From positions 192,092 through 256,091 of the forward strand of contig CAYMVY010000002.1 in the NCBI GenBank assembly GCA_964394405.1: a DNA stretch of 64,000 bases, written 5' to 3'. Both the position numbers and the translations under genes were made by a program. Within the stretch, counting starts at the first letter, position 1, and the number at the start of each line of letters is the position of its first letter. This document shows, piece after piece, positions 1 to 64,000 of the stretch. This stretch comes from an uncultured Gammaproteobacteria bacterium. Its GTDB lineage: Bacteria > Patescibacteriota > Patescibacteriia > Magasanikbacterales > UBA922. The notes below the pieces were generated by a model, which was not told the origin of the DNA, did no database searches, and saw nothing but the letters and a program-made list of their open reading frames with translations.

Positions 1-100
1 ATCACGAAAACCTTCAGGTTTTCGTGTACTTTCCTCAGCCCAGTGAAACCTCACGGTTTCACCCTTCCCTGTTCGAATCCCTCTTTATCTCTGACTTAAA

Positions 101-140
101 AAAAGAATATAGCCAATTGGCTATATTCTTTTTTTAGCTC
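101..140. terminator. bidirectional intrinsic terminator (perfect ~30-bp palindrome flanked by A-run and T-run)
   Basis: sequence AAAAAAAGAATATAGCCAATTGGCTATATTCTTTTTTT; lies just 3' of the minus-strand ORF 194..658. Confidence 0.55.
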
Positions 141-193
141 GGATACGTGGATAGCTTCCGAACTTTTTATATAGAATACCGCACTATCTTTCT

Positions 194-658
194 CTAGTGT
201 CGAGATGATCTTTTAGCAAGTAGTACACCAGATAAAAATAATGACCAAAGAATGATGTTTTGTATGATCCAACCAATACGTCCTAATGTTTCTCCCAGTG
301 TTTCATAAGAAGCTTCAAAAGGAATGACAGAGAAAGTGTAAAATAAAAGTACAACTACAAGCGTACTCACCGTCAACGCAGAAAAATAGAGGGCAGCAAA
401 TGCTCGTAGCTGTATCAATTTATCAGGTGCAATGATTTTTGAAATCACAAACCATGTAATGGTTATAAATAAACCTTCACGTAATAAAATGAAAAAAACT
501 TCACGGCCAAAAAAATCAATGTTGCTTACTATGCCAGCGTAAGAATTAAAAGGTATAAACTTAGATAGTATATGAGCAAGTACAGCTATCCATAGTGCGT
601 GTTTGTTGGTTGTGATTACTGTGAGAGTTTGGCGTAAAAAAGTGGTAATCGATATCAT
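194..658 (-). CDS. hypothetical integral membrane protein
   Basis: 154-aa ORF with several hydrophobic helices; no recognisable motif. Confidence 0.45.
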   Translation of the reverse strand: MISITTFLRQTLTVITTNKHALWIAVLAHILSKFIPFNSYAGIVSNIDFFGREVFFILLREGLFITITWFVISKIIAPDKLIQLRAFAALYFSALTVSTLVVVLLFYTFSVIPFEASYETLGETLGRIGWIIQNIILWSLFLSGVLLAKRSSRH

Positions 659-759
659 ATATTCAAAGTTTTAATTATTATAACAAACAAAGCGAACTTC
701 TGAAACAGGGCAAATATTACAGAAAAACAGGCTCTTTTAAGCCTGCTTATCCTGTTGTG

Positions 760-830
760 CTCGGGGACAGGGATTCGAACCCCGATAGTTGGGACCAAAA
801 CCCAAAGTCCTACCATTAGACGATCCCCGA
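760..830 (-). tRNA. tRNA-Gln (anticodon UUG)
   Basis: reverse complement folds as a cloverleaf: acceptor TCGGGGA/TCCCCGA, D-arm GTCT-AATGGTA-GGAC, anticodon stem TTGGG/CCCAA with loop TTTTGGT, T-arm CGGGG-TTCGAAT-CCCTG; CCA not encoded. Confidence 0.7.
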
Positions 831-931
831 ATGTTTCAAAGTTAAAAGGGAAAAGTAAAAAGTCAAAAGATAAATCTGAGTTTTATCTAAAGCTTTTCAA
901 GCTTTTTAGGCCTTACAAGCCTCTCAAGCCC

Positions 932-1837
932 TTAAGTTCTGAGGTATCTCCTCATTGCAAGCATACTCGAGAATAAAGTAAGGAGAAACACGGTTCCAAA
1001 CTGTATTCCAAGTAGGAAGAGTATATGTGACGTGAAGTAATCTGTCAAGATAGCCTCTGACTCAAAAATGACGCTCACATAGGGGTCCAAAAATTTGAGA
1101 GTGAACCATACGGTTACCGTAGTAACCACCATGCTCACCACACTAAAAACTAATGATTCAACGAGATATGGTCCGCTGATAAACCAATTGGTCGCACCCA
1201 CCAATCGCTTGATACCGATTTCTGCTCGCTGCGTATAGATAGCGACTCTAATCGTATTGAAGATAATTACAAATGCGATAATAGCAAACAGCGCGGTCAG
1301 AGCGTAGGTAAATCGCTCTACCTGTGTCGTAATGGTCTGAATGCGATCAATTGCAGTCTCTGTGTCTCCAAATGTCTTTGCCTCGATAATATTTTCGTAT
1401 TCAGGGACTGAGAGCGCCTTGATAATTTTCTCATAATCCCGAGGTTCTCGGGTTTTCACAATGAGTGTTGAGCCAAGTGGGTTTCCACCGAGTTCTTCAA
1501 GTGACTGAATAATTTCAGAATTTTCTGAATATGTTTTTTTGAATTCTGCGAGCACCTGTTCTTTGTCGAGGAATCTCTCCTCAGTAACCTCGGGCATTGA
1601 CGCAACAAATCCCCGCACTTCCTCTATCTTTTCTGGTGTCGCGGCTGGGTCAAAATAAATACTCACGTCAATCTGATCTTTTACTGATGTAATCGACCGA
1701 TCGGTCAACACACGCACAATAATCAACGTATTGATCGATAATAACATTAAAATCAAAATAAGCACTGTCATAAATGACAAGCTCATATTTCGTACAATAT
1801 CTTGAAGTGAAAATTTGATGATTCTACCGACAGACAT
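932..1837 (-). CDS. ftsX: cell division ABC transporter permease FtsX
   Basis: 301 aa with N-terminal TM, large periplasmic loop and C-terminal 3 TM helices; immediately downstream of ftsE. Confidence 0.8.
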   Translation of the reverse strand: MSVGRIIKFSLQDIVRNMSLSFMTVLILILMLLSINTLIIVRVLTDRSITSVKDQIDVSIYFDPAATPEKIEEVRGFVASMPEVTEERFLDKEQVLAEFKKTYSENSEIIQSLEELGGNPLGSTLIVKTREPRDYEKIIKALSVPEYENIIEAKTFGDTETAIDRIQTITTQVERFTYALTALFAIIAFVIIFNTIRVAIYTQRAEIGIKRLVGATNWFISGPYLVESLVFSVVSMVVTTVTVWFTLKFLDPYVSVIFESEAILTDYFTSHILFLLGIQFGTVFLLTLFSSMLAMRRYLRT

Positions 1838-1873
1838 AATGAAAATTCAAAACTTAAAACTCAAAGCTCAAAA
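1838..1873. repeat. half-copy of the AT-rich 'caaaactcaaa' intergenic element (left arm only)
   Basis: aaaattcaaaacttaaaactcaaagctcaaaactaaata between the ftsE stop and ftsX start; matches the left arms of the copies at 18212, 20046, 33098, 35231, 44396. Confidence 0.6.
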
Positions 1874-2554
1874 CTAAATACGATACTTACCCTCACGTTC
1901 GTCTGAAACGATACGCCCATCATGCAAGACCACTACTCGCCTTCTCAGCTGATTTACAATTTCACGATTGTGGGTTACCAGCATGATTGTGGTCCCAAAT
2001 TCATTTATTTTTTTAAGAATTTCAATAATTTCCTGTGTATTGATTGAATCCAGGTTGCCGGTTGGCTCATCTGCAACCAAAATTTTTGGTCGATGTACTA
2101 GTGATCGAGCAATTGCCACACGCTGTTGTTCCCCTCCTGACAGCTGATGCGGATATCGGTCAAGTTTGTGTGACAATCCGACGATGTCTAGAACTCGGGG
2201 AACTACCTGCTTGATACGATTCTTTTTTTCTCCCGCAACTTCAAGCGCAAATGACACATTTTCATTCACCGTCTTTTTTGCCAATAATTTGAAATCCTGA
2301 AAAATAACTCCGATCTGACGTCGCAATAATGGAATATCATGTAGAGAAATTTTGGTAATATCCCATCCACCAATTTCTATTGAACCGCCTGTTGGACGCT
2401 CCTCTGCAATAAGCATTTTTACCAAGGTAGTTTTTCCAGTCCCACTTTGTCCCACTACAGACACAAATTCTCCTGGTTCAATATGAAGACTAACTTCATT
2501 CAAACCAATACTGTCATGGGAATACTGTTTACTAACATTTTTCAGTGTAATCAT
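1874..2554 (-). CDS. ftsE: cell division ATP-binding protein FtsE
   Basis: Walker [13 protein letters not shown] signature [14 protein letters not shown], Walker [13 protein letters not shown]; start moved to the internal Met [11 protein letters not shown] (the ORF-track start adds 24 non-conserved residues). Confidence 0.85.
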
Positions 2555-2676
2555 AGCCAAAATATACAAGTGGACTATAGTATAACATATTTGAGAAACA
2601 CGATACAATATACATAGAAGTCCCAAAATCTAAACTATTAAAAAACCGCCCTATCCAGGCGGTTTTTAGTTATTGG

Positions 2677-3546
2677 TTATTTCACGATCTCACTCAAAAG
2701 CTCGTGTTTTCCTTGCAAAATATGATGAATCGTGTGGAGTAGTGGATAAGAGCTAATGTCCCCCAATAATTTCACGACAGTCGGAGTCGAGACTACTCCC
2801 TCACATTGCATCGGAGTTTCACCTCGAGCAATTCGCCTCCCCTCCCCCCTATGACGTGAATCTTCGCTCATACCAGTCGCAATAAAATCTCCCATACCCG
2901 CGAGCGTATATGCTGTTTCATTTTTCCCTCCAAGTGCTACGATCTCTTTTCCCATTTCTTCTATCGCTTTTGTCGCATACCAGCCACGTGCATTACTCCC
3001 CATCCCCTGTTCATCGAGCATTCCCAAACCCATGGCGTATACATTTTTTAGAACCCCTGCAAGCACGGTACCATATACATCGTTTATGTGCTGTAATAAT
3101 ATTTTACTTCCTTCAAATAAGGATACAATAGTGCGGTAGGTCTCAATAGATTCACTTGCAATCGCACCAAAAGCATATTTTCCCGCGTCAATCTCTGCTG
3201 AAACCATGGGGCCTCCAAAAAAGGCAAATAGATGATCTGGTACCACATCAGCGACGATTTGATCAGCTGTTTTCATGGTTTTTTCTTCAAACCCTTTTGC
3301 AACTGAGACGAGAATTGCATGCGGTTCTAGATGTGGTTTGATGCGCTCCAGTGTCTGTCGTATGACCCATGAGTGGATACAGAGAAATACTACTTCGGCT
3401 CCGACGACACGTTCCTCGAGAGTTTGGGTTCCTGAAATCTTGGTCTGATCAATATCCCACCAATCCACACTTGCACCACTTTTCTGAATAGTTTTTCCAA
3501 TTGCACCTCCTATTTTCCCAGCTCCAATAACCAGTACTTTTGTCAT
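2677..3546 (-). CDS. gpsA: NAD(P)H-dependent glycerol-3-phosphate dehydrogenase
   Basis: N-terminal Rossmann fold VLVIGAGKIGGAIG; C-terminal GpsA-like blocks LAGVLKNVYAMGLGM and LAGMGDFIATGMSEDSRHR; start taken at MTKVLVIGAG. Confidence 0.7.
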   Translation of the reverse strand: MTKVLVIGAGKIGGAIGKTIQKSGASVDWWDIDQTKISGTQTLEERVVGAEVVFLCIHSWVIRQTLERIKPHLEPHAILVSVAKGFEEKTMKTADQIVADVVPDHLFAFFGGPMVSAEIDAGKYAFGAIASESIETYRTIVSLFEGSKILLQHINDVYGTVLAGVLKNVYAMGLGMLDEQGMGSNARGWYATKAIEEMGKEIVALGGKNETAYTLAGMGDFIATGMSEDSRHRGEGRRIARGETPMQCEGVVSTPTVVKLLGDISSYPLLHTIHHILQGKHELLSEIVK

Positions 3547-3622
3547 ATGTATATGTTTAGGTTTTCCCAAGTGTACTCATAATGATATACTGTTCAAAGA
3601 GAATTATCAACAGGTCAAGATA

Positions 3623-3898
3623 GTGTGGAATATGTATTCATTAGAAACTCTGTACAGACAAGCTGAAGAAAAAATCCACCTATTTGATGGGTTTGTAGAC
3701 GCTCACCGACTGAACGGGAGAATATTTGTAGATCATATAGGGTATAAATGTTCATCAACACAGCGCTTTCACGAGTTAAGACAACTTTTTGAAGCTCGTT
3801 CCGAATACATTTATCAATCAATTATTTCAGCACGTCGCATTGCAGTTATTAAACTTATCGACCCTATTCAGACTACGTGCGGTATGATTAATTTTTAG
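3623..3898 (+). CDS. hypothetical small protein
   Basis: 91-aa ORF in a 580-bp gap; upstream -10-like TATACT; no homology recognised. Confidence 0.3.
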   Translation: MWNMYSLETLYRQAEEKIHLFDGFVDAHRLNGRIFVDHIGYKCSSTQRFHELRQLFEARSEYIYQSIISARRIAVIKLIDPIQTTCGMINF

Positions 3899-3948
3899 AA
3901 TTATCAGACCAGAAGCCAGATGGAAGTCAGATAGATGGGTTTGATCAT

Positions 3949-4152
3949 ATGGAATTTTACCCTATAGAACAAACTGTTGAAACTATTGTTAATTATTTAA
4001 CCAATCAAAATGTCATAGTGACAAAAACTGTTCGACCCCATCATACCACCTATGATATTTCTCTTGAAAATAATTTCAAAGTACGGATTGAAGATTTTCC
4101 TTTAATTGAAAAAATAGTCAGGGAAGAAATTAAACTTATGCAAACAAAATAG
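3949..4152 (+). CDS. hypothetical small protein
   Basis: 67-aa ORF followed immediately by an intrinsic terminator hairpin. Confidence 0.35.
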   Translation: MEFYPIEQTVETIVNYLTNQNVIVTKTVRPHHTTYDISLENNFKVRIEDFPLIEKIVREEIKLMQTK

Positions 4153-4176
4153 CCCTAGTCCGGGCTATTTTAGTAT
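4151..4176 (+). terminator. intrinsic terminator
   Basis: TAGCCC-tagtcc-GGGCTA hairpin followed by TTTTAG. Confidence 0.5.
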
Positions 4177-4177
4177 G

Positions 4178-4250
4178 AGCCGATGTCGGGGATCGAACCC
4201 GAGACCTACAGTTTACGATACTGCCGCTCTACCAGCTGAGCTACATCGGC
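4178..4250 (-). tRNA. tRNA-Thr (anticodon CGU)
   Basis: reverse complement GCCGATGTAGCTCAGCTGGTAGAGCGGCAGTATCGTAAACTGTAGGTCTCGGGTTCGATCCCCGACATCGGCT folds as a canonical cloverleaf; anticodon loop ATCGTAA. Confidence 0.75.
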
Positions 4251-4321
4251 GTTTGGAAAGTACAAAATAAAAAGTCAAAATAAGTAGCTGTAATTTTAGC
4301 TAAAATACCCTCTATTGTCAA

Positions 4322-5452
4322 TCATGTTCGATGGTATGCACCTACCGCTTCAGAAATTGAAGTATATCCATCACGCTTGAGGAAACGTGCAAGTTCATAA
4401 TTAATTGTACCAATAAGCTGAGGCCCCTCATAAATCATCCCTGTAATCAATTGTACCAAAGATGCTCCCCGCCTGATCTTCTCATATGCATCCTCGGCAG
4501 AAAAAATACCCCCTGTACCAATGATTGTCATCTTATCACCACAATATGCATATGTTTGTGAAATAAGCTCATTCGAGAGATTCCAAGTGGGTTTACCACT
4601 TATTGATCCTTTAACATGTTCAGGAATTTTTTCTTTAATCGCATGGTCTGACCTATCTTTATTAAGGTTACCAATGTTTACTGCATGCACTTGATATTGC
4701 AGTGCCACATCGAGAAGTTTTTTAAATTCCTCCCACGGAATATTGATTGGCATTTTTAGAATTATCGGTTTTTTACTCTCCCTCACCTGCAAAACTTCGA
4801 GAAGTTTTTTCAATTTTTCACTTGTGGTAAAAGGCTCTCCACCGAATGTATTCGGGCACGAGATATTAATTTCATAGATATCTCCCACCCCATTTTTTTG
4901 AAATACATCCAAACAATCTTTATAGTCATTCATCCCTTTCTCTTCATCCGCCGTTAAACTACAGTTAGTTTTGCCAATAGACACTACCTGAGGTACACGA
5001 CTGATTACCCCCTTGAGATGCCTAGAAACTGCCTCTGCGCCGCTATTCTTGAGTCCATAATAGACTACCAGCCCTTTTGATGCCGGAAGACGATACAGCC
5101 GTGGTTTTGGGTTACCCTCGTATGCACCATATGTCACAGTTCCCACTTCTGCAAAACCAAATCCCATATCACTCATGAGCGAAAATATCTTCCCTTCTTT
5201 ATCAAATCCCGCAGCAAGCCCAACAGGATTAGAAAAATGTGTACCCCACATCTCCTGAGCAAGTGATGGGTGTCTGTAGTCAAAGCACGCTCGCACAATC
5301 ATCTTCCCCAGTTTACTCTTACCCAATCGCTCACCCGCTATCATCATTCGATGATGTACTACTTCAGGATCCTGCGCAAAAAAAATCGGTTTAAGAATCG
5401 CGCGATATAAAAAATGAAATATGGTGCTTCGATATCTCAATTTCATATACAA
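4322..5452 (-). CDS. pyrD: dihydroorotate dehydrogenase (quinone), class 2
   Basis: N-terminal membrane-association helix, then FSNPVGLAAGFDKEG, EVGTVT, NISCPNT and GGI motifs typical of PyrD. Confidence 0.85.
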   Translation of the reverse strand: MYMKLRYRSTIFHFLYRAILKPIFFAQDPEVVHHRMMIAGERLGKSKLGKMIVRACFDYRHPSLAQEMWGTHFSNPVGLAAGFDKEGKIFSLMSDMGFGFAEVGTVTYGAYEGNPKPRLYRLPASKGLVVYYGLKNSGAEAVSRHLKGVISRVPQVVSIGKTNCSLTADEEKGMNDYKDCLDVFQKNGVGDIYEINISCPNTFGGEPFTTSEKLKKLLEVLQVRESKKPIILKMPINIPWEEFKKLLDVALQYQVHAVNIGNLNKDRSDHAIKEKIPEHVKGSISGKPTWNLSNELISQTYAYCGDKMTIIGTGGIFSAEDAYEKIRRGASLVQLITGMIYEGPQLIGTINYELARFLKRDGYTSISEAVGAYHRT

Positions 5453-5457
5453 AATAA

Positions 5458-6282
5458 TTACACCGTTCCTTTTTCTATTTCTTCTAACTCACCTCTATCT
5501 TGAGCCTGATTCATCTGCTCCTGTTCCTCTTGGTTAATTAATTTTTTCTTTGGTTCATATGTATCTGGTTTCACTAATGCGCTCTGGTGGTCAAATGTTA
5601 TATTAAATTCAGTCACGTACATCACTTTTCCGTCAGTAGAATCCTCAAACTCCATACCCACTATTTCTGCCTCAAAACCAAAATCCGGATCAGTACCATT
5701 TTCAATAAAATTTTCTGCTCGTTTTTGAATTAGAAACGTAATCTTCTGCTGAATAAGCGTCTCTGCTGCCTCTGCATTCTGGCTATCGTCTAAAAAATTC
5801 CTAAAATCCTCTATGGTTTCTTTGATAGACGAGTCAATAAATGCATCAACAGACTCTTGACGAGCTTTTTTTTCTAAACCTTTGATACTTTGTCGATCTA
5901 AGGTCTCAATGTGTTTTTTAAGGAATTGTGAATCAGCGCCTTCACCCTCAGGAATACCCAACAGGTGTTGTTCTTGTTTCACTATCTCTTCTTCAAGATC
6001 TATCCTCTGTTTTTCAAGTGTCTGTGCGTGATCAGAACTACTTGTATTTACTTCACTTTCTGGCGCCAAACCCATAGACTCCCGCACATATTTCATTTTT
6101 TCATCAGCTTTTCTTGCACTATCAATTGCATCAGTGAGTTTTTCCTCTAATTTCGCCGCCTTCTGCAAAGTAGAGATATACTCTTCCTCGGAATCAGGCT
6201 TCTGTCTTCCACTCTCACTGGGCAACCGCTCTTGTCCGACCTCTCCCTGTGGCTCTACCCCCTCTCCTCTGATTTCAGGCAT
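5458..6282 (-). CDS. hypothetical acidic coiled-coil protein
   Basis: 274 aa, very Glu/Asp/Lys-rich with heptad-like segments, no TM; no recognisable family. Confidence 0.45.
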   Translation of the reverse strand: MPEIRGEGVEPQGEVGQERLPSESGRQKPDSEEEYISTLQKAAKLEEKLTDAIDSARKADEKMKYVRESMGLAPESEVNTSSSDHAQTLEKQRIDLEEEIVKQEQHLLGIPEGEGADSQFLKKHIETLDRQSIKGLEKKARQESVDAFIDSSIKETIEDFRNFLDDSQNAEAAETLIQQKITFLIQKRAENFIENGTDPDFGFEAEIVGMEFEDSTDGKVMYVTEFNITFDHQSALVKPDTYEPKKKLINQEEQEQMNQAQDRGELEEIEKGTV

Positions 6283-6388
6283 ATTTTAGAATTAAATAAA
6301 AAAACACATAATAACTTAATACTACTACAGGTTATATAAAATTCATAGTAACCTGCCTAATAGTATAAACCCACATTGTTGTTATAAA

Positions 6389-6417
6389 AATTTAGCTGAT
6401 TAGAGCTAAATTTTTTA
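6389..6417. terminator. hairpin plus T-run; likely terminator of the minus-strand tRNA-Gly transcript (bidirectional)
   Basis: TTTAGCT-gattag-AGCTAAA followed by TTTTTT on plus, and by TTTTTAT on minus. Confidence 0.45.
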
Positions 6418-6421
6418 TAGA

Positions 6422-6635
6422 GCGGGATACGACCCTCCTTCGCCCGGCTAGGCCGGGCTATGGCGGGCAAGGAACCGGTAATCTTGAGCGAGTGAGGGGA
6501 ATCGAACCCCCTTCCCGTGCTTGGGAAGCACGAATAATAACCATTATACGACACTCGCATGATCCCTCCTTATACACACTAATACCATTACCCGTCCGCC
6601 GTAGCCCATAGGGCGAAGGTGGATACTAATCCCGC
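6422..6635 (-). repeat. long-range inverted repeat (about 45 bp per arm) enclosing tRNA-Gly: putative leader/trailer processing stem
   Basis: 6422-6445 gcgggatacgaccctccttcgccc pairs with 6611-6635 gggcgaaggtggatactaatcccgc; 6453-6464 ggctatggcggg pairs with 6596-6607 ccgccgtagccc. Confidence 0.5.
6487..6558 (-). tRNA. tRNA-Gly (anticodon CCC)
   Basis: reverse complement GCGAGTG..CGTGC-TTCCCAA-GCACG-GGAA-GGGGG-TTCGATT-CCCCT-CACTCGC-T; 7-bp acceptor stem, anticodon loop TTCCCAA, 4-nt variable loop; D-stem is weak (3 bp). Confidence 0.65.
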
Positions 6636-6637
6636 AT

Positions 6638-6671
6638 GAAAACAGTCCCGATGAGTTGGGACTGTTTTTTG
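6638..6671. terminator. intrinsic terminator (bidirectional)
   Basis: AACAGTCCC-gatgagtt-GGGACTGTT followed by TTTTTTG; sits 3 nt after the PPIase stop codon. Confidence 0.6.
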
Positions 6672-6673
6672 CT

Positions 6674-7780
6674 CTATTGTGTAGTAGTTGCTGTTTCAGT
6701 CTCCACGGGCACTTCTTCGGTGTCTGACGTTGCATCTTTCAGATCTTCAAATGGATTTCTGAGACCTTTGGATACCTTGATTTCAGAGGCGAGTAGACGT
6801 TCATTCATAAATGTTTCAAACTCAGCGTTGCTACCATCATCGACGAGGAAAAGAATATGTCTCACCTTTACCTCATCTTGCTCATTACCTTCTTGATCCT
6901 TGGTCTTTCTTGTATCATCCACTCGCACGATATGGAATCCAAATTCAGTCTCTACCAATTCACTACCCAGCTCTCCTTTTTTCAAAGAAAATACTGCTTG
7001 CTCAAATTCAGGCACCATTACTCCTTTTCCAAACCAATCTAGATCACCGCCTTTATCTTTGTTACTTGTATCAGCGCTAAATTCTTTTGCCATTTTTTCA
7101 AATGACTCACCACCCTTGATCCGGTCAAGTACTGCCTGTGCTTCTCCGCGAATAGCCTCTTTCTTTGATGGATCTTTGACTGTCTCAAGATATGCTTTTC
7201 CTAATTTTTGGTCAAGAATAGTCGGTAAAACAAATTTACGCGCAAAAACATCGATAGTCCAACCATATCTCTTTACCACATCTTCCTCAGCTTTTTCACG
7301 ATTTTCATATCGCGCAACGATATTTTCTTGTACGAAAGTATCAATCTCTGATTGCTCGACACTCACACCGTATTCTCTCGCAATTTGTCTCACAAATGCA
7401 TCTACTATTAATCTCCGCAACACATAGTCAGACATCTCTGGGTCTGTCGGTCGAGGCAGATTGGTCGTATCAGTGTCATAAAAATTTCTCATCCCTTTCA
7501 AATTCTCCACATATTCACCATAGGGAATTCTCTCACCATTGAGAGAAGCCACTGGAATTCTAAAAATTCGGGCAGTCGTCAGAGTGAATGGTGATTCAGA
7601 TAACGCCTTTACACTTTGAATTCCGACTACATACCAAATTATTGCTGCGATTACCAATGCAACGCCCAGTCCTGCAAACAATAGAGAGCCTGTCTTTGTT
7701 CTTCTTTTTTTGTCTCCCCCTACGCTCGATGTTTCGGCGACACTATCTTTGTGCTCCTCAACCTGTTTTTTTTCTTCCAT
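6674..7780 (-). CDS. peptidyl-prolyl cis-trans isomerase, parvulin (PpiC) type, membrane-anchored PrsA/SurA-like
   Basis: N-terminal TM helix; C-terminal parvulin domain GGDLDWFGKGVMVPEFEQAVFSL...GFHIVRV. Confidence 0.75.
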   Translation of the reverse strand: MEEKKQVEEHKDSVAETSSVGGDKKRRTKTGSLLFAGLGVALVIAAIIWYVVGIQSVKALSESPFTLTTARIFRIPVASLNGERIPYGEYVENLKGMRNFYDTDTTNLPRPTDPEMSDYVLRRLIVDAFVRQIAREYGVSVEQSEIDTFVQENIVARYENREKAEEDVVKRYGWTIDVFARKFVLPTILDQKLGKAYLETVKDPSKKEAIRGEAQAVLDRIKGGESFEKMAKEFSADTSNKDKGGDLDWFGKGVMVPEFEQAVFSLKKGELGSELVETEFGFHIVRVDDTRKTKDQEGNEQDEVKVRHILFLVDDGSNAEFETFMNERLLASEIKVSKGLRNPFEDLKDATSDTEEVPVETETATTTQ

Positions 7781-7790
7781 AGATTACTAA

Positions 7791-8207
7791 TTATTGCCCG
7801 CTATCGGGTGATTGATGAATAAAATAGTACCACCATTTTAGCGGATTTGGAATATCCTGTCCACCCAGTCCTTCCCCCTCTGGGTCACGGATAGCATCTT
7901 GCTGTTTTTCTACGCTGTGTATAAAAAGTACCCGTTCTCCAGGCTTCTTCATATTCAAATCAAGACGAGCCGTGTCCTCGAGATAACTAGTACTTGAAAC
8001 ATATTTCAACAGTTCGATTGATTCGAGCTTCTTTTTCTCCAATTGATTAATCTCACTCTCGAGTCGCTTTACTTCTTCTCGAAATGCATAATCCTTGAAA
8101 TACGCGCGTGCAAAACCAAACGCAAATGCAAATGTGAGCAAAAAAGCAAAGCCCAAAAAAAATTTTGACCCAAAAAATGTCCGTACACGTGAGGATTCCC
8201 GACTCAT
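7791..8207 (-). CDS. septum formation initiator family protein (FtsB/DivIC-like)
   Basis: N-terminal TM, then coiled coil, then ARLDLNMKKPGE resembling the DivIC/FtsB C-terminal motif. Confidence 0.6.
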   Translation of the reverse strand: MSRESSRVRTFFGSKFFLGFAFLLTFAFAFGFARAYFKDYAFREEVKRLESEINQLEKKKLESIELLKYVSSTSYLEDTARLDLNMKKPGERVLFIHSVEKQQDAIRDPEGEGLGGQDIPNPLKWWYYFIHQSPDSGQ

Positions 8208-8235
8208 AGTATTTTATAGTATATCATGACTTGAG

Positions 8236-8841
8236 TTATCCTCTCAATTGTTTGAGTCGAGCTTCAATAATTTTTCGTAGATATACCAAATCTTCAGTAT
8301 CAAGTTCAGTAATGCTTTTATGGAGATCCTCTACTGAAAATCGGGGGTGCGATACTCCCCCATTCACTTGTTTCTTCAACTCATTAATCAATCTCTGAAC
8401 TCCTTGTGGACGACGCACATACTCCACATCAATCCGTATTTTCGAATCTCGCACTCTGATTTCGACTGTTCCATAATTGAGCATCATACGCCACAACCCC
8501 CTCTGTCTCACCACTACGTCTTCAATATCCCCTAATTCTGCTTCTGAGATAGTACGCCCAGTGATTCCATCCTTTGCAATATCAATAATTCGGTAATTAG
8601 TGAGAATAAGGACTGTACCACGAAATCTGACATAATTTGAAATACACCCCGCAACCCCGATCAGGGTGAGGGCCGAAAAACCAATCATACCAATAGTTCC
8701 CTGACGCATGAGCCAGAACATATATATTCCTGCAACTGCAAATGGTATGAGTGCCCCGACCCAGCGCCAAAGATACGTCAACCCAAAGCGCCGAATTTCG
8801 GCTACAATCTGTTCATCGACTCGAAGTGGGATTGATTTCAT
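8236..8841 (-). CDS. bacterial PH-domain (bPH_2/YdbT-like) membrane protein
   Basis: two N-terminal TM helices followed by an ILTNYRIID motif typical of bPH_2 domains. Confidence 0.5.
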   Translation of the reverse strand: MKSIPLRVDEQIVAEIRRFGLTYLWRWVGALIPFAVAGIYMFWLMRQGTIGMIGFSALTLIGVAGCISNYVRFRGTVLILTNYRIIDIAKDGITGRTISEAELGDIEDVVVRQRGLWRMMLNYGTVEIRVRDSKIRIDVEYVRRPQGVQRLINELKKQVNGGVSHPRFSVEDLHKSITELDTEDLVYLRKIIEARLKQLRG

Positions 8842-8844
8842 ATA

Positions 8845-9981
8845 TTAATTCAACCATGGATTTAACTTCTGTAATTGAATTTTCCAGTTAAAAATTTGCT
8901 CGATGCGCTGCCTTCCTGCAGCTCCATACTCAGCACTTTTTTCTTTGTCTCCTAATAATTCAACAATGGTATCAACCACCTTGTGCGCTTCATGATATAC
9001 ATCAAATACCCTTCCAGTCTCTCCATCAATTACCGCCTCCTCTACACCACCACTCTTTCCTGCGACAATTGCCTTGCCAGCTGTCGCAGCCTCGAGAAAC
9101 ACGAGTCCTAGCCCCTCTTCACGCTCACCTGCGGTATGCGTCAATAGTACAAATAGATCTGCGAGGTGATAGTATACTGCTAATTCTTCATGAGGTACTG
9201 ATCCGATAAACCGAACGACATTTTGTAGTGACAATTTTTGCACGGCTTCAAAAATCTCAGCACGCTTAGGCCCATCTCCCACGATTACCCACACTGCATG
9301 AGGTTCTCGAACCAGAATTTCTGGCATTGCATGTACGAGGTGTTGGAATCCCTTGCCAATGTCCATACGTGACACAGAAAGAATTACTTTTTTCCCTTGA
9401 AGCGCAAGCGATCTTCGCAATTTTTCCACTTTTTCTACATCAACCGAACTCAAAAACATCGTATCTGGACACGGATAGACGACTACTGATTTTTGCTCAA
9501 ACTCAGGCAATCTCTCCAAGAATCTCCGCTTGATTGACTCACTATTGAAGACTACTTGTTCTGCCTCTTGAATTACCAGCCTAAGCATTTTTCTCTTCCA
9601 TGGGCTTGCCGAAGCATAGAGTACATCTGTCCCATGAGAAATCACGATATATGGAATTTTTTTGATTTTTTTGACAAGTATAGCGGCATACCCCAATGGT
9701 AGTACATGGTTCACCAATATAATTTCTATTTTTTCCTTTTTTACTATTGAAAAAAAATGTACGATAGTCAATATCCACCGTGGCCAGAAAAAAGAAAGTA
9801 ATTGTTTTTTTCTAAAAATTTTATAGGGTTCTTTCTGATCATATTCCTTATCTCCTGCTATTTTTGGCGCATATACACAGACGCGATCGGGTTCAAGCGA
9901 TCGGGCGAATTGCGCCACATAGGTAGCAATACCCCCAATAGTCGGAGGAAATTCGAGTGTTGCTAATAATATTTTTTTCAT
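8845..9981 (-). CDS. glycosyltransferase family 4 (GT-B, RfaG-like)
   Basis: C-terminal EGLGLVFLEAATAGKAIVAGKSGGVEEAV (EX7E-type GT1/GT4 motif). Confidence 0.8.
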   Translation of the reverse strand: MKKILLATLEFPPTIGGIATYVAQFARSLEPDRVCVYAPKIAGDKEYDQKEPYKIFRKKQLLSFFWPRWILTIVHFFSIVKKEKIEIILVNHVLPLGYAAILVKKIKKIPYIVISHGTDVLYASASPWKRKMLRLVIQEAEQVVFNSESIKRRFLERLPEFEQKSVVVYPCPDTMFLSSVDVEKVEKLRRSLALQGKKVILSVSRMDIGKGFQHLVHAMPEILVREPHAVWVIVGDGPKRAEIFEAVQKLSLQNVVRFIGSVPHEELAVYYHLADLFVLLTHTAGEREEGLGLVFLEAATAGKAIVAGKSGGVEEAVIDGETGRVFDVYHEAHKVVDTIVELLGDKEKSAEYGAAGRQRIEQIFNWKIQLQKLNPWLN

Positions 9982-9984
9982 ATA

Positions 9985-11424
9985 TTAAGAAATTTTGGAT
10001 CTGATTGACCTGAAGTATCGGATATCATCAGATGTCAGCCCCCGGAGGAGTACAAATAGTACCCCAAAAATAGCAGCTCCAACAAAAATTGCGATTACTA
10101 CTGGAGCATAGAGTGCAGTATACCATACTGCTATAGCCATGACAGTACTTGCGCATATGAGCTTGAGTATCAGCGGTACGAGCAGTCGATATGAGATTGA
10201 AATATTTTTTGAGACCGTGATCCATGAGATGACAAACAGGAGAATATTACCTGCTGTCGCAGACAATGCAGCGCCGGTGATCCCGAATCTCGGAATCAAA
10301 ATAAAATTCAATATAATATTTGCCAACATAGTAATGCCTACATAGGTAGTTTGCGTTTTTTGCTTTCCTGTTGCATTGAGTAGCGCTCCTAACAGTACGT
10401 TTACAAATCCTGCAGCAACACCAATCATCAAAATCTGGAGCGGAAGTACAGAGGGGGCATATTCAGTGCCAAAAAATGTTCCAATTATTTTCTCTGCTAA
10501 TACCGTAATCCCTACTGACATCGGAACTGACACCATCAATAAATACCGCAATCCCTGCCCAAACACTTCACCCAATCTTTTCTGATCCCGCGCAAAATAT
10601 TCACTCATCCTCGGGTACAGTCCTGCAATCAAAGCAAAAGGAATGAATTGAAACGCGTATGCTATTTTATAAGGTACGCTATACCAGCCCACTGCCGTAT
10701 CCCCTGCAATCTTTGATAACATTACCGAATCAGCATAGGCGAATACACGCCCAAATATGGTAGCCAGAGCAAAGGGTACTGCGATCGGAAGTAGATAGAA
10801 TACAATTTCTCGGGAATAGCGTGGACGCACCACAATACTATACCGCATGGTGACGATTGACCAGGCATATATTGTATTGAGGAAGCTCGGTATGAGGAAA
10901 GCGATCATCAAAAAAAACAACGGTAGTTTCAAGTATAAAAATATCGTACCTAACACTAGCGTAAGGAACTGACTCCCCATTATTCCACCCGCTTCATATT
11001 TCACATTCCCTACTGCCCGTAGAGTGCCGTACAGACTCAATTGAAGCGAATCAAGTAACATGGTGATTCCTGAGATACCTACCAATAGCTGTGTCTCGAC
11101 GCCATACCCGAGTATCATGAGTACTCCTGACATGATCAGGTATGTTGCTATTCCCAAAAATAGTTTCAAAAAAATAATTGAAGATAAAAACTGAGATACT
11201 TTATCCTTTGCTTTGGCACCTTCCCGGACCATCACATTCGTAAGTCCCAAATCTACAAAAACTACAAAAATCGTAGTGAACGATAATGCAAAGAAATACT
11301 TTCCCGTATCTTCAGCTCCGAGGGTACGCGCAATAATCGCAAAATATACAAAAGAAATCAGTTTTTGAGCTATTGACGCTAGCGTCATGTAGAGTGTACT
11401 TTGACCGAGAGAGATGGTTTTCAT
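9985..11424 (-). CDS. polysaccharide/oligosaccharide flippase, MOP superfamily (Wzx/MurJ-like)
   Basis: 479 aa, about 12-14 TM helices, polysaccharide-biosynthesis-protein architecture; adjacent to a GT gene. Confidence 0.7.
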   Translation of the reverse strand: MKTISLGQSTLYMTLASIAQKLISFVYFAIIARTLGAEDTGKYFFALSFTTIFVVFVDLGLTNVMVREGAKAKDKVSQFLSSIIFLKLFLGIATYLIMSGVLMILGYGVETQLLVGISGITMLLDSLQLSLYGTLRAVGNVKYEAGGIMGSQFLTLVLGTIFLYLKLPLFFLMIAFLIPSFLNTIYAWSIVTMRYSIVVRPRYSREIVFYLLPIAVPFALATIFGRVFAYADSVMLSKIAGDTAVGWYSVPYKIAYAFQFIPFALIAGLYPRMSEYFARDQKRLGEVFGQGLRYLLMVSVPMSVGITVLAEKIIGTFFGTEYAPSVLPLQILMIGVAAGFVNVLLGALLNATGKQKTQTTYVGITMLANIILNFILIPRFGITGAALSATAGNILLFVISWITVSKNISISYRLLVPLILKLICASTVMAIAVWYTALYAPVVIAIFVGAAIFGVLFVLLRGLTSDDIRYFRSIRSKIS

Positions 11425-11467
11425 ATGGCAGTATTTTACGTTAAACTACCAAAAAAGTCTATTACTT

Positions 11468-11597
11468 TTACAACTTAAAACTCAAATGTCAAAACTCAAA
11501 ATTGTAACTAAAAATTCAAAACTAATATGCTAATTTAGTAAAGTTTTAACATTTAAGTTATAGTTTTACGTTTTGAGTTTTTAGCTTTGAGTTAACG
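11468..11597. repeat. AT-rich imperfect-palindrome intergenic element ('caaaactcaaa' family), full copy
   Basis: left arm aacttaaaactcaaatgtcaaaactcaaaattgtaactaaaaattcaaaact; right arm agttttaacatttaagttatagttttacgttttgagtttttagctttgagtt. Confidence 0.7.
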
Positions 11598-11612
11598 AGA
11601 ACTCATCATACA

Positions 11613-11641
11613 AAAACCCCCTGCATCGCAAGGGGTTTGTA
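11613..11641 (-). terminator. intrinsic terminator of the ribosomal protein operon
   Basis: on the minus strand AAACCCCTTGCGATGCAGGGGGTTTTTG, immediately 3' of rpsI. Confidence 0.6.
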
Positions 11642-11650
11642 ATAATCTGA

Positions 11651-12061
11651 CTAACGTTTTCTCCACTGATGTCCACGACGTGCGCGGTGTAAACCTGGTT
11701 TTTTTCGTTCTTTTGCACGTGAATCACGTGTCAACATTCCTTCTGCTTTCAATATCGGTCGCAATTCAGGACTCCATTTGATGAGCGCTCGCGCAATCCC
11801 ATGTCGTACTGCATCAGCTTGTCCTGCGATACCACCGCCTACTACGCGTACTGAAACATCGAGACTTTCTTCACGCTGAGTCAAAACCAATGGACTCATA
11901 GCAGTCTGCTGGTGAATTTTTGTTGGAAAATACTCCTTGAACTCACGTCCGTTAATGGTAATGTTTCCTTTACCTACAGTCAACTTCACGCGTGCAGCAG
12001 CCTCTTTTCGTCTACCGACAGCCCGAGTGGTATCATTTTGTGTGATTTTTTTTATTGACAT
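11651..12061 (-). CDS. rpsI: 30S ribosomal protein S9
   Basis: VRVVGGGIAGQADAVRHGIARAL and a C-terminal basic tail ending in R. Confidence 0.9.
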   Translation of the reverse strand: MSIKKITQNDTTRAVGRRKEAAARVKLTVGKGNITINGREFKEYFPTKIHQQTAMSPLVLTQREESLDVSVRVVGGGIAGQADAVRHGIARALIKWSPELRPILKAEGMLTRDSRAKERKKPGLHRARRGHQWRKR

Positions 12062-12064
12062 ACA

Positions 12065-12436
12065 CTAGACTTTAATAGTTAATCGCTTCAACATCTCCAC
12101 TCGATGTTTGTTCTTTGGAAGCATACCATTGACTGCGTGTTTTACCACTAGTGCTGGATCAGCAGTGAACATAGTTTGCAGAGACATAGTTTTGAGACCA
12201 CCAGGGAACATAGTATGTCTCTTGTAATCTTTCTGAACAAATTTCTTACCGGTAAATTTCAATTTTCCTGCATTAATAATAACGACACGTGCACCTCGAT
12301 CAATGTGGCGTTCAAAGGTTGGTTCGTCTTTTCCCATCAGCGCTTTTGCAGCTTCTGAGGCAACGCGACCGACTGCCCGATTCGTTGCGTCAATTTCCAC
12401 TGTTTTTCGTGTATTCATAGAATTCATATTATACAA
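12065..12436 (-). CDS. rplM: 50S ribosomal protein L13
   Basis: VEIDATNRAVGRVASEAAKALMGKDEPTFERHIDRGARVVIINA matches the L13 N-terminal region; the true start may be an internal Met. Confidence 0.9.
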   Translation of the reverse strand: MYNMNSMNTRKTVEIDATNRAVGRVASEAAKALMGKDEPTFERHIDRGARVVIINAGKLKFTGKKFVQKDYKRHTMFPGGLKTMSLQTMFTADPALVVKHAVNGMLPKNKHRVEMLKRLTIKV

Positions 12437-12779
12437 ATTCGATTTTTACGGTCTCAGCACTATCATTTTGACGATATCCCAACTTCACAATCCGAGTATA
12501 ACCGCCTTTTCTTTCCATATAGCGAGGAGCAATTTCTTTGACCAACATCTTTACCGCTTTTCCCGTATAGAGCGTTTTCATGATAATTTCACGGTCAACG
12601 AGATTATTTCTCTTTGCCTTTGTGACCAAAGGTTCAATAACCGTTTTGAGGGCCTTTGCTTTTGCTTTTGTCGTTACTAGCGATCCATGCAATATCAAAC
12701 TTTCCGCAAGGCTTCTCATGAGCGCTTTGCGTTGTCCTGCTTCCCGACCTAGTTTTACACCTTTTTTCTGATGTCTCAT
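12429..12779 (-). CDS. rplQ: 50S ribosomal protein L17
   Basis: MRHQKKGVKLGREAGQRKALMRSLAESLILHGSLVTTKAKAKAL. Confidence 0.9.
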   Translation of the reverse strand: MRHQKKGVKLGREAGQRKALMRSLAESLILHGSLVTTKAKAKALKTVIEPLVTKAKRNNLVDREIIMKTLYTGKAVKMLVKEIAPRYMERKGGYTRIVKLGYRQNDSAETVKIEFV

Positions 12780-12802
12780 AACAATCTTTCAATAATCAAA
12801 TA

Positions 12803-13528
12803 TTATTCTTGACCACTTGCAGCAGTTTTTGACGCGGTACCAGACGCATCAAGCACAAGACTGTAGTGATCCATAAGAATTTTTGTTGCTCGCTCCACCG
12901 CTTCTCGAGGAGAAATCGTTCCATTCGTTTCAATTCTAATTACAAGTTTTTCGTAATCAGTTACATCTCCTACACGAGTATTCTCAACTGAATATCCCAC
13001 ATCCTTGATTGGTGAGTAAAATGAGTCCATAACAATGGTCCCCAAATCAAGATGCTTGCTTTCTTTTTCTGCAGCAGGAACGTATCCCAAACCTTTTCCA
13101 ATAATCACCTCAAGTGTAAATTCTTTTTTGTCACTCGTAATTGTTGCGATCTTGAGTTCAGGATTAATAATTTCAATATCAGCATTTTTATCAAAATCAC
13201 CTGCAGTCACTTCTCCTTTACCTGTTTTCTTGAGTGTTAATATCACCGGCTCGTCACTGTGAGAAATCACTGCGAGCTGCTTCAGATTGAGTGTAACTTC
13301 AATCACATCTTCGAGTACACCATCAATTGCAGAAAACTCGTGCTGGATTCCATCAATCTTTACTGCCTCGACAGCAGATCCCTCAATTGAAGAGAGAAGT
13401 ACACGTCGGAGTGAATTCCCCAGCGTGGTTCCGTATCCCTGATGACAAGGGGTAACGACCAACTCGCCGATATTTTTGTCACCGGTTTCTCGGAATTCGA
13501 TTGTTGATGGTAGTAAAATATAATCCAT
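12803..13528 (-). CDS. rpoA: DNA-directed RNA polymerase subunit alpha, N-terminal domain only (241 aa, no alpha-CTD)
   Basis: conserved alpha-NTD blocks (GYGTTLGNSLRRVLLSS, VTPCHQG); the ORF ends 24 nt before rplQ, leaving no room for a ~90-aa CTD. Confidence 0.85.
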   Translation of the reverse strand: MDYILLPSTIEFRETGDKNIGELVVTPCHQGYGTTLGNSLRRVLLSSIEGSAVEAVKIDGIQHEFSAIDGVLEDVIEVTLNLKQLAVISHSDEPVILTLKKTGKGEVTAGDFDKNADIEIINPELKIATITSDKKEFTLEVIIGKGLGYVPAAEKESKHLDLGTIVMDSFYSPIKDVGYSVENTRVGDVTDYEKLVIRIETNGTISPREAVERATKILMDHYSLVLDASGTASKTAASGQE

Positions 13529-13580
13529 ACCTGAGAAGATTATTGAAGGGTGAGGCTAAAGCCACACTCCTTCGTTATTA

Positions 13581-14198
13581 TTAGCGAGTTGAGTAATACT
13601 CAACAATAAGTTTAACATCAAATACGCGTTCAAAATCAGTGTCCATTGGTTTACTCGTCACACTTCCTGTTTTTCCTGAAATTCGAAGCCACGAAGGTAA
13701 TTCATGTTTACTCAATTTTTCCTCAATACCTTCAAATAGTTTCTTACCCGCTTTGTTTGCTTTAAGCTCTACCACATCCCCTGTTGATACGATATGTGAA
13801 GGGATGTTCATTTTTTTATTGTTCAAGGTAAACATACCATGACTCACCATCTGTCGCGCTTGCGCTCGTGTGGTCGCAAATCCAAGTCGATATACCACAT
13901 TGTCCATACGCATCTCAAGCATCTGTTGCAAATTAACTCCTGAGTCGCCTTTCATATTACTTGCTTCCTCAACATAGCGTCGGAACTGGCGTTCGCGAAG
14001 TCCGTATACAAATTTTGCTTTCTGTTTTTCGTCCAATTGTTTTCCATATGAAGACGAAGTTCCTTTGCGTTTATTCGGTCCATGAACCCCAGGGGACTGT
14101 GAAAGACGTCGCGCTACTTTGGTCGCGTTTGTTTTCAAACCTAAATTGACGTGGAAACGTCGTGCGATTTTGTTTTTTGGTCCAATATATCTACCCAT
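13581..14198 (-). CDS. rpsD: 30S ribosomal protein S4
   Basis: MGRYIGPKNKIARRFHVNL...YGLRERQFRRYVEEA. Confidence 0.9.
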   Translation of the reverse strand: MGRYIGPKNKIARRFHVNLGLKTNATKVARRLSQSPGVHGPNKRKGTSSSYGKQLDEKQKAKFVYGLRERQFRRYVEEASNMKGDSGVNLQQMLEMRMDNVVYRLGFATTRAQARQMVSHGMFTLNNKKMNIPSHIVSTGDVVELKANKAGKKLFEGIEEKLSKHELPSWLRISGKTGSVTSKPMDTDFERVFDVKLIVEYYSTR

Positions 14199-14226
14199 AG
14201 TGTTTCAAATTTTTGGTAAATTAGCT

Positions 14227-14628
14227 TTATACGCGACGTCGCTTTGGAGGGCGGCATCCATTGTGTGGAATTGGGGTGATATCCTTCACTGCAAGCACAT
14301 TCACTCCATTCGTATTGAATGCGCGAATTGCAGCTTCTCTTCCGCCACCCACACCTTTTACAAACACACTCACCTCTTTGACTCCATAGGGTTTGATTGC
14401 CTCTACTACATTTTTTACAACCATGCCCGCAGCGTAAGGTGTTGCTTTTTTAGGTCCTTTGAATCCCGCTCCTCCAGCAGAACCCCAGCCCAACACATCA
14501 CCATTCTGATCAGTGACTGTAACAATTGTATTATTAAATGAAGCCTGAACATACGCGCGGCCGTGTGAGACTGAACGAATGATTTTTTTCTTTTTGGTAA
14601 TTTTTTTTGTCGTAGTTGCTTGTGCCAT
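14227..14628 (-). CDS. rpsK: 30S ribosomal protein S11
   Basis: ASFNNTIVTVTDQNGDVLGWGSAGGAGFKG...NGCRPPKRRRV. Confidence 0.9.
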   Translation of the reverse strand: MAQATTTKKITKKKKIIRSVSHGRAYVQASFNNTIVTVTDQNGDVLGWGSAGGAGFKGPKKATPYAAGMVVKNVVEAIKPYGVKEVSVFVKGVGGGREAAIRAFNTNGVNVLAVKDITPIPHNGCRPPKRRRV

Positions 14629-14663
14629 ACAATTTTAGAGGATAAAAAGAATATCAGAGGTGT

Positions 14664-15050
14664 TTATGTCTTTTGTGCCGAAGGTTTCTTGCCACTAGGT
14701 GCAATATTTCGCTTGTTTCCTCGAGTTGTTCTACTATTCGTCTTGGTTCTCTGTCCTCGAAGAGGTAGGCGTTTTGCATGTCTCGTGCCACGATAGGACT
14801 TAATATCCTTCAAACGTTTGATATTAGAAGCCACCTCACGTCTTAGATTTCCTTCGGTGGTTTCTTGTTTTTCAATAATATTTCGAATTGCATCTTCTTG
14901 AACCTGAGTGAGCTCTTTTACTCGAGTATTCTCAGAAATTTTTGCTGAAGCCAAAATTTTCTTTGCTTTTGTACTGCCAATACCGTAAATATAGGTAAGT
15001 GCAATTACGATTCTTTTTTCACGTGGGATGGTAACACCAGAGACTCTCAT
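14664..15050 (-). CDS. rpsM: 30S ribosomal protein S13
   Basis: MRVSGVTIPREKRIVIALTYIYGIG...RGQRTKTNSRTTRG. Confidence 0.9.
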   Translation of the reverse strand: MRVSGVTIPREKRIVIALTYIYGIGSTKAKKILASAKISENTRVKELTQVQEDAIRNIIEKQETTEGNLRREVASNIKRLKDIKSYRGTRHAKRLPLRGQRTKTNSRTTRGNKRNIAPSGKKPSAQKT

Positions 15051-15082
15051 ACGCTAAAAATATTCAAAATTATTCTAAAAAA

Positions 15083-15223
15083 TTAACTTCCTGCTTTTGT
15101 TCGCTGCTTTTGCCCTTGTCTTTGTTTGTGTCTTGGGTTCTTGCAGATAACAAACCGAACTCCACGTCTTATGACGATTTTGCAGTCTTTGCATCGTGTC
15201 TTTACTGATGGTTGTACTTTCAT
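15083..15223 (-). CDS. rpmJ: 50S ribosomal protein L36 with a 9-aa C-terminal extension (46 aa; below the ORF-track size cutoff)
   Basis: hand translation of the minus strand gives [46 protein letters not shown]; zinc-ribbon C-x2-C...C-x4-H; canonical position between rpsM and infA. Confidence 0.75.
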
Positions 15224-15322
15224 AACATCCGGGTTTTAAACAAAAATCATCAACTACTACGCGATATCGACGCCAGCCTGAGGCCGGCTACACCGCACTA
15301 GTTGAGACTTCACTATATTAAT

Positions 15323-15541
15323 TTAGAACCGATAGGTAATGCGTCCTTTTGACAGGTCATACGGCGTCATTTCGACTTTCACCTCGTCACCGACGTTGAG
15401 TCGAATATTGAACATTCGCATTTTCCCAGACAAATGGGCAATTACTTCGTGTTCGTTTTCAAGTTTCACTCGAAATTTGGCTCCTGGTAACAATTCATCA
15501 ATAGTACCTCGGACTTCCAAAAAATCGTTTTGCTTTCCCAT
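15323..15541 (-). CDS. infA: translation initiation factor IF-1
   Basis: 72-aa S1-like fold; [34 protein letters not shown] matches the IF-1 consensus. Confidence 0.9.
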
Positions 15542-15679
15542 GTAAATATGTTTAACGCTGACATTGTAGCGTATCTGACTAAAGTTGTCAAGAACTTCCA
15601 GATTGTGTCTAAAGACCTATATCTTGGCTTATTTTAGCATAATAATTTATATTTGACAAACTGTGCACAACTTGATAGT

Positions 15680-16046
15680 TTGCACCTGGTGGATGCAGAA
15701 ACAGTGTACTGCAGAAGTTTCCGGGTTCGTTGCTCGGCACTGGTCCTTGAGATAGTTCCTGGTGTGTAGAGCCATAGGCGGGAGACTGAGAGATCGTGTG
15801 CGGTGTCTACATGGAGCATCAAATAAGGAAAGATCCGAATAGTCGAAAGGCATCGGTACGGGCATTGCTCTCGAGCGGGCCTACTTACACGTCTTATCCT
15901 CGATTTGATGCGATGAAGTGGAGACGTCCCGCACGGAGGATCGTCGTTGAAATACCGCCCTCTAGGAGCGAAATACATTCGAAAGGATTCTGCATCCACC
16001 ACCCTACCCCGCCGACACTTGTGTCCGCGGGGTTTATCTTTTTTAT
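15680..16046 (+). ncRNA. candidate GC-rich structured non-coding transcript of about 360 nt, identity unknown
   Basis: consensus-like promoter (TTGACA at 15651) upstream; about 55% GC region with no credible ORF on either strand; ends in a strong intrinsic terminator; no RNase P, tmRNA or SRP motif found by eye. Confidence 0.25.
16007..16046 (+). terminator. intrinsic terminator (copy 1 of a duplicated terminator)
   Basis: CCCCGCCGACAC-tt-GTGTCCGCGGGG followed by TTTATCTTTTTT. Confidence 0.7.
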
Positions 16047-16112
16047 ACAGTTTGACCAAAACACTATTCTATAGTATACACTCCTTATCCCACACATCGG
16101 AGGAAAAGGGAT

Positions 16113-16475
16113 ATGACGATCAATAATCTCATGGGCACTCAGTTCGTTATCGCGTCCTACAAGATCAAGGATGAGCTCTTCATCCACGGAGGTCCGGATG
16201 CAAGAATAGTAGCAAAAGGAATCCTCCGGTACATGGTTCAAAGCACCCTCACAGAAAATCCTCAGGCAGATGTCAGCCGCCTGATGGAAGATGCAGTGGC
16301 GCTCACACCTACCCTCAAGTACCTGAGTGTCGACGAGCTCCACGAGATCACCAGTCGGGCAGCTGACAATGATCTCGATGCAAGAGTCTTCGAATTCATG
16401 CTTGAAGTACTGCGAGGGTCAGTCCCGACCGAAGACTCCTTCCTCGGGAAGGTGAAAGTTCCCACCATACCCTAA
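16113..16475 (+). CDS. hypothetical protein, GC-rich
   Basis: 120 aa; strong SD GGAGGAAAAGGGAT before the ATG; about 55% GC versus an AT-rich backbone. Confidence 0.5.
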   Translation: MTINNLMGTQFVIASYKIKDELFIHGGPDARIVAKGILRYMVQSTLTENPQADVSRLMEDAVALTPTLKYLSVDELHEITSRAADNDLDARVFEFMLEVLRGSVPTEDSFLGKVKVPTIP

Positions 16476-16493
16476 CCCAGCCGGAGAAACACC

Positions 16494-16706
16494 GTGCCTG
16501 ATCGATACTGCACCACTTGCAGAAAACCCATCAGCGATACCTCACGCCCGCATACACGCATGATCGATGCCATGAATGGAGGTGTCGAGATCATAGAGTG
16601 CGTGGGCGGCATACTTGTCGATGCATCTGCGCTTGGACGCAATCCGCGCTGGTCGTACATCGACTACTCGAGCCACGTGACCGGGATTCACCCCAACGAT
16701 GGCTGA
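16494..16706 (+). CDS. hypothetical small protein (GTG start), GC-rich
   Basis: 70 aa; GGAG 7 nt upstream of GTG; 18 nt after the preceding ORF; followed by a terminator. Confidence 0.4.
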   Translation: MPDRYCTTCRKPISDTSRPHTRMIDAMNGGVEIIECVGGILVDASALGRNPRWSYIDYSSHVTGIHPNDG

Positions 16707-16732
16707 GGTTCATTGGACCAGCTATTGCGCGA

Positions 16733-16769
16733 CCCCGCCGACACCATGTCCGCGGGGTTCATCTTTTTT
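16733..16769 (+). terminator. intrinsic terminator (copy 2, near-identical to 16007..16046)
   Basis: CCCCGCCGACACCATGTCCGCGGGG followed by TTCATCTTTTTTAT. Confidence 0.7.
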
Positions 16770-16806
16770 ATATGTACTTTTCTTTTCTCTTTTTTACTTT
16801 TAACCT

Positions 16807-17250
16807 TTAACTTTTTACTTCCTCTCTCTCCCGATACACCCAAAATCGAAATAGTGCAAAATTCCACAGTACCATGCACGCAATTGAAGCTACTCGTACC
16901 AATAGATATGGAAGTCCAAGAATCTCGTTTCCCAAATGCATCGCACCTACTGAGAACGCATAGTTCCATGTTGCGAGTATCAGATATCGTACTAATTCTT
17001 TGTGTGAAGGAGCCTTGCTTCCAAACGACCATTTTTTATTGAGAGTAAAATTAAACCCAAGCACTATTGCCTGATTGATGATAACTGACACGGTCGGATT
17101 CAGCTGGATCCACTCAACAAACACAACAAGCAATGCGAGATCAATCGCAACACTTGAAACTCCGACAATTACATATTTTGCGAATTTTACTCGCTCTGCC
17201 CACGCCATTGCGATAACATGAAGAATTTTTTGTTTCATAGATGTAGGCAA
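16807..17250 (-). CDS. GtrA family polysaccharide-synthesis membrane protein
   Basis: 147 aa, 4 TM helices; YVIVGVSSVAIDLALLVVFVEW...LNKKWSF matches GtrA-like. Confidence 0.65.
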   Translation of the reverse strand: MPTSMKQKILHVIAMAWAERVKFAKYVIVGVSSVAIDLALLVVFVEWIQLNPTVSVIINQAIVLGFNFTLNKKWSFGSKAPSHKELVRYLILATWNYAFSVGAMHLGNEILGLPYLLVRVASIACMVLWNFALFRFWVYREREEVKS

Positions 17251-17359
17251 GTATACGCGATATGTACATTTTATTCAAACAAAATAAGACTACAGTCGAC
17301 AGCCTACTGACTACAGTAAGATTCAAGATCTACTGTCTATAGTCTGTTGTCTATAGTCT

Positions 17360-18211
17360 TTAATTCTGTGCAATACTTGTCTTTCTCAAATACTTCGTCT
17401 TGATAATCGAATACGTGAATACCATCAAAAATACAATCCCCTGGAACAATACAATCGCTCCACCGGTCGACACGTCGAGGTAATAACTCACATATGAACC
17501 TGCAATCGAACTAACCACACTCACCGTTGTCGCAATACCAAGCATTGTGGGGAAACGTTTGGTCAGGACAAACGCAGTTGCTCCTGGGGTAATAAGCATG
17601 GCAATAACGAGAATAATACCAACAGTCTGAAGTGATACGGTAATCGTAATTGCGAGGAGTACTAGTAAGAAGTAGTGAACCACTTTTGCATTGATGCCGA
17701 TTGACTGCATATGCGTAGCGTCAAAGCAGTACAGTAGCAGAGTGCGTCTGAATGCAATGATGATGAGCGCAACCAGCAGTGAAACCCCCATCGTGTACCA
17801 TGCGGCACTATCTGAAATTCCCAGCACGTATCCAAAGAGTACATGCATCAGATCGACTGAGGAGACTGTTCTAGAAATCAATACCAGACCAAGCGCAAAG
17901 AGCATCGTAAATACAATACCCATGACCGCATCCTCTTTGATCTTGGTGTTTGTTTTGATTCCACCAATGAGAAGCACTGCGAGCAAGGCGAATACAAATG
18001 CTCCAATACTAAAGGGAATTCCAATAATGTATGCAAGTACCACACCTGGTAATACTGCATGCGAAATTGCATCGCCCAACAGTGACCACCCTTTCAAAAT
18101 AAGAAAACATGATAATAGCGCGCATACTGCGCCTACAACCGAAGAAACCAAAATGGCTTTTACCATGAAGGGGTATTGGAGTGGGGTTGTAATTATGTCG
18201 AGGATATTCAT
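17360..18211 (-). CDS. metal ABC transporter permease (ABC-3 family, ZnuB/MntB-like)
   Basis: 8-9 TM helices, ABC-3 signature region; start moved to ATG at 18211 (MNILDIITTP) because the ORF-track TTG start lies inside the repeat element. Confidence 0.8.
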   Translation of the reverse strand: MNILDIITTPLQYPFMVKAILVSSVVGAVCALLSCFLILKGWSLLGDAISHAVLPGVVLAYIIGIPFSIGAFVFALLAVLLIGGIKTNTKIKEDAVMGIVFTMLFALGLVLISRTVSSVDLMHVLFGYVLGISDSAAWYTMGVSLLVALIIIAFRRTLLLYCFDATHMQSIGINAKVVHYFLLVLLAITITVSLQTVGIILVIAMLITPGATAFVLTKRFPTMLGIATTVSVVSSIAGSYVSYYLDVSTGGAIVLFQGIVFLMVFTYSIIKTKYLRKTSIAQN

Positions 18212-18335
18212 AGTGTATAAACTCAAAGCTTAAAACTCAAAACGTAAAACTGTAACTCAAATCTAGAAACTAATTCTTCTATTTAGTTTTAAATTTTTAG
18301 TTGTAATTTTAAGTTTTGACATTTGAGTTTTGATT
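18212..18335. repeat. AT-rich imperfect-palindrome intergenic element ('caaaactcaaa' family)
   Basis: taaactcaaagcttaaaactcaaaacgtaaaactgtaactcaaatc ... agttgtaattttaagttttgacatttgagttttga. Confidence 0.7.
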
Positions 18336-18355
18336 TAAAAAATTACAAAGTCAAT

Positions 18356-19105
18356 TTAGTGATTAAATTGAATATGATGCATCGCTCCATCATATGTTTT
18401 TTCTACTAACTCACGCGTAAACACTTCTTTGGTAGGGCCATACGCAATCACCGTTCTTTTTACCAATGCGATATAATCGCAATATTCTGAAAGCGAGGTG
18501 AGTTCATGTGTAGAAAGAATAATTGTTTTTCCTTCGGACTGGAGTGTGAGTAGTAATTGTGTAAGCGATCGTTCACTCTTGGCATCAACTCCGGCAAATG
18601 GCTCATCAAGTAACAGAATCTCGGCACCATGTGCGAGTGCTCGCGCTACGAATACACGTTTTTTTTGTCCGCCAGATAATTCTCCGATTTGTCGATCTTT
18701 GTATTCAGACATTCCGACTTTTTCAAGTGCACCCTCTACCATTTTTTTGTCTTTTTCAGTCGGGGTACGAAATATATTCTGTGATCCATATCTTCCCATC
18801 ATAACCACATCATACACAGACACTGGAAAATCCCAATCGACCAATTCATTTTGCGGTACATAGGCAACGAGCCCAAGCTTCTGTGCAGTTTTGGGATTTT
18901 TTCCACAGACTAACACGCTACCTTGGTCAGGCTTTACTAATCCCATAATCACTTTGAACAGAGTAGACTTCCCTGCCCCATTCATTCCGATAATTCCAGA
19001 AAAACTTTTATACGGAATTGAAATCGATGTATCACGAAGAGCGATATACTCATGATACTTCACTGATACATCTCTTATTTCTATTGCAAATTTATTTTCT
19101 GACAT
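18356..19105 (-). CDS. metal ABC transporter ATP-binding protein (ZnuC/MntA-like)
   Basis: Walker A GMNGAGKSTL, signature LSGGQKKRVFVARAL, Walker B ILLLDEPFAGVD. Confidence 0.85.
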   Translation of the reverse strand: MSENKFAIEIRDVSVKYHEYIALRDTSISIPYKSFSGIIGMNGAGKSTLFKVIMGLVKPDQGSVLVCGKNPKTAQKLGLVAYVPQNELVDWDFPVSVYDVVMMGRYGSQNIFRTPTEKDKKMVEGALEKVGMSEYKDRQIGELSGGQKKRVFVARALAHGAEILLLDEPFAGVDAKSERSLTQLLLTLQSEGKTIILSTHELTSLSEYCDYIALVKRTVIAYGPTKEVFTRELVEKTYDGAMHHIQFNH

Positions 19106-19112
19106 ACATACA

Positions 19113-20042
19113 TTATTCGCCTTTCAATCCTTTAATAATTGTCTCAACGGTGTGTTCAAGTAATTTCAAATATGTTGGTGCCGGTCCATCTGTAGCTGAT
19201 AATGAATCTACGTAGAGTACGCCTCCCATGCGGCTCCCTGATTCTCGTACTACTTCCTCTTGAATTCTCGGTTCAATCGTACTTTCACAAAATACTGCGG
19301 GAATCTTGTTTTTCTTTACTTCCTCTACCACATACGCAATTTGTTGTGGACTTCCTTGTGATTCATCATTGATTGCCCAGAGATATAATTCTTTCATTCC
19401 ATAATCTTTTGCAAGATAACTAAACGCTCCTTCACAGGTCGTCAAATATCTTTGACTCTCAGGAATTGTTGCAATAGATTCTCGCAATTTTGTATCGAGG
19501 GCTTGTATTTTTTCAGAATAGATTCGTGCTCGTTCGGCAAAATACTCACTATCACTAGGCGAAAGTTCGGCGAGTGCACTTCTAATATTTTCAACATAGG
19601 TAAGAGCTTGCGCAGGAGACATCCATGCGTGTGGATTTGGTTTATCCGCATATACACCTTCTGCGATAGGCACGATTTCAATTCCTTCACTAATCGTCAC
19701 ATGAGGAACGTCAGGAATACTGGTATAGAGTTTATTCGCCCATACTTCCAGATTCATTCCATTATCAAAAATAATATCAGCTTGTGATGCACGAATGAGG
19801 TCCCCTGGGGTTGGTTCATATCCATGAATTTCCACTCCGGGTTTGGTAAGTGAAATGGCTTCGATTCTATCTCCCCCGACTTCACGGACCATGTCTGAAA
19901 TAACGGTGAAGGTGCTAAGTACGGTAAGTTTGTCATTGACAATTTTTTCGCCCGCGACTCTTTTTTCGTGAAAGGCAAAAAATAAGATAGTCACTACAGC
20001 AAGCGCAATCGTAATAAGTAAAAATATTTTATTTTTGTTCAT
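19113..20042 (-). CDS. metal ABC transporter substrate-binding protein (cluster A-I, TroA/ZnuA/MntC-like)
   Basis: N-terminal signal/TM; conserved metal-ligand His contexts (EIHGYEPTP, PHAWMSP). Confidence 0.8.
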   Translation of the reverse strand: MNKNKIFLLITIALAVVTILFFAFHEKRVAGEKIVNDKLTVLSTFTVISDMVREVGGDRIEAISLTKPGVEIHGYEPTPGDLIRASQADIIFDNGMNLEVWANKLYTSIPDVPHVTISEGIEIVPIAEGVYADKPNPHAWMSPAQALTYVENIRSALAELSPSDSEYFAERARIYSEKIQALDTKLRESIATIPESQRYLTTCEGAFSYLAKDYGMKELYLWAINDESQGSPQQIAYVVEEVKKNKIPAVFCESTIEPRIQEEVVRESGSRMGGVLYVDSLSATDGPAPTYLKLLEHTVETIIKGLKGE

Positions 20043-20045
20043 AGT

Positions 20046-20180
20046 CTATTAACTCAAAGCTTAAAACTCAAAACGCAAAACGATAACTTAAGTCTAAAAA
20101 CTAATTATTATATTTAGTTTTTAATTTTTTAGTGTAGTTTTGAGTTTTGAAATTTGAGTTTTGAAATTTGAGTTTTGCGT
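20046..20180. repeat. AT-rich imperfect-palindrome intergenic element ('caaaactcaaa' family); right arm carries an internal tandem duplication
   Basis: aactcaaagcttaaaactcaaaacgcaaaacgataact ... agttttgagttttgaaatttgagttttgaaatttgagttttgcgtt. Confidence 0.7.
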
Positions 20181-20187
20181 TACACGT

Positions 20188-20595
20188 TTACACTTTCTTT
20201 ATCCTCTTCCCATGCGGATCCTTCTTCGGATTCCCCAAAAAATTTGCGAGACGTTTTATTACCTCATCTGAAAATGCATGTTCAAGTCTGTGCGCTTCGT
20301 CATGCACTTTTTCTGGGTCAATGCCCAGGATTGTGTGAAGAAAAAATTCGATGAGACGATGTTTGTAGGTGAGTTTTTCGGCAAGAGTTAATCCTTGCTT
20401 CGTAAGACTGATTCCACCACTTCGGTCGGTTTTTATTAACCGAGCGCGTTCGAGATCGTGAACGCGTTCTGAAACAGTCGATCTAGCGAGACCTAGATAG
20501 CGTGAAATGTCGATAATACGAACCTGTAGTCCCTGTTCATGGAGCGAATATACTGCTCGAACATAATCTTCCCTTGTAGGAGTTGTTTTTCGCAT
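20188..20595 (-). CDS. mntR: DtxR/MntR family metal-dependent transcriptional repressor
   Basis: N-terminal wHTH (ISRYLGLARSTVSERVHDLERARLI), then a metal-binding/dimerisation helix with His/Glu ligands; heads the metal ABC operon. Confidence 0.8.
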   Translation of the reverse strand: MRKTTPTREDYVRAVYSLHEQGLQVRIIDISRYLGLARSTVSERVHDLERARLIKTDRSGGISLTKQGLTLAEKLTYKHRLIEFFLHTILGIDPEKVHDEAHRLEHAFSDEVIKRLANFLGNPKKDPHGKRIKKV

Positions 20596-20604
20596 AAAGC
20601 ACTT

Positions 20605-20622
20605 TGTTCGTATATACGAACA
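20605..20622. promoter_or_regulatory. perfect 18-bp palindrome TGTTCGTATATACGAACA: candidate MntR autoregulatory operator overlapping a -10-like TATATA
   Basis: perfect dyad symmetry 10 nt upstream of the mntR ATG; centre reads as a -10 hexamer. Confidence 0.45.
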
Positions 20623-20806
20623 TCACTATATCACACTTGAACACTCTCGTCAAGGATCGAATTATCCACCAAATAAGCATTGACAAAGTGCTCATTTTGA
20701 GATACCCTTTCTTGAGTTTGACTATGCAGCATTCGCGGCACATCAAACTCTCGAGTCGACCAAAAGGAAGACCGAATTCACAACGACACAAAGGAGTACA
20801 ATCGCC

Positions 20807-21022
20807 ATGCCCAATACCATACAGGACCGGAACTCCAATCGGTACGATCTCCCAGAGTTCCCGAAGCGCGGTTCCCTGCGCCACGACGGCATGACCGCCG
20901 CCTCCACCACCTCCCCGTCCAGCAAACGTGGAGGAGAATACCAGGTCGGCCATGACCCGGAAGAGGAGGTCGAACCCACCCAGATGGTCAACCACTTCTT
21001 CGGCCGGGGACGGAGAGGGTAG
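20807..21022 (+). CDS. hypothetical small protein, GC-rich
   Basis: 71 aa; SD AAGGAG 10 nt upstream; promoter-like TTGACA-17-TACCCT at 20683-20711. Confidence 0.3.
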   Translation: MPNTIQDRNSNRYDLPEFPKRGSLRHDGMTAASTTSPSSKRGGEYQVGHDPEEEVEPTQMVNHFFGRGRRG

Positions 21023-21127
21023 GTCGGTTCGCAAGTTTCGAACGCGTACAACCACATACGGGCCACTCTGGTTCCCGCATGACGGAAGTACGCGTTCGGA
21101 CTCTCTCAAAAACGATATTCATTATTC

Positions 21128-21157
21128 AAACGCCTTATGGGCGATTTTTTGTTTTTT
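21128..21157 (+). terminator. intrinsic terminator (copy 1 of a duplicated terminator)
   Basis: CGCC-ttatg-GGCG followed by ATTTTTTGTTTTTT. Confidence 0.6.
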
Positions 21158-21177
21158 AACCTATCCACCCCCTACTC

Positions 21178-21206
21178 TTGACAGCATATTCACTCTATGC
21201 TAGTAT
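21178..21206 (+). promoter_or_regulatory. sigma70-type promoter TTGACA-17-TAGTAT
   Basis: exact -35 consensus, 17-bp spacer, TAnnnT -10. Confidence 0.55.
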
Positions 21207-21292
21207 CTTTTGAAGTTTGGACTGGCTATGCATTCGCTTGCCATGCGACCAGACTTTTTCTGTGACACCTGCGACGAGACAGGAGAGTCCTC

Positions 21293-21478
21293 ATGAAGGA
21301 TCCCCCGATGACCAGCATCAAGGGAAACAATCCCAACATTCCGGCGATGACGAACGGCAACAACCTCGACCGGCCGATGGACGCCGGCACCAAGAAGAAG
21401 GGCACCGACCGCGACCGCTACGCGCGCGCGAAGAAGATCTCGATGAAGGGGCACGGCGGCTCGAAGCCGGCGGCCTGA
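21293..21478 (+). CDS. hypothetical small basic protein, GC-rich
   Basis: 61 aa; SD GGAGAG 5 nt upstream of the ATG; alternative overlapping 98-aa ORF 21217..21513 is low-complexity. Confidence 0.35.
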   Translation: MKDPPMTSIKGNNPNIPAMTNGNNLDRPMDAGTKKKGTDRDRYARAKKISMKGHGGSKPAA

Positions 21479-21517
21479 TCGAGCGCGGCGAGCGAGCTCC
21501 TACCAACCCCTAGACCA

Positions 21518-21677
21518 AAGGAGGTCCTGGTGCGGAAGTACGCAGTGTTCTAGATGGGCTCACACCGAGCCCTCCTCGGCACCTTCCTAGGGCGACAACG
21601 ACGCCGTCGCCCACAACCTCTCAACGGAGGAAAGATGAGGAAGTACGCAGTGTTCTAGATAGGCTCACACCGAGCCT
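21518..21677 (+). repeat. tandem direct repeat (2 x about 42 bp, period 105 bp), each unit = SD + 7-codon mini-ORF M-R-K-Y-A-V-F + stop + GGCTCACACCGAGCC hairpin
   Basis: AAGGAGGtcctgGTGCGGAAGTACGCAGTGTTCTAGATGGGCTCACACCGAGCC at 21518; GGAGGAAAGATGAGGAAGTACGCAGTGTTCTAGATAGGCTCACACCGAGCC at 21626; both in the same frame. Confidence 0.6.
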
Positions 21678-21817
21678 CCCACGCGCCCGCACGCATCCCC
21701 TACCACGACGCAACCAACGGTACGGGAAATGCTTCGGACGCACCTGGCGCCGCGCCCTCGCATGAACTTCGGTTCAAGCGACGGGTGCGGCGCCAGACAC
21801 TCAATTCAATCATTCTG

Positions 21818-21846
21818 AAAACGCCTTATGGGCGATTTTTTGTTTA
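21818..21846 (+). terminator. intrinsic terminator (copy 2, identical core to 21128..21157)
   Basis: AAACGCCTTATGGGCGATTTTTTGTTT. Confidence 0.6.
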
Positions 21847-21861
21847 TATAAGTGTCTTGCA

Positions 21862-21890
21862 TTGACAGAAAGATATAATTATGCTACACT
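21862..21890 (+). promoter_or_regulatory. sigma70-type promoter TTGACA-17-TACACT upstream of the membrane protein gene
   Basis: exact -35, 17-bp spacer. Confidence 0.45.
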
Positions 21891-22058
21891 CTTCCGTTCG
21901 TCTTTGACGAAAGATCTTTACATGAATTTAGCCATTTCCATGCATTTGGTCAGTATTGTGATATTTCAATTTTTGAATTATTGCACAACTGACTAAAAAG
22001 CTGAGTGGTGAAGTTCACTATTTGGTTCATAAGTCAAAATGTCAGCCAGGAGGCAGAC

Positions 22059-23030
22059 ATGTTCGGTAAGCTCTTCGAGGTGTTCAACATCGAGAAGTGG
22101 TCGGGCCTCGGCCTGACGCTTCTCACCTGTGTTCTTCTCATGACGACTGCTCGTGCGCTTCTTGCGCCGGGTGTCGTCGAGTTCCCTTCCGAGCTCGCCT
22201 CGGATGGTGACTACTGGAGTATGATTGCGATGAGCGCACTGCTCATCGCGGTCGATGCCATGCTGATCGTGCTCGTGTCCTGGTCCTCACTCAACACGCC
22301 GAAAGACGTGATGGGTGTCGCCCTCATGGTCGGGTTGACGCATGTCGTCTTCCCGCTCGTGACCTTCGGCCTCACCGCCGGCGCGACCTTCCTCAGCCAG
22401 CACACGGGCCTCCCGATGTGGTTGGGGCAGGGCATCCTCACGGGCATCTACCTCCTCGCGTTCTACTTCGTTGTGTTCCACCTCCGTGAGGTGCATCGCG
22501 GTATCCGCGAGGGCGAGTCGGACAAGCTCAGCTCGGACCAACCCGCGTTCACGCGAGCGTGGCTGCGGGTGATCTGGCCCATCGTGTTTGCGGTCTCGGT
22601 CGACGCCCTTCTGGTGGGACCGGCTAAGATCGCCTTCATGGCCCGCTACACCGAGACGCAGTTCATGATGAGCTTCGTCTTGATCGGCGGGAGCGTGTTT
22701 GTGCTCGTGATGAGCGCTGGCCTCTTGGTCCTCGCCCTCAAGAAGTGGATCGACAACCACGCGCGGATCTCGAGGAAGGTCCACCAGTTCGACTGGCTTG
22801 GGTCACTCCTCCTCGTCCTCGTCTTCATCCACTTCTCGGTCTTCGCCTTGGTGTACGTGCTCTACACGTTCATCCCGAAGGCATGGATCCTCGAACCCCA
22901 GACCATCTGGAGCGCTACCGGCGCCATCTTCCTCCTCTACCTCATCTTCGGACGAGTGGGGGAGATCAAGAAGGCGAGCCTCGAACGGGCTGGACTGGGT
23001 CCGGCCGAAGTCGAGAATGAAGCAGCCTGA
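22059..23030 (+). CDS. hypothetical polytopic membrane protein, GC-rich (about 58% GC)
   Basis: about 10 TM helices; start set at ATG 22059 preceded by AGGAGG-cagac; the ORF-track start at 22005 lacks an SD. Confidence 0.6.
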   Translation: MFGKLFEVFNIEKWSGLGLTLLTCVLLMTTARALLAPGVVEFPSELASDGDYWSMIAMSALLIAVDAMLIVLVSWSSLNTPKDVMGVALMVGLTHVVFPLVTFGLTAGATFLSQHTGLPMWLGQGILTGIYLLAFYFVVFHLREVHRGIREGESDKLSSDQPAFTRAWLRVIWPIVFAVSVDALLVGPAKIAFMARYTETQFMMSFVLIGGSVFVLVMSAGLLVLALKKWIDNHARISRKVHQFDWLGSLLLVLVFIHFSVFALVYVLYTFIPKAWILEPQTIWSATGAIFLLYLIFGRVGEIKKASLERAGLGPAEVENEAA

Positions 23031-23113
23031 TAGCTGAACCGAACAACAGGTTGGGGACGACATCATCATCACATGCGTGATCGGTGATGCCTGTCCCCTG
23101 CCTTAGTCTACAT

Positions 23114-23170
23114 AAAAAGCAGATAGCTAGTAGCAAAATCTTTGATACTGTACTATCTGCTTTTTTATTT
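23114..23170. terminator. bidirectional intrinsic terminator between convergent genes
   Basis: AAAAAGCAGATAG...28-nt loop...CTATCTGCTTTTTTATTTT. Confidence 0.6.
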
Positions 23171-24135
23171 TACGTCACTACAAAATCTACATTTCTAATA
23201 TCGTATACATTTTTTCCTCCACTATACGAAATCGCACTTTGTAAATCTTCTTCTATTTCTTTGAGTTTCTGTTCATAAGTCATATTATTGCACTCAATAT
23301 GGCGCAAAAACCCTTCCACATGATGATTGGTACCCTTATTATACTCAGAGGCTGAACCAAAATAAATCTTTTTTATTTCCCCATCTACACTAATCGTCTC
23401 ACCTGGAGAATCAATGCAGCTACTAAAAATCCCTCCAGCCATGATGAGGTCTGCTCCTGCATGAATTGCTTTTGCGATATCTCCATTATTTTTGATACTC
23501 CCGTCAGCAATGAGAAGTGTCTTCAGGGAATGTTCTTTTTTTGCTTCACTGCATTCCTTTACACATGAATACATCGGGTATGTGAAACCTGTCTTAAACT
23601 TGGTAGAGCATGCAGATCCGCCACCAATCCCCACTTTTACTGCATCAGCTCCCCAATTACTCAAATCCACAAAAGCCTGTTTACTCGCAACATTCCCTGC
23701 GATAATAAAACAATTTGGGTAATATTTTCTTACGTGTTCCAGAATATTTTTGACAGCTGGACTATGGCCATGTGCAATATCAATCGTAATTGCATCAACT
23801 CGAAAATTTTTATCTTTGAGTGTACGGATACATTCATAATCAGCTTCTTTTACACCGAGAGAAAGTGAGATGAACATATCCTGATTTTTACCCACCCAGT
23901 CTATAATTTCTTCGTATGTATAAAAACGATGCAAAATGTAAAAATAATCATGCGTCGCCATCCATCGAGCAAGCATAAAATCAATCGTGCACTTCATATT
24001 AGCAGGCATGATTGGCAGTCGCCAACGACGGGAAGCAAAGGAAAGTGTTGTATCACACTCTGAACGCGAATTTACTACACACATTTTTGGCACGAGCCAA
24101 ATAGACGAGTATTCGAGTGCTCTATCCATAGACAA
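23170..24135 (-). CDS. guaC: GMP reductase (IMPDH/GMPR family)
   Basis: 321 aa; blocks LPIMPANM, TIDIAHGHS, IIAGNVAS, GADAVKVGIGGGSACSTKFKTG align with E. coli GuaC; no CBS insert. Confidence 0.75.
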   Translation of the reverse strand: MSMDRALEYSSIWLVPKMCVVNSRSECDTTLSFASRRWRLPIMPANMKCTIDFMLARWMATHDYFYILHRFYTYEEIIDWVGKNQDMFISLSLGVKEADYECIRTLKDKNFRVDAITIDIAHGHSPAVKNILEHVRKYYPNCFIIAGNVASKQAFVDLSNWGADAVKVGIGGGSACSTKFKTGFTYPMYSCVKECSEAKKEHSLKTLLIADGSIKNNGDIAKAIHAGADLIMAGGIFSSCIDSPGETISVDGEIKKIYFGSASEYNKGTNHHVEGFLRHIECNNMTYEQKLKEIEEDLQSAISYSGGKNVYDIRNVDFVVT

Positions 24136-24189
24136 GCTTAAAAATAAATAAATTAATGTTTACGTAAAAAAAGGGTTATGATTAACCCT

Positions 24190-26091
24190 TTATTCTACAA
24201 TTGCTTTGATGCGTCTGACTCCCGCACTTACTGCCTCTTCTTTTACTATCTTGAATTTTCCAATCACTCCAGTGTGTTCCACATGCGGGCCTCCGCAGAG
24301 TTCCCGACTGAATGTGGGAGCCGTAGCGTCTGCGACTGGCAACTCTTTTGGATCACCAACACTATACACTTTGACCATATCTTCGTATTTGTCACCAAAG
24401 AGTCCGATTGCTCCTCGTCTTTTTGCTTCCTCAATTGGAATTATTTCGTAGGTCACCGGATAATCACGCTCTATTGCTGAGTTTACCAAATCTTCCACTT
24501 GTTTGATTTGTTCTGATGTCATTTTTTCTCCATGCGCAAAATCAAACCGCAATCGCTCTGGCGTAATATTACTCCCCTTCTGTGTTGCGTGAGGACCTAA
24601 AATTTTTAGAACCGCAGCGTGCAGTAAATGCGTTGCGGTATGATATTTGAGACTCATTTCACTGTGATCAGCCAAGCCACCTTTGAATTTCTGCTCTGAC
24701 CCTGCTCGTGACAAATCCTGATGTTTTTTGAACTCTTCATTATATTCCGCTACATTAATTTCACTTCCTGATATTTGTTTTGCGATTTCGATGGTCAACT
24801 CTTTGGGGAAACCAAAATTCTGATACAGGTCAAACGCATCTTTGCCTGTAACTGTTTTCTTACTATTCAAAATTTTTTCTAACTCTTTGGTTCCTTTCTG
24901 TATTGTCGCTCCAAATTTCTTTTCCTCTTTTTCCATTTCACTTAATATCTTTTCTTTGTTGGTTTCTAAATCTGGATATGCATCTTTGTATACTTCAATA
25001 ATCGATTCCGCAATATCTTTGGTAAAATTCGTCGTAATTTCAAGATTACGCGCGTAGCGAATACTGCGACGAATGAGACGTCTCGTAAAATATCCCTGAT
25101 CTTTGTTGGAAGGCACGACTCCATCACCGATTAAAAATGTTGCTGCACGAAGATGGTCCATGATTACACGAAACGCATAAGTAATTTCGGTAGTCTCTCC
25201 ATATTTTTTTCCAGACACCCCCTCGAGTTTATTCCGCACGCCATCAAATAAATCAATTTTAAATACATCAGGATCACTGCTCCGTGCTGCTGCCATGCGC
25301 TCGAGTCCGCCACCAAAATCCACATTCTGCTGTTTCAATTTTTCAAAACCACTCTCAGTTTTCTGGTATTCCATGAATACATTGTTGCCGATTTCCATGA
25401 ATCGTCCGCAATCACAATTCACGTGACATGGTTCATTTTTCCACGCTGAATTTTCATGTAAACCCATCTCAGCACCAAAATCCCAGAACATCTCAGTGTC
25501 TGGTCCTCCTGGTTCTCCGACTGGCATATTTCCAGGGATCCCACTTCGGCTCCACCAATTTTTCTTTTCAGAATAATAAAAAATTCGCTCTCCAGATCTC
25601 ATTCCATCTTTCTCTGGATTTTCACCAATACTCGCATCAATCCCCCTGTCCGCAAATAATTTTTGCCACAATTCAGCAGATTCAGTATCACGTGGAATAC
25701 CAAGTTCTTCGTTTCCTTTGAAACAGGTGAAATACAAACGATTTGGATCAAGATCAATTTCACTAGTCAAAAATTCCCACATCCAGGAAATTTGTTCTTG
25801 CTTGAAATAATCGCCGAGTGACCAGTTGCCAAGCATTTCGAAGAGGGTGGTATGACGATTGTCCCCCACTTCCTCAATATCTTGTGATCGAAAACATTTT
25901 TGTGAATCAACAATCCTCGTTCCCTTGGGATGCTTTTGTCCCAACAAATACGGCACCATCGGCTGCATTCCTGAGCCAGTAAATAGTGTCGTCGGATCAT
26001 TTTCCGGTAATAACGAAGAAGACGGGATAATTACATGCCCTCTCGCTGCAAAAAAATCTAAGTATTTTTTTCTTAAATCTGTGGTAAGCAT
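24190..26091 (-). CDS. alaS: alanine--tRNA ligase, short form (catalytic plus editing domains; no C-Ala domain)
   Basis: N-terminal class II core MLTTDLRKKYLDFFAARGH...FTGSGMQPM; editing-domain HxxxH...CGGPHV; 633 aa versus about 870 typical. Confidence 0.85.
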   Translation of the reverse strand: MLTTDLRKKYLDFFAARGHVIIPSSSLLPENDPTTLFTGSGMQPMVPYLLGQKHPKGTRIVDSQKCFRSQDIEEVGDNRHTTLFEMLGNWSLGDYFKQEQISWMWEFLTSEIDLDPNRLYFTCFKGNEELGIPRDTESAELWQKLFADRGIDASIGENPEKDGMRSGERIFYYSEKKNWWSRSGIPGNMPVGEPGGPDTEMFWDFGAEMGLHENSAWKNEPCHVNCDCGRFMEIGNNVFMEYQKTESGFEKLKQQNVDFGGGLERMAAARSSDPDVFKIDLFDGVRNKLEGVSGKKYGETTEITYAFRVIMDHLRAATFLIGDGVVPSNKDQGYFTRRLIRRSIRYARNLEITTNFTKDIAESIIEVYKDAYPDLETNKEKILSEMEKEEKKFGATIQKGTKELEKILNSKKTVTGKDAFDLYQNFGFPKELTIEIAKQISGSEINVAEYNEEFKKHQDLSRAGSEQKFKGGLADHSEMSLKYHTATHLLHAAVLKILGPHATQKGSNITPERLRFDFAHGEKMTSEQIKQVEDLVNSAIERDYPVTYEIIPIEEAKRRGAIGLFGDKYEDMVKVYSVGDPKELPVADATAPTFSRELCGGPHVEHTGVIGKFKIVKEEAVSAGVRRIKAIVE

Positions 26092-26121
26092 ACCTGGCTA
26101 ATCCTACAAGAAATCTTCTTT

Positions 26122-26220
26122 TAGCGCAAGTATTTGATCGCAACAAAGACGATAAGTCCAGCAAGCGCTAGGTAGAGCCACGTCTGCGAAAGAAAACTGC
26201 CAATCCAGTTGGTTTCCATA
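26122..26220 (-). CDS. possible small membrane peptide (32 aa)
   Basis: hand translation METNWIGSFLSQTWLYLALAGLIVFVAIKYLR*; single TM helix; no SD. Confidence 0.2.
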
Positions 26221-26299
26221 ATTTGGTTACTTATTTCACTAACGAGTTACATTATCCAAGATAGACAAAGTATAACACAATTTATTTTAAAGAAAAAAA

Positions 26300-27727
26300 T
26301 TATTGTGGTAAAAATTGCCGAGCGCGTTCAACTCCCAGATTCCATTCTTGCCATGATTCGTGTTTTTGAATAAATCTATTTTGAACTTCCAACAGAGGCT
26401 TCAGTGCTTCAGCTTGATCGGTTTTTTGGGTTGCAGCAACCAAAAATTCCATTGCATCAACTGAGAGTGGGCGGAAATAATCTATATGCGATTCTCCACT
26501 TATGAACCGTACATAATTTTCTTCACCTACCATTTTATCTACATTGATAGAACTTACTATAGTGAAAGCAGTGATACCAAGAATCGCAGTAGTATAAAAG
26601 AAAAAATGGAACGATTTTTTCATGACGATACTTACGAGAGCAAGCACGAGAATCGTGAGAACAAAATAGATAAACCATTCAACATACAGGCGAAGGGCGC
26701 TATAACCTAGATCCTGAAATAGATTCATCCGATATAATGCAAATGATGCAATCGCTCCTACCTGCGCAATAGATACTATCATCAGAGTTTTGAGAAACTT
26801 TCCTGCACCATGATACGAGACTGAACGATAGAACACGACGAGCATGAGCGCGGTCAGTGTGATTACCCAGGTGAGCTGGAAAAATCCGCTACGCGCAAAT
26901 TCTGCATTCTGCAGTGTTCGTAATTGTACGATCAGGAAGAATAGAAATAACGCATTAACGAGGGTAAGGATGGTTCCTGATACCACCTCGTCAATCTTCC
27001 ATGCTTTAACCACTCGAGAACCCAAAATTCGATGTCCTTCATCCAAAAATATGTAGAGGAAACTCGCGCCAAACAGGGTGAGCAGGATTGTTCGAATAAC
27101 TCTTCCAACTGTATCTTCTTCAATTTGAACCCAATCAAAAAATCGTCCAAAGAAATTGTCTACAGCATTATTGAAGGTCGGATCAGCACTAGCAAATAAT
27201 GATGAGAAAATAAATAAAATAGGAATAGAGATAATAATACCAATTGCAATTTTTCTATACACTGCATTCTTTTTGCTCTCCTTTGTTTTTCCTCGAAATA
27301 AATCCCGATATACCTTCCCCCATTGATCAAAAAAAATAAATATATTTCGAACTACAGGTATTTGCAGCAGGGACAGTGAAAATTTTCCCGGATTTTTTAA
27401 TGGAAGTAAAATCGAGAATAATACGAGAAGTCCAAAAATTACTAGTAGTGTAAGACTATGTACGAGTTCATTATTGTAGATCATCACATCGAGACTCAGT
27501 ACTAGAATTGGAATAAGCAACAATAATGCACCACGTCGGTGAATCTGTTTTGTAGTGAATGTAAGTGCTACGAAGCCTATACAATATATGAGTACAAATA
27601 AGAAAAATCCTAGGCCCAATTCTTTATTCCACAGAAACCATTCAAATAGAATCGCCATGAGTAACGCAAAGCCAATGTACGAAAGACGGATGTATCGATT
27701 TTTTTCTTCTGTGGTAAGCATATACAT
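26300..27727 (-). CDS. hypothetical polytopic membrane protein (DUF4173/DUF4153-like architecture)
   Basis: 475 aa, more than 10 TM helices, C-terminal soluble tail. Confidence 0.5.
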   Translation of the reverse strand: MYMLTTEEKNRYIRLSYIGFALLMAILFEWFLWNKELGLGFFLFVLIYCIGFVALTFTTKQIHRRGALLLLIPILVLSLDVMIYNNELVHSLTLLVIFGLLVLFSILLPLKNPGKFSLSLLQIPVVRNIFIFFDQWGKVYRDLFRGKTKESKKNAVYRKIAIGIIISIPILFIFSSLFASADPTFNNAVDNFFGRFFDWVQIEEDTVGRVIRTILLTLFGASFLYIFLDEGHRILGSRVVKAWKIDEVVSGTILTLVNALFLFFLIVQLRTLQNAEFARSGFFQLTWVITLTALMLVVFYRSVSYHGAGKFLKTLMIVSIAQVGAIASFALYRMNLFQDLGYSALRLYVEWFIYFVLTILVLALVSIVMKKSFHFFFYTTAILGITAFTIVSSINVDKMVGEENYVRFISGESHIDYFRPLSVDAMEFLVAATQKTDQAEALKPLLEVQNRFIQKHESWQEWNLGVERARQFLPQ

Positions 27728-27786
27728 TAAAATTACTCCTTTATGTGAGCATACACTATATGGCTAGAATTAGGCAAATTATACCC

Positions 27787-27815
27787 TTGACAAAAGCAAA
27801 GAAATATGGTATTAT
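27787..27815 (+). promoter_or_regulatory. sigma70-type promoter TTGACA-17-TATTAT
   Basis: exact -35, 17-bp spacer, near-consensus -10. Confidence 0.6.
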
Positions 27816-27877
27816 GATTTGTCCTTTTGGACCGTTCGCCATTGGTGAATGAACTCTGTGACAAGGATACCAGAAAA

Positions 27878-28087
27878 ATGCTGAGGCATGAGTTTCTCCA
27901 GCAGTTCGATGCTATTGGCCGCAATCATGCGGTCAAAATCATCCAGTCCAACGGCGGAGAGTACGTGGCGAGGTGGCCTGATGTGAAGATCCACGCTCGA
28001 CACGTGAAACTCCCGGATGCCACCGCCCCCGCCGCCATCCGTGTGCCGTACGACGAGATCAAAGGTGTCACGAAGTACTCCGGGTAG
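27878..28087 (+). CDS. hypothetical small protein, GC-rich (start ATG 27878; alternative TTG 27827)
   Basis: 70-86 aa; AAGGAT 9 nt upstream of the ATG; about 55% GC. Confidence 0.35.
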   Translation: MLRHEFLQQFDAIGRNHAVKIIQSNGGEYVARWPDVKIHARHVKLPDATAPAAIRVPYDEIKGVTKYSG

Positions 28088-28184
28088 ACCGCGCAAGCAC
28101 ACCCAGATCTCACGCCCTGCCGTCCCGTGTTTGTCCCCCGACGTACGTCGAGGTCTCGACGAACACGGGCGGCACAAACACATT

Positions 28185-28207
28185 CACCGAAATACGGTGT
28201 TTTTTTA
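28185..28207. terminator. intrinsic terminator (T-run overlaps the mnmA stop)
   Basis: CACCG-aaata-CGGTG followed by TTTTTTT; preceded by a larger GC-rich stem CCGTCCCGTGTT...AACACGGGCGG. Confidence 0.55.
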
Positions 28208-29290
28208 TTGTATAACTCCCCCACCCAAACATTCGCCTTCTTTATATAACACTGCAAACTGACCTGGACTTATGGCACGCTGAGGATTAGTGCAGGCAAT
28301 AGTAATTGTATGCGGATTGGAAACGCGGACACTGCATTTCTCTAATTTTTGTCGATGGCGAAAGCGTACCATGCAATCAAATGATGAACTGGCTGGTTCA
28401 CCTGAAATCCAATTCATTTGCTCCACTTTTATTTCTGTAGTAAAAAGCATTGGATCATTTTCATTCCCAACAATTAGTTCATTTTTTTTAATATCTTTAC
28501 CCACCACATACAGCGGTCGCTCTCCCCCAGCTTGCGCAAATCCGTGTCTTTGACCAATGGTATAAAATGGAAGTCCCTCGTGCTCACCAATGATTTCTCC
28601 ATTCTGTTTCCGTACACTCCCCTTCCTGCCTTTAATTCGTTTGCTCAAAAATTCTTTCATTGATACTTCACCGATAAAGCAGATTCCCATGCTTTCTTCT
28701 TTTTTCGCAGTTGGGAGATCAAACTTCTCCGCAAGTTCTCTCACTTCACTTTTTTTGTACTTCCCAATTGGAAACATTGCGTGCGAGAGTTGCTCTTGAT
28801 TGAGTTGGTGCAAAAAGTATGTCTGATCTTTTTCTGTATCAACTGACTCAAGCAAATGATATTTGTCACCTTTTTTCTCTACCTCTGCATAATGCCCAGT
28901 TGCGAGAATATCAAATCCTTTACTCTTAGCAACCTCAAGCCATGCTCCATACTTGATCAAACTGTTGCACAAAATATCTGGGTTTGGTGTGCGCCCTGCT
29001 TCGTATTCACGATACACGTACTCAAGTACTTTTTCTTTATATTCTTTTCTGAAATCAAGTTTGAGTAATGGAATGTCTAATCGAGCGGCTACTCTAAGTG
29101 CGTCTCGATATTCGGGAATCCAACATGATTCACCATCAGTAGTAATAGCCTCGTCCGCAGTATCATAATTGATCATGAATGCGCCCGTAACATCATATCC
29201 TGCGCGAACCAAAAGAGCGGCAGCGACTGAAGAGTCGACACCACCAGACATTGCGATGAGGATTTTCTGTTTTTTATTTTTAGAAAGCAT
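28205..29290 (-). CDS. mnmA: tRNA-specific 2-thiouridylase MnmA
   Basis: PP-loop SGGVDSS, catalytic Cys contexts, 361 aa. Confidence 0.9.
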   Translation of the reverse strand: MLSKNKKQKILIAMSGGVDSSVAAALLVRAGYDVTGAFMINYDTADEAITTDGESCWIPEYRDALRVAARLDIPLLKLDFRKEYKEKVLEYVYREYEAGRTPNPDILCNSLIKYGAWLEVAKSKGFDILATGHYAEVEKKGDKYHLLESVDTEKDQTYFLHQLNQEQLSHAMFPIGKYKKSEVRELAEKFDLPTAKKEESMGICFIGEVSMKEFLSKRIKGRKGSVRKQNGEIIGEHEGLPFYTIGQRHGFAQAGGERPLYVVGKDIKKNELIVGNENDPMLFTTEIKVEQMNWISGEPASSSFDCMVRFRHRQKLEKCSVRVSNPHTITIACTNPQRAISPGQFAVLYKEGECLGGGVIQ

Positions 29291-29324
29291 AACGGCGAGA
29301 TAGTATCAAAAAAATTCGCTAAAA

Positions 29325-29411
29325 TCAATAGAACACGGATGACACGGATTTAACGGATTGGAACGGATAAAATCCGTGTTAACCCGTGTGATCCGCTAAA
29401 CCCGTGTTCTA
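29325..29411. repeat. about 85-bp compound palindrome built from 4 + 4 tandem ACGGAT/ATCCGTGT units at about 10-bp periodicity
   Basis: atagaacACGGATgacACGGATttaACGGATtggaACGGATaaaATCCGTGTtaacCCGTGTgATCCGCtaaaCCCGTGTtctat. Confidence 0.55.
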
Positions 29412-29433
29412 TGAACTTTACTTAAGACACCTA

Positions 29434-29889
29434 TTACTTACTTTTCTTATGCAACCCCGCCTCATCAAACGTATAGGTCCGATCAAACTCGAACCCAGCG
29501 TAGGTAGCAGTACCAATCAGAATTATCACTGTCACATAAAATTTCCAATCAGCATACAGTGTCCTCAACATTTTCACTACTCCTTCTTCTGGCGTACTCG
29601 AGGCGACGAGTATCACATCAAGTACACACGAAACCACAAGCGTAAAAATTCCCAAGAATAATCCTCTTCGAGTTGAGGGCTGAAATTTTCTAAAATACCA
29701 TTTTGCACACACCAGTATTACCGGGATTAATGCCAACAGGTATACAATGCACTGGAATACGGGGATTTCATTTGGCTTGGTATCGAGACTGGTACCAAAG
29801 ACTACAAACAAAAGCGCAAATAGAATAAAGCTTACGATATAAAATAATAAGGAGAACCCAAGTGCTCGTTTGAAATGCAAATCTTTCAT
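29434..29889 (-). CDS. hypothetical membrane protein
   Basis: 151 aa, 4 predicted TM helices. Confidence 0.45.
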   Translation of the reverse strand: MKDLHFKRALGFSLLFYIVSFILFALLFVVFGTSLDTKPNEIPVFQCIVYLLALIPVILVCAKWYFRKFQPSTRRGLFLGIFTLVVSCVLDVILVASSTPEEGVVKMLRTLYADWKFYVTVIILIGTATYAGFEFDRTYTFDEAGLHKKSK

Positions 29890-29932
29890 ATTTCAAAGTA
29901 AAAAATAAAAAGGTAGAAGTCAAAAGAAATAC

Positions 29933-31936
29933 TTACACCAGATCATCAAACGATATTTCCTCATCTTCATTCATTTTCTTTGGCTGACCCTCATTTGCAG
30001 CTGGTTTTGGTGGAGTTGGTGGGACTACTTTTTCCTCTACCACTGGTGCTGGTTTTGGTAAATCAACTTGCGGAGCAGGTCGAGGTGGAATGATTGGACG
30101 TGGTTCAGTAACACTAGGTTGTATTGGACGAACTTGTTCTTGCCCCACTTGAGAATTTCCTCCTTGATTTTGTGATTGACCCGAAAAACCTGACGACTGA
30201 CCACCTTGTTCACCCCCACCCTTATTACCTCTTCGTCTGCGTCTGCGTTTTTTTCCAGTTCCTGGAGTACCTGGGGCTTGAGAAGCTCCTCCTTGTCCAA
30301 AGGAAGAAGCCGGAGTAGTAGATTGTAGAGATCGTGATGGATTCTCGCTTCTAGACTGAACATGACTATCCCGGGGTGGTAGATCATTTTTAGGTTTCAG
30401 ATCGCTCAGAGAAATAGTCTTTTCTTCTCTAACTTCATTATTTTTTGGTTCAGGCTTTTTTTCCTCGTTTCTCTTTGGAGATTCCTGCTTTTGCATTATA
30501 GGTTTCGGTGCGGGTGGTAATTGAGGTTTTGGTTGTTCACTTGGTAATTTTTTCAATTCACTCATCCCTGAACTAATGAGTGGAGTTTCAATATCTTCTT
30601 CTCCTGCATCTTGCGCATCAGTCTCAGACATACTCCAACGACCAATCTTTTCTTCTACCAATTCTCGCTTGCGACCATATCGTTCACGTGATATTCGAAT
30701 CACCTTTTCCGCTGAATCAGTCGGATGTGCAAGTGGTGGTAAGGTCATAGCACTAAATGGATGTGACGCCACCCCATCAATCATGAGTTTTAGAATAATC
30801 TGGTATTTCGTGAGATTTACAATATCTTCTTCGGTAAATGTGGGAGTAAACTCTTTTACAAGCATCTCAGCATCAGCACCACCGATACGGAATGTTACAA
30901 TGGTTCCGACGTTTCCAAACACTGCATCAGCTACGACTTCGTCCAGCTGTGCCACATATTGATGCGCCATAATCAGACTCAGACGATATTTGCGAGCTTC
31001 TGATAAAATATTTGCAAACGATGGAGTTGCAAAATTTTGAAACTCGTCCACGTAGAGGAAAAAGTCCTTGCGATCTGGTTCTGGCGTATCAACGCGTTCC
31101 ATTGCTGATAGTTGCAGCTTGGTAATAAGCATACCTCCAAGCAAACGACTATTATCTTCACCAATTCGTCCTTTTGACAAATTCATGATAAAAATTTTCT
31201 TTGAGTCCATGATGTCGCGTACATTGATCGTTGATTTTACCTGCGCGACCATATTTCGAATAATTGAGACGGATAAGAATTGTCCAATTTTATTCTGGAT
31301 CGGTGCTACTGCTTCTTTTGCATATCGCTCATCATAATTCGCAAATTCATCACGCCAAAAAGCCTTTACTACCGGATCTTTGAGTTGACGCACGACTCGT
31401 TTCCGATAATTTTTGTCAGACAATAGACGATTGACCCCAAGTAGAGTAGATCCTGGGTAATCAAGTAACGCGAGTAGTGTATTGTTTAAAATATATTCCA
31501 TTCTCGAACTCCACACATCTGGCCAGATTTTCTTGAATGTACCCATGAGTCCTGAGGCGACCAAATGTTTCTGCTCTTCTGTCTTGACCTCAAGAATATT
31601 GAACCCAATCGGATTGTCGATATCAGCGGGATTCAAATATACTACATCATTCAAACGCCAGGATGGAATATGATTAATGATTTTTTCTGCAAAATCTCCG
31701 TGCGGGTCTACCAGTCCGATCCCATGTCCAGCGTAGATATCAGACAAGACCATATTCTCCATGATCGTTGTCTTTCCCATACCTGTTTTTCCAATCACAT
31801 ACATGTGACGACGTCGATCATCTGTTTTAATACCAAAACGACGCATTTGATTGCGGTAGGTTGTCTGCGCAAATACACAAATTTCCTCTCGCTCTTTTGG
31901 AACTTGTCCTGGAGTTGTCAAATGTGAGGTTGGCAT
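29933..31936 (-). CDS. P-loop ATPase, TraD/VirD4 (type IV coupling protein)/HerA-FtsK-like, with a long disordered Pro/Gly/Gln-rich C-terminal tail
   Basis: Walker A VIGKTGMGKTT, Walker B FFLYVDEFQNF, LIMAHQ motif; last about 230 residues low-complexity. Confidence 0.55.
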   Translation of the reverse strand: MPTSHLTTPGQVPKEREEICVFAQTTYRNQMRRFGIKTDDRRRHMYVIGKTGMGKTTIMENMVLSDIYAGHGIGLVDPHGDFAEKIINHIPSWRLNDVVYLNPADIDNPIGFNILEVKTEEQKHLVASGLMGTFKKIWPDVWSSRMEYILNNTLLALLDYPGSTLLGVNRLLSDKNYRKRVVRQLKDPVVKAFWRDEFANYDERYAKEAVAPIQNKIGQFLSVSIIRNMVAQVKSTINVRDIMDSKKIFIMNLSKGRIGEDNSRLLGGMLITKLQLSAMERVDTPEPDRKDFFLYVDEFQNFATPSFANILSEARKYRLSLIMAHQYVAQLDEVVADAVFGNVGTIVTFRIGGADAEMLVKEFTPTFTEEDIVNLTKYQIILKLMIDGVASHPFSAMTLPPLAHPTDSAEKVIRISRERYGRKRELVEEKIGRWSMSETDAQDAGEEDIETPLISSGMSELKKLPSEQPKPQLPPAPKPIMQKQESPKRNEEKKPEPKNNEVREEKTISLSDLKPKNDLPPRDSHVQSRSENPSRSLQSTTPASSFGQGGASQAPGTPGTGKKRRRRRRGNKGGGEQGGQSSGFSGQSQNQGGNSQVGQEQVRPIQPSVTEPRPIIPPRPAPQVDLPKPAPVVEEKVVPPTPPKPAANEGQPKKMNEDEEISFDDLV

Positions 31937-32000
31937 GGAATTATGACTGATTACCTACTATAGCAGAGTCTATAGTATAGCATAAACAGAATCATCAGAG

Positions 32001-33074
32001 CTACTGTATAGCGCGTTCACAGATCTCGATGATATCCTCGGAGTCAGCGACTTTGAGCATTTCATGCATGGTATGCGCGAGTGATTTTGCAGCTTCAGGA
32101 TTTCCCAACAGTTCTTTGATCTGTTTTGCAATATAGAGACCGTCTGCAGTAGTCTCATTCACCAATATTGCCGCACCGCCACGTTCCAAAAATCGAACGT
32201 TTTCAACCTGATGGCCTGGTTTTGGAATAATAATACAAGGTTTCTCAAGCGCAGCCGCCTCGGTCAAGGTTCCAAATCCTCCGCGACACACAATAATGTC
32301 TGCAACAGCATACGCATCTTTCATCTCACTTCCCAAAAACTGATACACATGGTAGTGCGGAAATAATTCTTCTGTTTTTACGACCATTTGCTGCGGACGC
32401 TCTCGACCTGAGAGATGTATAATCTCAGCATGATCAATAATATGTGGCACTGCCTCTGCAATAAGCTGGTTTACCCGAAGTGAGCCTGTCCCCCCTCCGA
32501 GAACCAGGACTACAGGCAGCTTCCCAGAAAGTTTGAATATTTTTTTTGCCCGTGCCCTATTTCCCTCAAAAATTTCTCTGCGAACCGGATTACCCAGCCA
32601 GACGGTTTTTCGTTTTGGAAATTGTGTGGTGATTCGCGACAGTGACGTGGTAATGACCGTAGAGTATGGAACCATAAGCTTATTTGCGAGCCCAACCGCC
32701 ACATCCTGCTGATGCACCCAGGTCGGAATTCCCAATAGCCACGCAGCTGCGTGTACTGGAACAGACACAAATCCACCTGCAGAAATACACAGTGTAGGAT
32801 CTTCTCGTAACAAAATCCGTACTGCCTGAAAAAATCCGCGTATTATCCTCCCGATATCAAACAGATTGAGAAATGAAAAATATCTACGAAACTTTCCCGC
32901 AGAAATCGCTTGAAATGGAATACCATGCTCTGCGATTAATTCTACTTCAGGACCGTTTTTTGTTCCAATCCAAAAAAAACTCGCATATCGATCTTTCTCT
33001 CTAATCACATCCTTTATTGCTAGAAGCGGTGTTACCGGGCCAAGTGTTCCTCCTCCGGAGAATAGTATTTTCAT
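32001..33074 (-). CDS. murG: undecaprenyldiphospho-muramoylpentapeptide beta-N-acetylglucosaminyltransferase
   Basis: MKILFSGGGTLGPVTPLLAI N-terminal G-loop; GT28 C-terminal domain; follows ftsW. Confidence 0.85.
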   Translation of the reverse strand: MKILFSGGGTLGPVTPLLAIKDVIREKDRYASFFWIGTKNGPEVELIAEHGIPFQAISAGKFRRYFSFLNLFDIGRIIRGFFQAVRILLREDPTLCISAGGFVSVPVHAAAWLLGIPTWVHQQDVAVGLANKLMVPYSTVITTSLSRITTQFPKRKTVWLGNPVRREIFEGNRARAKKIFKLSGKLPVVLVLGGGTGSLRVNQLIAEAVPHIIDHAEIIHLSGRERPQQMVVKTEELFPHYHVYQFLGSEMKDAYAVADIIVCRGGFGTLTEAAALEKPCIIIPKPGHQVENVRFLERGGAAILVNETTADGLYIAKQIKELLGNPEAAKSLAHTMHEMLKVADSEDIIEICERAIQ

Positions 33075-33097
33075 AGTTTACTGTGTTTTCTAACTTA

Positions 33098-33228
33098 GTA
33101 ATAACTCAAAACGTAAAATTCAAAGCTCAAAACTGAAACTAAAAACTAAAATCTTTCAGCAAAAAGAAAGTAGGATTTTAAAATTTGAATTGTAGTTTTT
33201 AGTTTTGACATTTGAGTTTTGAGTTATT
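33098..33228. repeat. AT-rich imperfect-palindrome intergenic element ('caaaactcaaa' family); right arm overlaps the ftsW stop codon
   Basis: aactcaaaacgtaaaattcaaagctcaaaactgaaactaaaaact ... agtttttagttttgacatttgagttttgagtt. Confidence 0.7.
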
Positions 33229-34336
33229 TTGCATGTTTACTCACATTCACGACGACACCCAGTGCTGCCATACTAATCATAAGTGCAGTCCCCCCATGAC
33301 TTATAAAGGGAAGTGGCACTCCTGTCAATGGCAGCAACCCCAGCATTGCACCTATATTCATCAGTGTCTGAATACCAAACCAACTCATAATACCGAGCAC
33401 CAACAATCGTCCAAATTCATCAGAAGTATGTTCGGCAATTGAAAATCCACGGAAAAATAACAATGTATATGCAGCAATGCACGCTACCATAACTACAAAC
33501 CCCAATTCTTCTGCGGCTACAGCAAAAATACTGTCTGCATGGACTTCTGGTAAATATTGAAATTTTTGGCGTGAATGTCCCAAGCCTAATCCAAACCATC
33601 CACCCGTACCAATCGCCAAAAATGCCTGATTCATCTGATACCCCGTACCCTCTGGGTCAAGTTCTGGATGCAAGAACGTGACAAACCGATCTGCCCGATA
33701 TGGTGCCGCGTAAATCATCACGCCAAATGCGATGACCCCGAGCAAAAATAAAATCAATAAATGGGACAATTTTGCTCGTGCGAAAAAAAACATGAGTACA
33801 ATTAGCGATCCCAAAATAAACATACCTCCGGTATCTGGTTGTAGTGCTACCAGAACTAGCGGAATTGTTGCTACACATAGTATGGAGAGAAACCCGTGTA
33901 CTTGTCTGATCGCATTTCCTGCAGAAGAAAGTACTGCGGCTAGATATATGATAATCCCCAGTTTTGCTGCCTCAATCGGCTGAAAAGAAAAATTACCTAG
34001 TACAATCCAACTTTTTGCAAACGTATTATTATTTGATCCAATGCCTGGGATAAATACAAGAATGAGAAGCGCGACTGCAAGAATAAACACAGGTAATGCA
34101 TATTTTTTCCATACCGTATAATTGATCTTTGACATTACCAAAAACAATAAAATTCCTGGAAAAAAGCCAAAAAACAGCTGCCGCTTGATAAAAAAATACG
34201 CATCTGAAAACCGATCGAGACCTACCGCAACTCCTGCCGAACTAAGTACTAACAATCCAAACAAAATAATAGCGCCTGCGTAGCCAATAAATACATAATC
34301 AGCGCTATTGTGTGTAAGAGTCTGGGCTCGACGCAT
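33224..34336 (-). CDS. ftsW: SEDS family peptidoglycan glycosyltransferase FtsW (or RodA)
   Basis: 370 aa, 10 TM helices; position upstream of murG favours FtsW. Confidence 0.75.
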   Translation of the reverse strand: MRRAQTLTHNSADYVFIGYAGAIILFGLLVLSSAGVAVGLDRFSDAYFFIKRQLFFGFFPGILLFLVMSKINYTVWKKYALPVFILAVALLILVFIPGIGSNNNTFAKSWIVLGNFSFQPIEAAKLGIIIYLAAVLSSAGNAIRQVHGFLSILCVATIPLVLVALQPDTGGMFILGSLIVLMFFFARAKLSHLLILFLLGVIAFGVMIYAAPYRADRFVTFLHPELDPEGTGYQMNQAFLAIGTGGWFGLGLGHSRQKFQYLPEVHADSIFAVAAEELGFVVMVACIAAYTLLFFRGFSIAEHTSDEFGRLLVLGIMSWFGIQTLMNIGAMLGLLPLTGVPLPFISHGGTALMISMAALGVVVNVSKHAK

Positions 34337-34343
34337 ACCTTAA

Positions 34344-34706
34344 TTAAATATTCAAAAAGACAATCAGCACGCTTGAAATTGCGACAAATAGATTGACCAT
34401 CATTGCTATTGCGAGCAATAGGTATGCGAGGAACCAGTCTTTCTTATACAAAATCCATGCAGTAATAAAATTAGCCACCAGAAGCGCAAGTCCAATCAGT
34501 GATGCGTAGTATACTTCCCCTGATTCGCCAATTTTATCTACCCCAAAGAGAATATTATAATGCAAGAATACCTGTTCCAGATCTCGAGGAATCTGGAGTA
34601 GGAGCCATAGCCAAGAGAATATATTGAGCGCTAGCGCCCCTCCGAGCATGCTGAGTACTGGTACTTTGCGGACAAAAAGTTTTAGTGGATACACATGATA
34701 TTCCAT
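34344..34706 (-). CDS. hypothetical membrane protein
   Basis: 120 aa, 4 TM helices. Confidence 0.4.
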   Translation of the reverse strand: MEYHVYPLKLFVRKVPVLSMLGGALALNIFSWLWLLLQIPRDLEQVFLHYNILFGVDKIGESGEVYYASLIGLALLVANFITAWILYKKDWFLAYLLLAIAMMVNLFVAISSVLIVFLNI

Positions 34707-34823
34707 ACCGCTCTAGTATACGTGCACAGAGCTATCTTGACAAGATAAAGACAATCACGTATACTCCCCAGCGCATTACCTAGTTTTACAGTTTGTATTT
34801 TAAACCCCCTTTATTTTTAGCCT

Positions 34824-35171
34824 ATGGCAACCAAAAAGGCGGGTGGTGCGGTCAGGCTTGGACGTGATTCCAATCCTCAATACCTCGGTGTGAAAGTCGG
34901 CGATGGACAGCCGGTTCACTCGGGAATGATCCTCGTCAGACAGCGAGGCACGCGCATTCACCCTGGAAACAATGTCCGCCGTGCAGTAGATGATACTCTC
35001 TTCGCGGTTGCGTCTGGAGTAGTAAAATTTCAGACCAAAAAACGAACACGTTTTGACGGAAAAATGAAAACCGCAAAATATGTGCACGTACGCAGTGCTG
35101 AAGCAATCGCAGTAGCAAAAGGAAAATCAGCTGCGCACGCAAAGGCAAAAGCGACAAAGAAGAAGAAATAA
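34824..35171 (+). CDS. rpmA: 50S ribosomal protein L27 with a C-terminal Lys/Ala-rich extension (115 aa)
   Basis: [24 protein letters not shown]...[17 protein letters not shown] matches L27; about 25 extra basic residues at the C-terminus. Confidence 0.85.
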
Positions 35172-35172
35172 T

Positions 35173-35202
35173 AAAATCCCGCGAAAGCGGGGTTTTTGTT
35201 TA
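35173..35202 (+). terminator. intrinsic terminator of rpmA
   Basis: AAAATCCCGC-gaaa-GCGGGGTTTTTGTTT. Confidence 0.7.
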
Positions 35203-35230
35203 AACAATGCTCAAGTGATATACTACTCTC

Positions 35231-35336
35231 ACTAACTCAAAACTTAAAACTCAAAGTTCAAAACTACAACTAAAAACTAAAAAGTTTTAAGCTTTAAGTT
35301 ATAGTTTTACGTTTTGACATTTGACTTTTGAATTTA
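35231..35336. repeat. AT-rich imperfect-palindrome intergenic element ('caaaactcaaa' family)
   Basis: actaactcaaaacttaaaactcaaagttcaaaactacaactaaaaact ... aagttatagttttacgttttgacatttgacttttgaattt. Confidence 0.7.
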
Positions 35337-35341
35337 ATACC

Positions 35342-36151
35342 ATGCTTCTGGAAGCTGTGAAACAAATCCTACTCTCAACATTAATCCAAATCGGCATTGT
35401 TTTCGGTTTATTTTTCATTCTTGGATTTATCCATTCGATTATTTACAAACTGACGATCCGATTTTTTTCTAGAGTTTTTGGATGGACTGGGATTATTGTC
35501 ACCGGAGTCATCGGTACACCGATCCACGAAATCTCACACTGGCTCATGGCAAAAATTTTTCGCCACAAAATACACTCAGTAAGTCTCTTTAGCCCAGACC
35601 GAAATTCGGGAAAACTCGGACATGTCGAGCATAGCTACGATCGCAGGAGCGCCTACCAAACTATGGGGAATTTTTTTATTGGATCCTCCCCTATTATTTT
35701 TTGCTCACTCGCACTGATCACCTTATTGTATTTTTTCTTTCCCAACCCTTCAGCTATTATTACTCCATTGATCACCCTTCCTCACTCAATCCAGGAGTTT
35801 CTTCATGCGTGGAGTACTTCATTTGGCAATGCATGGGCACAGATTGATGTTACTAGTTGGAAATTTTGGATATTCTTTTTTCTCTCACTTTCAATTGCAC
35901 TACACATGTCACCAAGTTCCTATGACCAAAAAACAATGTGGAAGGGTTTCTTCCACATTTCACTCCTTATGCTTCTAGTAAATATTATATTAACGCTTAC
36001 TAAAGTCCGATATACTGAATTTCTTCTTTCTCATGTTTCCGCACTCTACACCTTCGCCTGGGTATTAGTCTATGCAATCGGAGTTTCAGTACTTTTTCTT
36101 ATACTATCTTTTATACTCTACAGCATCAAAAGAATTTTTGTCCGTAGATAA
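35342..36151 (+). CDS. membrane protein with an HExxH motif (DUF3267-like putative zincin peptidase)
   Basis: HEISHWLMA between TM helices; start moved to ATG 35342 because the ORF-track TTG start is inside the repeat. Confidence 0.45.
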   Translation: MLLEAVKQILLSTLIQIGIVFGLFFILGFIHSIIYKLTIRFFSRVFGWTGIIVTGVIGTPIHEISHWLMAKIFRHKIHSVSLFSPDRNSGKLGHVEHSYDRRSAYQTMGNFFIGSSPIIFCSLALITLLYFFFPNPSAIITPLITLPHSIQEFLHAWSTSFGNAWAQIDVTSWKFWIFFFLSLSIALHMSPSSYDQKTMWKGFFHISLLMLLVNIILTLTKVRYTEFLLSHVSALYTFAWVLVYAIGVSVLFLILSFILYSIKRIFVRR

Positions 36152-36176
36152 ATTATCATCCCTTTGCGAGTTTACA

Positions 36177-36683
36177 CTAACTTTTTATTAACATTTTTTT
36201 ATATTCAGTACTATCATCGGTTGTCACACGCATTATGCAAGGTGAAACCTTATTTTTGGTCCATGCACCATAGGTAGGAATGGTGCCAATATCCACCAGC
36301 CACTGTCCCTCTCTATTTTGCGATATTCGTACACTGCTCTGATCAATAAGAAATGTGAAAAAACCATTTTTTGAGTGGTTTTGTTGCAATTCTTTTCCAG
36401 CTTCAAACACAAACACGACTATAATTCTCGCGTCATCTTTTGTAAGCTTACGTTCAGCAAAAATGATTCTTTTGTTGGTAACACGGATTATGGGCCTTCT
36501 GCGATACCGACCATATTTTTCTCCATACATCCACTGAAGATTAACGGGTCTTTCTTCAAAAATTATTCTCTCGTCTGAATCTAGCCGAAGTGAATTTAAT
36601 GTAACTCTCTTTCTAAATACATATACAAAAAACATAATAATCGCTACACACGATACCGCTATATATAGTGTAAAAACATCCAT
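36177..36683 (-). CDS. membrane-anchored bPH_2 (bacterial PH) domain protein, paralog A
   Basis: N-terminal TM plus VTNKRIIF motif; paralogous to 36695..37222. Confidence 0.5.
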   Translation of the reverse strand: MDVFTLYIAVSCVAIIMFFVYVFRKRVTLNSLRLDSDERIIFEERPVNLQWMYGEKYGRYRRRPIIRVTNKRIIFAERKLTKDDARIIVVFVFEAGKELQQNHSKNGFFTFLIDQSSVRISQNREGQWLVDIGTIPTYGAWTKNKVSPCIMRVTTDDSTEYKKMLIKS

Positions 36684-36694
36684 ATTGTCAGTGG

Positions 36695-37222
36695 CTACTG
36701 TACCTTGATTTTAGCACCCAGTGCCTTTTCATACACCGAAAGCTGATTTGTGGTGATCTCAACTGTCTGCTCAATACCTTGCACGTTCCCCATCAAAAAT
36801 GGGGTCAGTAATTTGAATATAATAGTATAGGCACCGCTATCCTTGCTTGCCGTTGCACTCACAGTCCCTCTATCGACCTGAATCGTCGCATATCCATGTT
36901 TCCACCATGCAGAAAGCACATGTTCAGAGACTGGATCAAACGAAAAGATATTTCTAATGTACCCATCAGGACTGGTTTCTTTTTTCTGCACAATAATAAT
37001 TCGCTTATTGGTAAGTATGATATAGGGAAGACCGACCCGTGTTGTGCGTTTTTTTCCATTCCCTACGCTCTTTTCTTCAATAGTGATTGGTTTATCTTCT
37101 GCGATTTTTTCTTCGCCCTGCTCATACACCAGTTTGCTCAACAATTTTACTTTGCGAAATCGGATACCGGAAAAAATGAAAAAGGCGATAACTACTACGA
37201 CTAATATGAGTTCGAAATTCAT
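36695..37222 (-). CDS. membrane-anchored bPH_2 (bacterial PH) domain protein, paralog B
   Basis: N-terminal TM plus LTNKRIIIV motif. Confidence 0.5.
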   Translation of the reverse strand: MNFELILVVVVIAFFIFSGIRFRKVKLLSKLVYEQGEEKIAEDKPITIEEKSVGNGKKRTTRVGLPYIILTNKRIIIVQKKETSPDGYIRNIFSFDPVSEHVLSAWWKHGYATIQVDRGTVSATASKDSGAYTIIFKLLTPFLMGNVQGIEQTVEITTNQLSVYEKALGAKIKVQ

Positions 37223-37232
37223 ATTTTCTTAC

Positions 37233-37625
37233 TTATATTTTAAAAGTATTAATTAATGCTCTAATTCGTGCACCTTCTCTCTCCACTACCTCACCCTCAT
37301 ATTCTCCACCGTGTGCTGACGTGCCTGTATAACTTGGCTGGCGCTGATCAAGATGTAGATTGATTTGGAACCCACCCTCGTAGTCTTCGAGATATGCATG
37401 GAACCGTGGATAGAGATTTCTCCCATTGATCATTCGCATATAGCTCGTTTGACCCGTGTTTCTTCCGACCATTTTCCCATATCCACATCTCCGAAGAATA
37501 TATTCGGGGTTATGTTTGTATGTCCCGTCGCAAAAAATTTTCATAAAAATATGTTTAATGGAACACAGATTTCCAGGATTACCCAGATATACCAGGATCT
37601 GATCTTGGTTAATCATGGAGATCAT
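37233..37625 (-). CDS. hypothetical protein
   Basis: 130 aa, several Cys/His, no family recognised. Confidence 0.35.
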   Translation of the reverse strand: MISMINQDQILVYLGNPGNLCSIKHIFMKIFCDGTYKHNPEYILRRCGYGKMVGRNTGQTSYMRMINGRNLYPRFHAYLEDYEGGFQINLHLDQRQPSYTGTSAHGGEYEGEVVEREGARIRALINTFKI

Positions 37626-37646
37626 GGCGATCTGTGTTCTATGGCT

Positions 37647-38120
37647 TCACACATGACATGAATCTTCCCCTCGTTTCATCAAATACTTCTGATGATAGTC
37701 TTCTGCTTTCCAAAAATTCTGTGCCGGAGTGATTTCTGTCACAATCGGAGCTTTCCATTTACCTGATTTTCCTAATCCTTCTTTTGATTTCTCAGCAATT
37801 TCTTTTTGTTCTGGGGTATGATAAAAAATCGCAGAACGATATTGTGTACCAACATCTGGTCCTTGACGGTTCAACGTTGTAGGGTTATGTGACTGCCAAA
37901 AAATATTCAACAACTCTTCGTATGAGATTTTATCAGGATCATAGGTGAGCTGCAGTACTTCCGCATGCCCAGTTCGAGATGAACAGACTTGTTCATAGGT
38001 AGGTCGCTCAGTTGAGCCACCCATGTAACCTACGGCGGTTTCAATCACTCCAGAAAGTTTCCGAAATGTTTCCTCTACTCCCCAGAAGCATCCTGCTCCG
38101 AATGTTGCCAGCTCGGTCAT
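37647..38120 (-). CDS. msrA: peptide-methionine (S)-S-oxide reductase
   Basis: GAGCFWGVE active site and [12 protein letters not shown]. Confidence 0.85.
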
Positions 38121-38653
38121 ATGTTTTTACGTAAATATTCTTGTGCTTTCATAATAAGCGCAACACAGGGCCCGTGAACGATTTTTGATTCCATAACCAT
38201 CTGCACCGCTTCTTCCAGTGAAACTTTAAGCAATTCAATCCCCTCTTCTTCATTTTTTTCGAGTACATGTTTTGAATCAAATCCGCGTGCAATAAATAGA
38301 TACTCTTTGTGATCAATCGACGCTGTAAGCGGTCGTACGGAACCAAGATCAATCCACTCAGTCGCTTCAATTCCTATTTCCTCCTTTAATTCTCGCTTTG
38401 CAGCAATAAGCGGATCAGAGTCATCATCTATTGCTCCCCCAGGAGATTCAATAGTATCTTCCCCTGCCCCGTACCTAAATTGTTTTACTAAATAGACATT
38501 TCCTTCTGAATCAATAGGTAGCACAGAACTACCATACTTCAATGTAACCACTCCATACAGCTGCTCTTTCTTTTTTTCATCTTCAAGAATATCCTCTCGA
38601 ACTGATATCCAGGGATTTTTATAAATTTCTTTTCGTTTCAATAATTTCCACAT
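38117..38653 (-). CDS. NUDIX hydrolase
   Basis: Nudix box [25 protein letters not shown]. Confidence 0.8.
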
Positions 38654-38655
38654 AG

Positions 38656-39048
38656 CTAGCCTTGAAACTCAATCTCAAACGGATACATACCCATTCCACA
38701 ACTACCCTGGAGTGTTCCCGCCCCCTGTTCGCCCAATGCAATATCTGTTGCTCCTGATGGCGGAAGTATTTTTTCTATATCAAGACTAGGAATTCGAACC
38801 GCAGAAGAACAATCAAACGTTCCTTTGGTATTGAATCTTAGCACAGTTGGAATTCCTGCTTTTGCAGTACTCACTCTTGGCTGATACCCACCTTTTGCCC
38901 GGATTTCAATGATCTGGACTCCATCAACAATCGAGACGTTATTACCAGCCACTTCCTCCGTACCCGCAGGAAGTCTATCCCTAAGCAAGAGAAATCCTCC
39001 GCCAAACAGAATGATTACCGCAATAAATCCTAGTATAAGTGGTTTCAT
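38656..39048 (-). CDS. cupredoxin-like domain protein (putative copper-binding, membrane-anchored)
   Basis: N-terminal TM; beta-rich domain ending GSCGMGMYPFEIEF resembling the PF13473 Cys/Met copper site. Confidence 0.45.
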   Translation of the reverse strand: MKPLILGFIAVIILFGGGFLLLRDRLPAGTEEVAGNNVSIVDGVQIIEIRAKGGYQPRVSTAKAGIPTVLRFNTKGTFDCSSAVRIPSLDIEKILPPSGATDIALGEQGAGTLQGSCGMGMYPFEIEFQG

Positions 39049-39070
39049 AGATACACAAAGGTTTTTAAAT

Positions 39071-39589
39071 TTACTTGATAATGGTTACCGTGCTTGGTAA
39101 CTTTTTAATAATACCATTTAGATCTGCTTCTGAATAGTTATTACCAGAAATATTAAGTGTTTTGAGATTTTTCAAATTTCCCAATTCATTTGGTAAACCA
39201 GTCAGCTTATTATACGATAAATCGAGTACTTCCAAGTTTTGTAATTGTCCAATTTCAGCTGGAACTCCGGTCATCAGATTATTACTTGCATCTAAGACAC
39301 GTAAATTTTGCAATTTTCTGATTTCTCCTTGCAGTGCCCCTGTAATCTTATTATTTGAGATGTTCAATGCCTCGAGATTTGTGTTGTTAAAGACATTATC
39401 TGGAACTTTTGTCAGATTTTGATTACTCAAATCGAGTGTATACTCTGGGTTAGGTTCTCTCACTGGCTCAGTATTAGTCACCACTGGAGCTGGTGTATTC
39501 GTATTTCTACCATATAATCGATCAGTGAGGGCACAACCACTCGATACAAGTACAACTACCAAAAGCATCATTATAGAAATATATTTCAT
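39071..39589 (-). CDS. leucine-rich repeat lipoprotein
   Basis: lipobox-like LVSSGC after the signal peptide; about 6 LRR units LxxLxxLxLSNNKITG; start set to MKYISIMML (the ORF-track start overlaps the upstream gene). Confidence 0.6.
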   Translation of the reverse strand: MKYISIMMLLVVVLVSSGCALTDRLYGRNTNTPAPVVTNTEPVREPNPEYTLDLSNQNLTKVPDNVFNNTNLEALNISNNKITGALQGEIRKLQNLRVLDASNNLMTGVPAEIGQLQNLEVLDLSYNKLTGLPNELGNLKNLKTLNISGNNYSEADLNGIIKKLPSTVTIIK

Positions 39590-39599
39590 GTTAGTATGA

Positions 39600-40622
39600 T
39601 TAGAAATTAAATAACGGCGGAATAAGACCAATTACGACGAGACTATTAAGTAAGTTAAATACTGCAAAAAGGATTACGACTAATCCCGCAGTTTTGAAAA
39701 ATACACCAGAATATTTACTATTTTTGATACTCAGAGAACTGAAGCTGATGAGTGCGAGGACTGGCAAAGTACCCAGTGCAAATGCAAGCATGTACATCCC
39801 CCCAGAAAGAAAACTACCCGTTGAAAGCGTAAAGATCTGCATTGATTGGGTAAACCCGCACGGGAGGAAGAAAGTAAGAATTCCAACCAGAAACGGAGTT
39901 AACCGATGATTCAATTTTGATACTCCGAGTGCATGTTTTGAGAGAAACTTTGGCATTGATGGCTGGAGTTTACGTGCAAAATGAAACACATCGAGCAAAT
40001 TGATACCAAGAATGAGCATGACAATTCCAATAACTACACTCAACACAAATGTTGTCGTGGTATTCAATGCAAACGCTGAGCCGAGCGCACCAATCACTCC
40101 GCCAAGAATAAAGAATGATACGAGACGCCCGACATGGAACAGGAGTTGTGGCTTAACACGATCACCAGTTTTTGCAAATGTGGTCGACATTGAGAGTACC
40201 AATCCTCCGACTACTGCCATGCACGTTGAAAGTGATGCGATAATACCGATGGCAAATGCAGTTCCATATGAGACGGTACTTGCGTCAACCAGATTCACAA
40301 TTCCCATTTTCTGAAGCAGTACAAATAGCGCTGCAAAAAGTAGTGCTATAGGAAGCGCAATCTTAAACTCTGACCAGTTTTTCTGTGTTTCTTGTTTTTC
40401 TATTGAGAGTGTATAGCCATGGGGTTTTAATACCACAGACAATTCTTCTGCGATAGTTTCTGGAGTTTTGTCTCCAAAATCTCCACATACTTCAACTGTT
40501 CGAGTTTCGAGACGTGAAGTTGCACCTGTAACATACGGAACATCTTTCAGTTCACTTTCAGTCACGAGCACACATGATTTGCAATGCATGCCATTTACAT
40601 GAAAAATATGTTTTTGTTCCAT
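39600..40622 (-). CDS. heavy-metal-associated (HMA) domain fused to a polytopic membrane domain (DsbD_2/UreH-like)
   Basis: N-terminal GMHCKSC HMA motif; 6-8 TM helices with an FLPCGF motif. Confidence 0.55.
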   Translation of the reverse strand: MEQKHIFHVNGMHCKSCVLVTESELKDVPYVTGATSRLETRTVEVCGDFGDKTPETIAEELSVVLKPHGYTLSIEKQETQKNWSEFKIALPIALLFAALFVLLQKMGIVNLVDASTVSYGTAFAIGIIASLSTCMAVVGGLVLSMSTTFAKTGDRVKPQLLFHVGRLVSFFILGGVIGALGSAFALNTTTTFVLSVVIGIVMLILGINLLDVFHFARKLQPSMPKFLSKHALGVSKLNHRLTPFLVGILTFFLPCGFTQSMQIFTLSTGSFLSGGMYMLAFALGTLPVLALISFSSLSIKNSKYSGVFFKTAGLVVILFAVFNLLNSLVVIGLIPPLFNF

Positions 40623-40626
40623 ATGA

Positions 40627-42951
40627 TTATAATTTTTTAGCTTTTAATCGGAGCGAATTCCCCACAACCGAAACGCTCGAGAATGCCATCGCAAACCCTG
40701 CAAAAATTGGGCTGAGGAGCCATCCAAATAGCGGGTAGAATGCTCCTGCTGCGAGTGGGATTCCCACAATATTGTAGATGAATGCCCAGAATAAATTCTG
40801 TCTGATTCCGCGCATGGTAAGCTTTGATAATCTGATTGCCTGCACAAGCTTGGAAATGTCTCCGTGGAGAAGTGTAATACCCGCGGATTCAATCGCGACA
40901 TCAGTTCCCGTTGCCATCGCAATTCCCACGTCTGCAGCTGCAAGTGCCGGAGCATCATTCACCCCATCCCCTGCCATTGCGACTATTTCTCCTTTAGATT
41001 GTAATTCCTTCACTTTTTTAAGCTTATCTTCTGGTAATACTTCAGCCACGACCTCATCAATTCCAATTTGTTTTGCGATAAAGTTCGCGGTGTTCTTGTT
41101 ATCTCCCGTAAGCATGACGATTTTGATTCCAAGTTTGTGAAGCTTTTGTACCGCTTCACTCGCTTCTGGTTTTATCGCATCAGCAACTGATACCACCGCA
41201 AGCACTGTAGTCTTTGTTGCCAGTATAATTGGTGTCTTACCTTCATGTGTTTCTTTTTCAAGTGAAGCAGTATTAAACGAAAGCTTTAGATCTTTAATCA
41301 ATGCAGTATTACCTGCATAATACTCTGTATGGTTAATTTTTCCTTTAATCCCTTTTCCCTTAATCGCTTCAAAATGTTCAACCGTGTGAAGTGATATTTT
41401 TTTCTCATCTGCATACGACACGATGGCGTGCGCAATGGGATGTTCTGATTTTTTCTCGAGTGACGCAAGAATAGAAACTAGCTCTTCATCTGTTTGTTTT
41501 GAAACATTTTCGATTGATACTAGTTCTGGTTTTCCTTTGGTAATGGTTCCTGTTTTATCTACCACTACGGTTGTAACTGCGTGAAGTTTTTCCAGTGTTG
41601 CAGCATCTTTAATCAGTATACCATTTTTTGCCCCTTTACCTACTCCCACAATAATTGCTGTTGGAGTGGCAAGACCCAAGGCACACGGACATGCGATAAC
41701 CAATACTCCTACAAATGAGACTAGTCCAAATGAGAGTGCTTCTGAAAACCCGAGATATCTGGTGCCTACGATAAGCCACGTAGCAAGTGCTCCCGCAGCA
41801 ATTACCAATACAATCGGTACGAACACCGCAGAAATTTTGTCCGCAAGCGCCTGGATCGGAGCTTTGGTACCCTGAGCATCCTCAACCATTTTCACGATAT
41901 GCGCGAGCATAGTTTCTTTTCCTACCTTAGTCGCCTTGAAGGTGAATGATCCACTTGTATTAATAGTTCCTGCAACCACACTATCCCCTGCTTTTTTACT
42001 GACTGGCATGGGCTCTCCAGTGATCATAGACTCATCAATATATGATGAACCACTTTCGACAACACCGTCTACTGGAATTTTTCCTGCAGGTTTTACAATA
42101 ATCACCTCACCTACGGCCACTGCGTCAACTGAAATCTCGATTTCTTTTCCCTCTCGAATGACGAGTGCGGTCTTTGCCTGAAGATTCAATAATTTTTCAA
42201 TTGCATCACCGGTTTTCAACTTTGATTTTGTTTCCAAATATTTTCCGAGTGCGATAAACGTAATCACAATAATCGTCACATCATAATAGGACGCTTTCAC
42301 ATCAATAAAGGGTGCGAGTGTTTCTTCAAATGCGCTCACGATAAAGCTATAGAGAAATGCGACTCCAGTACCAATACCGATCAGCGTATCCATATTTGCC
42401 TTGCCGTAGCGTACAAATCGATATACTCCCTGCAGATATGGTTTTCCAACCACCACTAGAGTAAACAGCGCAAAAAGTGGCAAGAGATGATGAAAAAATT
42501 CTTCCCATACTATGGGCATTTCTGGAAAATTCGTGAGTTTTGCCATGATTTCCCAACCCATGATGAGTACACTTGCAATTGCAAGTGGTATTACCGAATA
42601 CACCTTGCGTTTCATAGTAGCAAGTTCAAGAAGCTTCTGCTCTTTGGTCTGCCCCAATCCCAGATGTGCGGCATGCTCATCTTCGCTCATCCCCATTTCT
42701 CTTGCACTTGGTACAACTAGCGAGTAGCCGAGTGGTTCTATTTTTTTGGAAAGTTCATGTGCACTCGTCTCATGTTCATTAAACTCAACTTTAGCTGTTT
42801 CGGTACCATAATTCACTTCAGCTGAAGTAACTCCTTTTGTTTTTTTGAACGTTTTTTCAATGATATTTGCGCAGGATGCACAATGCATACCTGAAATTTT
42901 ATATGTCTTTTGCTGTGGCACGGTATGTCCTCCATGAGATGCATGATCCAT
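40627..42951 (-). CDS. copA: copper-translocating P1B-type ATPase
   Basis: N-terminal HMA GMHCASC; TM CPC motif (IACPCALG); DKTGT phosphorylation site; GDGVNDAP. Confidence 0.9.
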
Positions 42952-42968
42952 ATGAAGAAAAAAATAAA

Positions 42969-43226
42969 TTACGCACTTAAATTATAAATTTTCATGAGTT
43001 CTTTAATCGTCTGTGCTTTATTTTCCTTAAGTTTGTGTTCGAGGCAGTGATCCAGATGTCCGAGAAGTAAGTCACGCTTACACGATCGGAGTAGCCCCAT
43101 GACACTATCGATCTGTTGAATGATATCCGGGCAATATTCATCTTTTTCTACCATTGAAACTACCTTCCCGAGAGTGCCCGCTGCTTGCTTTGACAGCTTG
43201 AGTGCTTTAGCATTAGTAACATGCAT
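42969..43226 (-). CDS. csoR: CsoR/RcnR family metal-sensing transcriptional repressor
   Basis: 85 aa; conserved Cys...His...Cys ([17 protein letters not shown]) spacing typical of CsoR. Confidence 0.7.
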
Positions 43227-43247
43227 AGTATATGCGTTAAGAGTACT

Positions 43248-43264
43248 AACCTATAGTATAGGTT
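43248..43264. promoter_or_regulatory. 17-bp palindrome AACCTATAGTATAGGTT upstream of csoR: candidate CsoR operator overlapping a -10-like TATAGT
   Basis: perfect dyad 22 nt upstream of the csoR ATG. Confidence 0.4.
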
Positions 43265-43319
43265 ATAGGTTACTTGAGCGCAAGAGGTGACGGTGGATAA
43301 GTTTAAAAAATCCAAATAA

Positions 43320-43375
43320 AATGATAAATTTGTATTTTATCCGTGTAAACCCGTGTTTACCCGTACAACCCGCGT
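43320..43375. repeat. direct repeats of CCGTGT-like units at 10-bp phase (ATCCGTGTaaACCCGTGTttACCCGTACaaCCCGCGTACC)
   Basis: same unit, phasing and ATCCGTGT-AACCCGTGT core as the array at 29325..29411. Confidence 0.45.
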
Positions 43376-43399
43376 ACCATTAAACAATTGAAAAACAAA

Positions 43400-43436
43400 A
43401 AAGCCACAGTTTTTGCAAGACCGTGGCTTTTTATTT
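43400..43436. terminator. bidirectional intrinsic terminator
   Basis: AAAAAGCCACAG-loop-CTGTGGCTTTTTATTTTTG. Confidence 0.55.
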
Positions 43437-43447
43437 TTGAATAACTA

Positions 43448-43663
43448 TTACATCTTTGGCATACTGCAAGCTTTGCAGTCCTTCTTGTGTGTAAAGAGAA
43501 GAACGAGAGCTGAAAGACCAACCAAAACGTATACTACGCGAGAAAATGCTGCATCCATGCCGCCAAATAATTGGCCAACATCCCAGCCCCAGATTCCAAC
43601 GAGCAACCAATTCAACCCGCCGACTACGACGAGAAGAAAAGCTATCATATGTACTGCTTTCAT
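43448..43663 (-). CDS. DUF378 family small membrane protein
   Basis: 71 aa, 2 TM; GGLNWLLVGIWGWD motif. Confidence 0.55.
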   Translation of the reverse strand: MKAVHMIAFLLVVVGGLNWLLVGIWGWDVGQLFGGMDAAFSRVVYVLVGLSALVLLFTHKKDCKACSMPKM

Positions 43664-43857
43664 GTGTGTTCACCTCCTGTCATATGTGAAAATATTGACT
43701 GAGTTAACGACACGCCATTAGTATAGACCTTTTTTACCCTTTAGACAAAGAAGTTATCCACTGGAAGAAAGCCCGCCTGCAACGCTTTGCGTAGCAATGC
43801 GGGCAGGTAAAAGGTTAAAAGGAAAAAGTAAAAAGAATAAATTCTAAATACAAGTTC

Positions 43858-44391
43858 TTACTTTAGACCAAATATTTTATATACCATCGATACCATCGGA
43901 TCGGCATCAGGGCCGTAGACCATTCCCCCACCGAGTGCTCCGGTGAGTGTGATAGAAATCAATCCAGCGAGAGCACCAACAACAATTACCGGACGAAGAG
44001 TAATGAATTTTGAAATCCGTTCTACTATTTTCCAGATCACATACGTCCATTCACGCTTGCTCACCAATCGAGTCACTGATCTCGTGGTTGCAATTACCGC
44101 ATGAGCCCCGGCCAATACCGTGAAGATTATTTTGGTAATCGTTGCTAGGAGTTCATGCATGGCAAGCGCAGTACCTGGCTCGATATTCTCTCCTCCACGA
44201 GCTTCACCTGTAGTTGCCGCAACAATCACTGCAAGCGCCCCAAAAAATAAAAGTACACGCTTGGCAAAAATCCATTTCGGATCAGTCCACGTAATTCGGA
44301 ACGGGAGTAATTCCAGCACTGCATATAACGTAAGTAATCCGATTGGAAAATGGACGATGACAGGATGGAGTTGGGCGAGGAGGGTTTCCAT
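43858..44391 (-). CDS. DUF2231-like membrane protein
   Basis: LHPVIVHFPIGLL N-terminal motif; 4-5 TM helices. Confidence 0.5.
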   Translation of the reverse strand: METLLAQLHPVIVHFPIGLLTLYAVLELLPFRITWTDPKWIFAKRVLLFFGALAVIVAATTGEARGGENIEPGTALAMHELLATITKIIFTVLAGAHAVIATTRSVTRLVSKREWTYVIWKIVERISKFITLRPVIVVGALAGLISITLTGALGGGMVYGPDADPMVSMVYKIFGLK

Positions 44392-44395
44392 AAGA

Positions 44396-44522
44396 TAAAA
44401 TTCAAAACTTAAAATTCAAAGCTCAAAACTGAAACTAAAAACTTAAAACTTTTTATTCTCATATTAATTAATTTTTAGATTTGAGTTATAGTTTTACGTT
44501 TTGAGATTTAAGTTTTGAGTTT
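44396..44522. repeat. AT-rich imperfect-palindrome intergenic element ('caaaactcaaa' family)
   Basis: aaattcaaaacttaaaattcaaagctcaaaactgaaactaaaaact ... agttatagttttacgttttgagatttaagttttgagtt. Confidence 0.7.
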
Positions 44523-44525
44523 ATA

Positions 44526-45776
44526 TTATACTTCATGAAACTTCTCAGTACTTGGTCTGTATTTTAACACAAACACGAGCCAACCGAAGAATATGAGCAC
44601 TCCAGAAATTATGGTGGGTAAACTAAGATGGAATGCAACGATAAACCCTGCAATCATCGGAGGAATTGCAGAACCAAGTGACTGGAGAGATGCAGTAATT
44701 CCCATAATTTCTCCCTGCGATTGTTTGTCTGCTGAATTTGAAACTACGGCGCTCATATTCGGCATCGTAAGCCCATTGCAGATCGCGACCAGTGGCATGA
44801 GAACATACACCCAGCCGAGGCTTGGTACCAAGAGATGTGACACAATCGCAAGCGGAAGCGCAAATAAGGCAATTTTGATAATCTGCTCAGGTTTTTTGTG
44901 TTTTGCTGCAATACGCACGAGTGTTCCCTGTACAATCGCGATCCAGATACCCAAATACCCAAAAATAAATCCAATATCTCTCTGTGTCGCGCCGAATTTC
45001 TCGATCATGTAGACCTGAAAAAACTGGATGAAGAATGCAAACCCAAAAATCTGGAGAAAGAGTACGGTGAATACCACACGCATATTCTTCATCTGAAATG
45101 CGCGAATCGTATTTTTGATACCTGTAAACGGACTAATATGAATATGTTTGTTTCTCTCAGTTAATGTTTCCTTGAACCATTTCCCCACTGCACTGATATT
45201 CATGAGTGATAATCCTGCTGCAAACCAGAATGGGGTCGCAAAATTGAACCAGCCAACAATCGTCGAATCAGATAATATTCCACCAACAAAGGGACCAAAA
45301 ATAAATCCGAGCCCGAATGCCATACCAATCAACCCGAAGTTTTTTGCCTTTTCTGCCGGGTCGCTCACATCTGCGACAGCTGAGTGTACGACTGATACAT
45401 TTCCACCCGTAATTCCATCGATCAATCGCGAGAGGAAGAGGAGCCAGAGCTGCCCTGTAATAATTCCGATTGCAAATAAGAGGTATCCAAAACAGGTTCC
45501 GGCAAGCGAGATCATCATTACAGGCTTTCGCCCATATTTGTCTGCAAATGCTCCGATAATCGGAGCTGCAAAAAACATGGCGAGCGGATAGATCGCGGTC
45601 AAAAATCCGAGGAGAACAGTTCTCGTTTCATAACTCACCGAAGCTGGAAGAAATGCGTCTCCGAGAAATAGTGGAGCGATAATCGGCGCAATCAACCCGA
45701 TTCCTATCATGTCGAGGAAAATGACGAGGAAAAGCGAGAGAAGTGAGAGTTTTTTCTTGTCCATAGAGGCAATCAA
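44526..45776 (-). CDS. MFS transporter (DHA1-like drug:H+ antiporter)
   Basis: 12 TM helices; MFS motif A (GAFADKYGRKPV). Confidence 0.8.
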   Translation of the reverse strand: MIASMDKKKLSLLSLFLVIFLDMIGIGLIAPIIAPLFLGDAFLPASVSYETRTVLLGFLTAIYPLAMFFAAPIIGAFADKYGRKPVMMISLAGTCFGYLLFAIGIITGQLWLLFLSRLIDGITGGNVSVVHSAVADVSDPAEKAKNFGLIGMAFGLGFIFGPFVGGILSDSTIVGWFNFATPFWFAAGLSLMNISAVGKWFKETLTERNKHIHISPFTGIKNTIRAFQMKNMRVVFTVLFLQIFGFAFFIQFFQVYMIEKFGATQRDIGFIFGYLGIWIAIVQGTLVRIAAKHKKPEQIIKIALFALPLAIVSHLLVPSLGWVYVLMPLVAICNGLTMPNMSAVVSNSADKQSQGEIMGITASLQSLGSAIPPMIAGFIVAFHLSLPTIISGVLIFFGWLVFVLKYRPSTEKFHEV

Positions 45777-45830
45777 AAAAATAAGGAGTCCCTAGTATAC
45801 GCGTGTACGGCACAATAATCAAGGGTATGA

Positions 45831-46364
45831 TTAAAACTTCCTACTATCGTAGCCCCAATGTAATACTGCTTGTCTCTGGCGTGGTCGGCAGGTCGTATCC
45901 CCTGCTTCGCAACTCTTCTTGATTTGGGTGATATGTCGACGCATGGCCCACCACCTAGCAATCTGGCGTTTATCTTCTTTTGGAATTCTCCGCCCCAAAT
46001 AATATCTACAATACCACTGGAACCATCCATGCGGATCGTCAGAATAGATCCAGCCTTTTTCCTGCCAGATTTTCAATGACTGACTCGCATCAACCTTGAA
46101 ATAATTATAGTGTTTCTGCTTGGTATTATCCGGCGACAACTTCACCCCTCTGAACCATTCACGGGGCAAATCTGCCGGAATTCCATTTTTCACACCAATA
46201 AAATATGCGCCACCAAAAATTCCCACTTTCAACATTTCTTGTGGAGTAAGGTCGGGGCGAAACATGGGATCAAAATTTTTTCCCTCAGGTTCGACCAAGG
46301 TATAGTGATATTTTTTCTGAAAATTGTCTGAGTAGGTAATTTTTTTTACAACACGACGCGGCAT
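45831..46364 (-). CDS. hypothetical protein
   Basis: 177 aa, Trp/Tyr-rich, no TM; no family recognised. Confidence 0.4.
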   Translation of the reverse strand: MPRRVVKKITYSDNFQKKYHYTLVEPEGKNFDPMFRPDLTPQEMLKVGIFGGAYFIGVKNGIPADLPREWFRGVKLSPDNTKQKHYNYFKVDASQSLKIWQEKGWIYSDDPHGWFQWYCRYYLGRRIPKEDKRQIARWWAMRRHITQIKKSCEAGDTTCRPRQRQAVLHWGYDSRKF

Positions 46365-46367
46365 ATA

Positions 46368-46847
46368 TTATTGATTGAGTATCCAGATTGCTCCATTCAG
46401 CACACTTGCAAATGACACCCAGAGAAGATATGGAATGAGGAGATATGCTGCAATTTTTTTAATCCGATAAAACACAAAAATGTTCCAGATAATGGTGCAC
46501 CAGAGTGTCAGTATGACTACAAACCCCGCACCCGCTGCTTCCAGTCCGAAAAATACTGGTGTCCAGAGTGCATTCAAGGCAAGCTGGAGAAAAAATACAC
46601 TGAGTGCCCGACTCCGCTCCTTACTTTTTTTCATTTCCCACACGAGAAACAAGGAGATTCCCATAAGTGCGTAGAGTATTGTCCATACAGGTCCAAAGAG
46701 CCAATTGGGTGGCGCAAACGACGGACGGATGAGTTCGGTTAGATACCATGATTGTATTTTCGAACCTGTAAAAAAGGTACCGAGAATTCCTGCTGCTTCA
46801 CAGAGGATAATTGCACCAATACATCGAAGTGTTTTATTCATATACAT
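46368..46847 (-). CDS. tspO: TspO/MBR family tryptophan-rich sensory protein
   Basis: 5 TM helices; FGPVWTILYALMGISLFLVW and Trp-rich loops. Confidence 0.75.
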   Translation of the reverse strand: MYMNKTLRCIGAIILCEAAGILGTFFTGSKIQSWYLTELIRPSFAPPNWLFGPVWTILYALMGISLFLVWEMKKSKERSRALSVFFLQLALNALWTPVFFGLEAAGAGFVVILTLWCTIIWNIFVFYRIKKIAAYLLIPYLLWVSFASVLNGAIWILNQ

Positions 46848-46884
46848 AATTTATGGTACCTGGCCCTGGCCAGGATACTACCCC

Positions 46885-47544
46885 CTATTTGAATACTACT
46901 GTTTGATAGATCTGATCAACGACACTGTCGAGGTCAAAAAATTTAGCTTCTGATACACACTCTTCCTGTTTTGCTCCTGTATATTGTGTACACGCAGGTG
47001 TCCGCACACTTAGTTGGAATACCACTACCCCATCCCCGCTCTTAGTCACATATCCGTAGTCTTGTACCTCTTTTTCATTTAGTGAGTTTGATATTGTCCT
47101 ACAATATTCACGTCCACCTACGATTCTTTTTTCTGTTTTTCCATTTGCCTGTGTCTCAAATCCACCTTCCACACACGTGTATACAGACATCGTACTTTTT
47201 TCAATCACTGGTGGCCAATAGGTCGGATGTACATATGTTGTACCAAAATCAGTAGGATACTTGAATGTGAGATCATTGGAGGTATATGTCTGCCAGGTAT
47301 CCATTCCTTCTGCCGGAGGTACTGCACCTTCTCCTGGACATGCTTCGAATTCACACTTGGGTCCAGTGCGGCCCACATATGATCCATCTGGACAGAGTTT
47401 TGCGTCCATAGTACATACCACTGTTCCGCCATCGGTGATCATATCCTCGGTGTTTTCTTTAGTTGTATTTTTGTACCAGAAAAACCCGATACAAATAACT
47501 ATAACCGCAATAATAATCATGAGTAGTGCTGATGTTTTATTCAT
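46885..47544 (-). CDS. Cys-rich secreted/membrane-anchored protein, paralog A
   Basis: N-terminal anchor; shared block CTMDAKLCPDGSYVGRTGPKCEFEACPG; 8 Cys. Confidence 0.5.
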   Translation of the reverse strand: MNKTSALLMIIIAVIVICIGFFWYKNTTKENTEDMITDGGTVVCTMDAKLCPDGSYVGRTGPKCEFEACPGEGAVPPAEGMDTWQTYTSNDLTFKYPTDFGTTYVHPTYWPPVIEKSTMSVYTCVEGGFETQANGKTEKRIVGGREYCRTISNSLNEKEVQDYGYVTKSGDGVVVFQLSVRTPACTQYTGAKQEECVSEAKFFDLDSVVDQIYQTVVFK

Positions 47545-47554
47545 AAACGACTAC

Positions 47555-48310
47555 TTAGTTCGTCTGCATACCAAGCGTGAACGCATTCCAATTGTAGGTA
47601 GTGAATATCTGATCTACAAACCGATCAATACTAAATATTGCTCGCTCTGCTTCACATGTTTTTCTCTCTGTCTCATTGTAATTCGCGCATTGTGATTGTT
47701 GCACTTCGAATTTGAAGGTGACTGTTCCTTTTTCATACGCGGTCACATATGTGTAGGTATTATAGGTACTCCCTGCAGCACCCTCACTCTGTGTTGTTAC
47801 ACAATATTCTTGTCTACCGACAGTATGTTTTTCTGTTTTTCCACTTACTACCACACTCTCATCGGTGCCTGCAAGATTACATGCATACGGGGTAGCAGAA
47901 GAAATAGTAACAAACGCCTTATCAGTACTACGCATGTATTTGGTAGGCAACATATCAATATAGAGGAAAGATTTTGCTTGCTCACCATCGATGGCTACGC
48001 CCCATGCAATTTTATTTTCTCCACCAATGCTCGTTGGACATGCTTCGAATTCACACTTGGGTCCAGTACGTCCTACATACGATCCATCGGGACACATCAT
48101 CGTATCCATCGTACATGCCACTGGCTCGGTCGTCGTAGTATTCACGACCACAACGGTTGGAGGTGCTGAGGGACCATAGAGAACTTTGTCGTAGACGATG
48201 TAGCCGAGTGCTCCAATAAGTGCAAGAATGATGACAACAAGTAGTGCTTTCATATGTACGGTGCTTAAGAGTGATAGTCCTAGTGTAGCACGGTATACCA
48301 TTGTTGTCAT
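47555..48310 (-). CDS. Cys-rich secreted/membrane-anchored protein, paralog B
   Basis: shared block CTMDTMMCPDGSYVGRTGPKCEFEACP; the true start is possibly the internal MKALLVVIIL (about 48253). Confidence 0.5.
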   Translation of the reverse strand: MTTMVYRATLGLSLLSTVHMKALLVVIILALIGALGYIVYDKVLYGPSAPPTVVVVNTTTTEPVACTMDTMMCPDGSYVGRTGPKCEFEACPTSIGGENKIAWGVAIDGEQAKSFLYIDMLPTKYMRSTDKAFVTISSATPYACNLAGTDESVVVSGKTEKHTVGRQEYCVTTQSEGAAGSTYNTYTYVTAYEKGTVTFKFEVQQSQCANYNETERKTCEAERAIFSIDRFVDQIFTTYNWNAFTLGMQTN

Positions 48311-48322
48311 TCTATCTCCCTC

Positions 48323-48724
48323 TTATACGTCATCAATCATTCTCCGCCCCCGCTTCTTTTCGCCTGTTATTTTCTTTGCCGTGAGCCGTCGTTCTTTTGA
48401 GGCATATGTCCGTCTCGTTGGACGGCGGATCTTCTTTGGTTTCAAGGCTGCACCCACGAGCGCGTGTAGTTTTGCTATAGCGACTTCCCTATTCTGGGCT
48501 TGTGATCGCTCTTCTTGTACATCGATCATGAGCTCATCATCCATATTGATGCGATTCTCGAGCTGGCTTCGCACGATTTCTTTTTCTTCGTACGTTAAAA
48601 CAGTGGACGCGCCAATATTCCAACGAAGTTGCACTTTGGTGGCAACTTTGTTGACATTCTGCCCACCTGGACCGCCGGAGCGTGCAGTGTCGATCGTGAA
48701 TTCTGATTCGGGGATTCGAAGCAT
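48323..48724 (-). CDS. arfB: alternative ribosome-rescue factor ArfB (peptidyl-tRNA hydrolase, GGQ family)
   Basis: GGPGGQNVNKVATKV GGQ motif; basic C-terminal tail; 133 aa. Confidence 0.8.
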   Translation of the reverse strand: MLRIPESEFTIDTARSGGPGGQNVNKVATKVQLRWNIGASTVLTYEEKEIVRSQLENRINMDDELMIDVQEERSQAQNREVAIAKLHALVGAALKPKKIRRPTRRTYASKERRLTAKKITGEKKRGRRMIDDV

Positions 48725-48733
48725 ATAACTTTA

Positions 48734-48833
48734 TTGACAGTGATAATGACGTGTGTTATAATTTATACAGTTTTGGTTTCCAGCATAGTGCTGGTAGCTC
48801 CGCTCCTCGCTTCGGCGAGGAGCTGTTTTTTTA
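48734..48833 (+). ncRNA. candidate small RNA (about 65 nt) defined by a perfect consensus promoter and an intrinsic terminator
   Basis: TTGACA-17bp-TATAAT at 48734-48762; transcript carries a CCAGCA-tag-TGCTGG hairpin and a GCTCCTCGC-UUCG-GCGAGGAGC hairpin followed by T7; no ORF. Confidence 0.4.
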
Positions 48834-49244
48834 TTCAAATTGTTTGAGAAATTCAGACCTAATATTCATGAACTGTTCATGATTCAGTTTTGTCTTTTTA
48901 CGTAACAATCGTTTTGCACTAATTACTCTGCCTTGCGTAATATTGACACTACGCAACTCTCCATCAAGGGTAACATATACTTGATACCACGGTCTTTCTT
49001 TTTTTATTTTAGTGCTTAACGGAAGAATAAAGCACATATCCGACGAATATTTTTTGAGCACGACTATTGGTCGCTCAAATAGTTCATTTTTTCCATCTAT
49101 TTCGTATCCTATATTTTTCCCTAATGCTGCCCACCAAATTTCTTTTTCACGAAAATATTTCTCTTTTTCAGAAGATTCAACATGATGTCTAATCTTCTTT
49201 TTTGTCCACGCAACAAAAACCTGCGCGATTTTCTGAACATCCAT
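48831..49244 (-). CDS. PemK/MazF-like family protein (putative endoribonuclease toxin fold)
   Basis: EIWWAALGKNIGYEIDGKNELFERPIVVLK resembles the MazF/PemK N-terminal consensus; no adjacent antitoxin ORF. Confidence 0.4.
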   Translation of the reverse strand: MDVQKIAQVFVAWTKKKIRHHVESSEKEKYFREKEIWWAALGKNIGYEIDGKNELFERPIVVLKKYSSDMCFILPLSTKIKKERPWYQVYVTLDGELRSVNITQGRVISAKRLLRKKTKLNHEQFMNIRSEFLKQFE

Positions 49245-49286
49245 ATACCCTCCTTTTATATGAATTAATTATTGTAAACGATCTAT

Positions 49287-49745
49287 TTATTTTTCCGCAA
49301 TTTCTTTCACCTTCTCGAGCGCTTTTGGCCATATATCAGCAAACATTTCTGAGTACTCTTCATTTGTATCAATATCGACGATTACCTGCGTACCCCCGTC
49401 GCGGCTAACAAATGTATAATTCTCAAACGCTGGTGTCCATTTCTTCACCTCGTCACTCGTCGTGTCTTCTACTCCATCGTTAATCATTCCATAGTGCTCG
49501 AGGGAAATAAATTCATAGGGACGGTTCTCGGCAACATGACTCAACATGCCACCGATTTTTGACGGATCAGCAGGATTGGGCCCTAGGAATCTGATGTTTG
49601 AGCCCTGATTCCAATCACCTTCAAACCATCCGCCATGTTCATTGAACGGGAGTGTCCATTGGCGATAGGTGGCGTCCTGAATCATCGTATTCCAGACTTT
49701 TTCTGGTGATGCTGCAATAAATTTTTCAAAATGTAATTTTTTCAT
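49287..49745 (-). CDS. SRPBCC (AHSA1/START-like) domain protein
   Basis: 152 aa; EKVWNTMIQDATYRQW N-terminal motif. Confidence 0.65.
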   Translation of the reverse strand: MKKLHFEKFIAASPEKVWNTMIQDATYRQWTLPFNEHGGWFEGDWNQGSNIRFLGPNPADPSKIGGMLSHVAENRPYEFISLEHYGMINDGVEDTTSDEVKKWTPAFENYTFVSRDGGTQVIVDIDTNEEYSEMFADIWPKALEKVKEIAEK

Positions 49746-49829
49746 AAAATTTAGTTACATACGAATTACTAATCCCGACGTACGTCGGGACGAATTTACG
49801 AATTAAATCATTTAGAATAATTAGGTTAA

Positions 49830-50225
49830 TTAGAATAATTTCTCAAGCTTTCCTTTTCTTTTCACAATATTTTTGTAATCCCACTGAATTGTCTTTGACT
49901 TCTTGAGCCAGCGTTTGAGTTCACTCACTTTAATCTCCTCAGCTGAATTGTAGAATATTGACGCGTCTTTGAATTTCCCAGTGCCCTTCTCTAGACCTGC
50001 TTCATCAAAATCAGCACCGCTCCAGAACATGAGTCGAATTCCCTTTTTCTGCTTACTATACCCGACTATGGGATTGCCATCGAGAAACCAGACTGGATGT
50101 CTGTGCCAGACTTTATTCTCAGATTTCGGAAGACCTTTGATAATCTCACTAGCCAATGCATTGCAGATTTTCTTGTCTTCTTTCCCTAGTGCTTTGTTGT
50201 ACGTGGTAATGTCTTTGTGTAGCAT
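49830..50225 (-). CDS. DUF1801 (YdhG-like) domain protein
   Basis: start moved to MLHKDITTYNKAL; DUF1801-like core KVWHRHPVWFLDGNPIVGYS; the ORF-track N-terminal extension overlaps another small ORF. Confidence 0.5.
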   Translation of the reverse strand: MLHKDITTYNKALGKEDKKICNALASEIIKGLPKSENKVWHRHPVWFLDGNPIVGYSKQKKGIRLMFWSGADFDEAGLEKGTGKFKDASIFYNSAEEIKVSELKRWLKKSKTIQWDYKNIVKRKGKLEKLF

Positions 50226-50263
50226 AAAAAACTTAAAATAGGCTATAGTATTAGTATAGCATA

Positions 50264-50404
50264 TTATTTTTTCTTTCGAGGTGAAGGCTTCTTTTTCTTG
50301 TAATATCCTGGCCAACATTTGGGGCAGACTGGTAACTCGCTCGAGCGAGTGTATGTGTGGCCGCGGGAGCAGGTTTTTTTGGTGGGGTTGTGGAGGTTGG
50401 ACAT
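50264..50404 (-). CDS. possible small zinc-ribbon protein (46 aa; weak resemblance to ribosomal protein L31)
   Basis: hand translation MSNLHNPTKKTCSRGHTYTRSSELPVCPKCWPGYYKKKKPSPRKKK*; C/H-x..-CPKC; no SD. Confidence 0.25.
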   Translation of the reverse strand: MSNLHNPTKKTCSRGHTYTRSSELPVCPKCWPGYYKKKKPSPRKKK

Positions 50405-50479
50405 AGTTATTTTTTAGCAAATTTATTTACAGTTTTTCTAGGTATAGATAGTTTAAAATATATGTATAATATAACTTCT

Positions 50480-51379
50480 TTACTCTTCATCAAAAAAATC
50501 ATTGTCCATTTCCTTTATACTATATTGTATTTTTATTTGAACACCAACTTCATATTTAATCATCAAATCAGCAAGCTGTTCACCGTCGATTAAAATTATT
50601 TTATGGTTAAAAGCACTTTTTGCTTTATGTATTGCAGAATCATCAAAAATCGAAGTTGTTACAAATATACCTTTACTCACATCACCACTCATTGCTCCAA
50701 TAAAATTTCTAATATCCGGTTCCCTAACTTTATTTTTTTCATTATATCTTTTTGCCTGGATATAAATTTTCTCAAGACCTAATTTGTCTTGACTTATAAT
50801 ACCATCTATTCCACCATCTCCAGATTTTGGTGTTTCTTGAAAATCACCATACCCCATTTTTTGAAATAAAATTAAAACAACTTTCTGAAAAAAATAAGGA
50901 TTAGTGTTGTGCAATTTTTCAAGTAAGTCACTTTTTAAAGTTTCTTGAATATCTCTAAAACCAATATCAATCATGTCTTGTGGAGAAAATTTCTCCGAAA
51001 CTGCTTTACCTATTTCCTCTTTTGTTTTTTCACCTCCTCCAGATTTAAAAGCGACAAAAGATGGGTACTTAAATAAAAATTCCACATCAACACTCGCTAA
51101 ATTTAAGGAAAGAACTTTTTGACCCTCTTTGGTAATTTTTATCTTTCCTCTTTCAGGCTGTTCGACAAGTCCCGCTTTTTTTAAATATGTCCTGCCCCAT
51201 GATACCCTATCAAAAAACCTACTATAACCATTTGATACCGTCTCCTTTTTTTCGTCTTCAGTTAAATTAAAATATTCTTTTTCTAAAATATCTGAAACAT
51301 CTTTAATAGTCCTCATCTGTTCATCACCTAAAACTTTCAATATAGGTAACATTGTCTCATCGAATTTTGGAATTGCCAT
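50480..51379 (-). CDS. mrr: Mrr-family type IV (modification-dependent) restriction endonuclease
   Basis: N-terminal Mrr_N winged helix (MAIPKFDETMLPIL); C-terminal PD-(D/E)xK core GDGGIDGI...QAKRY. Confidence 0.8.
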   Translation of the reverse strand: MAIPKFDETMLPILKVLGDEQMRTIKDVSDILEKEYFNLTEDEKKETVSNGYSRFFDRVSWGRTYLKKAGLVEQPERGKIKITKEGQKVLSLNLASVDVEFLFKYPSFVAFKSGGGEKTKEEIGKAVSEKFSPQDMIDIGFRDIQETLKSDLLEKLHNTNPYFFQKVVLILFQKMGYGDFQETPKSGDGGIDGIISQDKLGLEKIYIQAKRYNEKNKVREPDIRNFIGAMSGDVSKGIFVTTSIFDDSAIHKAKSAFNHKIILIDGEQLADLMIKYEVGVQIKIQYSIKEMDNDFFDEE

Positions 51380-51395
51380 ATCTTTTGTTTTATTT

Positions 51396-52166
51396 CTAAT
51401 TTATTTTCTGAAAAATAAATAAATGTTCGTGCATAATCAAAAGGAAATTGTTTTCTTTTGATCTTTTTACCCAAAAACCTGTTGCCTTGCAATTAAACTG
51501 TCGCTTGATGATATCTTCTTTCAGCGCAAAACCTGTCTGCAAACACTTATCCATTATTTTATATGCAAGCGGCTGATACATCTTGTTGCGTCTCGTATCC
51601 CCCATAAGAATTGCGCAATATTTTCCCTTTTTCAGCACACGAAACAATTCTTTTACTACTTTTCCCATTTCTTCTACAAAAAGTTCAATATCATGGATAT
51701 TAGACAGATCGTCCTCTAGTTTTCCTTCACTGTATTTCACAATATCAGCGTATGGCGGATGTGTGAGTACGAAATCAATCTCTTCATCTTTGATAAAATG
51801 CAAATTTCGAGCATCGCATTTCTTTATCCGCTGTTTTGCTTTATTATCAACCTCAAAATTCAGTGCATTTTTTGTGCGCTCGAGTGCTTCTTCATTCACA
51901 TCAACACAAGTGATATGGCGATTCAATATTTTTGCCTCAATCGCTGTGGTACCACCACCAATCATGCAATCAAGTAAATGATCACCCTCTTTGGAATATC
52001 GCAAAATCAAATTCCGAGCAACCTCTGGTGCCCAGTTTCCACGCCAATCTGATTTGTGTGTTGCCCAGTTTCCACGACGAGGAAATGCCCAAACAGTTGT
52101 GCATTCTAGTTCAAAATTATCTGGGTGAAGTTTTACCTCCTTTATTTTCTGCATTTTCATTACCAA
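51396..52166 (-). CDS. DNA methyltransferase, N4/N6 family (DpnA-like second methylase; 256 aa)
   Basis: SAM motif LLDCMIGGGTTAIEA and catalytic THPPY; 7-nt overlap with the upstream REase gene; length equals S. pneumoniae DpnA (256 aa), figure quoted from memory. Confidence 0.7.
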   Translation of the reverse strand: MVMKMQKIKEVKLHPDNFELECTTVWAFPRRGNWATHKSDWRGNWAPEVARNLILRYSKEGDHLLDCMIGGGTTAIEAKILNRHITCVDVNEEALERTKNALNFEVDNKAKQRIKKCDARNLHFIKDEEIDFVLTHPPYADIVKYSEGKLEDDLSNIHDIELFVEEMGKVVKELFRVLKKGKYCAILMGDTRRNKMYQPLAYKIMDKCLQTGFALKEDIIKRQFNCKATGFWVKRSKENNFLLIMHEHLFIFQKIN

Positions 52167-53026
52167 TTTAATTTACTAAGAACACCATTTTCCACCATAT
52201 TCAAGTTAAACACATACTCATTATGATTATAAGTTTCTTCTAGTGGTCTTTTCGCTGTTTTCCAACCCAATCCATCTGTTATCCATACAAAATCAATATC
52301 TTGAGATTTGAGTTCAGTATATAAATCTCTAAATTCTCCAGCAACTGCTTTTAGTTTTGATCCTCCTCCGTTATAAAAATTAACTTCAAATAATTTCAAC
52401 TTCTTGCTCGAAGGATTAAAGACAGCAAAATCAAAACTTCTCTCAGATTTGTTAACCCGAACATCAATGCCCCACTTATTCCTAATATCTGTTGCTCTAG
52501 ATTGTCTTAAATATTCAAGATTATTTTGTTCACAAAGATTTTCTATATGAGCCTCCACTATTTTTTCCATAAGACTTCCTCCTCGATTTTTTCTACCATT
52601 ACTATCCAGACCAACTTCGACACCAATGACGTAATCAACTAAATTCTTTATTCCCTCTTTTTTAAATAAATTAACCAAACCTGTTTTTTCAAGAAAATTA
52701 AAATACTTTTCCGAAGCACTATCACCCACTTCAGGATTACGGAAATTAAGGAGCTCAACACTACCGTCACTCAAATTAAATATTTCTAATTCTTTTTCAC
52801 GAACTGCTAGTAACACAGGTAATGCTTTTACAATATCAGGATTACTCACAAATAACTTTTTAAACTGTGATTTTAAATCCTCTTTTCCCAAGAGATAATT
52901 CAACTTATTGAGAATAATTTCAAGTTCCGCACCTCCTGCAAAAACTTTCTCCCAATTTACAAAATAATCCCAAGTTTTAATTGAATTTTTAAGCGTAGCT
53001 ATTAAATTTTGAAAATCCATCTTCAT
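52160..53026 (-). CDS. DpnII/MboI-family type II restriction endonuclease (GATC), 288 aa
   Basis: length and gene context (between the Dam-like and the second MTase, as in the dpnM-dpnA-dpnB cassette); the DpnII family is assigned from memory of the family, not by a search. Confidence 0.55.
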   Translation of the reverse strand: MKMDFQNLIATLKNSIKTWDYFVNWEKVFAGGAELEIILNKLNYLLGKEDLKSQFKKLFVSNPDIVKALPVLLAVREKELEIFNLSDGSVELLNFRNPEVGDSASEKYFNFLEKTGLVNLFKKEGIKNLVDYVIGVEVGLDSNGRKNRGGSLMEKIVEAHIENLCEQNNLEYLRQSRATDIRNKWGIDVRVNKSERSFDFAVFNPSSKKLKLFEVNFYNGGGSKLKAVAGEFRDLYTELKSQDIDFVWITDGLGWKTAKRPLEETYNHNEYVFNLNMVENGVLSKLNW

Positions 53027-53029
53027 ACG

Positions 53030-54778
53030 TTAAAACATTTTAATTTGTTTGAATATTTTTTCACCTAAATCACCACCTCTTTTTTTAATTGCCACTTCCG
53101 GATTATCTACAAAAATATTTCTGTATTCACCTAGATCTCGATTAAATTTAAATTTTGATTTTGAATAAATATTTTCAATTTTCTTATCTAATATATCGTT
53201 ACCGGCATCATTATTATCCTGTTCATGCAGTAACGTTAAATTACCAATTTTATTTACAAATCCAGCAACCTGTTCTTTGGTGAACCCCCATTTTACTGGG
53301 TTCTGTGGGAGAATGTGTTCAATATTTGGATCTAAGATAGCTATCCCTCTATCACTAAAATCATAATTCCTCATTACTTCTGTAAGCAGATAATCAATTA
53401 ACTTCGAATCAGACCCATACTCTAGATTATTAGAAAAATTTTTCACAAATTCGTCCATTTTATTCACTAAAGAGAATAATGTTTTAAATTTTTTTCCAAC
53501 TTCTCGCTGATAATCTACTCCGCTATAACGTGTTGCACTCTCACATATAGAAGCAAATATCTTTTCATAATCAGATGGATTAACACTTACAAATTTAGCC
53601 AGTATGGCAAAATTAAGAAGTCTAACAACATCCTCACGGAAATTCCCGGTCTTATAACTTGAATCGTTTAGTTTTTTACTATACAGAGCAAGTAAAACTT
53701 CAAATACTTGCTCTAGTCCGTTTAGATGCCTAAACACTCTTATTATTCTCTTTGTCTTTTCATCTTTTTTTAATAAAGATAAATTTCCATCATAATCTTC
53801 AAATCGAAATCCTATATATATTTGAGCATCCTGGAGTAGTTCTTTCGTGAATTTCAAAACATCATTACCTGATTTTCGCTCAATTTTTTCTTTTTTAATA
53901 ATTTTAAAAAGTCTAGAACTGGAAATAAGCCCATTTCTGGAAATCCAGTAGTGTCTTAGAAATTTCGGAAAAAGAACGGTCTTTGTATTCTCGAATAGAG
54001 ATTCAATTTGACTCCAATTTATTTCAATACTCTCTCGTATACTCCTTGTTTGTGTTGATTTTAATACAGCATTTTTTAATAGATCTGCAACCGAAAGACC
54101 CAAGCCAGTAGAGTTCAGTCCTTCAAAAAGATCATACACGTCATTTTCTGATCTTACAACAATAGCAATAAATTGTACCGATAATATCTTTTGGATCAAT
54201 TTATCTACCTCATCTTCTTTTTTATCTTTTATCTCTTTTTTCACCAAAGTAACAATATATCTAAGATTAGACAGGTATTTAGATTGATTATCATCAAGTT
54301 TTCCATCGAATTTGTCTAAACCAATAACATCTGGGCTTTCTATTAAATTCTGATATATCTCAATTAAATTTTCCTTTCCTGGAATAAGACGGGGATGTTT
54401 CTGTTGTGTTCTAGGGTTTCTCCAATATAAATAGTCATCAACAAGATTAATTAATTCCTTGATAGAGTTAGTAATATATTTCTCCTCATATTGAGAGAAG
54501 ATATATTTAAAAGCAATCAAAAATAAAGAGATTGTTGTTAATCTTTGTTGTCCATCAACAATGACCAGACTATCATCTGACTCTTCAGATGGCTCAAGAC
54601 AGACAAGGTTACCTATAAAGTACCCGTCCTCAGCCTCCACCAGAACTTCCCATAGTTCTCCCACATGAGAAGTCTTCCATGCATATGGTCTTTGGTTATG
54701 GGGCATGGAGAACTTTTTATAAGTATCACAAAGTGTTGAGTAAGTATAGGGTTTAGTATCAACAAAATTATTTATCAT
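53030..54778 (-). CDS. GmrSD/BrxU/SspE-like DUF262 + DUF1524 protein (ParB-like NTPase/nuclease plus His-Me finger)
   Basis: N-terminal DUF262 DGQQR motif (IVDGQQRLTT); C-terminal DUF1524 HxxP (IEHILPQNP). Confidence 0.8.
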   Translation of the reverse strand: MINNFVDTKPYTYSTLCDTYKKFSMPHNQRPYAWKTSHVGELWEVLVEAEDGYFIGNLVCLEPSEESDDSLVIVDGQQRLTTISLFLIAFKYIFSQYEEKYITNSIKELINLVDDYLYWRNPRTQQKHPRLIPGKENLIEIYQNLIESPDVIGLDKFDGKLDDNQSKYLSNLRYIVTLVKKEIKDKKEDEVDKLIQKILSVQFIAIVVRSENDVYDLFEGLNSTGLGLSVADLLKNAVLKSTQTRSIRESIEINWSQIESLFENTKTVLFPKFLRHYWISRNGLISSSRLFKIIKKEKIERKSGNDVLKFTKELLQDAQIYIGFRFEDYDGNLSLLKKDEKTKRIIRVFRHLNGLEQVFEVLLALYSKKLNDSSYKTGNFREDVVRLLNFAILAKFVSVNPSDYEKIFASICESATRYSGVDYQREVGKKFKTLFSLVNKMDEFVKNFSNNLEYGSDSKLIDYLLTEVMRNYDFSDRGIAILDPNIEHILPQNPVKWGFTKEQVAGFVNKIGNLTLLHEQDNNDAGNDILDKKIENIYSKSKFKFNRDLGEYRNIFVDNPEVAIKKRGGDLGEKIFKQIKMF

Positions 54779-54781
54779 ACT

Positions 54782-55798
54782 TTAATAGTTTGTCACTAAA
54801 ACTTCAGTGATCTTCCCTCTATTTGCACTCTTCGAATTTATCGCTCTTCCAGCCTCCACTTTTGAAATTCGAACCCCTTTATGTCCTGAATAAATTTTAT
54901 TGATAAAAGGGGTGTCAGAATTAGAAAGCATTACAAAACAACCACGCTTGTGCAATTCTAAGAACGTATTCCGTAGTTCTACCTGTTCTTTATCAAGAAA
55001 ACTATCTTTTGTATATGATGTAAACGAGGCGGTCTTGCTCACTGGATAGTATGGCGGATCGAAATAAATAAAATCACCTTTTTTTGCTTTTTTCAGAACC
55101 GCTTTATAATCTTGATGCTTTATTTCTACATTCTGCAATGCTTTTGAGACTTTCCTCAGGTTCTCAGCATCACAAATTAATGGATTGGTGTATCTGCCAA
55201 ATGGAACATTGAATTCTCCCCTGCTATTGACTCGGTACATTCCATTGAACCCAGCTCTATTAAGAAAAATAAATCGAGAAGCAATTTGTAAATCCGATAG
55301 TTTTTTTGGATTCTGCGAACGAACTTTCAAGAAAAAATCTTTATCGTATTTATATTTTTTCAAAGACGTAATCAATCCTTCAACATTATTTTTTATTACA
55401 TTATATGTTGTTACCAACTCAAAATTCATGTCCGAAAGAAATGCTTTTTCTGGAAGTAAATCGAAAAAGACTGCGCCACCACCAACAAATGGTTCAAAAT
55501 ATCTTCCTTTTTTTGGATCAAACTTCTCCGGAGGATATAAATCAAGCAATCTAAACTGTTTTAACAATTGACGTTTTCCACCTACCCATTTCACAAATGG
55601 TTTTGGTCGCGCATCAATTATTTTTGCAATTTCTTGTAAAAAATCAGTCGCATTCGACACCATTCCCAAAACACGCTTAGCATAAATAGTATTGATATCA
55701 AAAACTTTTTGGATTTCTTTCACCTTTTGATTATGCGTCATATGTAAGCATGGGTTTACTATGATTTCATAGTACCATATAAACGCTTTTTTGTTCAA
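54782..55798 (-). CDS. dam: Dam-family N6-adenine DNA methyltransferase (GATC-type, DpnM-like)
   Basis: FVKWVGGKRQLL SAM-binding motif, FDPPYY catalytic motif; the ORF-track start is probably about 45 codons too long. Confidence 0.85.
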   Translation of the reverse strand: MNKKAFIWYYEIIVNPCLHMTHNQKVKEIQKVFDINTIYAKRVLGMVSNATDFLQEIAKIIDARPKPFVKWVGGKRQLLKQFRLLDLYPPEKFDPKKGRYFEPFVGGGAVFFDLLPEKAFLSDMNFELVTTYNVIKNNVEGLITSLKKYKYDKDFFLKVRSQNPKKLSDLQIASRFIFLNRAGFNGMYRVNSRGEFNVPFGRYTNPLICDAENLRKVSKALQNVEIKHQDYKAVLKKAKKGDFIYFDPPYYPVSKTASFTSYTKDSFLDKEQVELRNTFLELHKRGCFVMLSNSDTPFINKIYSGHKGVRISKVEAGRAINSKSANRGKITEVLVTNY

Positions 55799-55843
55799 AT
55801 ATTTTTAGGGCACTAAAAACCCACCTTTTTCAGGCGGATTTTA

Positions 55844-55875
55844 GGGGGTTATAGCCCGGCCGGGCAGGGTATCAG
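55844..55875. repeat. direct repeat copy 1: GGGGGTTATAGCCCGGCCGGGCAGGGTATCAG (contains the 12-bp GC palindrome GCCCGGCCGGGC)
   Basis: near-identical copy at 56516..56548; the pair brackets a single gene. Confidence 0.6.
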
Positions 55876-55946
55876 AATGTACCGCTCATGAAAGCCGAAA
55901 TCTGGATTGCCCTTGGTAATCAGTGATAACGAAAACTACCACCAGA

Positions 55947-56441
55947 CTAAGGTACCAAATTCTTCCAAAATTTTTTGCACCTTCTCCATCTTGTACCTAC
56001 AGTAACCTTACTTTTCTTGAATTCGAGACCTCTCACATAACTTGCGTGCACAGAAGTGATCACATCTTTGACATTCTGCCATGTATGTTCTCGATTTTCA
56101 CCAAAATAATTTTGTATGTCTTTGTCGAATACGTCTCCCCCATACACCACTTCTCCGCTTTCTATCTTATCGAAAATACTATATATAAATCGCTCAATAC
56201 TTCTACTTAATCCATTACCCTCACAAGTATCAGGAGCAAATTTGTTATGATCAGTTTTGTTTTCCCGCATACACCCTATGACATACTTCAAGAAGTGCGC
56301 GTCATCGATATTATTATTGAGCTTTTTGCAGCTAGGGCATGGGTAATTCGCGTCTAACGGTACATAAAGATTTCGACATTTTTGACATCGATATTCATGA
56401 TTGATAATACTATTAAACGGTGTGCCACAAAGTAAACTCAT
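55947..56441 (-). CDS. hypothetical protein with an N-terminal zinc ribbon (C-x2-C...C-x2-C)
   Basis: YRCQKCRNLY...YPCPSCKKL; 164 aa; flanked by 32-bp direct repeats, adjacent to the R-M island. Confidence 0.45.
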   Translation of the reverse strand: MSLLCGTPFNSIINHEYRCQKCRNLYVPLDANYPCPSCKKLNNNIDDAHFLKYVIGCMRENKTDHNKFAPDTCEGNGLSRSIERFIYSIFDKIESGEVVYGGDVFDKDIQNYFGENREHTWQNVKDVITSVHASYVRGLEFKKSKVTVGTRWRRCKKFWKNLVP

Positions 56442-56515
56442 ACAATACGACTAACATTGATATAGATACACGTAAATTCTCCAATGCGAAAGTATTTTGT
56501 TCATGCAATAATTCT

Positions 56516-56548
56516 CGGGGGTTATAGCCTGGCCGGGCCGGGTATAAG
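56516..56548. repeat. direct repeat copy 2: GGGGGTTATAGCCTGGCCGGGCCGGGTATAAG
   Basis: 28/32 identity with copy 1. Confidence 0.6.
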
Positions 56549-56561
56549 TTGTATAAATGTA

Positions 56562-56954
56562 TTACTCACTCGCCGTACCATCAAAATGTTCTTCATCTGC
56601 TTCTGCATCTTCTTTGGTCACATGGACTACTCCATCTCGATGATTGGGTGGTGCATAGACGGTATAGAGCTTGAGCGCGGTCGCGCCTGTATTCACGATA
56701 TTGTGTCTGGCGCCTGCAGGAACGACGACAGCTGTCCCCGCGCCTATCTCCCGCTCCTCACCATCGAGGATCGCCTTCCCTGCTCCCGCTTCACAGCGGA
56801 TAAATTGGTCGAGCTGGTGGACTTCTTCTCCGATGTCTTCGCCTGGCTCGAGGCTCATGACCACGAGCTGGCAGTGGTGCGCGGTATAGAGGACGGTACG
56901 AAAATTAGTGTTCTCGAGTGATAGTTTCTCGATATTGCCGATATATCCGTTCAT
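56562..56954 (-). CDS. cupin domain protein
   Basis: cupin_2 motifs G(x)5HxH...and...GxxxxxPxG...H; 130 aa. Confidence 0.65.
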   Translation of the reverse strand: MNGYIGNIEKLSLENTNFRTVLYTAHHCQLVVMSLEPGEDIGEEVHQLDQFIRCEAGAGKAILDGEEREIGAGTAVVVPAGARHNIVNTGATALKLYTVYAPPNHRDGVVHVTKEDAEADEEHFDGTASE

Positions 56955-56975
56955 AGGATGTGGGGTTAGATGAAT

Positions 56976-57287
56976 TTATGCTTTGGGTGGATATTTTTTT
57001 GCAGATTTCAACAGTTTTTTCTGTACTGCTTCTTCCAGATCAATACCGAGCGCGTCAGCGAGAGAAATAATGCAATAGAGGGTATCTGCAAGCTCGTCTC
57101 CAATATCTTCTGTGTGTTCCCTGAGATATGTCTCCAACTCTTCCCCATTCATGAATCGGAAATGTTCCAATATTTCAGCAGCTTCGGTAGAAATTCCGAT
57201 TGCAAGGTCTTTGGGATTGTTCCCATCCCCCTCTCTCCAACCTCGTGCATCCCGCCAATCAAGAATTTTCTTGGTAATATCTTTCAT
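56976..57287 (-). CDS. MazG-like nucleotide pyrophosphohydrolase
   Basis: EAAEILEHFRF and EDIGDELADTLYCIISLADALGIDL (E-x2-E...D motifs). Confidence 0.65.
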   Translation of the reverse strand: MKDITKKILDWRDARGWREGDGNNPKDLAIGISTEAAEILEHFRFMNGEELETYLREHTEDIGDELADTLYCIISLADALGIDLEEAVQKKLLKSAKKYPPKA

Positions 57288-57290
57288 AGT

Positions 57291-57812
57291 TTAGTTCACT
57301 TCAAAAAACTGTACTTCAATATTTTTTTCTACATGAGCGCCCAAGAAATTTATCAGCGCGTCTGCAATCTCGCGCGGACTAGACATCTCATGTACATCAA
57401 GTACCACACTCCCTATCTCTGCACCCGTATCCTTGCTATACATAACCAATCTCCCTGGTTTTTTCTCGGTGAAAATTGATTTGATCAGTGTTTTCTCTTC
57501 TTCGGTCACATGGAGAAGTTTGATGATTACATCCAGCCCTTCCTCTGGGCTCTGCTCCCAATCTACTTCTTCGATCAGCTCATCAAGATCTTCTTCGGTA
57601 TATCCATGTTCTAGAGCTTCCTTGATTTTCTGGGCGAGTTCAAAGATCTCTGGTCGCATCATGACCCCTTCTTCGACAGGATTGCCCAAGGCAACTGATG
57701 CAGCAACCCTCACTTCATCTGCCGTAGCCTGAATACGCATGACCAACTGATCGAGTTCGTTGGCTATACGTACGTGTTCCTGGTCATCTGGTGGACGAAA
57801 TTTTTCTGACAT
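57291..57812 (-). CDS. hypothetical acidic protein
   Basis: start moved to MSEKFRPPDD; the ORF-track 32-aa N-terminal extension is hydrophobic low-complexity. Confidence 0.4.
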   Translation of the reverse strand: MSEKFRPPDDQEHVRIANELDQLVMRIQATADEVRVAASVALGNPVEEGVMMRPEIFELAQKIKEALEHGYTEEDLDELIEEVDWEQSPEEGLDVIIKLLHVTEEEKTLIKSIFTEKKPGRLVMYSKDTGAEIGSVVLDVHEMSSPREIADALINFLGAHVEKNIEVQFFEVN

Positions 57813-57902
57813 AGTAATCGTATGGTTATATATAAAGTATAACAACAAGAAATAACAAGTACAAACAATATGTAGTGACAAATGGATACAATATGTTAGT
57901 AT

Positions 57903-57931
57903 TGACAACAGGGGTCTTTTTGGCTAGAGTC
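57903..57931 (+). promoter_or_regulatory. sigma70-type promoter TTGACA-17-TAGAGT
   Basis: exact -35; followed by a GCTTACC-gcagt-GGTAAGC hairpin in the leader. Confidence 0.5.
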
Positions 57932-57992
57932 ATACGCTTACCGCAGTGGTAAGCAGATGATCAACCGTCCATTCGGAAACAGGAGTCTAGAG

Positions 57993-58199
57993 ATGGCACA
58001 GGTCAGTCTGAGATACATCCACAAGCTCGTCTACATGTTTGGACCATGTCCCCGTCATCCCGACGTGACCCTCACGAGCAAGTCGCCCACCTGCGCCAAG
58101 TGCCGGTGGGAGCGCGAGCTCTACGAGAAGGGCATGGTGCTCACCCACGAGTACATCCAGCTCCAGGTGCCCGGGTACGAAGAGGAGGCCAACAAGTGA
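57993..58199 (+). CDS. hypothetical small Cys-containing protein, GC-rich (about 60% GC)
   Basis: 68 aa; AGGAG 7 nt upstream of the ATG; CPRH...CAKC; followed by an 11-bp-stem terminator at 58225-58275. Confidence 0.35.
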   Translation: MAQVSLRYIHKLVYMFGPCPRHPDVTLTSKSPTCAKCRWERELYEKGMVLTHEYIQLQVPGYEEEANK

Positions 58200-58343
58200 C
58201 AGGGGCCACACACCGGGCCCCCCCAATGACCGAGATATCGCTTGTATGCATATCTCGGTCGCTTTCATTTTAGGGGTATATACAGACAAAAATAAGACTT
58301 ATCCCCATATATACCTTGCAATACATAGTACCTTATACTATAG

Positions 58344-58697
58344 TTGTTTTATATGGAACACTTTGATATCGATAAATTCATAGAGAACAATTCTGCCCAG
58401 ATGCGCAAAGGCTCGCTTGAATTAGCGATTCTTTCTATTATTGGAAAAGGGTCAGTATATGCAGGTGATATTATCGAAAAGCTCCAGGCTAATAATCTGA
58501 TCGTGGTCGAAGGCACGCTCTATCCCCTGCTCTCTCGGATGAAGCGCGGTGGATTATTGGAGTATTCGTGGGTAGAGTCTCCTAGTGGTCCGCCACGAAA
58601 GTATTATGGGCTTACGGCAGAAGGACGATCCGTGCTTGAAAGACTTGCCAAAGAATGGAAGGATATGACAGGATCAATTACACGGTTGATTGAATAA
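58344..58697 (+). CDS. PadR family transcriptional regulator
   Basis: LAILSIIGKGSVYAGDIIEKL...GTLYPLLSRMKRGGLLE wHTH. Confidence 0.8.
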   Translation: MFYMEHFDIDKFIENNSAQMRKGSLELAILSIIGKGSVYAGDIIEKLQANNLIVVEGTLYPLLSRMKRGGLLEYSWVESPSGPPRKYYGLTAEGRSVLERLAKEWKDMTGSITRLIE

Positions 58698-58815
58698 ATA
58701 TAACTTTTACCTTTCAAAACGTCATTCCCGTGAAACTTGTCCTCGACTTAATCGGGGAACGGGAATCTAAGATCCCCGCTTTCGCGGGGATGACATAAAA
58801 AAACTTTATAGACTT

Positions 58816-59874
58816 ATGAAAACAACAATATCAATCAATCTCGGTGGTATCGCATTCACGATCGATGACGACGCGTATCGTGAACTAAAAACATATTTGG
58901 ACGCACTCTCGAATCATTTCAAACAAGAAGACGGTGGAGATGAGATACTTGCAGACATTGAAGCTCGTATTGCCGAAGAATGCGCACGCAAGCGAGAAAA
59001 TGGAATTCAAGTCATCTCTATTTCAATGGTACAAGAGATTATTTCTCGCATGGGACGTGTCGAAGATCTGACGGGAGAAAAGGCAGGAGAGACTGATGGA
59101 ATCAAAATCGAAGAACCTTATTTTGCACGTACTGACAAAGAAAAAACCAAGAGTCCCAAACGTCTCTATCGAAACCCAGAAAATGCAATGCTCGCAGGTG
59201 TCGCTTCCGGACTTGGGGCGTATTTCAATATCGACCCCTCGATTCCTCGCATCGCATTTGTACTTCTCACGCTCTTTGGCGGATCTGGAATCATTATCTA
59301 TATTATTCTATGGCTTGTATTACCTGAAGCAGACACCCCATTGAAACAGTCAGAACTTCGAGGCGAGTCACCTACGATTAAGGATATTGAAAAAAAGTTT
59401 AAGGACATGGTTGATGTTGGCAAAAAAAAAATTTCTGAAATAGACACTGAAAAAGCAAAAGAATCAGTAAAACAAGGATTCAAAACAACCGTGAGCACGG
59501 TATCGCGTACCGCAGGATCAATTGGTGGTGGACTCGTGAGAGTAATCGCAATCGTAGTCGGCATTGCGCTCATTATTGCAGGTGTTTTGAGTATTGCCGG
59601 AGTGACCATAGTTGGAACGAGTATCTTGTTTGGCACTTCAACGATACTCCTAGATGTGGCACCTGAAATCATACTTCTTGAAGCGCCTATTATGACCACT
59701 CTTCTAGTCTCACTCTGGTTGGTAGCAGTGTTTCCACTTATGTTTCTTATAACCATTGGCGCGGCACTCGCCGGACAGCGAAGACTGAAATTTGGTTTTG
59801 GTTTTGCGCTATTCACCATTCTCTGGATTGTTGCGCTTTCAGTGGCTGGGACATTGGTGATTGGGAGTGTATGA
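58816..59874 (+). CDS. PspC domain-containing membrane protein
   Basis: PspC motif RNPENAMLAGVASGLGAYFNIDPSIPRIAFVLL; multiple C-terminal TM helices; paired with PadR. Confidence 0.7.
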   Translation: MKTTISINLGGIAFTIDDDAYRELKTYLDALSNHFKQEDGGDEILADIEARIAEECARKRENGIQVISISMVQEIISRMGRVEDLTGEKAGETDGIKIEEPYFARTDKEKTKSPKRLYRNPENAMLAGVASGLGAYFNIDPSIPRIAFVLLTLFGGSGIIIYIILWLVLPEADTPLKQSELRGESPTIKDIEKKFKDMVDVGKKKISEIDTEKAKESVKQGFKTTVSTVSRTAGSIGGGLVRVIAIVVGIALIIAGVLSIAGVTIVGTSILFGTSTILLDVAPEIILLEAPIMTTLLVSLWLVAVFPLMFLITIGAALAGQRRLKFGFGFALFTILWIVALSVAGTLVIGSV

Positions 59875-59920
59875 AACTCAACATAACAAAACATCCCGAC
59901 TCATTCGGGATTTTTTTCAA

Positions 59921-60493
59921 TCATTTAGATCGCTTCCAGGAGAATAATGCTTCGACCATCTGACTTCCTATAATCGCGAGGATGAGCAATACGCCGTACC
60001 CGACGAGTAACTGAGAAAAAGAATACGGAAGTGAACGAAGTGAGCCCAAAATAAATGCACTATACCAGGAGACCATAGAAATACTACCCAATGCGAATGC
60101 GAGTCTTCTCAGATTTCGTCTTTTTGCATCACGTCCTAATTTCCAATCAATATGCATGAGACGCGGAGCCACGAGCGAATTCAAGGCAAATCCATTCAGC
60201 GACACGACAATTACAACCATTGCTTTCAATAAAAATTTTGATGAGTGTGAGTACGCCTGAATATCTGATAGAAAAATTAATATTCCACTGATCCATAGTA
60301 TCGCGAGCCCTACCCACACAACCTGTGACAACGCACCAAGTACCGTATGTTCTTTCTTACTAATACGAAGATCAGTTAAAAAACGGAAAAACATGATATC
60401 CGCAATCGTTGCTCCTCCGAGACCAAATATGAATCCGAGCATGTGGAACGCAACAAATACTGATTTGTATTCTAACAGTAATTCAAAAAACAT
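59921..60493 (-). CDS. hypothetical membrane protein
   Basis: 190 aa, 5-6 TM helices. Confidence 0.45.
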   Translation of the reverse strand: MFFELLLEYKSVFVAFHMLGFIFGLGGATIADIMFFRFLTDLRISKKEHTVLGALSQVVWVGLAILWISGILIFLSDIQAYSHSSKFLLKAMVVIVVSLNGFALNSLVAPRLMHIDWKLGRDAKRRNLRRLAFALGSISMVSWYSAFILGSLRSLPYSFSQLLVGYGVLLILAIIGSQMVEALFSWKRSK

Positions 60494-60588
60494 AGATAGC
60501 TAAATTGGAGTGTAGTGTAACATATGCTCGCGCAATACAAAAGCAGTCTCCTGATTCGGAAGACTGCTTTTGTTGTTTTCTATTACAC

Positions 60589-61671
60589 TTATTTCATCAT
60601 AAACCCTGCTGGCAATCCACCTCCGCCTCCAAGCATTGCTCCGACAAATGCCCCCATGAATTCATTCATAGTTTTAGCGCCTGTTGGTGCCGAAACCATT
60701 ACTTTTTCATTGAAATTTCGAAGATCGAGTTCTACTGCAATCGTTCCACTACTTGGTTCTGTATCAGTTTTTGCAATAGTTACCCCAAATAAAGTTTTGT
60801 AGAGATAGTAATCTTTGGTACCTACCCAAATTTCTCCATTAGTCATTTCAGCTCGAGTGAAAAATTCATTCATTTTCTTTTCGTCTTCGATTGAAGGCGC
60901 CTTTCCATTCACCTCAGTACTCACTGCTCGAGCCACCCGCATTACTTCTGCTTCGTTCAAAGTTACTTTGTAGTGACGAGTAGTAATTCCACCCAGACTC
61001 TCTTCACCCAAATCTTCGGTCACCTGGAAATATTTTCCCCCACTGATAATATCTTTCACTTTATCAGCAGTCTCCTCATTCATAGTCGAAGTGGTTGCAG
61101 GAACAGTAGTATCATCACCTTCCTTTGGATCAAGCTGTACCCACATATTGGTGAGTGATGATAAATTCAATTTACCTAACACTGGGATTGTATTGAATTT
61201 GAAATAGGTATCTGCGCCTATATTTTTCAATTCAATTTCCGCTGAACCATTATTTGGAAATTCAGGTGAAGTAAGTGTGAATTTTGCTCCTGACTGTAGT
61301 TTTTCCCAGTTTCCAAATTCTGATGTTCCGCTGAATGCGACAGAGAATGCAACAGGCTTATCCGCACTTGTAGCTCCAGCTCCAGGCAAACTTGCCAATG
61401 GATTCTTGCCACCTTCGATATTTGCAGTCAGTTTCCCTGCATATTCTACAGATTCTACCCCTGACATTGAACGTGACATCCGATCAACTACACCTTCGGG
61501 AGTAGTAGGCGTCGCATTCCCGGCAGATTTATAAATACCGTACCCAATCAATAATACAACCACCAATAATACTATTTTCCCTACTCCGGATTTCTTTCCT
61601 GGAGTTGCTACCGTAGCGTCTGCCATAGATATAGATAAAAATAAATAATCTAAATAAAATGTGTAGGGCAA
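60589..61671 (-). CDS. hypothetical secreted/membrane-anchored protein
   Basis: N-terminal TM anchor (KIVLLVVVLLIGYGIY), then a beta-rich domain and a Gly-rich C-terminus. Confidence 0.45.
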   Translation of the reverse strand: MPYTFYLDYLFLSISMADATVATPGKKSGVGKIVLLVVVLLIGYGIYKSAGNATPTTPEGVVDRMSRSMSGVESVEYAGKLTANIEGGKNPLASLPGAGATSADKPVAFSVAFSGTSEFGNWEKLQSGAKFTLTSPEFPNNGSAEIELKNIGADTYFKFNTIPVLGKLNLSSLTNMWVQLDPKEGDDTTVPATTSTMNEETADKVKDIISGGKYFQVTEDLGEESLGGITTRHYKVTLNEAEVMRVARAVSTEVNGKAPSIEDEKKMNEFFTRAEMTNGEIWVGTKDYYLYKTLFGVTIAKTDTEPSSGTIAVELDLRNFNEKVMVSAPTGAKTMNEFMGAFVGAMLGGGGGLPAGFMMK

Positions 61672-61675
61672 TTGT

Positions 61676-62152
61676 CTAATTTTTCTTCTTCGCTGTCAAC
61701 TGCCCCCGATTACCCCATCCATTTTCATAATTTGTAATATACGCTTTCATGGGGACTTTTTTTACCAATTTTCCAATTATTTCAAGCGGTAGATCGTCAA
61801 GTTTTTTGAATCGGAGACACCCTTTTCCCATATCCAGTTTCTTCCCTGTTTTTTTCCATTCATCTTTGAACCATTGATCTACACCTTTGTTTCCATATAC
61901 GCACATGAGATAGAGTGCCATATAATTTTTCTGGTTTGCAAGCCCCAAGAACATGAGCGGTTTCTTGTTGTATGAATATGGATATGTCTTCAGTGGAATC
62001 TCATAGGTGATCATCCCCCAGTTTATTACTTCCACATAGCCTTTCGGAAGATTTTTCTTAACTACTCTTCGTACTTCAGTCAAAGCCTTTTTCCGATCAG
62101 GTGGTAGACTATTCAGATATTCGGTAACCGTTGTTGCCGTAGTTTTGAACAT
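61676..62152 (-). CDS. DUF1801 (YdhG-like) domain protein
   Basis: TVTEYLNSLPPDRKKAL...EVINWGMITYE...LMFLGLANQKNYMALYL; start moved to MFKTTATT. Confidence 0.6.
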   Translation of the reverse strand: MFKTTATTVTEYLNSLPPDRKKALTEVRRVVKKNLPKGYVEVINWGMITYEIPLKTYPYSYNKKPLMFLGLANQKNYMALYLMCVYGNKGVDQWFKDEWKKTGKKLDMGKGCLRFKKLDDLPLEIIGKLVKKVPMKAYITNYENGWGNRGQLTAKKKN

Positions 62153-62156
62153 ATGA

Positions 62157-62465
62157 TTATTCAATCGTCTCATCAAGAATGATTCGTTTCTCAAATCCTC
62201 CGCGTGCTTCTCGTTTTTTCACTCGCACTTCTTCTAACTGTTCTTTAGATACACCGTTATATTCCCCAATCGCATAGACGACCTCGAGAATATCCGCGAG
62301 TTCTTCTGTAGTACGGTCGGAATTAAACTCCACCACTTCTTCATCTAATTTTTCAATCAATTTTTCTTCGTATTCTTTGTCACCCGCAATATGTGTGACG
62401 ACTTTTTCACCATTCCCCTCAATCAGAGCAGGAATATTATCTCGAACCAGTTTGTGATATTTCAT
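62157..62465 (-). CDS. small MazG/HisE-like NTP pyrophosphohydrolase
   Basis: KLVRDNIPALI...EELADILEVVYAIG; start moved to MKYHKLVRDN. Confidence 0.55.
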   Translation of the reverse strand: MKYHKLVRDNIPALIEGNGEKVVTHIAGDKEYEEKLIEKLDEEVVEFNSDRTTEELADILEVVYAIGEYNGVSKEQLEEVRVKKREARGGFEKRIILDETIE

Positions 62466-62539
62466 ATATACAAAAATAAAGTATGATCTCATCATACCAA
62501 GGCTTATAGTGAATTACAACTCCCAAAAAAAACGAAGCC

Positions 62540-62578
62540 GCCCAGTTTTACGAGTGGGCGGTGAGCTCGGTTGGAGGT
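62540..62578 (-). terminator. intrinsic terminator (minus strand)
   Basis: on the minus strand CGCCCA-ctcgtaaaact-TGGGCG GCTTCG TTTTTTTT. Confidence 0.6.
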
Positions 62579-63037
62579 TTAGACGAATGTGAACTTGGAC
62601 TCAGCGAGGATCTTCCGCGCGCGATCGCGACTGATCACCTGGAACTCCACGCCCCCGATCGTGACCGAGAGGGTGCGTGCAGACCCCAGATAATACAGCT
62701 GGAACCTGCTGACCATGAACCTCGCATGCTCGATCACGTAGTCGATCGATTCGATGCATTGGTCCGGTCGCCCCTTCTCGCTGTCGAGAGCAAAGAAGAA
62801 CTCAGTGTCTCCCAGCACTCGAGCGAGCACGATGAAGTCATCTCGACCGAGGTCGCCATTGCCGATCCGAGAACCCCTCTGATCGAACCAGCCGGCCTGC
62901 GACATGATGCGGTTCTCACCGCGCGACTGCCCCGGTGCAATCGAGGCACGAGTCCACAACGATTCTGCAGTCAAACGATTCATACTCCCCCTTTTCATTT
63001 CTCCTACCAGTTCTACAAGCACCCTGTTTGTACTCAC
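62579..63037 (-). CDS. hypothetical protein, GC-rich (about 58% GC); start uncertain (GTG 63037 or ATG 62998)
   Basis: minus-strand consensus promoter TTGACA-17-TATAGT at 63061-63089; the opposite-strand ORF is low-complexity. Confidence 0.4.
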   Translation of the reverse strand: MSTNRVLVELVGEMKRGSMNRLTAESLWTRASIAPGQSRGENRIMSQAGWFDQRGSRIGNGDLGRDDFIVLARVLGDTEFFFALDSEKGRPDQCIESIDYVIEHARFMVSRFQLYYLGSARTLSVTIGGVEFQVISRDRARKILAESKFTFV

Positions 63038-63060
63038 AAAACTGGTAGGAAAGACACTGC

Positions 63061-63089
63061 ACTATAGAATATTTTTTTCCCTTTGTCAA
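63061..63089 (-). promoter_or_regulatory. sigma70-type promoter TTGACA-17-TATAGT (minus strand)
   Basis: exact -35 and a 5/6 -10 hexamer read on the minus strand. Confidence 0.5.
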
Positions 63090-63137
63090 TATCAAACAGC
63101 CTCTTGGTAGAGGCTGTTTTTTATGAATGAGATTATG

Positions 63138-63536
63138 TTACTTCGCATTCGTATCTGGCTGATGGATTCCAAATACATTTCCTTCGGTATCCAGATAGTA
63201 CCCTTGCCATGCCATTCCAATGAGAGCCATCTTCGGCATTGCAACTATTCCTCCTGCTGCGAGAATTTTCTTCTCAGTCTCATCATAGTTTGCCACATCC
63301 ATGGTGCAGGTAAAAGCATTGGTGCCACATTCTTTTGGTGGAGTGTCTGCAGGACGTCGAAGTAATCCTCCGTTGATCCCCAATTCTTTACTATCTTTTG
63401 GAGCGGTCATAATGATCCAATATTCCATCTGTCCACCTTCCCATTTGGTAATTTCCCATCCAAATACGTCGCGGTAAAATTGCGCTGCGCGTTCTGGATC
63501 AGCAGCCTGAATTTCAAAATGTACCGGTCGATTCAT
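63138..63536 (-). CDS. VOC (glyoxalase/bleomycin-resistance) family protein
   Basis: 132 aa; VHFEIQAADPERAAQFYRDVFGWE N-terminal beta-alpha-beta-beta-beta motif. Confidence 0.7.
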   Translation of the reverse strand: MNRPVHFEIQAADPERAAQFYRDVFGWEITKWEGGQMEYWIIMTAPKDSKELGINGGLLRRPADTPPKECGTNAFTCTMDVANYDETEKKILAAGGIVAMPKMALIGMAWQGYYLDTEGNVFGIHQPDTNAK

Positions 63537-63552
63537 ATGATTACGTTAAAAA

Positions 63553-63921
63553 TTATTTCTTCTTTTTTAGTTTATTATTTTCTTTCACACGAAATAACAC
63601 AATTTTTTTTATTAAACTAAACGGCATTGGTTCATCAAGCTGAAATTGTGCTGACCCTTTGCCACTTTTATATTTTGATAATTCTTTTTTGAATTTTGCC
63701 GTGCCCGAAGGTGTTGGATAAAACCCAATATGTTTTTTATACGCACCAAAATATACGAGAGGCTTCCCATTGAGTTTGTACGCAGGCATCCCGTAACTGA
63801 TTGATTCCACCGCACTCGATGCACCTGATCGAACAATCTCTCGAATTTTTTTCAAAATCAACTGCACATTCTTCGGATGCAATTTCACATATTCACCAAA
63901 TGTTTTGACCTGTGTATTCAT
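63553..63921 (-). CDS. DUF1801 (YdhG-like) domain protein
   Basis: GMPAYKLNGKPLVYFGAYKKHIGFYP core; third DUF1801 paralog in the window. Confidence 0.6.
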   Translation of the reverse strand: MNTQVKTFGEYVKLHPKNVQLILKKIREIVRSGASSAVESISYGMPAYKLNGKPLVYFGAYKKHIGFYPTPSGTAKFKKELSKYKSGKGSAQFQLDEPMPFSLIKKIVLFRVKENNKLKKKK

Positions 63922-64000
63922 AGAGATTAGAAACTTCCTGTTTTTACTTCACCCGCGCGTTTGTAATTGGCAAATACTACTCCACTTGGAGAAACTTTTG

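Follow-up and report, generated by a model that had tools for sequence, protein, structure and literature searches.

Type III toxin-antitoxin systems (ToxIN, CptIN, and TenpIN) combine an endoribonuclease toxin with an RNA partner, have no protein antitoxin, and display co-evolution of RNA and toxin. ToxN and CptN have a Kid/MazF-like fold, and in ToxIN and CptIN this MazF-like fold is inhibited by RNA. The type III antitoxin is a tandem-repeat array encoded on the toxin-gene strand, upstream of that gene and with a terminator in between, and the toxin itself processes it. In the type I systems txpA/RatA and bsrG/SR4 of the Firmicutes, the RNA antitoxin is encoded convergently with its toxin, is complementary to it at the 3' end only, and has a strong promoter and a terminator of its own. 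Weinberg and colleagues reportedly described, in 2017, a pemK RNA motif that accompanies pemK genes in Firmicutes. The main text of Weinberg 2017 does not mention this motif.

[quoted passage not shown] In citing papers (PMC10470494, PMC7826846), CjrA of this strain is presented as a type I antitoxin, an antisense sRNA, and both toxin neutralization and replicon stabilization are reported for cjrA/cjpT. Table S12 of Dugar et al. 2013 (PMC3656092) gives, from dRNA-seq and northern blots, a pVir sRNA named CJpv3 (minus strand, 31119-31043, 77 nt). The present analysis concerns a predicted small RNA of about 62 nt, with its own promoter, that is convergent with a MazF/PemK-fold gene in a 64-kb stretch of DNA, here called the window. 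The two are proposed, with a probability of roughly 0.7, to form a toxin-antitoxin cassette in which the RNA is the antitoxin and most likely acts as an antisense RNA.

Organization of the Toxin Gene and Its Convergent RNA

The toxin gene (48831-49244, minus strand) is the sole MazF-like gene in the window. It encodes a 137-aa endoribonuclease-like protein of the MazF/PemK fold with an extra N-terminal helix, which Pfam assigns to PemK_toxin only (4e-09; no ToxN/AbiQ, CptN, or TenpN assignment) and which NCBIfam and PADLOC do not recognize; NCBI labels members of the family 'type II toxin-antitoxin system PemK/MazF family toxin'. The relation to MazF by sequence is remote (E about 2.5e-4 over residues 37-132). 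A PDB profile match to B. subtilis EndoA aligns the catalytic residues, namely Arg58 of 'ERP' and the Thr/Ser of 'PL(S/T)T', and the top 50 PDB fold matches returned by Foldseek for the AF2 model (pLDDT 85.8) are all MazF. The N-terminal helix (residues 3-23 of the model) is basic, rich in Trp, Lys, and His, and conserved in the toxin family, whereas canonical MazF is without it. The locus shares with type II MazEF and PemIK the MazF fold and the positions of the catalytic Arg and Thr/Ser, but it departs from them in the extra helix, in the lack of mazE or pemI, and in having an RNA as its conserved partner. A phage origin of the toxin was rejected, with 0 relatives found in 2.9 million viral contigs.

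No protein antitoxin gene of the mazE/pemI type lies beside the toxin gene in the window; a 42-nt spacer separates it from an upstream AHSA1-like gene, and downstream there is only the RNA. About 40 homologous toxin genes each have a different upstream context, often with an unrelated gene directly against the start codon. The family as a whole is one without a protein antitoxin gene, and most of its members also lack a Shine-Dalgarno sequence.

The initial annotation described a perfect sigma70 promoter driving a hairpin-rich RNA of about 65 nt, without an ORF and with a UUCG-capped terminator and T7 tract at its end, between the minus-strand arfB and MazF-like genes and convergent with the latter. 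Each of these features was recovered. The -35 hexamer TTGACA (48734-48739, plus strand) is 9 nt from the start codon of arfB on the other strand (48323-48724, minus strand; an ArfB-type RF-1 domain protein), and a 17-bp spacer separates it from the TATAAT (48757-48762) of an extended -10 element, TGtTATAAT (48754-48762, plus strand; TG at 48754-48755). The exact TTGACA-17-TATAAT pattern (48734-48762) occurs once in the 64 kb as compared with 0.01 occurrences expected from shuffles, and the only 12/12 promoter match within 44-54 kb is that of the sRNA. The promoter is near-consensus and probably constitutive.

The predicted sRNA (48767-48832, plus strand; about 62 nt, range ~60-66 nt) would start at A48767 or A48769 and end within the T-run. 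Its first hairpin, P1 (48775-48799, plus strand), has GGUU/AGCU as its basal helix and CCAGCA/UGCUGG as its distal one, with a U/U mismatch between them and UAG in the loop; the CCAGCA-TAG-TGCTGG hairpin of the initial annotation (48780-48794) is the inner part of this longer helix. The motif GCUCCG (48797-48802, plus strand) runs from the end of P1 through a CC linker into the base that opens P2. The second hairpin, P2 (48802-48823, plus strand), is the stem of an intrinsic terminator, GCUCCUCGC-UUCG-GCGAGGAGC (in DNA letters GCTCCTCGC-TTCG-GCGAGGAGC, followed by TG and T7), and together with the T7 tract (48826-48832, plus strand) it is the sole strong intrinsic-terminator match nearby. The final two T of this tract complement the stop codon of the toxin (TAA, 48833-48831), so that the RNA gene directly adjoins the toxin ORF. 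A 61-nt RNA folds at -30.3 kcal/mol (z = -5.0), a stability reached by 0/200 shuffles, and the window RNA (48769-48829) is the top match of the covariance model R1 across the whole window, which holds no second or orphan copy by this search.

The architecture resembles txpA/RatA and bsrG/SR4 in that the RNA gene is convergent with the toxin gene and has a strong promoter and terminator of its own, but the toxins of those systems are hydrophobic membrane peptides of <60 aa rather than a 137-aa soluble MazF-fold RNase-like protein. With type III systems the locus has in common a (predicted) endoribonuclease toxin, an RNA partner, the lack of a protein antitoxin, and co-evolution of RNA and toxin. 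In contrast to the type III arrangement, the window RNA is a single unit (no tandem repeats occur in 48300-49800) that lies beyond the 3' end of the toxin gene, on the other strand and with a separate promoter, and the toxin falls in Pfam PemK and not in ToxN.

That the segment might be a chance promoter beside an ordinary terminator, or else a small protein gene, was considered in view of the AT-rich genome, in which intergenic terminators are common, and of an AUG near the 5' end of the RNAs of the main class (ACAAAUGG). A perfect promoter is expected only 0.01 times per window, however, and this reading is also opposed by the conservation and covariation in about 80 loci described below, by a terminator directed away from both flanking genes, and by hairpin lengths that vary by non-multiples of three; it has next to no probability, and the comparisons in effect refute it. 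Mechanical ORFs of 35-43 aa do run across the RNA segment, but their starts precede that of transcription and they show no conservation, and the absence of an ORF holds in practice. A small peptide was likewise rejected: the frame from the AUG across the linker differs between loci, and window-type RNAs have no AUG. Judged from sequence, the promoter and hairpins make up a genuine small RNA gene with a predicted transcript in the source organism.

The Rfam scan named as a check in the initial annotation matches no family to the RNA, either in the window or in homologous loci. In the window, nothing but tRNAs passes the gathering score; Rfam 15 returns no relevant match for 48600-48950 at E up to 10 and nothing consistent for 19 + 4 homologous loci (CPR loci and Campylobacterota plasmids) at E up to 1. 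The RNA family is not in Rfam. It is like the pemK RNA motif in being a structured RNA genetically associated with PemK-family genes, but the covariance model of that motif has no match in the window or in the 23 homologous loci at permissive thresholds.

Linkage, Conservation, and Mobility of the RNA

The comparison set comprised 80 metagenomic loci with 83 toxin homologues (36-59% identity) and unrelated neighbors. A promoter-driven RNA of this kind accompanies about 80 of the 83 toxin genes; as a rule it is convergent, with 0-3 nt between it and the stop codon. For 67 toxin genes the covariance model or a motif places the RNA convergent at the stop codon, within a few nucleotides in all of these loci (gap of 0 nt in 22 and of 1 nt in 15). 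At 3/83 toxin genes (L079 and L093/94) it is upstream and divergent only, with none downstream, and its promoter is 6-40 nt from the toxin start codon. At nearly all of the remaining genes the RNA was recognized by eye or as a variant; only L096 has nothing. All R1 matches in 358 kb adjoin such a toxin gene, and the RNA subtype tracks the toxin clade in 79/80 nearest-neighbor comparisons. Departures from the usual layout include RNA copies on both sides of the toxin gene (L028 and L030), one L028 copy that lies directly at the stop codon of a Fic-domain gene instead of a MazF-like gene, two apparent tandem RNA units in L093, and an additional bidirectional terminator between the toxin stop and the RNA core in L034, L048, and L062. 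In CPR bacteria the RNA is almost always found beside one MazF-like toxin family.

Of the two roles suggested in the initial annotation, an action on the MazF-like gene is thus the one favored by comparative evidence, namely the linkage to toxin homologues in unrelated contexts, while that of a general trans-acting regulator finds no support. A trans-acting sRNA or regulator of arfB that lies beside the toxin by accident would have its own strong promoter and terminator, as seen here, and transcription from a -35 hexamer so close (9 nt) to the start codon of arfB might disturb expression of that gene. In the 80 other loci, however, the RNA goes with the toxin gene and not with arfB, arfB relatives without the toxin have no RNA, and no orphan copy exists in the window. 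RNA pairing to the cognate toxin translation-initiation regions is also no better than non-cognate pairing (median rank 17 of 38, p = 0.07), and such an accidental neighbor is accordingly very improbable. Pairing in trans to the start region in an anti-Shine-Dalgarno manner was rejected as a candidate as well; a Shine-Dalgarno sequence is missing from most of the toxin genes, and cognate duplexes have no energy advantage over non-cognate ones.

Promoter, hairpins, and terminator are kept, with compensatory changes, beside homologous toxin genes in dozens of contexts, which bears out the initial view of a strong sRNA candidate. Across 63 homologous loci the -35 hexamer is TTGACA in 39 and TTGACT in 16, the promoter matches at >=10/12 positions in 57, the predicted +1 is A in 59, and the median RNA length is 59 nt. 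In a plain MAFFT alignment, 83.5% of cells pair as compared with 67% when shuffled; the covariation score is 0.44 (0.21 when shuffled), a value reached by 0/500 shuffles, every slid register scores lower, and the result was repeated on 63 distinct sequences. RNAalifold returned no structure from a plain MAFFT alignment of 53 RNAs, because the variable hairpins are misaligned, and the evidence for structure comes instead from a 20-sequence alignment, an explicit structure, the covariance model, and per-sequence folds.

By these measures hairpins P1 and P2 both covary. In the main class, P2 has double changes at 6-7/8 pairs, and compensatory changes in P2 are seen in L107 (GCAUCUCGC/GCGAGAUGC), L027, L028, and others. 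Among the class-B relatives, which are of the window type, P1 forms in 13/13 despite differing distal sequences, and a basal P1 G.U pair that fits this strand only is present in 12/13; all 13 RNAs adopt a similar fold although their stems differ. The linker GCUCCG(AG) is nearly invariant across the RNA family; its main-class equivalent, UCCGAG, is invariant in about 60/61 sequences, and the unpaired parts ACAAAUGG and UCCGAG are nearly invariant across toxins that are 30-50% identical. The loops are mostly stable UUCG or GNRA tetraloops.

Toxin gene and sRNA together form a two-gene cassette (48725-49286, ~560 bp) inserted between the AHSA1-like gene and arfB. In relatives whose arfB is 73-88% identical (L007, L008, L012, and L013), just 3 nt separate the stop codon of the AHSA1-like gene from the start of arfB and the cassette is absent; arfB relatives without the toxin are also without the RNA. 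The arfB neighborhood is restricted to the close lineage of the window (the window, L001-L005, L107, and L011), with the cassette present in L001-L005 (too similar to the window to inform) and L107 and decayed in L011. Conservation of the promoter, to which the initial annotation had tied its proposal, is seen at the orthologous locus L107, which keeps the hexamers, the 17-bp spacing, and the TG even though the spacer sequence has diverged. The RNA 5' tail and P1 of this locus are 35/35 identical to those of the window, as compared with 82% for arfB and 63-65% for the C-terminal half of the toxin, a pattern of purifying selection on the 5' half of the RNA; a recombination breakpoint lies within the module. 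In L011 the toxin is reduced to its last 46 codons, while both the RNA and its promoter have stayed intact and compensatory changes have occurred (a P1 distal helix of UCAGGU/ACCUGA in place of CCAGCA/UGCUGG), and decay of this kind is what one expects of a toxin-antitoxin pair.

From such comparisons the cassette of toxin and RNA is clearly mobile, which raises the question of whether the two-hairpin element might primarily be a DNA site, for attachment or recombination, that moves the toxin cassette, with the RNA incidental. The cassette is inserted between genes that abut in relatives and is found in unrelated contexts everywhere; it adjoins tRNA genes in L060 and L080; copies of the element flank the toxin in L028 and L030, as after site-specific integration; and besides the breakpoint within the L107 module, other palindromic inserts occupy the same AHSA1-like/arfB junction in L009 and L010. 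Yet a DNA site has no need for a near-consensus -35/-10 pair at fixed distance, a +1 A, and a one-way U-tract in about 60 loci, nor for G.U pairs, which keep pairing on one strand only. No recombinase is associated with the element, and the homologous element of pVir is an expressed 77-nt RNA. A DNA site as the primary function is very improbable.

The pVir Homologue

The antitoxin-less PemK-like gene on pVir of C. jejuni 81-176 (30634-31038) is a homologue of the window toxin family. The window toxin matches the pVir protein by tblastn at 30% identity (E 1e-8), and hhalign of A2 against it gives 97.7% (E 2.1e-12) over columns 10-133 versus 7-128, with the N-terminal helix included. No antitoxin is annotated among the pVir neighbors of the gene. 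CJpv3 is convergent to the PemK-like gene, ends 4 nt past the toxin stop (at 31038), and starts at exactly the position predicted here from its promoter. Helicobacter and Nitratiruptor plasmid homologues have the same gene layout, with compensatory changes.

In pVir of IA3902, a YafQ-type protein pair occupies the same slot. The abstract of Shen et al. 2016 (Mol Microbiol 101:909) is said to place virA/virT in IA3902 and cjrA/cjpT in 81-176, and the YafQ-type pair agrees with this placement. By position, CjpT would be the PemK-like protein of pVir, CJJ81176_pVir0047 with accession WP_011117588.1, and CjrA would be CJpv3; a literature search on cjpT found no paper using that name.

The toxins of the window and of pVir are homologous over their full length, including the N-terminal W..KK helix that is not in canonical MazF; neither has an adjacent protein antitoxin gene, and each is convergent with an sRNA (77 nt on pVir, ~62 nt as predicted in the window). 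Like the window RNA, CJpv3 has its own sigma70-type promoter with a TG, a 6-nt single-stranded 5' tail, and several hairpins, the last of which is GC-rich and ends 0-4 nt from the toxin stop. The two RNAs differ in that CJpv3 has three hairpins (the window RNA has two), no U-tract, and no GCUCCG(AG). In sequence and shape, the CPR RNAs and CJpv3 have no detectable homology. R1 matches the CPR RNAs and not CJpv3, but RNA sequence is highly variable even within CPR, so this is weak evidence; all that a CPR variant RNA class has in common with CJpv3 is its ending, '...GGGG-A(G)AAAUC-stop'. The hosts also differ, with Patescibacteria/CPR chromosomes on one side and epsilonproteobacterial plasmids on the other. 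The window RNA is most likely the antitoxin of a CjrA/CjpT-like module. The extended -10 TG, the inserted two-gene cassette, the widespread RNA family, and this Campylobacter homologue are all points beyond the initial annotation.

Possible Modes of RNA Action

We infer that the cassette would be transcribed in the source organism, that the protein would be toxic, and that the RNA would neutralize it in an antisense mode. The near-consensus promoter would produce an RNA made up of a single-stranded 5' tail, a variable P1, the GCUCCG linker, and the terminator P2. In the window, no toxin-strand terminator precedes the RNA region, and the two genes are convergent with zero spacing. Lacking a terminator of its own, the toxin gene would be read through into arfB, so the toxin transcript would carry the exact complement of the RNA as a 3' UTR or intercistronic stretch. 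Pairing of the RNA with this complementary stretch of the toxin mRNA would leave less toxin mRNA or less translation, and if the cassette or its transcription were lost, the short-lived RNA would disappear and the RNase would act. By analogy, the most likely mode is the antisense one published for pVir CjrA, which is called type I.

A possible but less likely mode is that the RNA antitoxin acts on the MazF-fold RNase by direct binding, in a type III-like role of pseudo-substrate or decoy. The GCUCCG(AG) linker might occupy the RNA groove of the toxin or be cut in it, and the basic N-terminal helix might grip a hairpin. Such binding would be consistent with the co-variation of RNA subtype with toxin clade and with the conserved helix that canonical MazF does not have, and a MazF-like fold is already known to be RNA-inhibited in ToxIN and CptIN. 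Several further features favor direct binding and count against a purely antisense action. The near-invariance of the unpaired ACAAAUGG and UCCGAG across very divergent toxins is not something that pairing in cis would demand, and invariant unpaired motifs of this kind, unexplained by cis-antisense action, also set the window RNA family apart from txpA/RatA and bsrG/SR4. Most of the loops are stable tetraloops, which are typical of protein-bound structured RNAs, and not kissing loops. The linkage of RNA and toxin survives the switch to an upstream-divergent position in L079 and L093/94 (the apparent tandem units of L093 recall ToxI repeats), and in L034, L048, and L062 the additional terminator sets the toxin mRNA apart from the RNA core. 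On the other side, the sole studied homologue is described, in the citing papers, as an antisense (type I) antitoxin, and where the RNA is upstream and divergent, it would still have an antisense relation to the toxin 5' UTR.

The more specific proposal, of a structured protein-binding antitoxin that is not or not only antisense, with the linker as a recognition or cleavage motif and the N-terminal helix docking the RNA, is tentative and somewhat doubtful. If true, it would define a non-repetitive, convergently encoded, type III-like class, widespread both in CPR and on plasmids of epsilonproteobacteria, and 'type I', the label published for cjrA/cjpT, would be only a partial description.

Genes of this family bear the label 'type II PemK/MazF family toxin' wherever they are annotated, yet they lack a protein antitoxin, and their conserved partner is a structured small RNA, unannotated and not in Rfam. 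Literature searches for a CPR RNA antitoxin or an orphan MazF found nothing relevant, and this would be the first well-supported small-RNA gene family for the little-understood CPR/Patescibacteria, with a predicted RNA-controlled toxin-antitoxin system. The approximately 80 natural RNA-toxin pairs, with their subtype co-variation, provide material for testing direct RNA neutralization of MazF-fold toxins. The CPR family is also tied to a module that, as reported in the citing papers, stabilizes a Campylobacter virulence plasmid.

The sRNA gene and its flanking genes

The sRNA gene lies on the plus strand between two minus-strand genes: an ArfB-type gene (48323-48724) and a PemK/MazF-like toxin gene (48831-49244), the neighbors proposed in the initial annotation. 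The promoter comprises a -35 element, TTGACA (48734-48739), and a -10 element, TATAAT (48757-48762), separated by a 17-bp spacer, with an extended -10 TG ahead of TATAAT. The exact TTGACA-17-TATAAT pattern occurs once in the window (0.01 expected from shuffles), and this promoter is the sole 12/12 match within 10 kb. It is conspicuous on the plus strand because nearly all genes of the window are carried by the minus strand. The predicted RNA (approximately 48769-48829) folds into two hairpins, P1 (48775-48799) and P2 (48802-48823), at -30.3 kcal/mol (z = -5.0); P2 and the T-run that follows it form the sole strong terminator-like site nearby, and the T7 tract ends in two T that are complementary to the toxin stop codon. 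The consensus promoter, spacing, hairpins, and T7 tract that had been claimed are thus all present in the sequence at the sites assigned to them.

The 137-aa product of 48831-49244, the sole toxin-family gene in the window, belongs to the Pfam family PemK_toxin. A PDB profile search reached B. subtilis EndoA/MazF at an E-value of only 2.5e-4 (residues 37-132), and in that alignment the catalytic residues correspond: Arg in “ERP” and Thr/Ser in “PL(S/T)T”. In the AF2 model (pLDDT 85.8), the predicted MazF barrel is preceded by a helix (residues 3-23) with conserved Trp, Lys, and His; the top fold matches of the model are all MazF. The predicted mRNA-cutting toxin is encoded directly upstream of arfB, a ribosome-rescue factor for truncated mRNAs. 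The two genes are probably co-transcribed, and the sRNA -35 element and the start codon of arfB are 9 nt apart. This adjacency is found in this lineage alone and may be coincidental. Just upstream of the cassette (about 1.2 kb away) is a minus-strand defense island (50480-55798) of low GC content (0.32-0.34) that encodes Mrr, an N6/N4 DNA methylase, a DpnII endonuclease, GmrSD, and a Dam-type methylase. Elsewhere, positions 20000-24000 have a GC content of 0.48-0.49, well above the window mean of about 0.41. Few ORFs are on the plus strand, and one of these, at 22005-23030 (341 aa), falls in this stretch and matches nothing in Pfam.

Several other identities were considered for the locus. A peptide gene was rejected because the frame is not conserved and RNAs of the window subtype lack an AUG, which bears out the earlier view that no ORF is present. 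There are no tandem repeats at 48300-49800, as a repeat array would require, and no relative of the toxin occurs in 2.9 million viral contigs, which argues against a phage-borne module. The Rfam scan that had been suggested as a check, extended to homologous loci, matched no family to the RNA.

An RNA family that accompanies the toxin genes

Aligned toxin homologues, used as the query for a scan of metagenome contigs, identified 80 loci (36-59% identity) with unrelated neighbors, and each locus was read on the strand opposite the toxin, just beyond the stop codon. A recurrent module is found there, in which a strong promoter precedes an RNA with a median length of 59 nt and the consensus ACAAAUGG, variable hairpin, CUCCGAG, variable GC-rich hairpin, CG, U-run. 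The promoter score is at least 10/12 in 57 of 63 loci; the -35 element is TTGACA or TTGACT in 55/63, and the predicted +1 is A in 59/63. A covariance model built from 20 family RNAs has 61 matches (E < 1e-4) in 358 kb, all antisense to and adjoining a toxin-family gene. Its best match in the window is exactly 48769-48829, and the same search found no second copy in the window.

The RNA converges on the stop codon in 67 of 83 toxin genes, leaving 0 nt between the two in 22 cases and 1 nt in 15, and is solely upstream and divergent in three. Downstream sequence is absent for two genes; the remaining 11 include two with an RNA recognizable by eye, eight with a variant RNA (the same 5' half, a different 3' half, and no U-tract), and one (L096) with nothing. 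The RNA subtype tracks the toxin clade in 79 of 80 nearest-neighbor comparisons.

Covariation was tested on a MAFFT alignment fitted to no structure. The proposed pairs are 83.5% paired (67% in shuffles), with a covariation score of 0.44 (0.21 in shuffles; 0/500 shuffles reach 0.44). Registers slid by 1-3 columns are all much worse, and double changes occur in six of eight P2 pairs. Aligning 63 distinct sequences to the model leads to the same conclusion. The same unpaired U-C-C-G-A, an opening G-C pair in P2, and a G following P2 recur without change in about 60 of 61 sequences. The window subtype, A-N-(A/U)-UUUGG, P1, GCUCC, P2 starting with GC, and U-run, is common to 12 other loci; all 13 RNAs fold individually to one shape with differing stem sequences, and their basal G.U pairs can form on the sRNA strand only. 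The promoter and hairpins, whose conservation the initial annotation had left to be checked, are kept in relatives with compensatory changes.

The arrangement varies at some loci. In L093/L094 (2298-2440, minus strand) and L079 (1525-1620, minus strand) the sRNA precedes the toxin gene in divergent orientation, and no sRNA follows that gene; two tandem units seem to be present in the L093 RNA (...CCCUGAGG... and ...CCCCGAGG...). The RNA overlaps coding sequence at some loci: in L063, L078, L081, and L100 the toxin frame continues through the sRNA antisense, producing C-terminal tails (e.g., ...FRGPRVPNGNL), and in L084/L085 the stop codon is inside the P1 loop. At L028, a main-type sRNA copy with its promoter (2316-2371, minus strand) terminates at the stop codon of a gene for a 381-aa Fic-domain protein (motif HPFLDGNGRIGR). 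This copy precedes a MazF-like gene by about 110 nt, and that gene is itself followed by an sRNA of the other subtype. RNAs flank the toxin gene on both sides in L030, and in L108 the module is followed by genes of the HTH_17 and Fic types. The RNA may partner with toxins of more than one type; alternatively, these copies may be remnants of cassette turnover.

Insertion and putative recombination at the arfB locus

Homologues of both flanking proteins are assigned by their sources to Candidatus Magasanikbacteria or Patescibacteria. In four relatives (L007, L008, L012, and L013) with arfB 73-88% identical to that of the window, the AHSA1-like gene, which in the window is upstream of the toxin, stops 3 nt before the arfB start; 48725-49286 (about 560 bp, containing the toxin and RNA genes) is therefore, by this sequence comparison, an insertion. 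The copy beside arfB is a clean recent insertion, new here, and the cassette is also present in near-identical strains. In L011 the toxin is cut to its last 46 codons, with promoter and RNA intact and a P1 of UCAGGU/ACCUGA rather than the CCAGCA/UGCUGG of the window.

The same locus in L107 carries the cassette with a toxin 65% identical, and by this comparison the module is a mosaic. Identity is 82% in arfB, 100% in the 5' tail and P1 (35 nt), 78% in P2 (with compensatory differences), and 79% in the promoter region, where hexamers, spacing, and TG are kept and the spacer differs. Toxin codons 1-50 are 90% identical, whereas codons 51-137, the C-terminal half, are 63-65% identical. This pattern points to a putative recombination tract (48802-49094) across the C-terminal half of the toxin and the adjoining P2.

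Other small palindromic MITE-like inserts (e.g., GTCATCCCTGCGAAAGCAGGGATC...ATTCCCGCTTTCGCGGGAATGAC) are found at the same AHSA1-like/arfB junction in L009 and L010, within the roughly 150-200 nt that precede arfB (locus positions about 2300-2500); in L047 such an insert precedes the toxin gene. This junction appears to be a hot spot for insertions. A tRNA gene is directly upstream of the toxin gene in L060 (615-687) and L080 (548-631), consistent with cassette insertion beside tRNA genes.

The sRNA as a candidate RNA antitoxin

We consider the sRNA to be the RNA antitoxin of the MazF-like toxin in a two-gene cassette, with a probability of about 0.72. No protein antitoxin gene accompanies the toxin: the upstream contexts all differ, and the toxin frame often begins directly beside an unrelated gene. 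Among plasmids, tblastn found toxin homologues only in Campylobacter, Helicobacter, and Nitratiruptor. The C. jejuni 81-176 pVir gene (NC_008770.1, 30634-31038) is homologous over its full length, N-terminal helix included (hhalign 97.7%, E 2e-12); it is the sole pVir gene annotated as a toxin-antitoxin component, and none of its neighbors is annotated as an antitoxin. This gene and many database entries are labeled “type II toxin-antitoxin system PemK/MazF family toxin” without an accompanying protein antitoxin gene. Downstream of the pVir gene, in convergent orientation, hairpins follow a TTGATT-17-TGaTATAAT promoter, a layout that the Helicobacter and Nitratiruptor homologues keep with compensatory changes.

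Using dRNA-seq, Dugar et al. (PMC3656092, Table S12) list CJpv3, a 77-nt northern-detected sRNA on the pVir minus strand (31119-31043). CJpv3 starts exactly where the promoter predicts and ends 4 nt beyond the toxin stop. In IA3902, whose pVir is otherwise syntenic, a YafQ-type protein pair occupies the same slot. This fits the abstract of Shen et al. 2016, which reportedly places virA/virT in IA3902 and cjrA/cjpT in 81-176. We strongly infer that CjpT is the pVir PemK-like protein and CjrA is CJpv3.

The probability of an RNA antitoxin divides roughly between two modes. An antisense (type I) antitoxin, which would act on a toxin transcript carrying its full complement, is a tentative reading that falls somewhat short of an even chance. 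Papers citing Shen et al. 2016 (PMC10470494 and PMC7826846) describe CjrA as an antisense sRNA and type I RNA antitoxin on 81-176 pVir. The geometry also favors this mode: the toxin gene lacks its own terminator, and its transcript, which would continue into arfB in the window, is therefore expected to contain the full RNA complement. Cognate RNAs pair with the toxin translation start region no better than non-cognate ones do. The less likely mode, direct binding of the toxin in a type III-like manner, is suggested by the invariant unpaired motifs, the stable tetraloops, the extra basic helix of the toxin, an extra bidirectional terminator that insulates the toxin mRNA in L034, L048, and L062, and the upstream, divergent RNAs of L079 and L093/L094. 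At these upstream-divergent loci the RNA promoter and the start codon of the toxin are no more than 6-40 nt apart, so the RNA may still be antisense to a 5' UTR there.

Modules that pair a MazF-like toxin with an RNA antitoxin are a known kind, with one studied case, that of pVir. What is new is that the family is widespread in CPR chromosomes, and that the RNA partner forms a conserved family of structured RNAs. This RNA family is missing from both Rfam and genome annotation, and its two to three subtypes co-vary with the toxin.

Follow-up and report, generated by a model that had tools for sequence, protein, structure and literature searches.

A predicted DndI/HEC-06-type GmrSD gene embedded in a GATC restriction–modification cassette of CPR bacteria

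INTRODUCTION

Why should a GmrSD-family gene lie between the methylase and the endonuclease of a GATC restriction–modification (R-M) cassette? The question is raised by five genes in a 64,000-nucleotide stretch of DNA, here called the window, from a CPR bacterium. CPR bacteria, whose genomes are small, have few CRISPR systems. BREX, Hma, type I R-M, Dnd and Ssp defences are all known to harbour embedded GmrSD-family genes, and the present locus is a further case of this theme. A study of such embedding covered Hma, BREX, DISARM and type I R-M, but not type II systems (bioRxiv 10.1101/2024.01.29.577857). In the searchable literature we found neither a GmrSD lineage tied to type II GATC adenine-methylation cassettes nor any work combining Patescibacteria, restriction–modification and DpnII.

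RESULTS

Five co-oriented defence genes

A sequence-only reading of the window had described a composite, co-oriented defence block at 50480–55798, made up of a DpnII-family GATC R-M system, a GmrSD-family (DUF262+DUF1524) gene and Mrr. This description stands. All five minus-strand open reading frames are present and co-oriented (Table 1), and the domain assigned to each is upheld by profile searches (Pfam, PADLOC, TIGR00571).

Table 1. Features of the defence block and its upstream edge
Feature	Position	Strand	Remarks
Dam methylase (DpnM-like)	54782..55798	minus	ORF of 338 aa from TTG
DUF262+DUF1524 (GmrSD-family) protein	53030..54778	minus	582 aa
DpnII-family endonuclease	52160..53026	minus	288 aa
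M2, second N6/N4 methylase	51396..52166	minus	256 aa from TTG; overlaps endonuclease gene by 7 nt
Mrr	50480..51379	minus	299 aa; 16 nt downstream of M2
Weak promoter-like element upstream of operon	55769..55798 (TTGAAC 55798-55793, 18 nt, TACTAT 55774-55769)	minus	sequence reading
Terminator-like hairpin and U-run	55814..55842	minus	ends upstream gene; high-GC edge of island

The product of the first gene matches PF02086 (5e-62) and TIGR00571 dam (3.7e-85) and contains the motif FDPPY. Its best PDB match is DpnM (2DPM, 6.2e-71), compared to 2.5e-38 for E. coli Dam, and we assign 54782..55741 to the alpha-class, DpnM-type (Dam family) N6-adenine methylases. These coordinates run from an ATG at 55741 (319 aa), which is a likelier start than the TTG at 55798, because the gene is independently called at 319 aa on an identical contig, homologues align from residue ∼19–20, and the TTG falls within a weak –35-like hexamer. 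The protein has a conserved N-terminal extension of ∼45 aa, for which no Pfam match was found even at E ≤ 5. The sequence-only reading had likened the gene sizes to those of dpnM/dpnA/dpnB; in this comparison the figure of 284 aa for DpnM is borne out by PDB entry 2DPM.

The endonuclease matches the DpnII profile PF04556 over positions 1–277 of 278 (5.9e-95), as the earlier assignment of this gene to the DpnII/MboI family had anticipated, and PADLOC REase_II at 2.3e-98. It is expected to be a DpnII/MboI-family type II enzyme, with GATC as its predicted site and predicted blocking by m6A. It has at least 7,997 homologues at E ≤ 1e-10; the best 120 listed are 69–100% identical, and those among them that carry names are mostly from CPR bacteria. 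Named homologues include Parcubacteria, Yonathbacteria and Moranbacteria. The NCBI call gives a length of 286 aa. PDB sequence searches returned no match for this nuclease and none for Mrr.

M2, the second methylase, matches PADLOC MTase_II (PDLC03376) over its full length (3.3e-91) and N6_N4_Mtase (PF01555) at 2.9e-22, the latter as two swapped pieces. AdoMet motif I (MIGGGTT, residue 68) precedes the catalytic HPPY of motif IV (residue 136), and M2 is classed on this pattern as a circularly permuted N6/N4 (adenine/N4) methylase. An ATG at 52160 overlaps the endonuclease stop codon. Only ∼50 residues align between M2 and the beta-class DpnA-like methylases of other cassettes (L169, L173, L176 and L178), a comparison guided by an approximate DpnA sequence. 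Motif I before HPPY, the swapped Pfam pieces and the short stretch shared with DpnA-like methylases exclude M2 as a DpnA orthologue.

The last gene encodes an Mrr_N winged helix (1.1e-25) and an Mrr_cat PD-(D/E)xK domain (3.8e-35), and residues 1–298 match positions 1–316 of 317 in PADLOC mREase_IV (1.1e-63). By these matches it is an Mrr-type type IV restriction enzyme. An Mrr gene whose product is 66% identical occupies the same position in cassette L096. From its co-residence with two adenine methylases, we predict that Mrr would cleave methylated DNA and spare host G(m6A)TC.

The GmrSD-family protein resembles DndI rather than BrxU

Profile searches bear out the DUF262/DUF1524 assignment of the protein encoded between Dam and the endonuclease (GmrSD_N, PF03235, 8.5e-33; GmrSD_C, PF07510, 4e-19). 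Its DUF262 domain, at the N-terminus, is a ParB-like NTPase; a helical linker joins this to a DUF1524 His-Me finger nuclease at the C-terminus. The NTPase motif DGQQR lies at residues 75–79, and D75–R79 are invariant in 66 sequences. In the nuclease motif, H488, N513 and N522 are invariant (66/66), and E487 is found in 64/66, with Asp in the other two.

The best PADLOC matches are to HEC-06, at near full length (7.9e-72, 3.2e-70, 6.5e-67), followed by Orf5 (1.9e-60); mREase_IV scores only 3e-7, over 79 residues. HEC-06 is also the best match for the divergent embedded GmrSD proteins of cassettes L096 and L108. A profile of 66 family members detects DndI (PDB 9JFL) at 8.5e-43, SspE at 8.9e-21 and BrxU at only 5e-4; the match to DndI spans nearly the whole length (positions 9–546 versus 7–569). 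An AF2 model (pLDDT 89.6) gives the same order in Foldseek, with DndI (2.7e-15) ahead of SspE and BrxU last (2e-7). The TM score against DndI is 0.47–0.51, at ∼19% identity. Thus, by both sequence and modelled fold, the protein groups with the DndI/Orf5/HEC-06 branch, far from BrxU. Its earlier description as a modification-dependent type IV enzyme is unproven; the alternative offered at the time, an SspE-like sensor, pointed in the right direction.

The name Orf5 in PADLOC comes from ORF5 of the Salmonella Cerro 87 dpt cluster (PMC2978375). From its matching location, we infer that ORF5 is the gene later named dndI, an identity stated in neither PMC2978375 nor PMC11662687.

The sensor tyrosine of the N-terminal hydrophobic pocket (DndI Y25, SspE Y30) is absent from the window protein. 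DndI Tyr25 aligns with Asn28 in this protein and its 12 closest relatives (13/66), and Phe or Tyr is found in 53/66. An aromatic residue at this position is a general feature of DUF262 domains, so the difference says little either way.

A conserved cassette with an exchangeable slot

Is the arrangement in the window peculiar to it? A metagenome scan for cassettes, anchored on M2, shows the order Dam–nuclease–M2 to be the rule in 59 related loci, and the same order is seen in Fusobacterium. This GATC R-M frame is widespread in CPR bacteria. The order that had been taken for permuted is therefore the norm, and the lineage is not a rearranged pneumococcal dpnMAB, a derivation excluded by the M1–R–M2 norm together with the permuted M2. 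The window does share with pneumococcal dpnM-dpnA-dpnB a DpnM-type methylase, a DpnII-family endonuclease and two methylases in one operon, but it differs in order (M1–(GmrSD)–R–M2 instead of M–A–B), in its permuted M2 in place of DpnA and in its two extra nucleases (PMC3812788). True DpnA-like methylases occur in other surveyed cassettes, such as L178, in which the pneumococcal order is kept and GmrSD is added at the end.

A GmrSD-like gene sits at the same position, the Dam/nuclease junction, in 10/55 non-redundant cassettes. The arrangement recurs, which excludes a one-off insertion; what had been described as an unusual splitting of the R-M genes is a lineage-wide partnership of GmrSD with GATC methylase cassettes. 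Nine other cassettes of the 55 carry different defence genes in this slot (AbiU/AIPR, DpdB-like, PDC-S18, a nested Dcm R-M and others). Since some of these have no plausible dependence on methylation, the slot appears to be a general embedding hotspot. The DndB/DpdB-like gene is found in L110, and in L131 the GmrSD gene is split. The 3' flank of M2 likewise hosts other defence genes, and AAA_13 ATPase genes flank some cassettes. The two-methylase frame of CPR bacteria is conserved, while the inner nuclease and the accessory gene are exchanged like cartridges.

We also examined contexts centred on GmrSD. Members of the window's clade (33–100% identity) directly adjoin adenine-methylase and GATC-type nuclease genes on the same strand in 11/11 contexts, in six different gene orders. 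Among the distant homologues listed, only 9/160 lie beside GATC-type adenine-methylase/nuclease genes (Fisher p = 2.5e-12, for lineages that are not independent). This background set includes the listed matches of a contig scan with a GmrSD alignment, which are 22–30% identical and mostly non-CPR. The nuclease beside the clade's GmrSD comes from five families (DpnII, MutH-like, DUF6996/6997, a ∼210-aa REase or a ∼180-aa PD-(D/E)xK protein); the constant partner is methylation, not any one nuclease. A locus with methylase and GmrSD only was not found: every linked locus has a classical nuclease. A scan of viral contigs returned distant homologues only, with no cassette of the Dam–GmrSD–nuclease–M2 type.

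Related GmrSD genes are also linked outside CPR bacteria: in an Ignavibacteria MAG they come after a DpnA-like/MutH-like pair, and in a Lachnospiraceae MAG after an AlwI-family system. The AlwI site is GGATC. These loci weaken the idea that the linkage merely reflects a single defence island in small CPR genomes.

Across cassettes, GmrSD identity ranges from 22 to 78%, compared to 72–90% for M2, and shows no correlation with Dam or M2 identity (rho about 0). One caveat here is that this correlation covers 13 cassettes, six of which were found through M2, and hence that subset is biased. A crude neighbour-joining tree suggests that the GmrSD family was captured in more than one event.

Comparison with characterized systems

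The closest parallel is DndI of the Salmonella Cerro 87 IscS-DndBCDE-DndI/DndFGH system (PDB 9JFL; PMC11662687), a full-length homologue of ∼590 aa with the same DUF262–linker–DUF1524 build. DndI recognizes the modification that its host places on its own DNA and restricts DNA without it; its gene, with the modification genes on one side and the other restriction genes on the other, shares a transcript with those restriction genes and is toxic when the modification is lacking (PMC11662687). The window gene is similarly placed between modification and restriction genes, in an operon shared with another effector. It differs in being paired with adenine methylation, by Dam and a permuted N6/N4 methylase, instead of with phosphorothioation, no dnd or ssp phosphorothioation gene being present in the island. 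It also differs in having Asn at the sensor position and in its low identity to DndI, and the likeness is known here from sequence and a model.

In SspABCD-SspE, too, a GmrSD-family effector responds to the modification made by its host, and SspE is the second-best solved relative; it is larger (771 aa), however, senses phosphorothioate, and has a nuclease that is inactive without it. HEC-06, the best PADLOC family, is likewise co-oriented and embedded in a methylase-containing defence system, but its host system is Hma (helicase–methylase–ATPase), whereas the window holds a type II Dam/DpnII GATC cassette in a CPR bacterium; its defence requires the DGQQR and EH motifs, both of which are present in the window protein (bioRxiv 10.1101/2024.01.29.577857). 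BrxU, from the BREX island of pEFER, and the classical GmrSD enzymes belong to the same two-domain family, are embedded in a methylation-based system and share the idea of complementary cover, but the similarity is far weaker and BrxU targets modified cytosines. RloF, a DUF262-family protein cited in PMC4619093, is encoded between hsdS and hsdR of Campylobacter type I R-M loci, and hence between modification/specificity and restriction genes; the system is type I, not type II, and the likeness is one of position and domain family.

Role of the embedded gene

Homology and gene linkage lead us to favour, tentatively, the view that the GmrSD-like protein acts as a second restriction effector coupled to GATC methylation by the cassette. 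On this model, the two adenine methylases would mark host DNA, and the DpnII-family endonuclease would cut unmarked GATC. Two further nucleases have been added to this frame: the DndI/HEC-06-type GmrSD separates Dam from the endonuclease, and Mrr follows M2. The GmrSD protein would work like DndI or SspE, not as a type IV enzyme: its DUF262 NTPase would respond to the host mark, here m6A in GATC-containing sites in place of phosphorothioate, and the protein would in consequence be released or restrained on self DNA, whereas unmarked DNA would be nicked or cut by its His-Me nuclease. A single modification module could thereby serve two unrelated effectors, much as DndBCDE serves DndFGH and DndI. 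Phages that escape the classical endonuclease, by inhibiting it or by losing GATC sites, might be caught by the second effector, and Mrr might add cover against foreign-methylated DNA with a pattern unlike the host's.

Several lines of evidence incline us, still short of conviction, toward this second-effector role: the DndI homology and DndI-like position, the 11/11 linkage, the constant methylation partner, the near-invariant motifs and the rho of about 0. A toxicity like that of DndI without modification would explain the strict GmrSD–methylase linkage, and the absence of co-variation with Dam or M2 identity is what would be expected if a DNA mark, not a partner protein, is read. Against it stand the presence of GmrSD in only 10/55 cassettes, the classical nuclease at every linked locus, the use of the Dam–nuclease slot as a general hotspot, the Asn28 at the DndI Tyr25 position and the possibility of multiple captures.

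We regard as doubtful, though worth stating, the broader proposal that the cassette is a methylation-based counterpart of Dnd/Ssp. Here a DndI-like enzyme would read GATC N6-methyladenine as self and attack DNA without it, one methylase pair would license both a type II endonuclease and a mark-sensing NTPase-nuclease, and the methylase genes would act as recombination arms for swapping both effectors. The mark-sensing enzyme could then act on phages that are purged of GATC sites or that inhibit the endonuclease. If the protein does read m6A as a self mark, the principle of modification-sensing effectors would reach beyond phosphorothioate to the most widespread DNA methylation of bacteria, and one R-M methylase would license two different nucleases.

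A quite plausible alternative, though one we would not wager on, is that the protein is an independent type IV enzyme, like BrxU or GmrSD, that cuts modified phage DNA resistant to classical GATC endonucleases and is embedded for co-transfer and co-expression. DpnII would cut unmodified DNA, and GmrSD and Mrr modified DNA. The sequence-only reading had taken this view. The E. coli host in which HEC-06 was tested is dam+. HEC-06 alone protects E. coli without its native methylase system, which favours an independent enzyme and counts against a mark-dependent one (bioRxiv 10.1101/2024.01.29.577857). Both BrxU and the founding GmrSD enzymes are of type IV, with modified cytosines as their targets (PMC10952713); BREX, Hma and type I R-M loci harbour GmrSD-like genes, and complementary cover has been demonstrated for BrxU (bioRxiv 10.1101/2024.01.29.577857; PMC4619093). 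The unrelated defence genes at the Dam–nuclease junction and the M2 3' flank fit this picture, as does the swapping of GmrSD genes independently of the methylase frame, with the 22–78% identity expected of arms-race specificity factors. However, the similarity to BrxU is marginal next to that to DndI, and a free-standing enzyme needs no strict, clade-wide, rearrangement-proof linkage to one type of methylation; that linkage persists in large-genome organisms and hence is unlikely to be merely an effect of small CPR genomes. Even if the enzyme is an ordinary type IV one, the survey gives a testable view of defence layering in CPR bacteria.

It is improbable that the protein is a guard or back-up effector of the PrrC/RloC kind, kept silent by the R-M proteins until a phage inhibits them and then retaliating against the anti-restriction. 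AAA_13 domains are linked to RloC/PrrC-type proteins, and AAA_13 ATPase genes lie beside some cassettes. The operon structure is tight, and GmrSD lies between M and R genes, as prrC does in type I loci (bioRxiv 10.1101/2024.01.29.577857). Yet a physical partnership predicts co-evolution, which the identity data do not show; the adjacent nuclease comes from five unrelated families, and no characterized GmrSD-family member works in this way. Least probable of all is a non-effector, whether a protein that regulates the methylase genes as DndB does or the product of a passenger gene in decay: DUF262 does occur in the regulator DndB, L110 has a DndB/DpdB-like gene in the slot and L131 a split GmrSD, but the window gene is full length, its NTPase and nuclease motifs vary little or not at all among 66 homologues, its structure model is confident, and HEC-06 defence requires the same motifs.

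Island borders and transcription signals

The five-gene, operon-like block is horizontally acquired; its GC content is 0.324, compared to 0.419 in the remainder of the window. GATC shows no avoidance of the kind that would signal long residence (observed/expected 0.98 in the window); the ratio is 0.65 in the island, from only 13 sites. The island contains these five genes only, with a DUF1801 protein and a Zn-ribbon-like ORF as neighbours. At its borders, we found no tRNA, integrase or direct repeat bracketing the five genes.

Down the operon, gaps of 3 nt separate the first three genes, the endonuclease and M2 genes overlap, and 16 nt precede Mrr; this spacing fits a single predicted transcription unit. 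Promoter and terminator scans within the block gave results at chance level. Upstream of the operon, a putative weak promoter-like element (Table 1) can be read from the sequence; it is absent from the promoter scan list because only 8/12 consensus positions match. The annotated TTG start codon of Dam forms the first 3 bases of its –35-like hexamer, TTGAAC. The region 55800–55900, which includes the terminator-like hairpin, folds with a predicted energy of –30.3 kcal/mol (z = –2.2). A single strong repeat near the island brackets a neighbouring ORF of 164 aa.

A packed operon of low GC content

The five minus-strand genes read from sequence at 50480-55798 are present as packed ORFs at exactly these coordinates (table below). 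DpnII/MboI homology of gene 3 and the DUF262/DUF1524 assignment of gene 2, both proposed in that reading, survived profile searches, and PADLOC, which is independent of Pfam, matched all five genes as defence families. Successive genes are separated by 3 nt, 3 nt, an overlap (in M2, the circularly permuted N6/N4 methylase, an ATG at 52160 shares bases with the REase stop codon) and 16 nt, and a promoter and terminator scan inside the block gave internal matches at chance level only. GC content is 0.324 in the block versus 0.419 in the remainder of the window, and shifts sharply at ~50450 and ~55850. Among the matches listed, the named closest homologues of the block's proteins are from MAGs of the candidate phyla radiation (CPR/Patescibacteria), including Parcubacteria, Yonathbacteria and Moranbacteria.

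Coordinates and properties of the features discussed (window positions unless a locus is named)
Feature	Coordinates	Strand	Size	Matches or content
Gene 1, Dam-family methylase (M1)		-	338 aa	PF02086 5e-62, TIGR00571 3.7e-85; PADLOC MTase_II
Gene 2, GmrSD-family		-	582 aa	GmrSD_N 8.5e-33, GmrSD_C 4e-19; PADLOC HEC-06/Orf5
Gene 3, DpnII-family REase (R)	52160..53026	-	288 aa	PF04556 5.9e-95, whole profile covered; PADLOC REase_II
Gene 4, M2		-	256 aa	N6_N4_Mtase 2.9e-22; PADLOC MTase_II
Gene 5, Mrr		-	299 aa	Mrr_N + Mrr_cat domains; PADLOC mREase_IV
Dam N-terminal extension, residues 20-65	55606-55741		~45 aa	2DPM alignment starts at residue 60
GC-rich direct repeat	55838-55875 and 56511-56548		38 nt	copies 87% identical
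ORF between the repeats	55947..56441		164 aa	CxxC...CxxC motifs, faint zinc-ribbon matches only
Gene downstream of Mrr	49830-50420			DUF1801
High-GC stretch	21000-23000			GC 0.53-0.60 vs ~0.41 elsewhere
Multi-pass membrane protein	22005..23030		341 aa	inside the high-GC stretch
REase-slot protein	L093:3292-4050 (+ 12 similar loci)		252 aa	DUF6996+DUF6997
REase-slot protein	L177:2933-4231		432 aa	DUF6996+DUF6997 with DUF7226
Broken GmrSD	L131:4821-6507		352 + 215 aa	two ORFs
Fusobacterium vincentii SB055 locus (L175)	NZ_CP084075.1 655137-665865
Integrase-associated cassette	L176:2376-6749			tyrosine integrase, two small HTH genes, DpnA-like MTase, PD-(D/E)xK nuclease, GmrSD

Translation of Dam probably begins at the ATG at 55741 (product 319 aa), since a gene caller picked the same ATG on a contig in SRR12404947 identical to part of the window, and homologues begin aligning at residue 19-20. 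The alternative TTG start sits inside a weak TTGAAC-18-TACTAT element, downstream of a terminator-like hairpin. Compared with DpnM, the protein has an N-terminal extension that is conserved among CPR cassettes and gave no match in a Pfam search; a role in regulation or DNA binding is conceivable.

Gene 4 had been matched to DpnA by size, which its architecture contradicts. In M2 the catalytic HPPY (residue 136) comes after the AdoMet motif (MIGGGTT, residue 68), and Pfam N6_N4_Mtase matches the protein as two swapped pieces. Five other surveyed loci (L169, L173, L176, L178 and L009) carry beta-class methylases of 266-307 aa with an N-terminal DPPY. Identity among the first four is 66-70%, that of L009 (compared only with L178) is 61%, and M2 has just a ~50-residue segment in common with those four, at opposite protein ends. 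What we take to be the DpnA sequence, an approximate query and hence a lead only, is 51-54% identical to these beta-class enzymes over full length. The size earlier quoted for DpnM, 284 aa, agrees with PDB 2DPM.

Inner genes vary within a conserved methylase frame

The pneumococcal order is dpnM-dpnA-dpnB (PMC3812788). Scanning metagenomes with M2 as the anchor gave 80 loci (L089-L168), 59 of which contain both Dam and M2 (55 after dereplication). In all 59, Dam is followed on the same strand by one to four genes and then M2. Directly upstream of M2 lies a nuclease of the DpnII (25 loci), DUF6996+DUF6997 (13), MutH-like (8), ~210-aa (7) or ~180-aa PD-(D/E)xK (6) family. PADLOC type II REase profiles match four of these five unrelated families, and it looks as if restriction enzymes have been swapped cartridge-style within the Dam/M2 frame, all presumably acting on GATC. 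The DUF6996+DUF6997 proteins, whose Pfam label is still unknown function, match PADLOC REase_II PDLC03513 at 8.6e-34 and may represent a family of GATC-specific endonucleases.

In the cultured bacterium F. vincentii SB055, Dam (307 aa) and DpnII (285 aa) are followed by a 272-aa protein that includes a Mrr_cat-like region and then by a permuted M2 of 244 aa, which shares 57% identity with that of the window. This M1-R-x-M2 order indicates that the frame and its accessory embedding are not confined to CPR. PLSDB lists the 2.1-Mb source record as a plasmid and gives it no annotation. M1-R-M2 is thus the usual order in this lineage, in the 59 loci as in F. vincentii, and Dam-nuclease-M2 with intervening genes recurs across cassettes, so that 'permuted' and 'split', the terms of the sequence-only reading, mis-describe the cassette.

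Nor is the GmrSD insertion, which had been considered unusual, a one-off. The dereplicated set of 55 comprises 36 simple cassettes, 10 with a GmrSD-family gene between Dam and nuclease, as in the window, and 9 with other genes in or beside that interval: AIPR/AbiU, DndB/DpdB-like, PDC-S18 (DUF5655), nested Dcm + REase, or unknown genes. The nearest GmrSD homologues (59-69% identity) also lie in the order Dam-GmrSD-nuclease-M2, at unrelated chromosomal sites and with differing nucleases (DpnII in L007, MutH-like in L005, ~180-aa PD-(D/E)xK in L002). One surveyed locus, L096, has the full five-gene layout, Mrr included; identity to the window is 78% for Dam, 69% for DpnII, 85% for M2 and 66% for Mrr, but only ~30% for GmrSD. 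The embedded GmrSD of L131 is broken in two, and is a probable pseudogene or else a two-gene GmrS/GmrD form.

Defence genes also collect at a second site, the slot 3' of M2, which Mrr occupies in the window. Found there are AAA_13 ATPases (three loci), an OLD-family/TOPRIM ATPase, a HerA-like gene, an HTH-ResIII helicase, a 1398-aa STAND NTPase, Dcm, a PD-(D/E)xK nuclease and Mrr; in some loci the first gene after M2 is a housekeeping gene. Cassette GC is below that of the flanks in 17/18 loci, which fits a mobile module. Across 13 cassettes, identities range over 61-88% for Dam, 72-90% for M2 and 22-78% for GmrSD. The identities of Dam and M2 correlate with each other (rho 0.43), but that of GmrSD correlates with neither (rho about 0). 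We therefore conclude that inner genes are exchanged inside a conserved methylase frame, which recalls the cassette exchange known from the pneumococcal DpnI and DpnII systems and cited in PMC3812788.

The GmrSD-like protein belongs to the DndI/HEC-06 branch

The earlier label 'GmrSD/BrxU-like' was right as to the GmrSD family but not as to the BrxU branch. A profile built from the family of the window protein matches DndI near full length at 8.5e-43, compared to 8.9e-21 for SspE and 5e-4 for BrxU, and a confident AlphaFold model (pLDDT 89.6, pTM 0.79) gives the same ranking in Foldseek (DndI, 9JFL, 2.7e-15; SspE, 8e-9; BrxU, 2e-7). Sequence and fold thus place the protein in the DndI/HEC-06 branch rather than the BrxU/GmrSD type IV branch. 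D75-G-Q-Q-R79, H488, N513 and N522 are invariant in 66/66 GmrSD homologues, and E487 is kept in 64, with Asp in the remaining two; HEC-06 defence requires the same DGQQR and EH motifs (bioRxiv 10.1101/2024.01.29.577857). Where DndI has its sensor Tyr25, the window protein, like its 12 nearest relatives, has Asn (Asn28), and the remaining 53 members of the family have Phe or Tyr.

The PADLOC name 'Orf5' derives from ORF5 in the dpt cluster of Salmonella Cerro 87 (PMC2978375). Judging from its location, this ORF appears to be the gene later named dndI, an identity stated in neither PMC2978375 nor PMC11662687. dndI adjoins dndBCDE, is co-transcribed with dndFGH, and is toxic without phosphorothioation (PT), the host DNA mark. 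DndI restricts PT-free phage DNA because PT sensing stimulates its ATPase and frees it from self DNA (PMC11662687).

Linkage to GATC methylation

We sampled a small set of 11 contexts centred on GmrSD, and so free of M2-anchor bias, at 33-100% identity (the window, P0005, P0006, P0013, P0018, P0030, P0034, P0039, P0068, P0073 and P0085). In every one, adenine-methylase and GATC-type nuclease genes lie immediately beside GmrSD, which is co-oriented with the adjacent methylase; at the P0068 locus it is the Dam gene itself that is inverted. Six have Dam-GmrSD-nuclease-M2. The other arrangements are DpnA-like-DpnII-GmrSD, Dam-DpnA-like-DpnII-GmrSD, Dam-DUF6996/7-M2-GmrSD, integrase-DpnA-like-PD-(D/E)xK-GmrSD and GmrSD-DpnA-like-(inverted Dam)-PD-(D/E)xK. 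The integrase of L176, directly upstream with the two HTH genes, makes this the sole sampled context with an obvious mobility gene.

Among distant homologues, the background sets, a GATC-type gene lies within 6 kb in 4/80 genomes (among the matches listed) and 5/80 viral contigs. The comparison, which looks for GATC-type genes only, gives a Fisher P of 2.5e-12 (11/11 versus 9/160), indicative only since lineages are not independent. Linked exceptions in the genome set include an Ignavibacteria MAG (DpnA-like, MutH-like, then GmrSD) and a Lachnospiraceae MAG (permuted MTase, double-Dam fusion, AlwI-family REase, then GmrSD); AlwI recognizes GGATC. In a crude NJ tree, drawn without support values, the window falls within an 11-sequence clade whose every member is linked; a further three or four embedded GmrSDs are placed among unlinked sequences, suggesting more than one capture event.

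GmrSD-family genes are known within other modification-based defences: RloF in type I loci (as cited in PMC4619093), BrxU in BREX (PMC10952713), HEC-05/06 in Hma (bioRxiv 10.1101/2024.01.29.577857), and SspE and DndI (PMC11662687). The systems analysed in the study of embedding were Hma, BREX, DISARM and type I, with type II not among them (bioRxiv 10.1101/2024.01.29.577857), and our literature search for CPR DpnII-type cassettes found no publication. What is new here is the specific association of a DndI/HEC-06-type lineage with type II GATC adenine-methylation cassettes, a variant on an established theme that gains interest if the protein proves methylation-sensing.

Possible roles of the GmrSD-like protein

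Beyond the observed gene content, order, intact motifs, recurrence and linkage, we propose that the two methylases would protect host GATC sites and the DpnII-family enzyme would cut unmethylated GATC. Mrr would cut DNA with foreign methylation patterns and would have to tolerate G(m6A)TC. The GmrSD-like protein would act as a second effector: on self DNA the mark would restrain or release it, and DNA lacking the mark would be attacked. We hold this DndI-like role, tied to the cassette's methylation, tentatively, at somewhat less than an even chance: DndI heads the homology ranking, linkage to one kind of methylation persists through rearrangement and across phyla, and DndI offers, by analogy, a precedent of one modification module with two effectors in the same operon.

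The main rival, only slightly less likely, is that the protein is a type IV enzyme in its own right, embedded because it gives complementary cover. In its favour, the Dam-nuclease slot is also used by unrelated defence genes, and only 18% of cassettes (10/55) carry GmrSD. The E. coli host of the HEC-06 assay is dam+. HEC-06 acts alone there (bioRxiv 10.1101/2024.01.29.577857). Complementary cover has been shown for BrxU (PMC10952713), and the GmrSD-like genes of Hma and type I loci have been proposed to provide it too (bioRxiv 10.1101/2024.01.29.577857; PMC4619093). A PrrC-like guard role is improbable, as GmrSD co-varies with no partner protein, and a role as regulator or passenger, given the invariant catalytic motifs, is more improbable still.

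Other features of the window

Immediately upstream of the operon, a direct repeat, of which none is expected by chance, brackets a 164-aa ORF for which a Pfam search returned no family; the arrangement may reflect a small insertion or a terminator region that is repeated. In the gene downstream of Mrr, the annotated TTG start adds ~80 aa before the DUF1801 domain, and the real start may therefore be further in. Since the high-GC stretch had no match in an Rfam search, it is not an rRNA region, and it may be a further segment of foreign origin.

Follow-up and report, generated by a model that had tools for sequence, protein, structure and literature searches.

A rare zinc-ribbon gene between two direct repeats beside a restriction island: a possible insertion with long target duplication

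In the window (the whole 64-kb stretch of DNA analysed here), a 164-aa zinc-ribbon gene lies alone between two near-identical direct repeats, r1 and r2, next to an island of restriction genes. We tentatively read the two repeats, with a probability of roughly 40%, as the scar of an insertion with long target duplication of the Kobayashi type. If this reading is true, the locus would represent a clean case of a gene gained without a recombinase, with about 40 bp of target duplicated, in a bacterium of the candidate phyla radiation, where mobile elements are scarce and the growth of defence islands is poorly known. So read, the case is an instance of a known, poorly understood insertion class combined with an unnamed protein family, and neither the insertion nor the family overturns current views.

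Repeat pair and surrounding genes

The features of the locus, by position in the window, are listed below.

50480..55798, minus strand: restriction island, GC 0.30-0.37, adjoining the bracketed segment
50480-51379, minus strand: Mrr, restriction island
51396-52166, minus strand: N6/N4 MTase, restriction island
52160-53026, minus strand: DpnII REase, restriction island
53030-54778, minus strand: GmrSD, restriction island
54782-55741/55798, minus strand: Dam-type MTase, restriction island
55806..55844 (also given as 55813-55844), minus strand: intrinsic terminator directly after r1, AAAAUCCGCCUGAAAAAGGUGGGUUUUU, -14.6 kcal/mol, z = -3.35
55838..55875, plus strand: r1, left direct repeat copy, with core 55844-55875 = GGGGGTTATAGCCCGGCCGGGCAGGGTATCAG
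55876..56510, minus strand: bracketed segment, a putative insert of 635 bp, GC 0.37
55947..56441, minus strand: 164-aa zinc-ribbon gene, the sole ORF between the repeats
56511..56548, plus strand: r2, right direct repeat copy, with core 56517-56548 = GGGGGTTATAGCCTGGCCGGGCCGGGTATAAG
56562..56954, minus strand: Cupin_2 gene upstream of the putative insert, which lies in the cupin 3' flank

Nearly all genes around the repeats are on the minus strand. Read along that strand, the order is a MazG-like gene, Cupin_2, r2, the 164-aa gene, r1, the terminator, a promoter-like stretch and the Dam-type MTase, followed by GmrSD, the DpnII endonuclease, the N6/N4 MTase and Mrr. The sequence-only reading had placed the gene at the edge of a defence island, and the adjoining Dam MTase, GmrSD, DpnII, N6/N4 MTase and Mrr genes bear this out. 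In minus-strand direction, the cupin stop codon is followed after 14 nt by r2, which lies about 75-76 nt upstream of the start codon of the 164-aa gene; 71 nt separate this gene from r1. The GC content is 0.37 in the bracketed segment, 0.41 in the window and 0.53 in the cupin gene.

The terminator after r1, which was not flagged by a simple consensus scanner, probably ends the cupin-ZnR transcription unit. Among Patescibacteria, with Kaiser-, Andersen- and Doudnabacteria and the Parcubacteria group represented, the cupin gene keeps 70-90% identity, which places the host in this radiation, and the 164-aa gene sits between this core-like gene and its apparent terminator. No recombinase or transposase domain was detected in the putative insert, its neighbours or 20 other ORFs of the window (Pfam, PADLOC, and PHROG for the insert gene and its neighbours). 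Likewise, no repeat pair was found around the whole restriction island, including its far end.

The two repeat cores are identical at 29/32 positions and lie 673 nt apart. This agrees with the earlier claim that two near-identical 32-nt repeats flank only the ORF at 55947..56441; the start given for the second copy, 56516, was one base off and is corrected to 56517. The ungapped match grows 6 nt leftward to 38 nt (33/38), and in stringent local alignment it ends sharply on both sides at that length; beyond the repeats, the bracketed segment and its flanks share no homology. A longer duplication was rejected, as further extension appeared only under permissive gap settings and represents noise; the motif TACATT, considered as an additional extension, requires a 7-nt indel and may be chance.

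The similarity itself is not a product of chance, since a 22-nt repeat core with 3 mismatches allowed gave 0 matches in 100 dinucleotide shuffles. When the whole window was scanned for local direct repeats (at least 26/30 identity, spacing of at most 3 kb), 6 loci were found vs 0 in shuffled sequence. A third copy of the 32-mer was absent from the 64-kb window (of a contig of at least 257 kb), even with 12/32 mismatches, and the repeat core had zero exact matches in three public collections (genome, metagenome and viral). An assembly artefact in the form of a k-mer join was ruled out by two results: an independent Logan assembly (L002, 6.2 kb), from the same organism, shows 100% identity across r1 and r2, and the longest exact run common to the two copies is 13 nt.

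Both copies are GC-rich islands (66-69%) within AT-rich intergenic DNA, in a genome of 41% GC. The sequence-only reading had ascribed a 12-bp GC palindrome to the repeats; r1 does contain the perfect palindrome GCCCGGCCGGGC at 55854-55865, whereas r2 reads GCCTGGCCGGGC at the same place. As longer palindromes both copies are imperfect, with 9 to 10 of 13 arm pairs matching, and r2 forms an imperfect palindrome of 26 nt.

Several identities for the repeats were considered and rejected. Structured RNA or a terminator was rejected because RNA folding of r1 and r2 on either strand was no better than that of shuffled sequence (z = -0.25 to +0.8), the true terminator being a separate hairpin after r1. 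The repeat starts like the 5' end of a tRNA and CCACCA occurs nearby; a tRNA or tmRNA fragment was nevertheless dismissed, as ARAGORN and Rfam revealed no tRNA, tmRNA or Rfam family overlapping either copy. With no RNA gene at r1 or r2, a tRNA-targeted genomic island was dropped as well. A template/variable repeat of the DGR type was rejected because the differences between r1 and r2 are not adenine-specific and no reverse transcriptase was found, and CRISPR was rejected on its defining features.

[quoted passage not shown] 2000, Gene 259:99; Furuta et al. 2010, NAR 38:2428, PMC2853133). The class was drawn from genome comparisons of Type I-IV restriction genes, including a single mcrA gene, and most of its cases come from naturally competent taxa (PMC2853133). 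The repeats exceed 30 bp (e.g. 46-47 bp at 44/46 to 47/47), have no further copy in the genome and in many cases cover a start or stop codon, and mobility genes are absent (PMC2853133). The defining proof of the class is an empty site with one repeat copy.

The present locus shares many of these features. [quoted passage not shown] The segment is small, comparable to the published single-gene mcrA case, and the site is an R-M locus of a lineage believed to have natural competence. The locus departs from the class in other respects: the gene concerned is not an R, M or Type IV gene but encodes a zinc-ribbon protein beside the island, and its repeat copies match at 33/38, compared with 44/46 to 47/47 for most published pairs.

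According to this reading, the ancestral order would have been cupin, repeat and terminator, with one repeat copy pre-existing as the target. A 635-bp segment carrying the zinc-ribbon gene would have been gained horizontally and would have entered the cupin 3' flank, behind the stop codon, with the repeat on one side and the intrinsic terminator on the other. The insertion would have duplicated about 38 bp of host target, giving rise to r1 and r2, and the zinc-ribbon gene would now lie inside the cupin transcription unit and use the old terminator. Such co-transcription is suggested by the placing of terminators: none follows r2, and a strong one follows r1.

We favour this reading on account of a sharply bounded repeat of about 38 bp that is unique in 64 kb, a small foreign insert, the lack of a detectable mobility gene or tRNA, the position of the repeat next to a stop codon, the R-M locus, the match to the published class and a second sharply bounded repeat pair in the window, around 0.68 kb of atypical GC with one ORF. 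Against target duplication counts that an empty site did not turn up among the relatives compared. The repeat is also GC-rich and partly palindromic, which suggests a functional element more than an arbitrary stretch of target DNA. Given 5 differences in 38 nt, the insertion would not be a recent event, and a later origin of the similarity is not datable.

Comparison with relatives showed that the 164-aa gene is foreign and rare. Nucleotide homology to two loci, L014 (85.6%) and L001 (82.5%), covers only 55924..56454, with 13 nt ahead of the start codon and 23 nt past the stop codon, and ends 48 nt from r1 and 56 nt from r2. These closest homologues (80-84% identical in amino acids) reside in a differing multi-gene array beside a Type III R-M system, without such a repeat. 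The co-directional array of L014 comprises the Type III Res and Mod genes, a 285-aa gene, an 87-aa gene and the homologue (84% identical), followed downstream by a 102-aa gene, a 155-aa gene, an FtsK-like ATPase and a NERD protein. Behind the stop codon of the 164-aa gene, a short tail matches L001, where the matching stretch is what remains of the 102-aa gene, which L014 has in intact form. This match indicates that the window carries a transplanted piece of an array like that of L001 and L014.

The gene is intact, and its dN/dS against two close homologues was 0.13 at a dS of 0.65-0.81, indicating purifying selection and a transfer that was not very recent. A phage or plasmid origin was rejected, as no relatives of the family were found in IMG/VR, INPHARED or PLSDB. 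Eight homologue loci were examined and none had bracketing repeats, nor did the 32-mer occur in the fetched homologue loci, which indicates that the repeats belong to the present site and not to the gene.

On the side of the host, the nearest syntenic relative, L010, has a cupin gene 87.5% identical in nucleotides and flanks at 70-74%, and its similarity to the window stops at the cupin stop codon. No repeat is present in the 53 nt between this stop codon and the end of the contig, a stretch too diverged for non-coding comparison; this may argue weakly against the repeat being an old part of the cupin flank. The other closest cupin relatives were too short or not syntenic. Exact-protein look-ups with the zinc-ribbon, cupin and Dam proteins, made for an empty site or strain variants, returned the same organism only.

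Zinc-ribbon family and its genomic contexts

The 164-aa protein carries an N-terminal zinc ribbon, C19-x2-C22 ... C35-x2-C38 (CxxC...CPxC), followed by a five-helix domain and a basic C-terminal tail. Its AF2 model (pLDDT 83.8, pTM 0.75) has a confident helical domain and short strands at residues 17-41. In an alignment of 29 sequences, C19, C22, C35 and C38 and two prolines are at least 90% conserved, and the helical region of the family carries the recurrent pattern F..FD.LE. Judged from its two conserved CxxC-type knuckles, the protein is assigned to the zinc-ribbon fold class, and family members give weak matches to several zinc-ribbon Pfam models.

The protein itself matched 0 families in Pfam and PADLOC and nothing significant in PHROG; no significant PDB sequence match and no Foldseek neighbour in PDB or BFVD were obtained, and neither an HTH nor another known DNA-binding fold was matched. 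The N-terminal ribbon proposed in the sequence-only reading is thus upheld by the conservation of its four cysteines across the 29 family members, and the C-terminal domain, which that reading had called uncharacterised, is helical in the model and without a match in Pfam, PADLOC, PHROG or PDB.

The family is rare and uncharacterised. A word-indexed search of 5.8 billion proteins returned only the query itself and one relative at 80% identity, and an exhaustive HMMER search of 1.84 billion cluster representatives yielded 28 relatives at E ≤ 0.001. These are mostly 125-211 aa long (one has 261 aa) and share the same layout. A conserved housekeeping homologue, which had been named as something that would speak against an accessory gene, did not emerge from these 28 clusters among 1.84 billion representatives. 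The pI of the family ranges from 4.7 to 9.5, a spread that indicates no uniform nucleic-acid-binding character.

Among 12 distinct family contexts, five have a DNA MTase or an entire R-M system no more than about 1.3 kb away, as listed here.

Present window: Dam/DpnII island
L014 (a Ca. Magasanikbacteria MAG) and L001: Type III R-M system
L003: divergent N6/N4 MTase and a DUF2779 protein
L019: AAA_15 ATPase, N6/N4 MTase and a large serine recombinase near smpB
L025: MutH/Sau3AI-like endonuclease and C5 MTase directly upstream

The remaining contexts contained GIY-YIG, DUF1643 or Fpg genes, or nothing informative. A DUF2779 protein adjoins two unrelated family members, and one member carries a fusion to TPR repeats. 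The idea of a conserved upstream partner gene of about 300 aa was considered and rejected, as the proteins encoded upstream of the family members are mutually non-homologous.

In such genomes, a DNA MTase lies that close to a random gene in a few per cent of cases, by rough estimate. Measured against this expectation, the linkage of the family to DNA MTases looks real, albeit from a small sample (5/12 contexts). From this linkage we infer that the zinc-ribbon protein is a candidate accessory factor of DNA-methylation or restriction systems. The earlier suggestion of an accessory defence-island gene therefore holds as to neighbourhood, with an MTase or R-M system within about 1.3 kb in 5/12 contexts, and a defence role of the protein itself stands as a candidate only.

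The protein was compared with known R-M accessory proteins. Like C-proteins and Vsr, it is small and occurs beside MTase or restriction genes, in this case of several unrelated R-M types. Unlike C-proteins it shows no HTH match, and unlike Vsr it shows no Vsr or PD-(D/E)xK match; it differs from both in combining a zinc ribbon with a helical bundle that has no significant neighbour in PDB or BFVD, and in a position relative to the R and M genes that is not fixed. A family with a zinc ribbon and a helical domain beside varied DNA methyltransferases constitutes a testable candidate for an R-M accessory factor.

Alternative explanations and similar repeat pairs

The sequence-only reading had offered an insertion scar, att-like sites or protein-binding sites as explanations of the repeats. 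The scar is favoured here, and the att-like and binding-site readings are less likely.

Under the first alternative, which we regard as unlikely, r1 and r2 would be att- or lox/dif-like sites of a tyrosine recombinase encoded elsewhere, and the segment would be an excisable single-gene cassette or the remnant of an integrase-less element. Both copies allow an imperfect palindrome of 28 nt with an 11-6-11 layout (in r2, 8/10 arm positions are complementary), and the direct orientation around one gene is the geometry of excision. L019, a distant member of the family, has a large serine recombinase next to it, near smpB, and the lack of a repeat after the cupin gene of L010 fits repeats that arrived with the insert. 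However, no recombinase was found in the insert, its neighbours or the 20 other ORFs searched in the window, and no tRNA target is present. The repeats show neither a dif consensus nor the R''/R' motifs of attC, and with 32-38 nt they are too short for attC. Moreover, the eight other homologue loci lack such sites, and the other bracketing pairs in the window, described below, are unrelated in sequence and yield no common site consensus.

Known recombination modules were compared with the locus individually. Integron attC sites measure 57-141 bp, carry R'' (RYYYAAC) and R' (GTTRRRY) and occur with intI or a cassette array, and a Xer/dif site has 28 bp arranged 11-6-11, with conserved XerC/XerD arms and the inner sequence ...ATAA-N6-TTAT.... 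An integron attC was rejected because the repeat has 32-38 nt, its GTTATAG fails GTTRRRY and no integrase domain was found; a Xer/dif module was rejected because the AT-rich pentamers are at the outer ends, the centre is GC-rich and a dif consensus is lacking. The locus resembles integron attC cassettes and the Xer-dependent IMEX and pdif modules in having one gene between short, partly palindromic sites with no recombinase in the module. It differs from them in that the window showed neither intI nor a Xer gene and no cassette array with a common site occurs, and pdif sites are in inverted orientation, whereas r1 and r2 are direct.

IS200/IS605 elements and their PATE derivatives are similar in size, with a unit of about 0.7 kb and one ORF of about 150 aa, and also have subterminal imperfect palindromes in direct orientation. 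However, the ORF here is not a Y1 HUH transposase, having no Pfam match and being all-helical after the ribbon. The hairpins of r1 and r2 are weak and different, the unit is a single copy, and homologues lack such ends. IS200/IS605 was rejected in view of the missing Y1_Tnp match, the ribbon-plus-helices model and the non-significant hairpins.

The repeats might also be operators for a dimeric regulator, possibly the zinc-ribbon protein itself, acting over the zinc-ribbon gene and the Dam/DpnII operon; we consider this quite improbable. Partial dyad symmetry and the position as GC-rich islands in AT-rich intergenic DNA would suit operators, and on the minus strand both copies precede a start codon, r2 that of the zinc-ribbon gene (by about 76 nt) and r1 that of Dam (by 46-103 nt). 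R-M operons are, in addition, commonly under tight transcriptional control, as by C-proteins. Yet each of the 3 differences in the 32-nt core sits at a dyad-symmetric position without maintaining the symmetry, and a strong terminator stands between r1 and the Dam promoter region. Family members elsewhere are without comparable repeats, their pI of 4.7 to 9.5 reveals no consistent nucleic-acid-binding character, and the 164-aa protein matched no HTH or other known DNA-binding fold.

Even more doubtful is the possibility that r1 and r2 belong to a dispersed, species-specific element of the REP-like or hairpin kind, two copies of which came to lie in consecutive intergenic regions by chance. The window does hold a dispersed AT-rich heptad family (at least 7 intergenic sites) and several GC-rich hairpins, and it covers only about a quarter of the contig. 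A tRNA-Gly trailer shares ATAGCCCGGCC with r1 at 16/19, a score at the upper edge of shuffles. Nevertheless, the heptad family is unrelated to r1 and r2 in sequence and composition, and the repeat as RNA folds no better than shuffled sequence (z = -0.25 to +0.8). Exactly two copies occur in 64 kb, 673 nt apart, with none else at up to 12/32 mismatches, and the core has zero exact matches in three large collections. A scattered REP element had been named beforehand as speaking against the interpretation of the repeats, and these counts do not describe one in the 64 kb searched.

Finally, we hold it to be very unlikely that r1 and r2 are sites of a chromosomal recombinase of a new site type, with single genes as excisable and exchangeable cassettes of Patescibacteria, comparable to integron or pdif modules, and the zinc-ribbon family as a new class of R-M accessory proteins or regulators.

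Two further repeat pairs with a similar arrangement were observed in the window. The copies at 16006-16047 and 16732-16772 (42 nt, 38/42 identical) are sharply bounded, and both are strong intrinsic terminators of the plus strand (z = -3.9 and -4.4); the inner segment has 684 nt, a GC content of 0.52, a promoter-like site and one 120-aa ORF without an assigned role. The copies at 21117-21160 and 21808-21851 (36/44 identical) are terminators within a GC-rich stretch (0.53-0.60) at 20.85-23.03 kb. Both pairs have a spacing of about 0.7 kb and inner segments unlike their flanks. The three bracketing repeat sequences are mutually unrelated, which is better explained by variable target duplications than by one recombinase site. 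The presence of a second similar bracket (16006/16732) within 64 kb hints that the process may recur in the genome.

A second repeat-bracketed segment and its surroundings

A second segment enclosed by short direct repeats lies at 16 kb in the window.

16006-16047 and 16732-16772: direct-repeat pair, 42 nt, 38/42 identical
16113-16475: 120-aa ORF inside the repeat pair

Both repeat copies are strong plus-strand intrinsic terminators (z = -3.9 and -4.4), and the 684 nt between them (GC 0.52) contain a promoter-like site and this one ORF, for which Pfam returned no match. The segment is embedded in a minus-strand gene array, where infA and ribosomal protein genes adjoin it. We found no convincing ORF in the interval of about 440 nt from infA to the terminator at 16006 (15560-16005), and an Rfam search with a cutoff of E ≤ 1 came back empty. 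This interval may be an unrecognised RNA gene, with a transcript ending at that plus-strand terminator.

At 20850-23030 the GC content rises to 0.53-0.60, compared with 0.41 for the genome, and GC-rich ORFs alternate with AT-rich modules of promoter and terminator.

21117-21160 / 21808-21851: repeat pair
21528-21578 / 21633-21683: repeat pair
22005-23030: 341-aa membrane protein

The terminators here are near-identical copies spaced 691 nt apart, and the stretch also holds a 105-nt tandem repeat and three occurrences of the motif CGGAAGTACGC. Rfam gave nothing in the stretch, and Pfam gave nothing for the membrane protein.

Dispersed repeats and the arms of tRNA-Gly

An AT-rich repeat family is dispersed through intergenic regions of the window.

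1844, 11472, 18220, 20051, 33103, 35234, 44399: AT-rich repeats, plus inverted partners
11510-11604, 33142-33236: examples of inverted partners

The building unit is the heptad AAAACTC/AAAACTT (complement TTTTGAG), and copies are often arranged as inverted pairs with the potential to form hairpins of about 130 nt. They lie on either side of the znuA/ABC genes (18204/20035) and ftsW (33100/35231), among others. This family is a REP-like element belonging to this genome.

Mutually complementary GC-rich arms enclose the tRNA-Gly gene, CCTTCGCCC...GGGCTACGGCGG upstream and CCGCCATAGCCC...GGGCGAAGG downstream.

6486-6558, minus strand: tRNA-Gly, flanked by 6419-6480 and 6590-6632

The complementarity points to a long-range stem used in processing, or else to a mobile hairpin. 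The tRNA-Gly trailer shares the 11-mer ATAGCCCGGCC with r1, the left copy of the direct repeat beside the zinc-ribbon gene, a similarity that is statistically marginal.

Homologues of the zinc-ribbon gene in other genomes

In a Ca. Magasanikbacteria MAG (contig L014, DAORJA010000003.1, 1-10762), Type III Res and Mod genes are followed by six co-directional small genes, including the zinc-ribbon homologue. Further along in the same direction come genes for an FtsK/SpoIIIE ATPase, a NERD protein and an FtsZ-like protein, and one for a separate protein with an FtsK-gamma domain; the array may represent a larger defence or mobile module. Contig L001 carries the same array with a 102-aa gene deleted. 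The family member in L024 (137-1849) is fused to approximately 400 aa of TPR repeats, giving a 570-aa protein. In L003 (2384-3880) and L017 (3-524), two distant members are each adjoined by a DUF2779 protein; these DUF2779 proteins are homologous and 41% identical to each other.

Accessory genes in the right third of the window

A variable accessory zone takes up the entire right third of the window (46000-64000).

46885-47544 and 47555-48310: two paralogues in tandem (219 and 251 aa)
48831-49244: MazF/PemK toxin
49830-50420, 61676-62194, 63553-63921: three DUF1801 genes
58050-58235, 62600-62950: examples of several short GC-rich patches with ORFs overlapping on both strands

Pfam returned no match for the second paralogue (251 aa); the DNA blocks of the two paralogues are 84% identical and 700 nt apart. 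The zone also contains an AHSA1-like gene, two MazG-like genes and a PadR gene.
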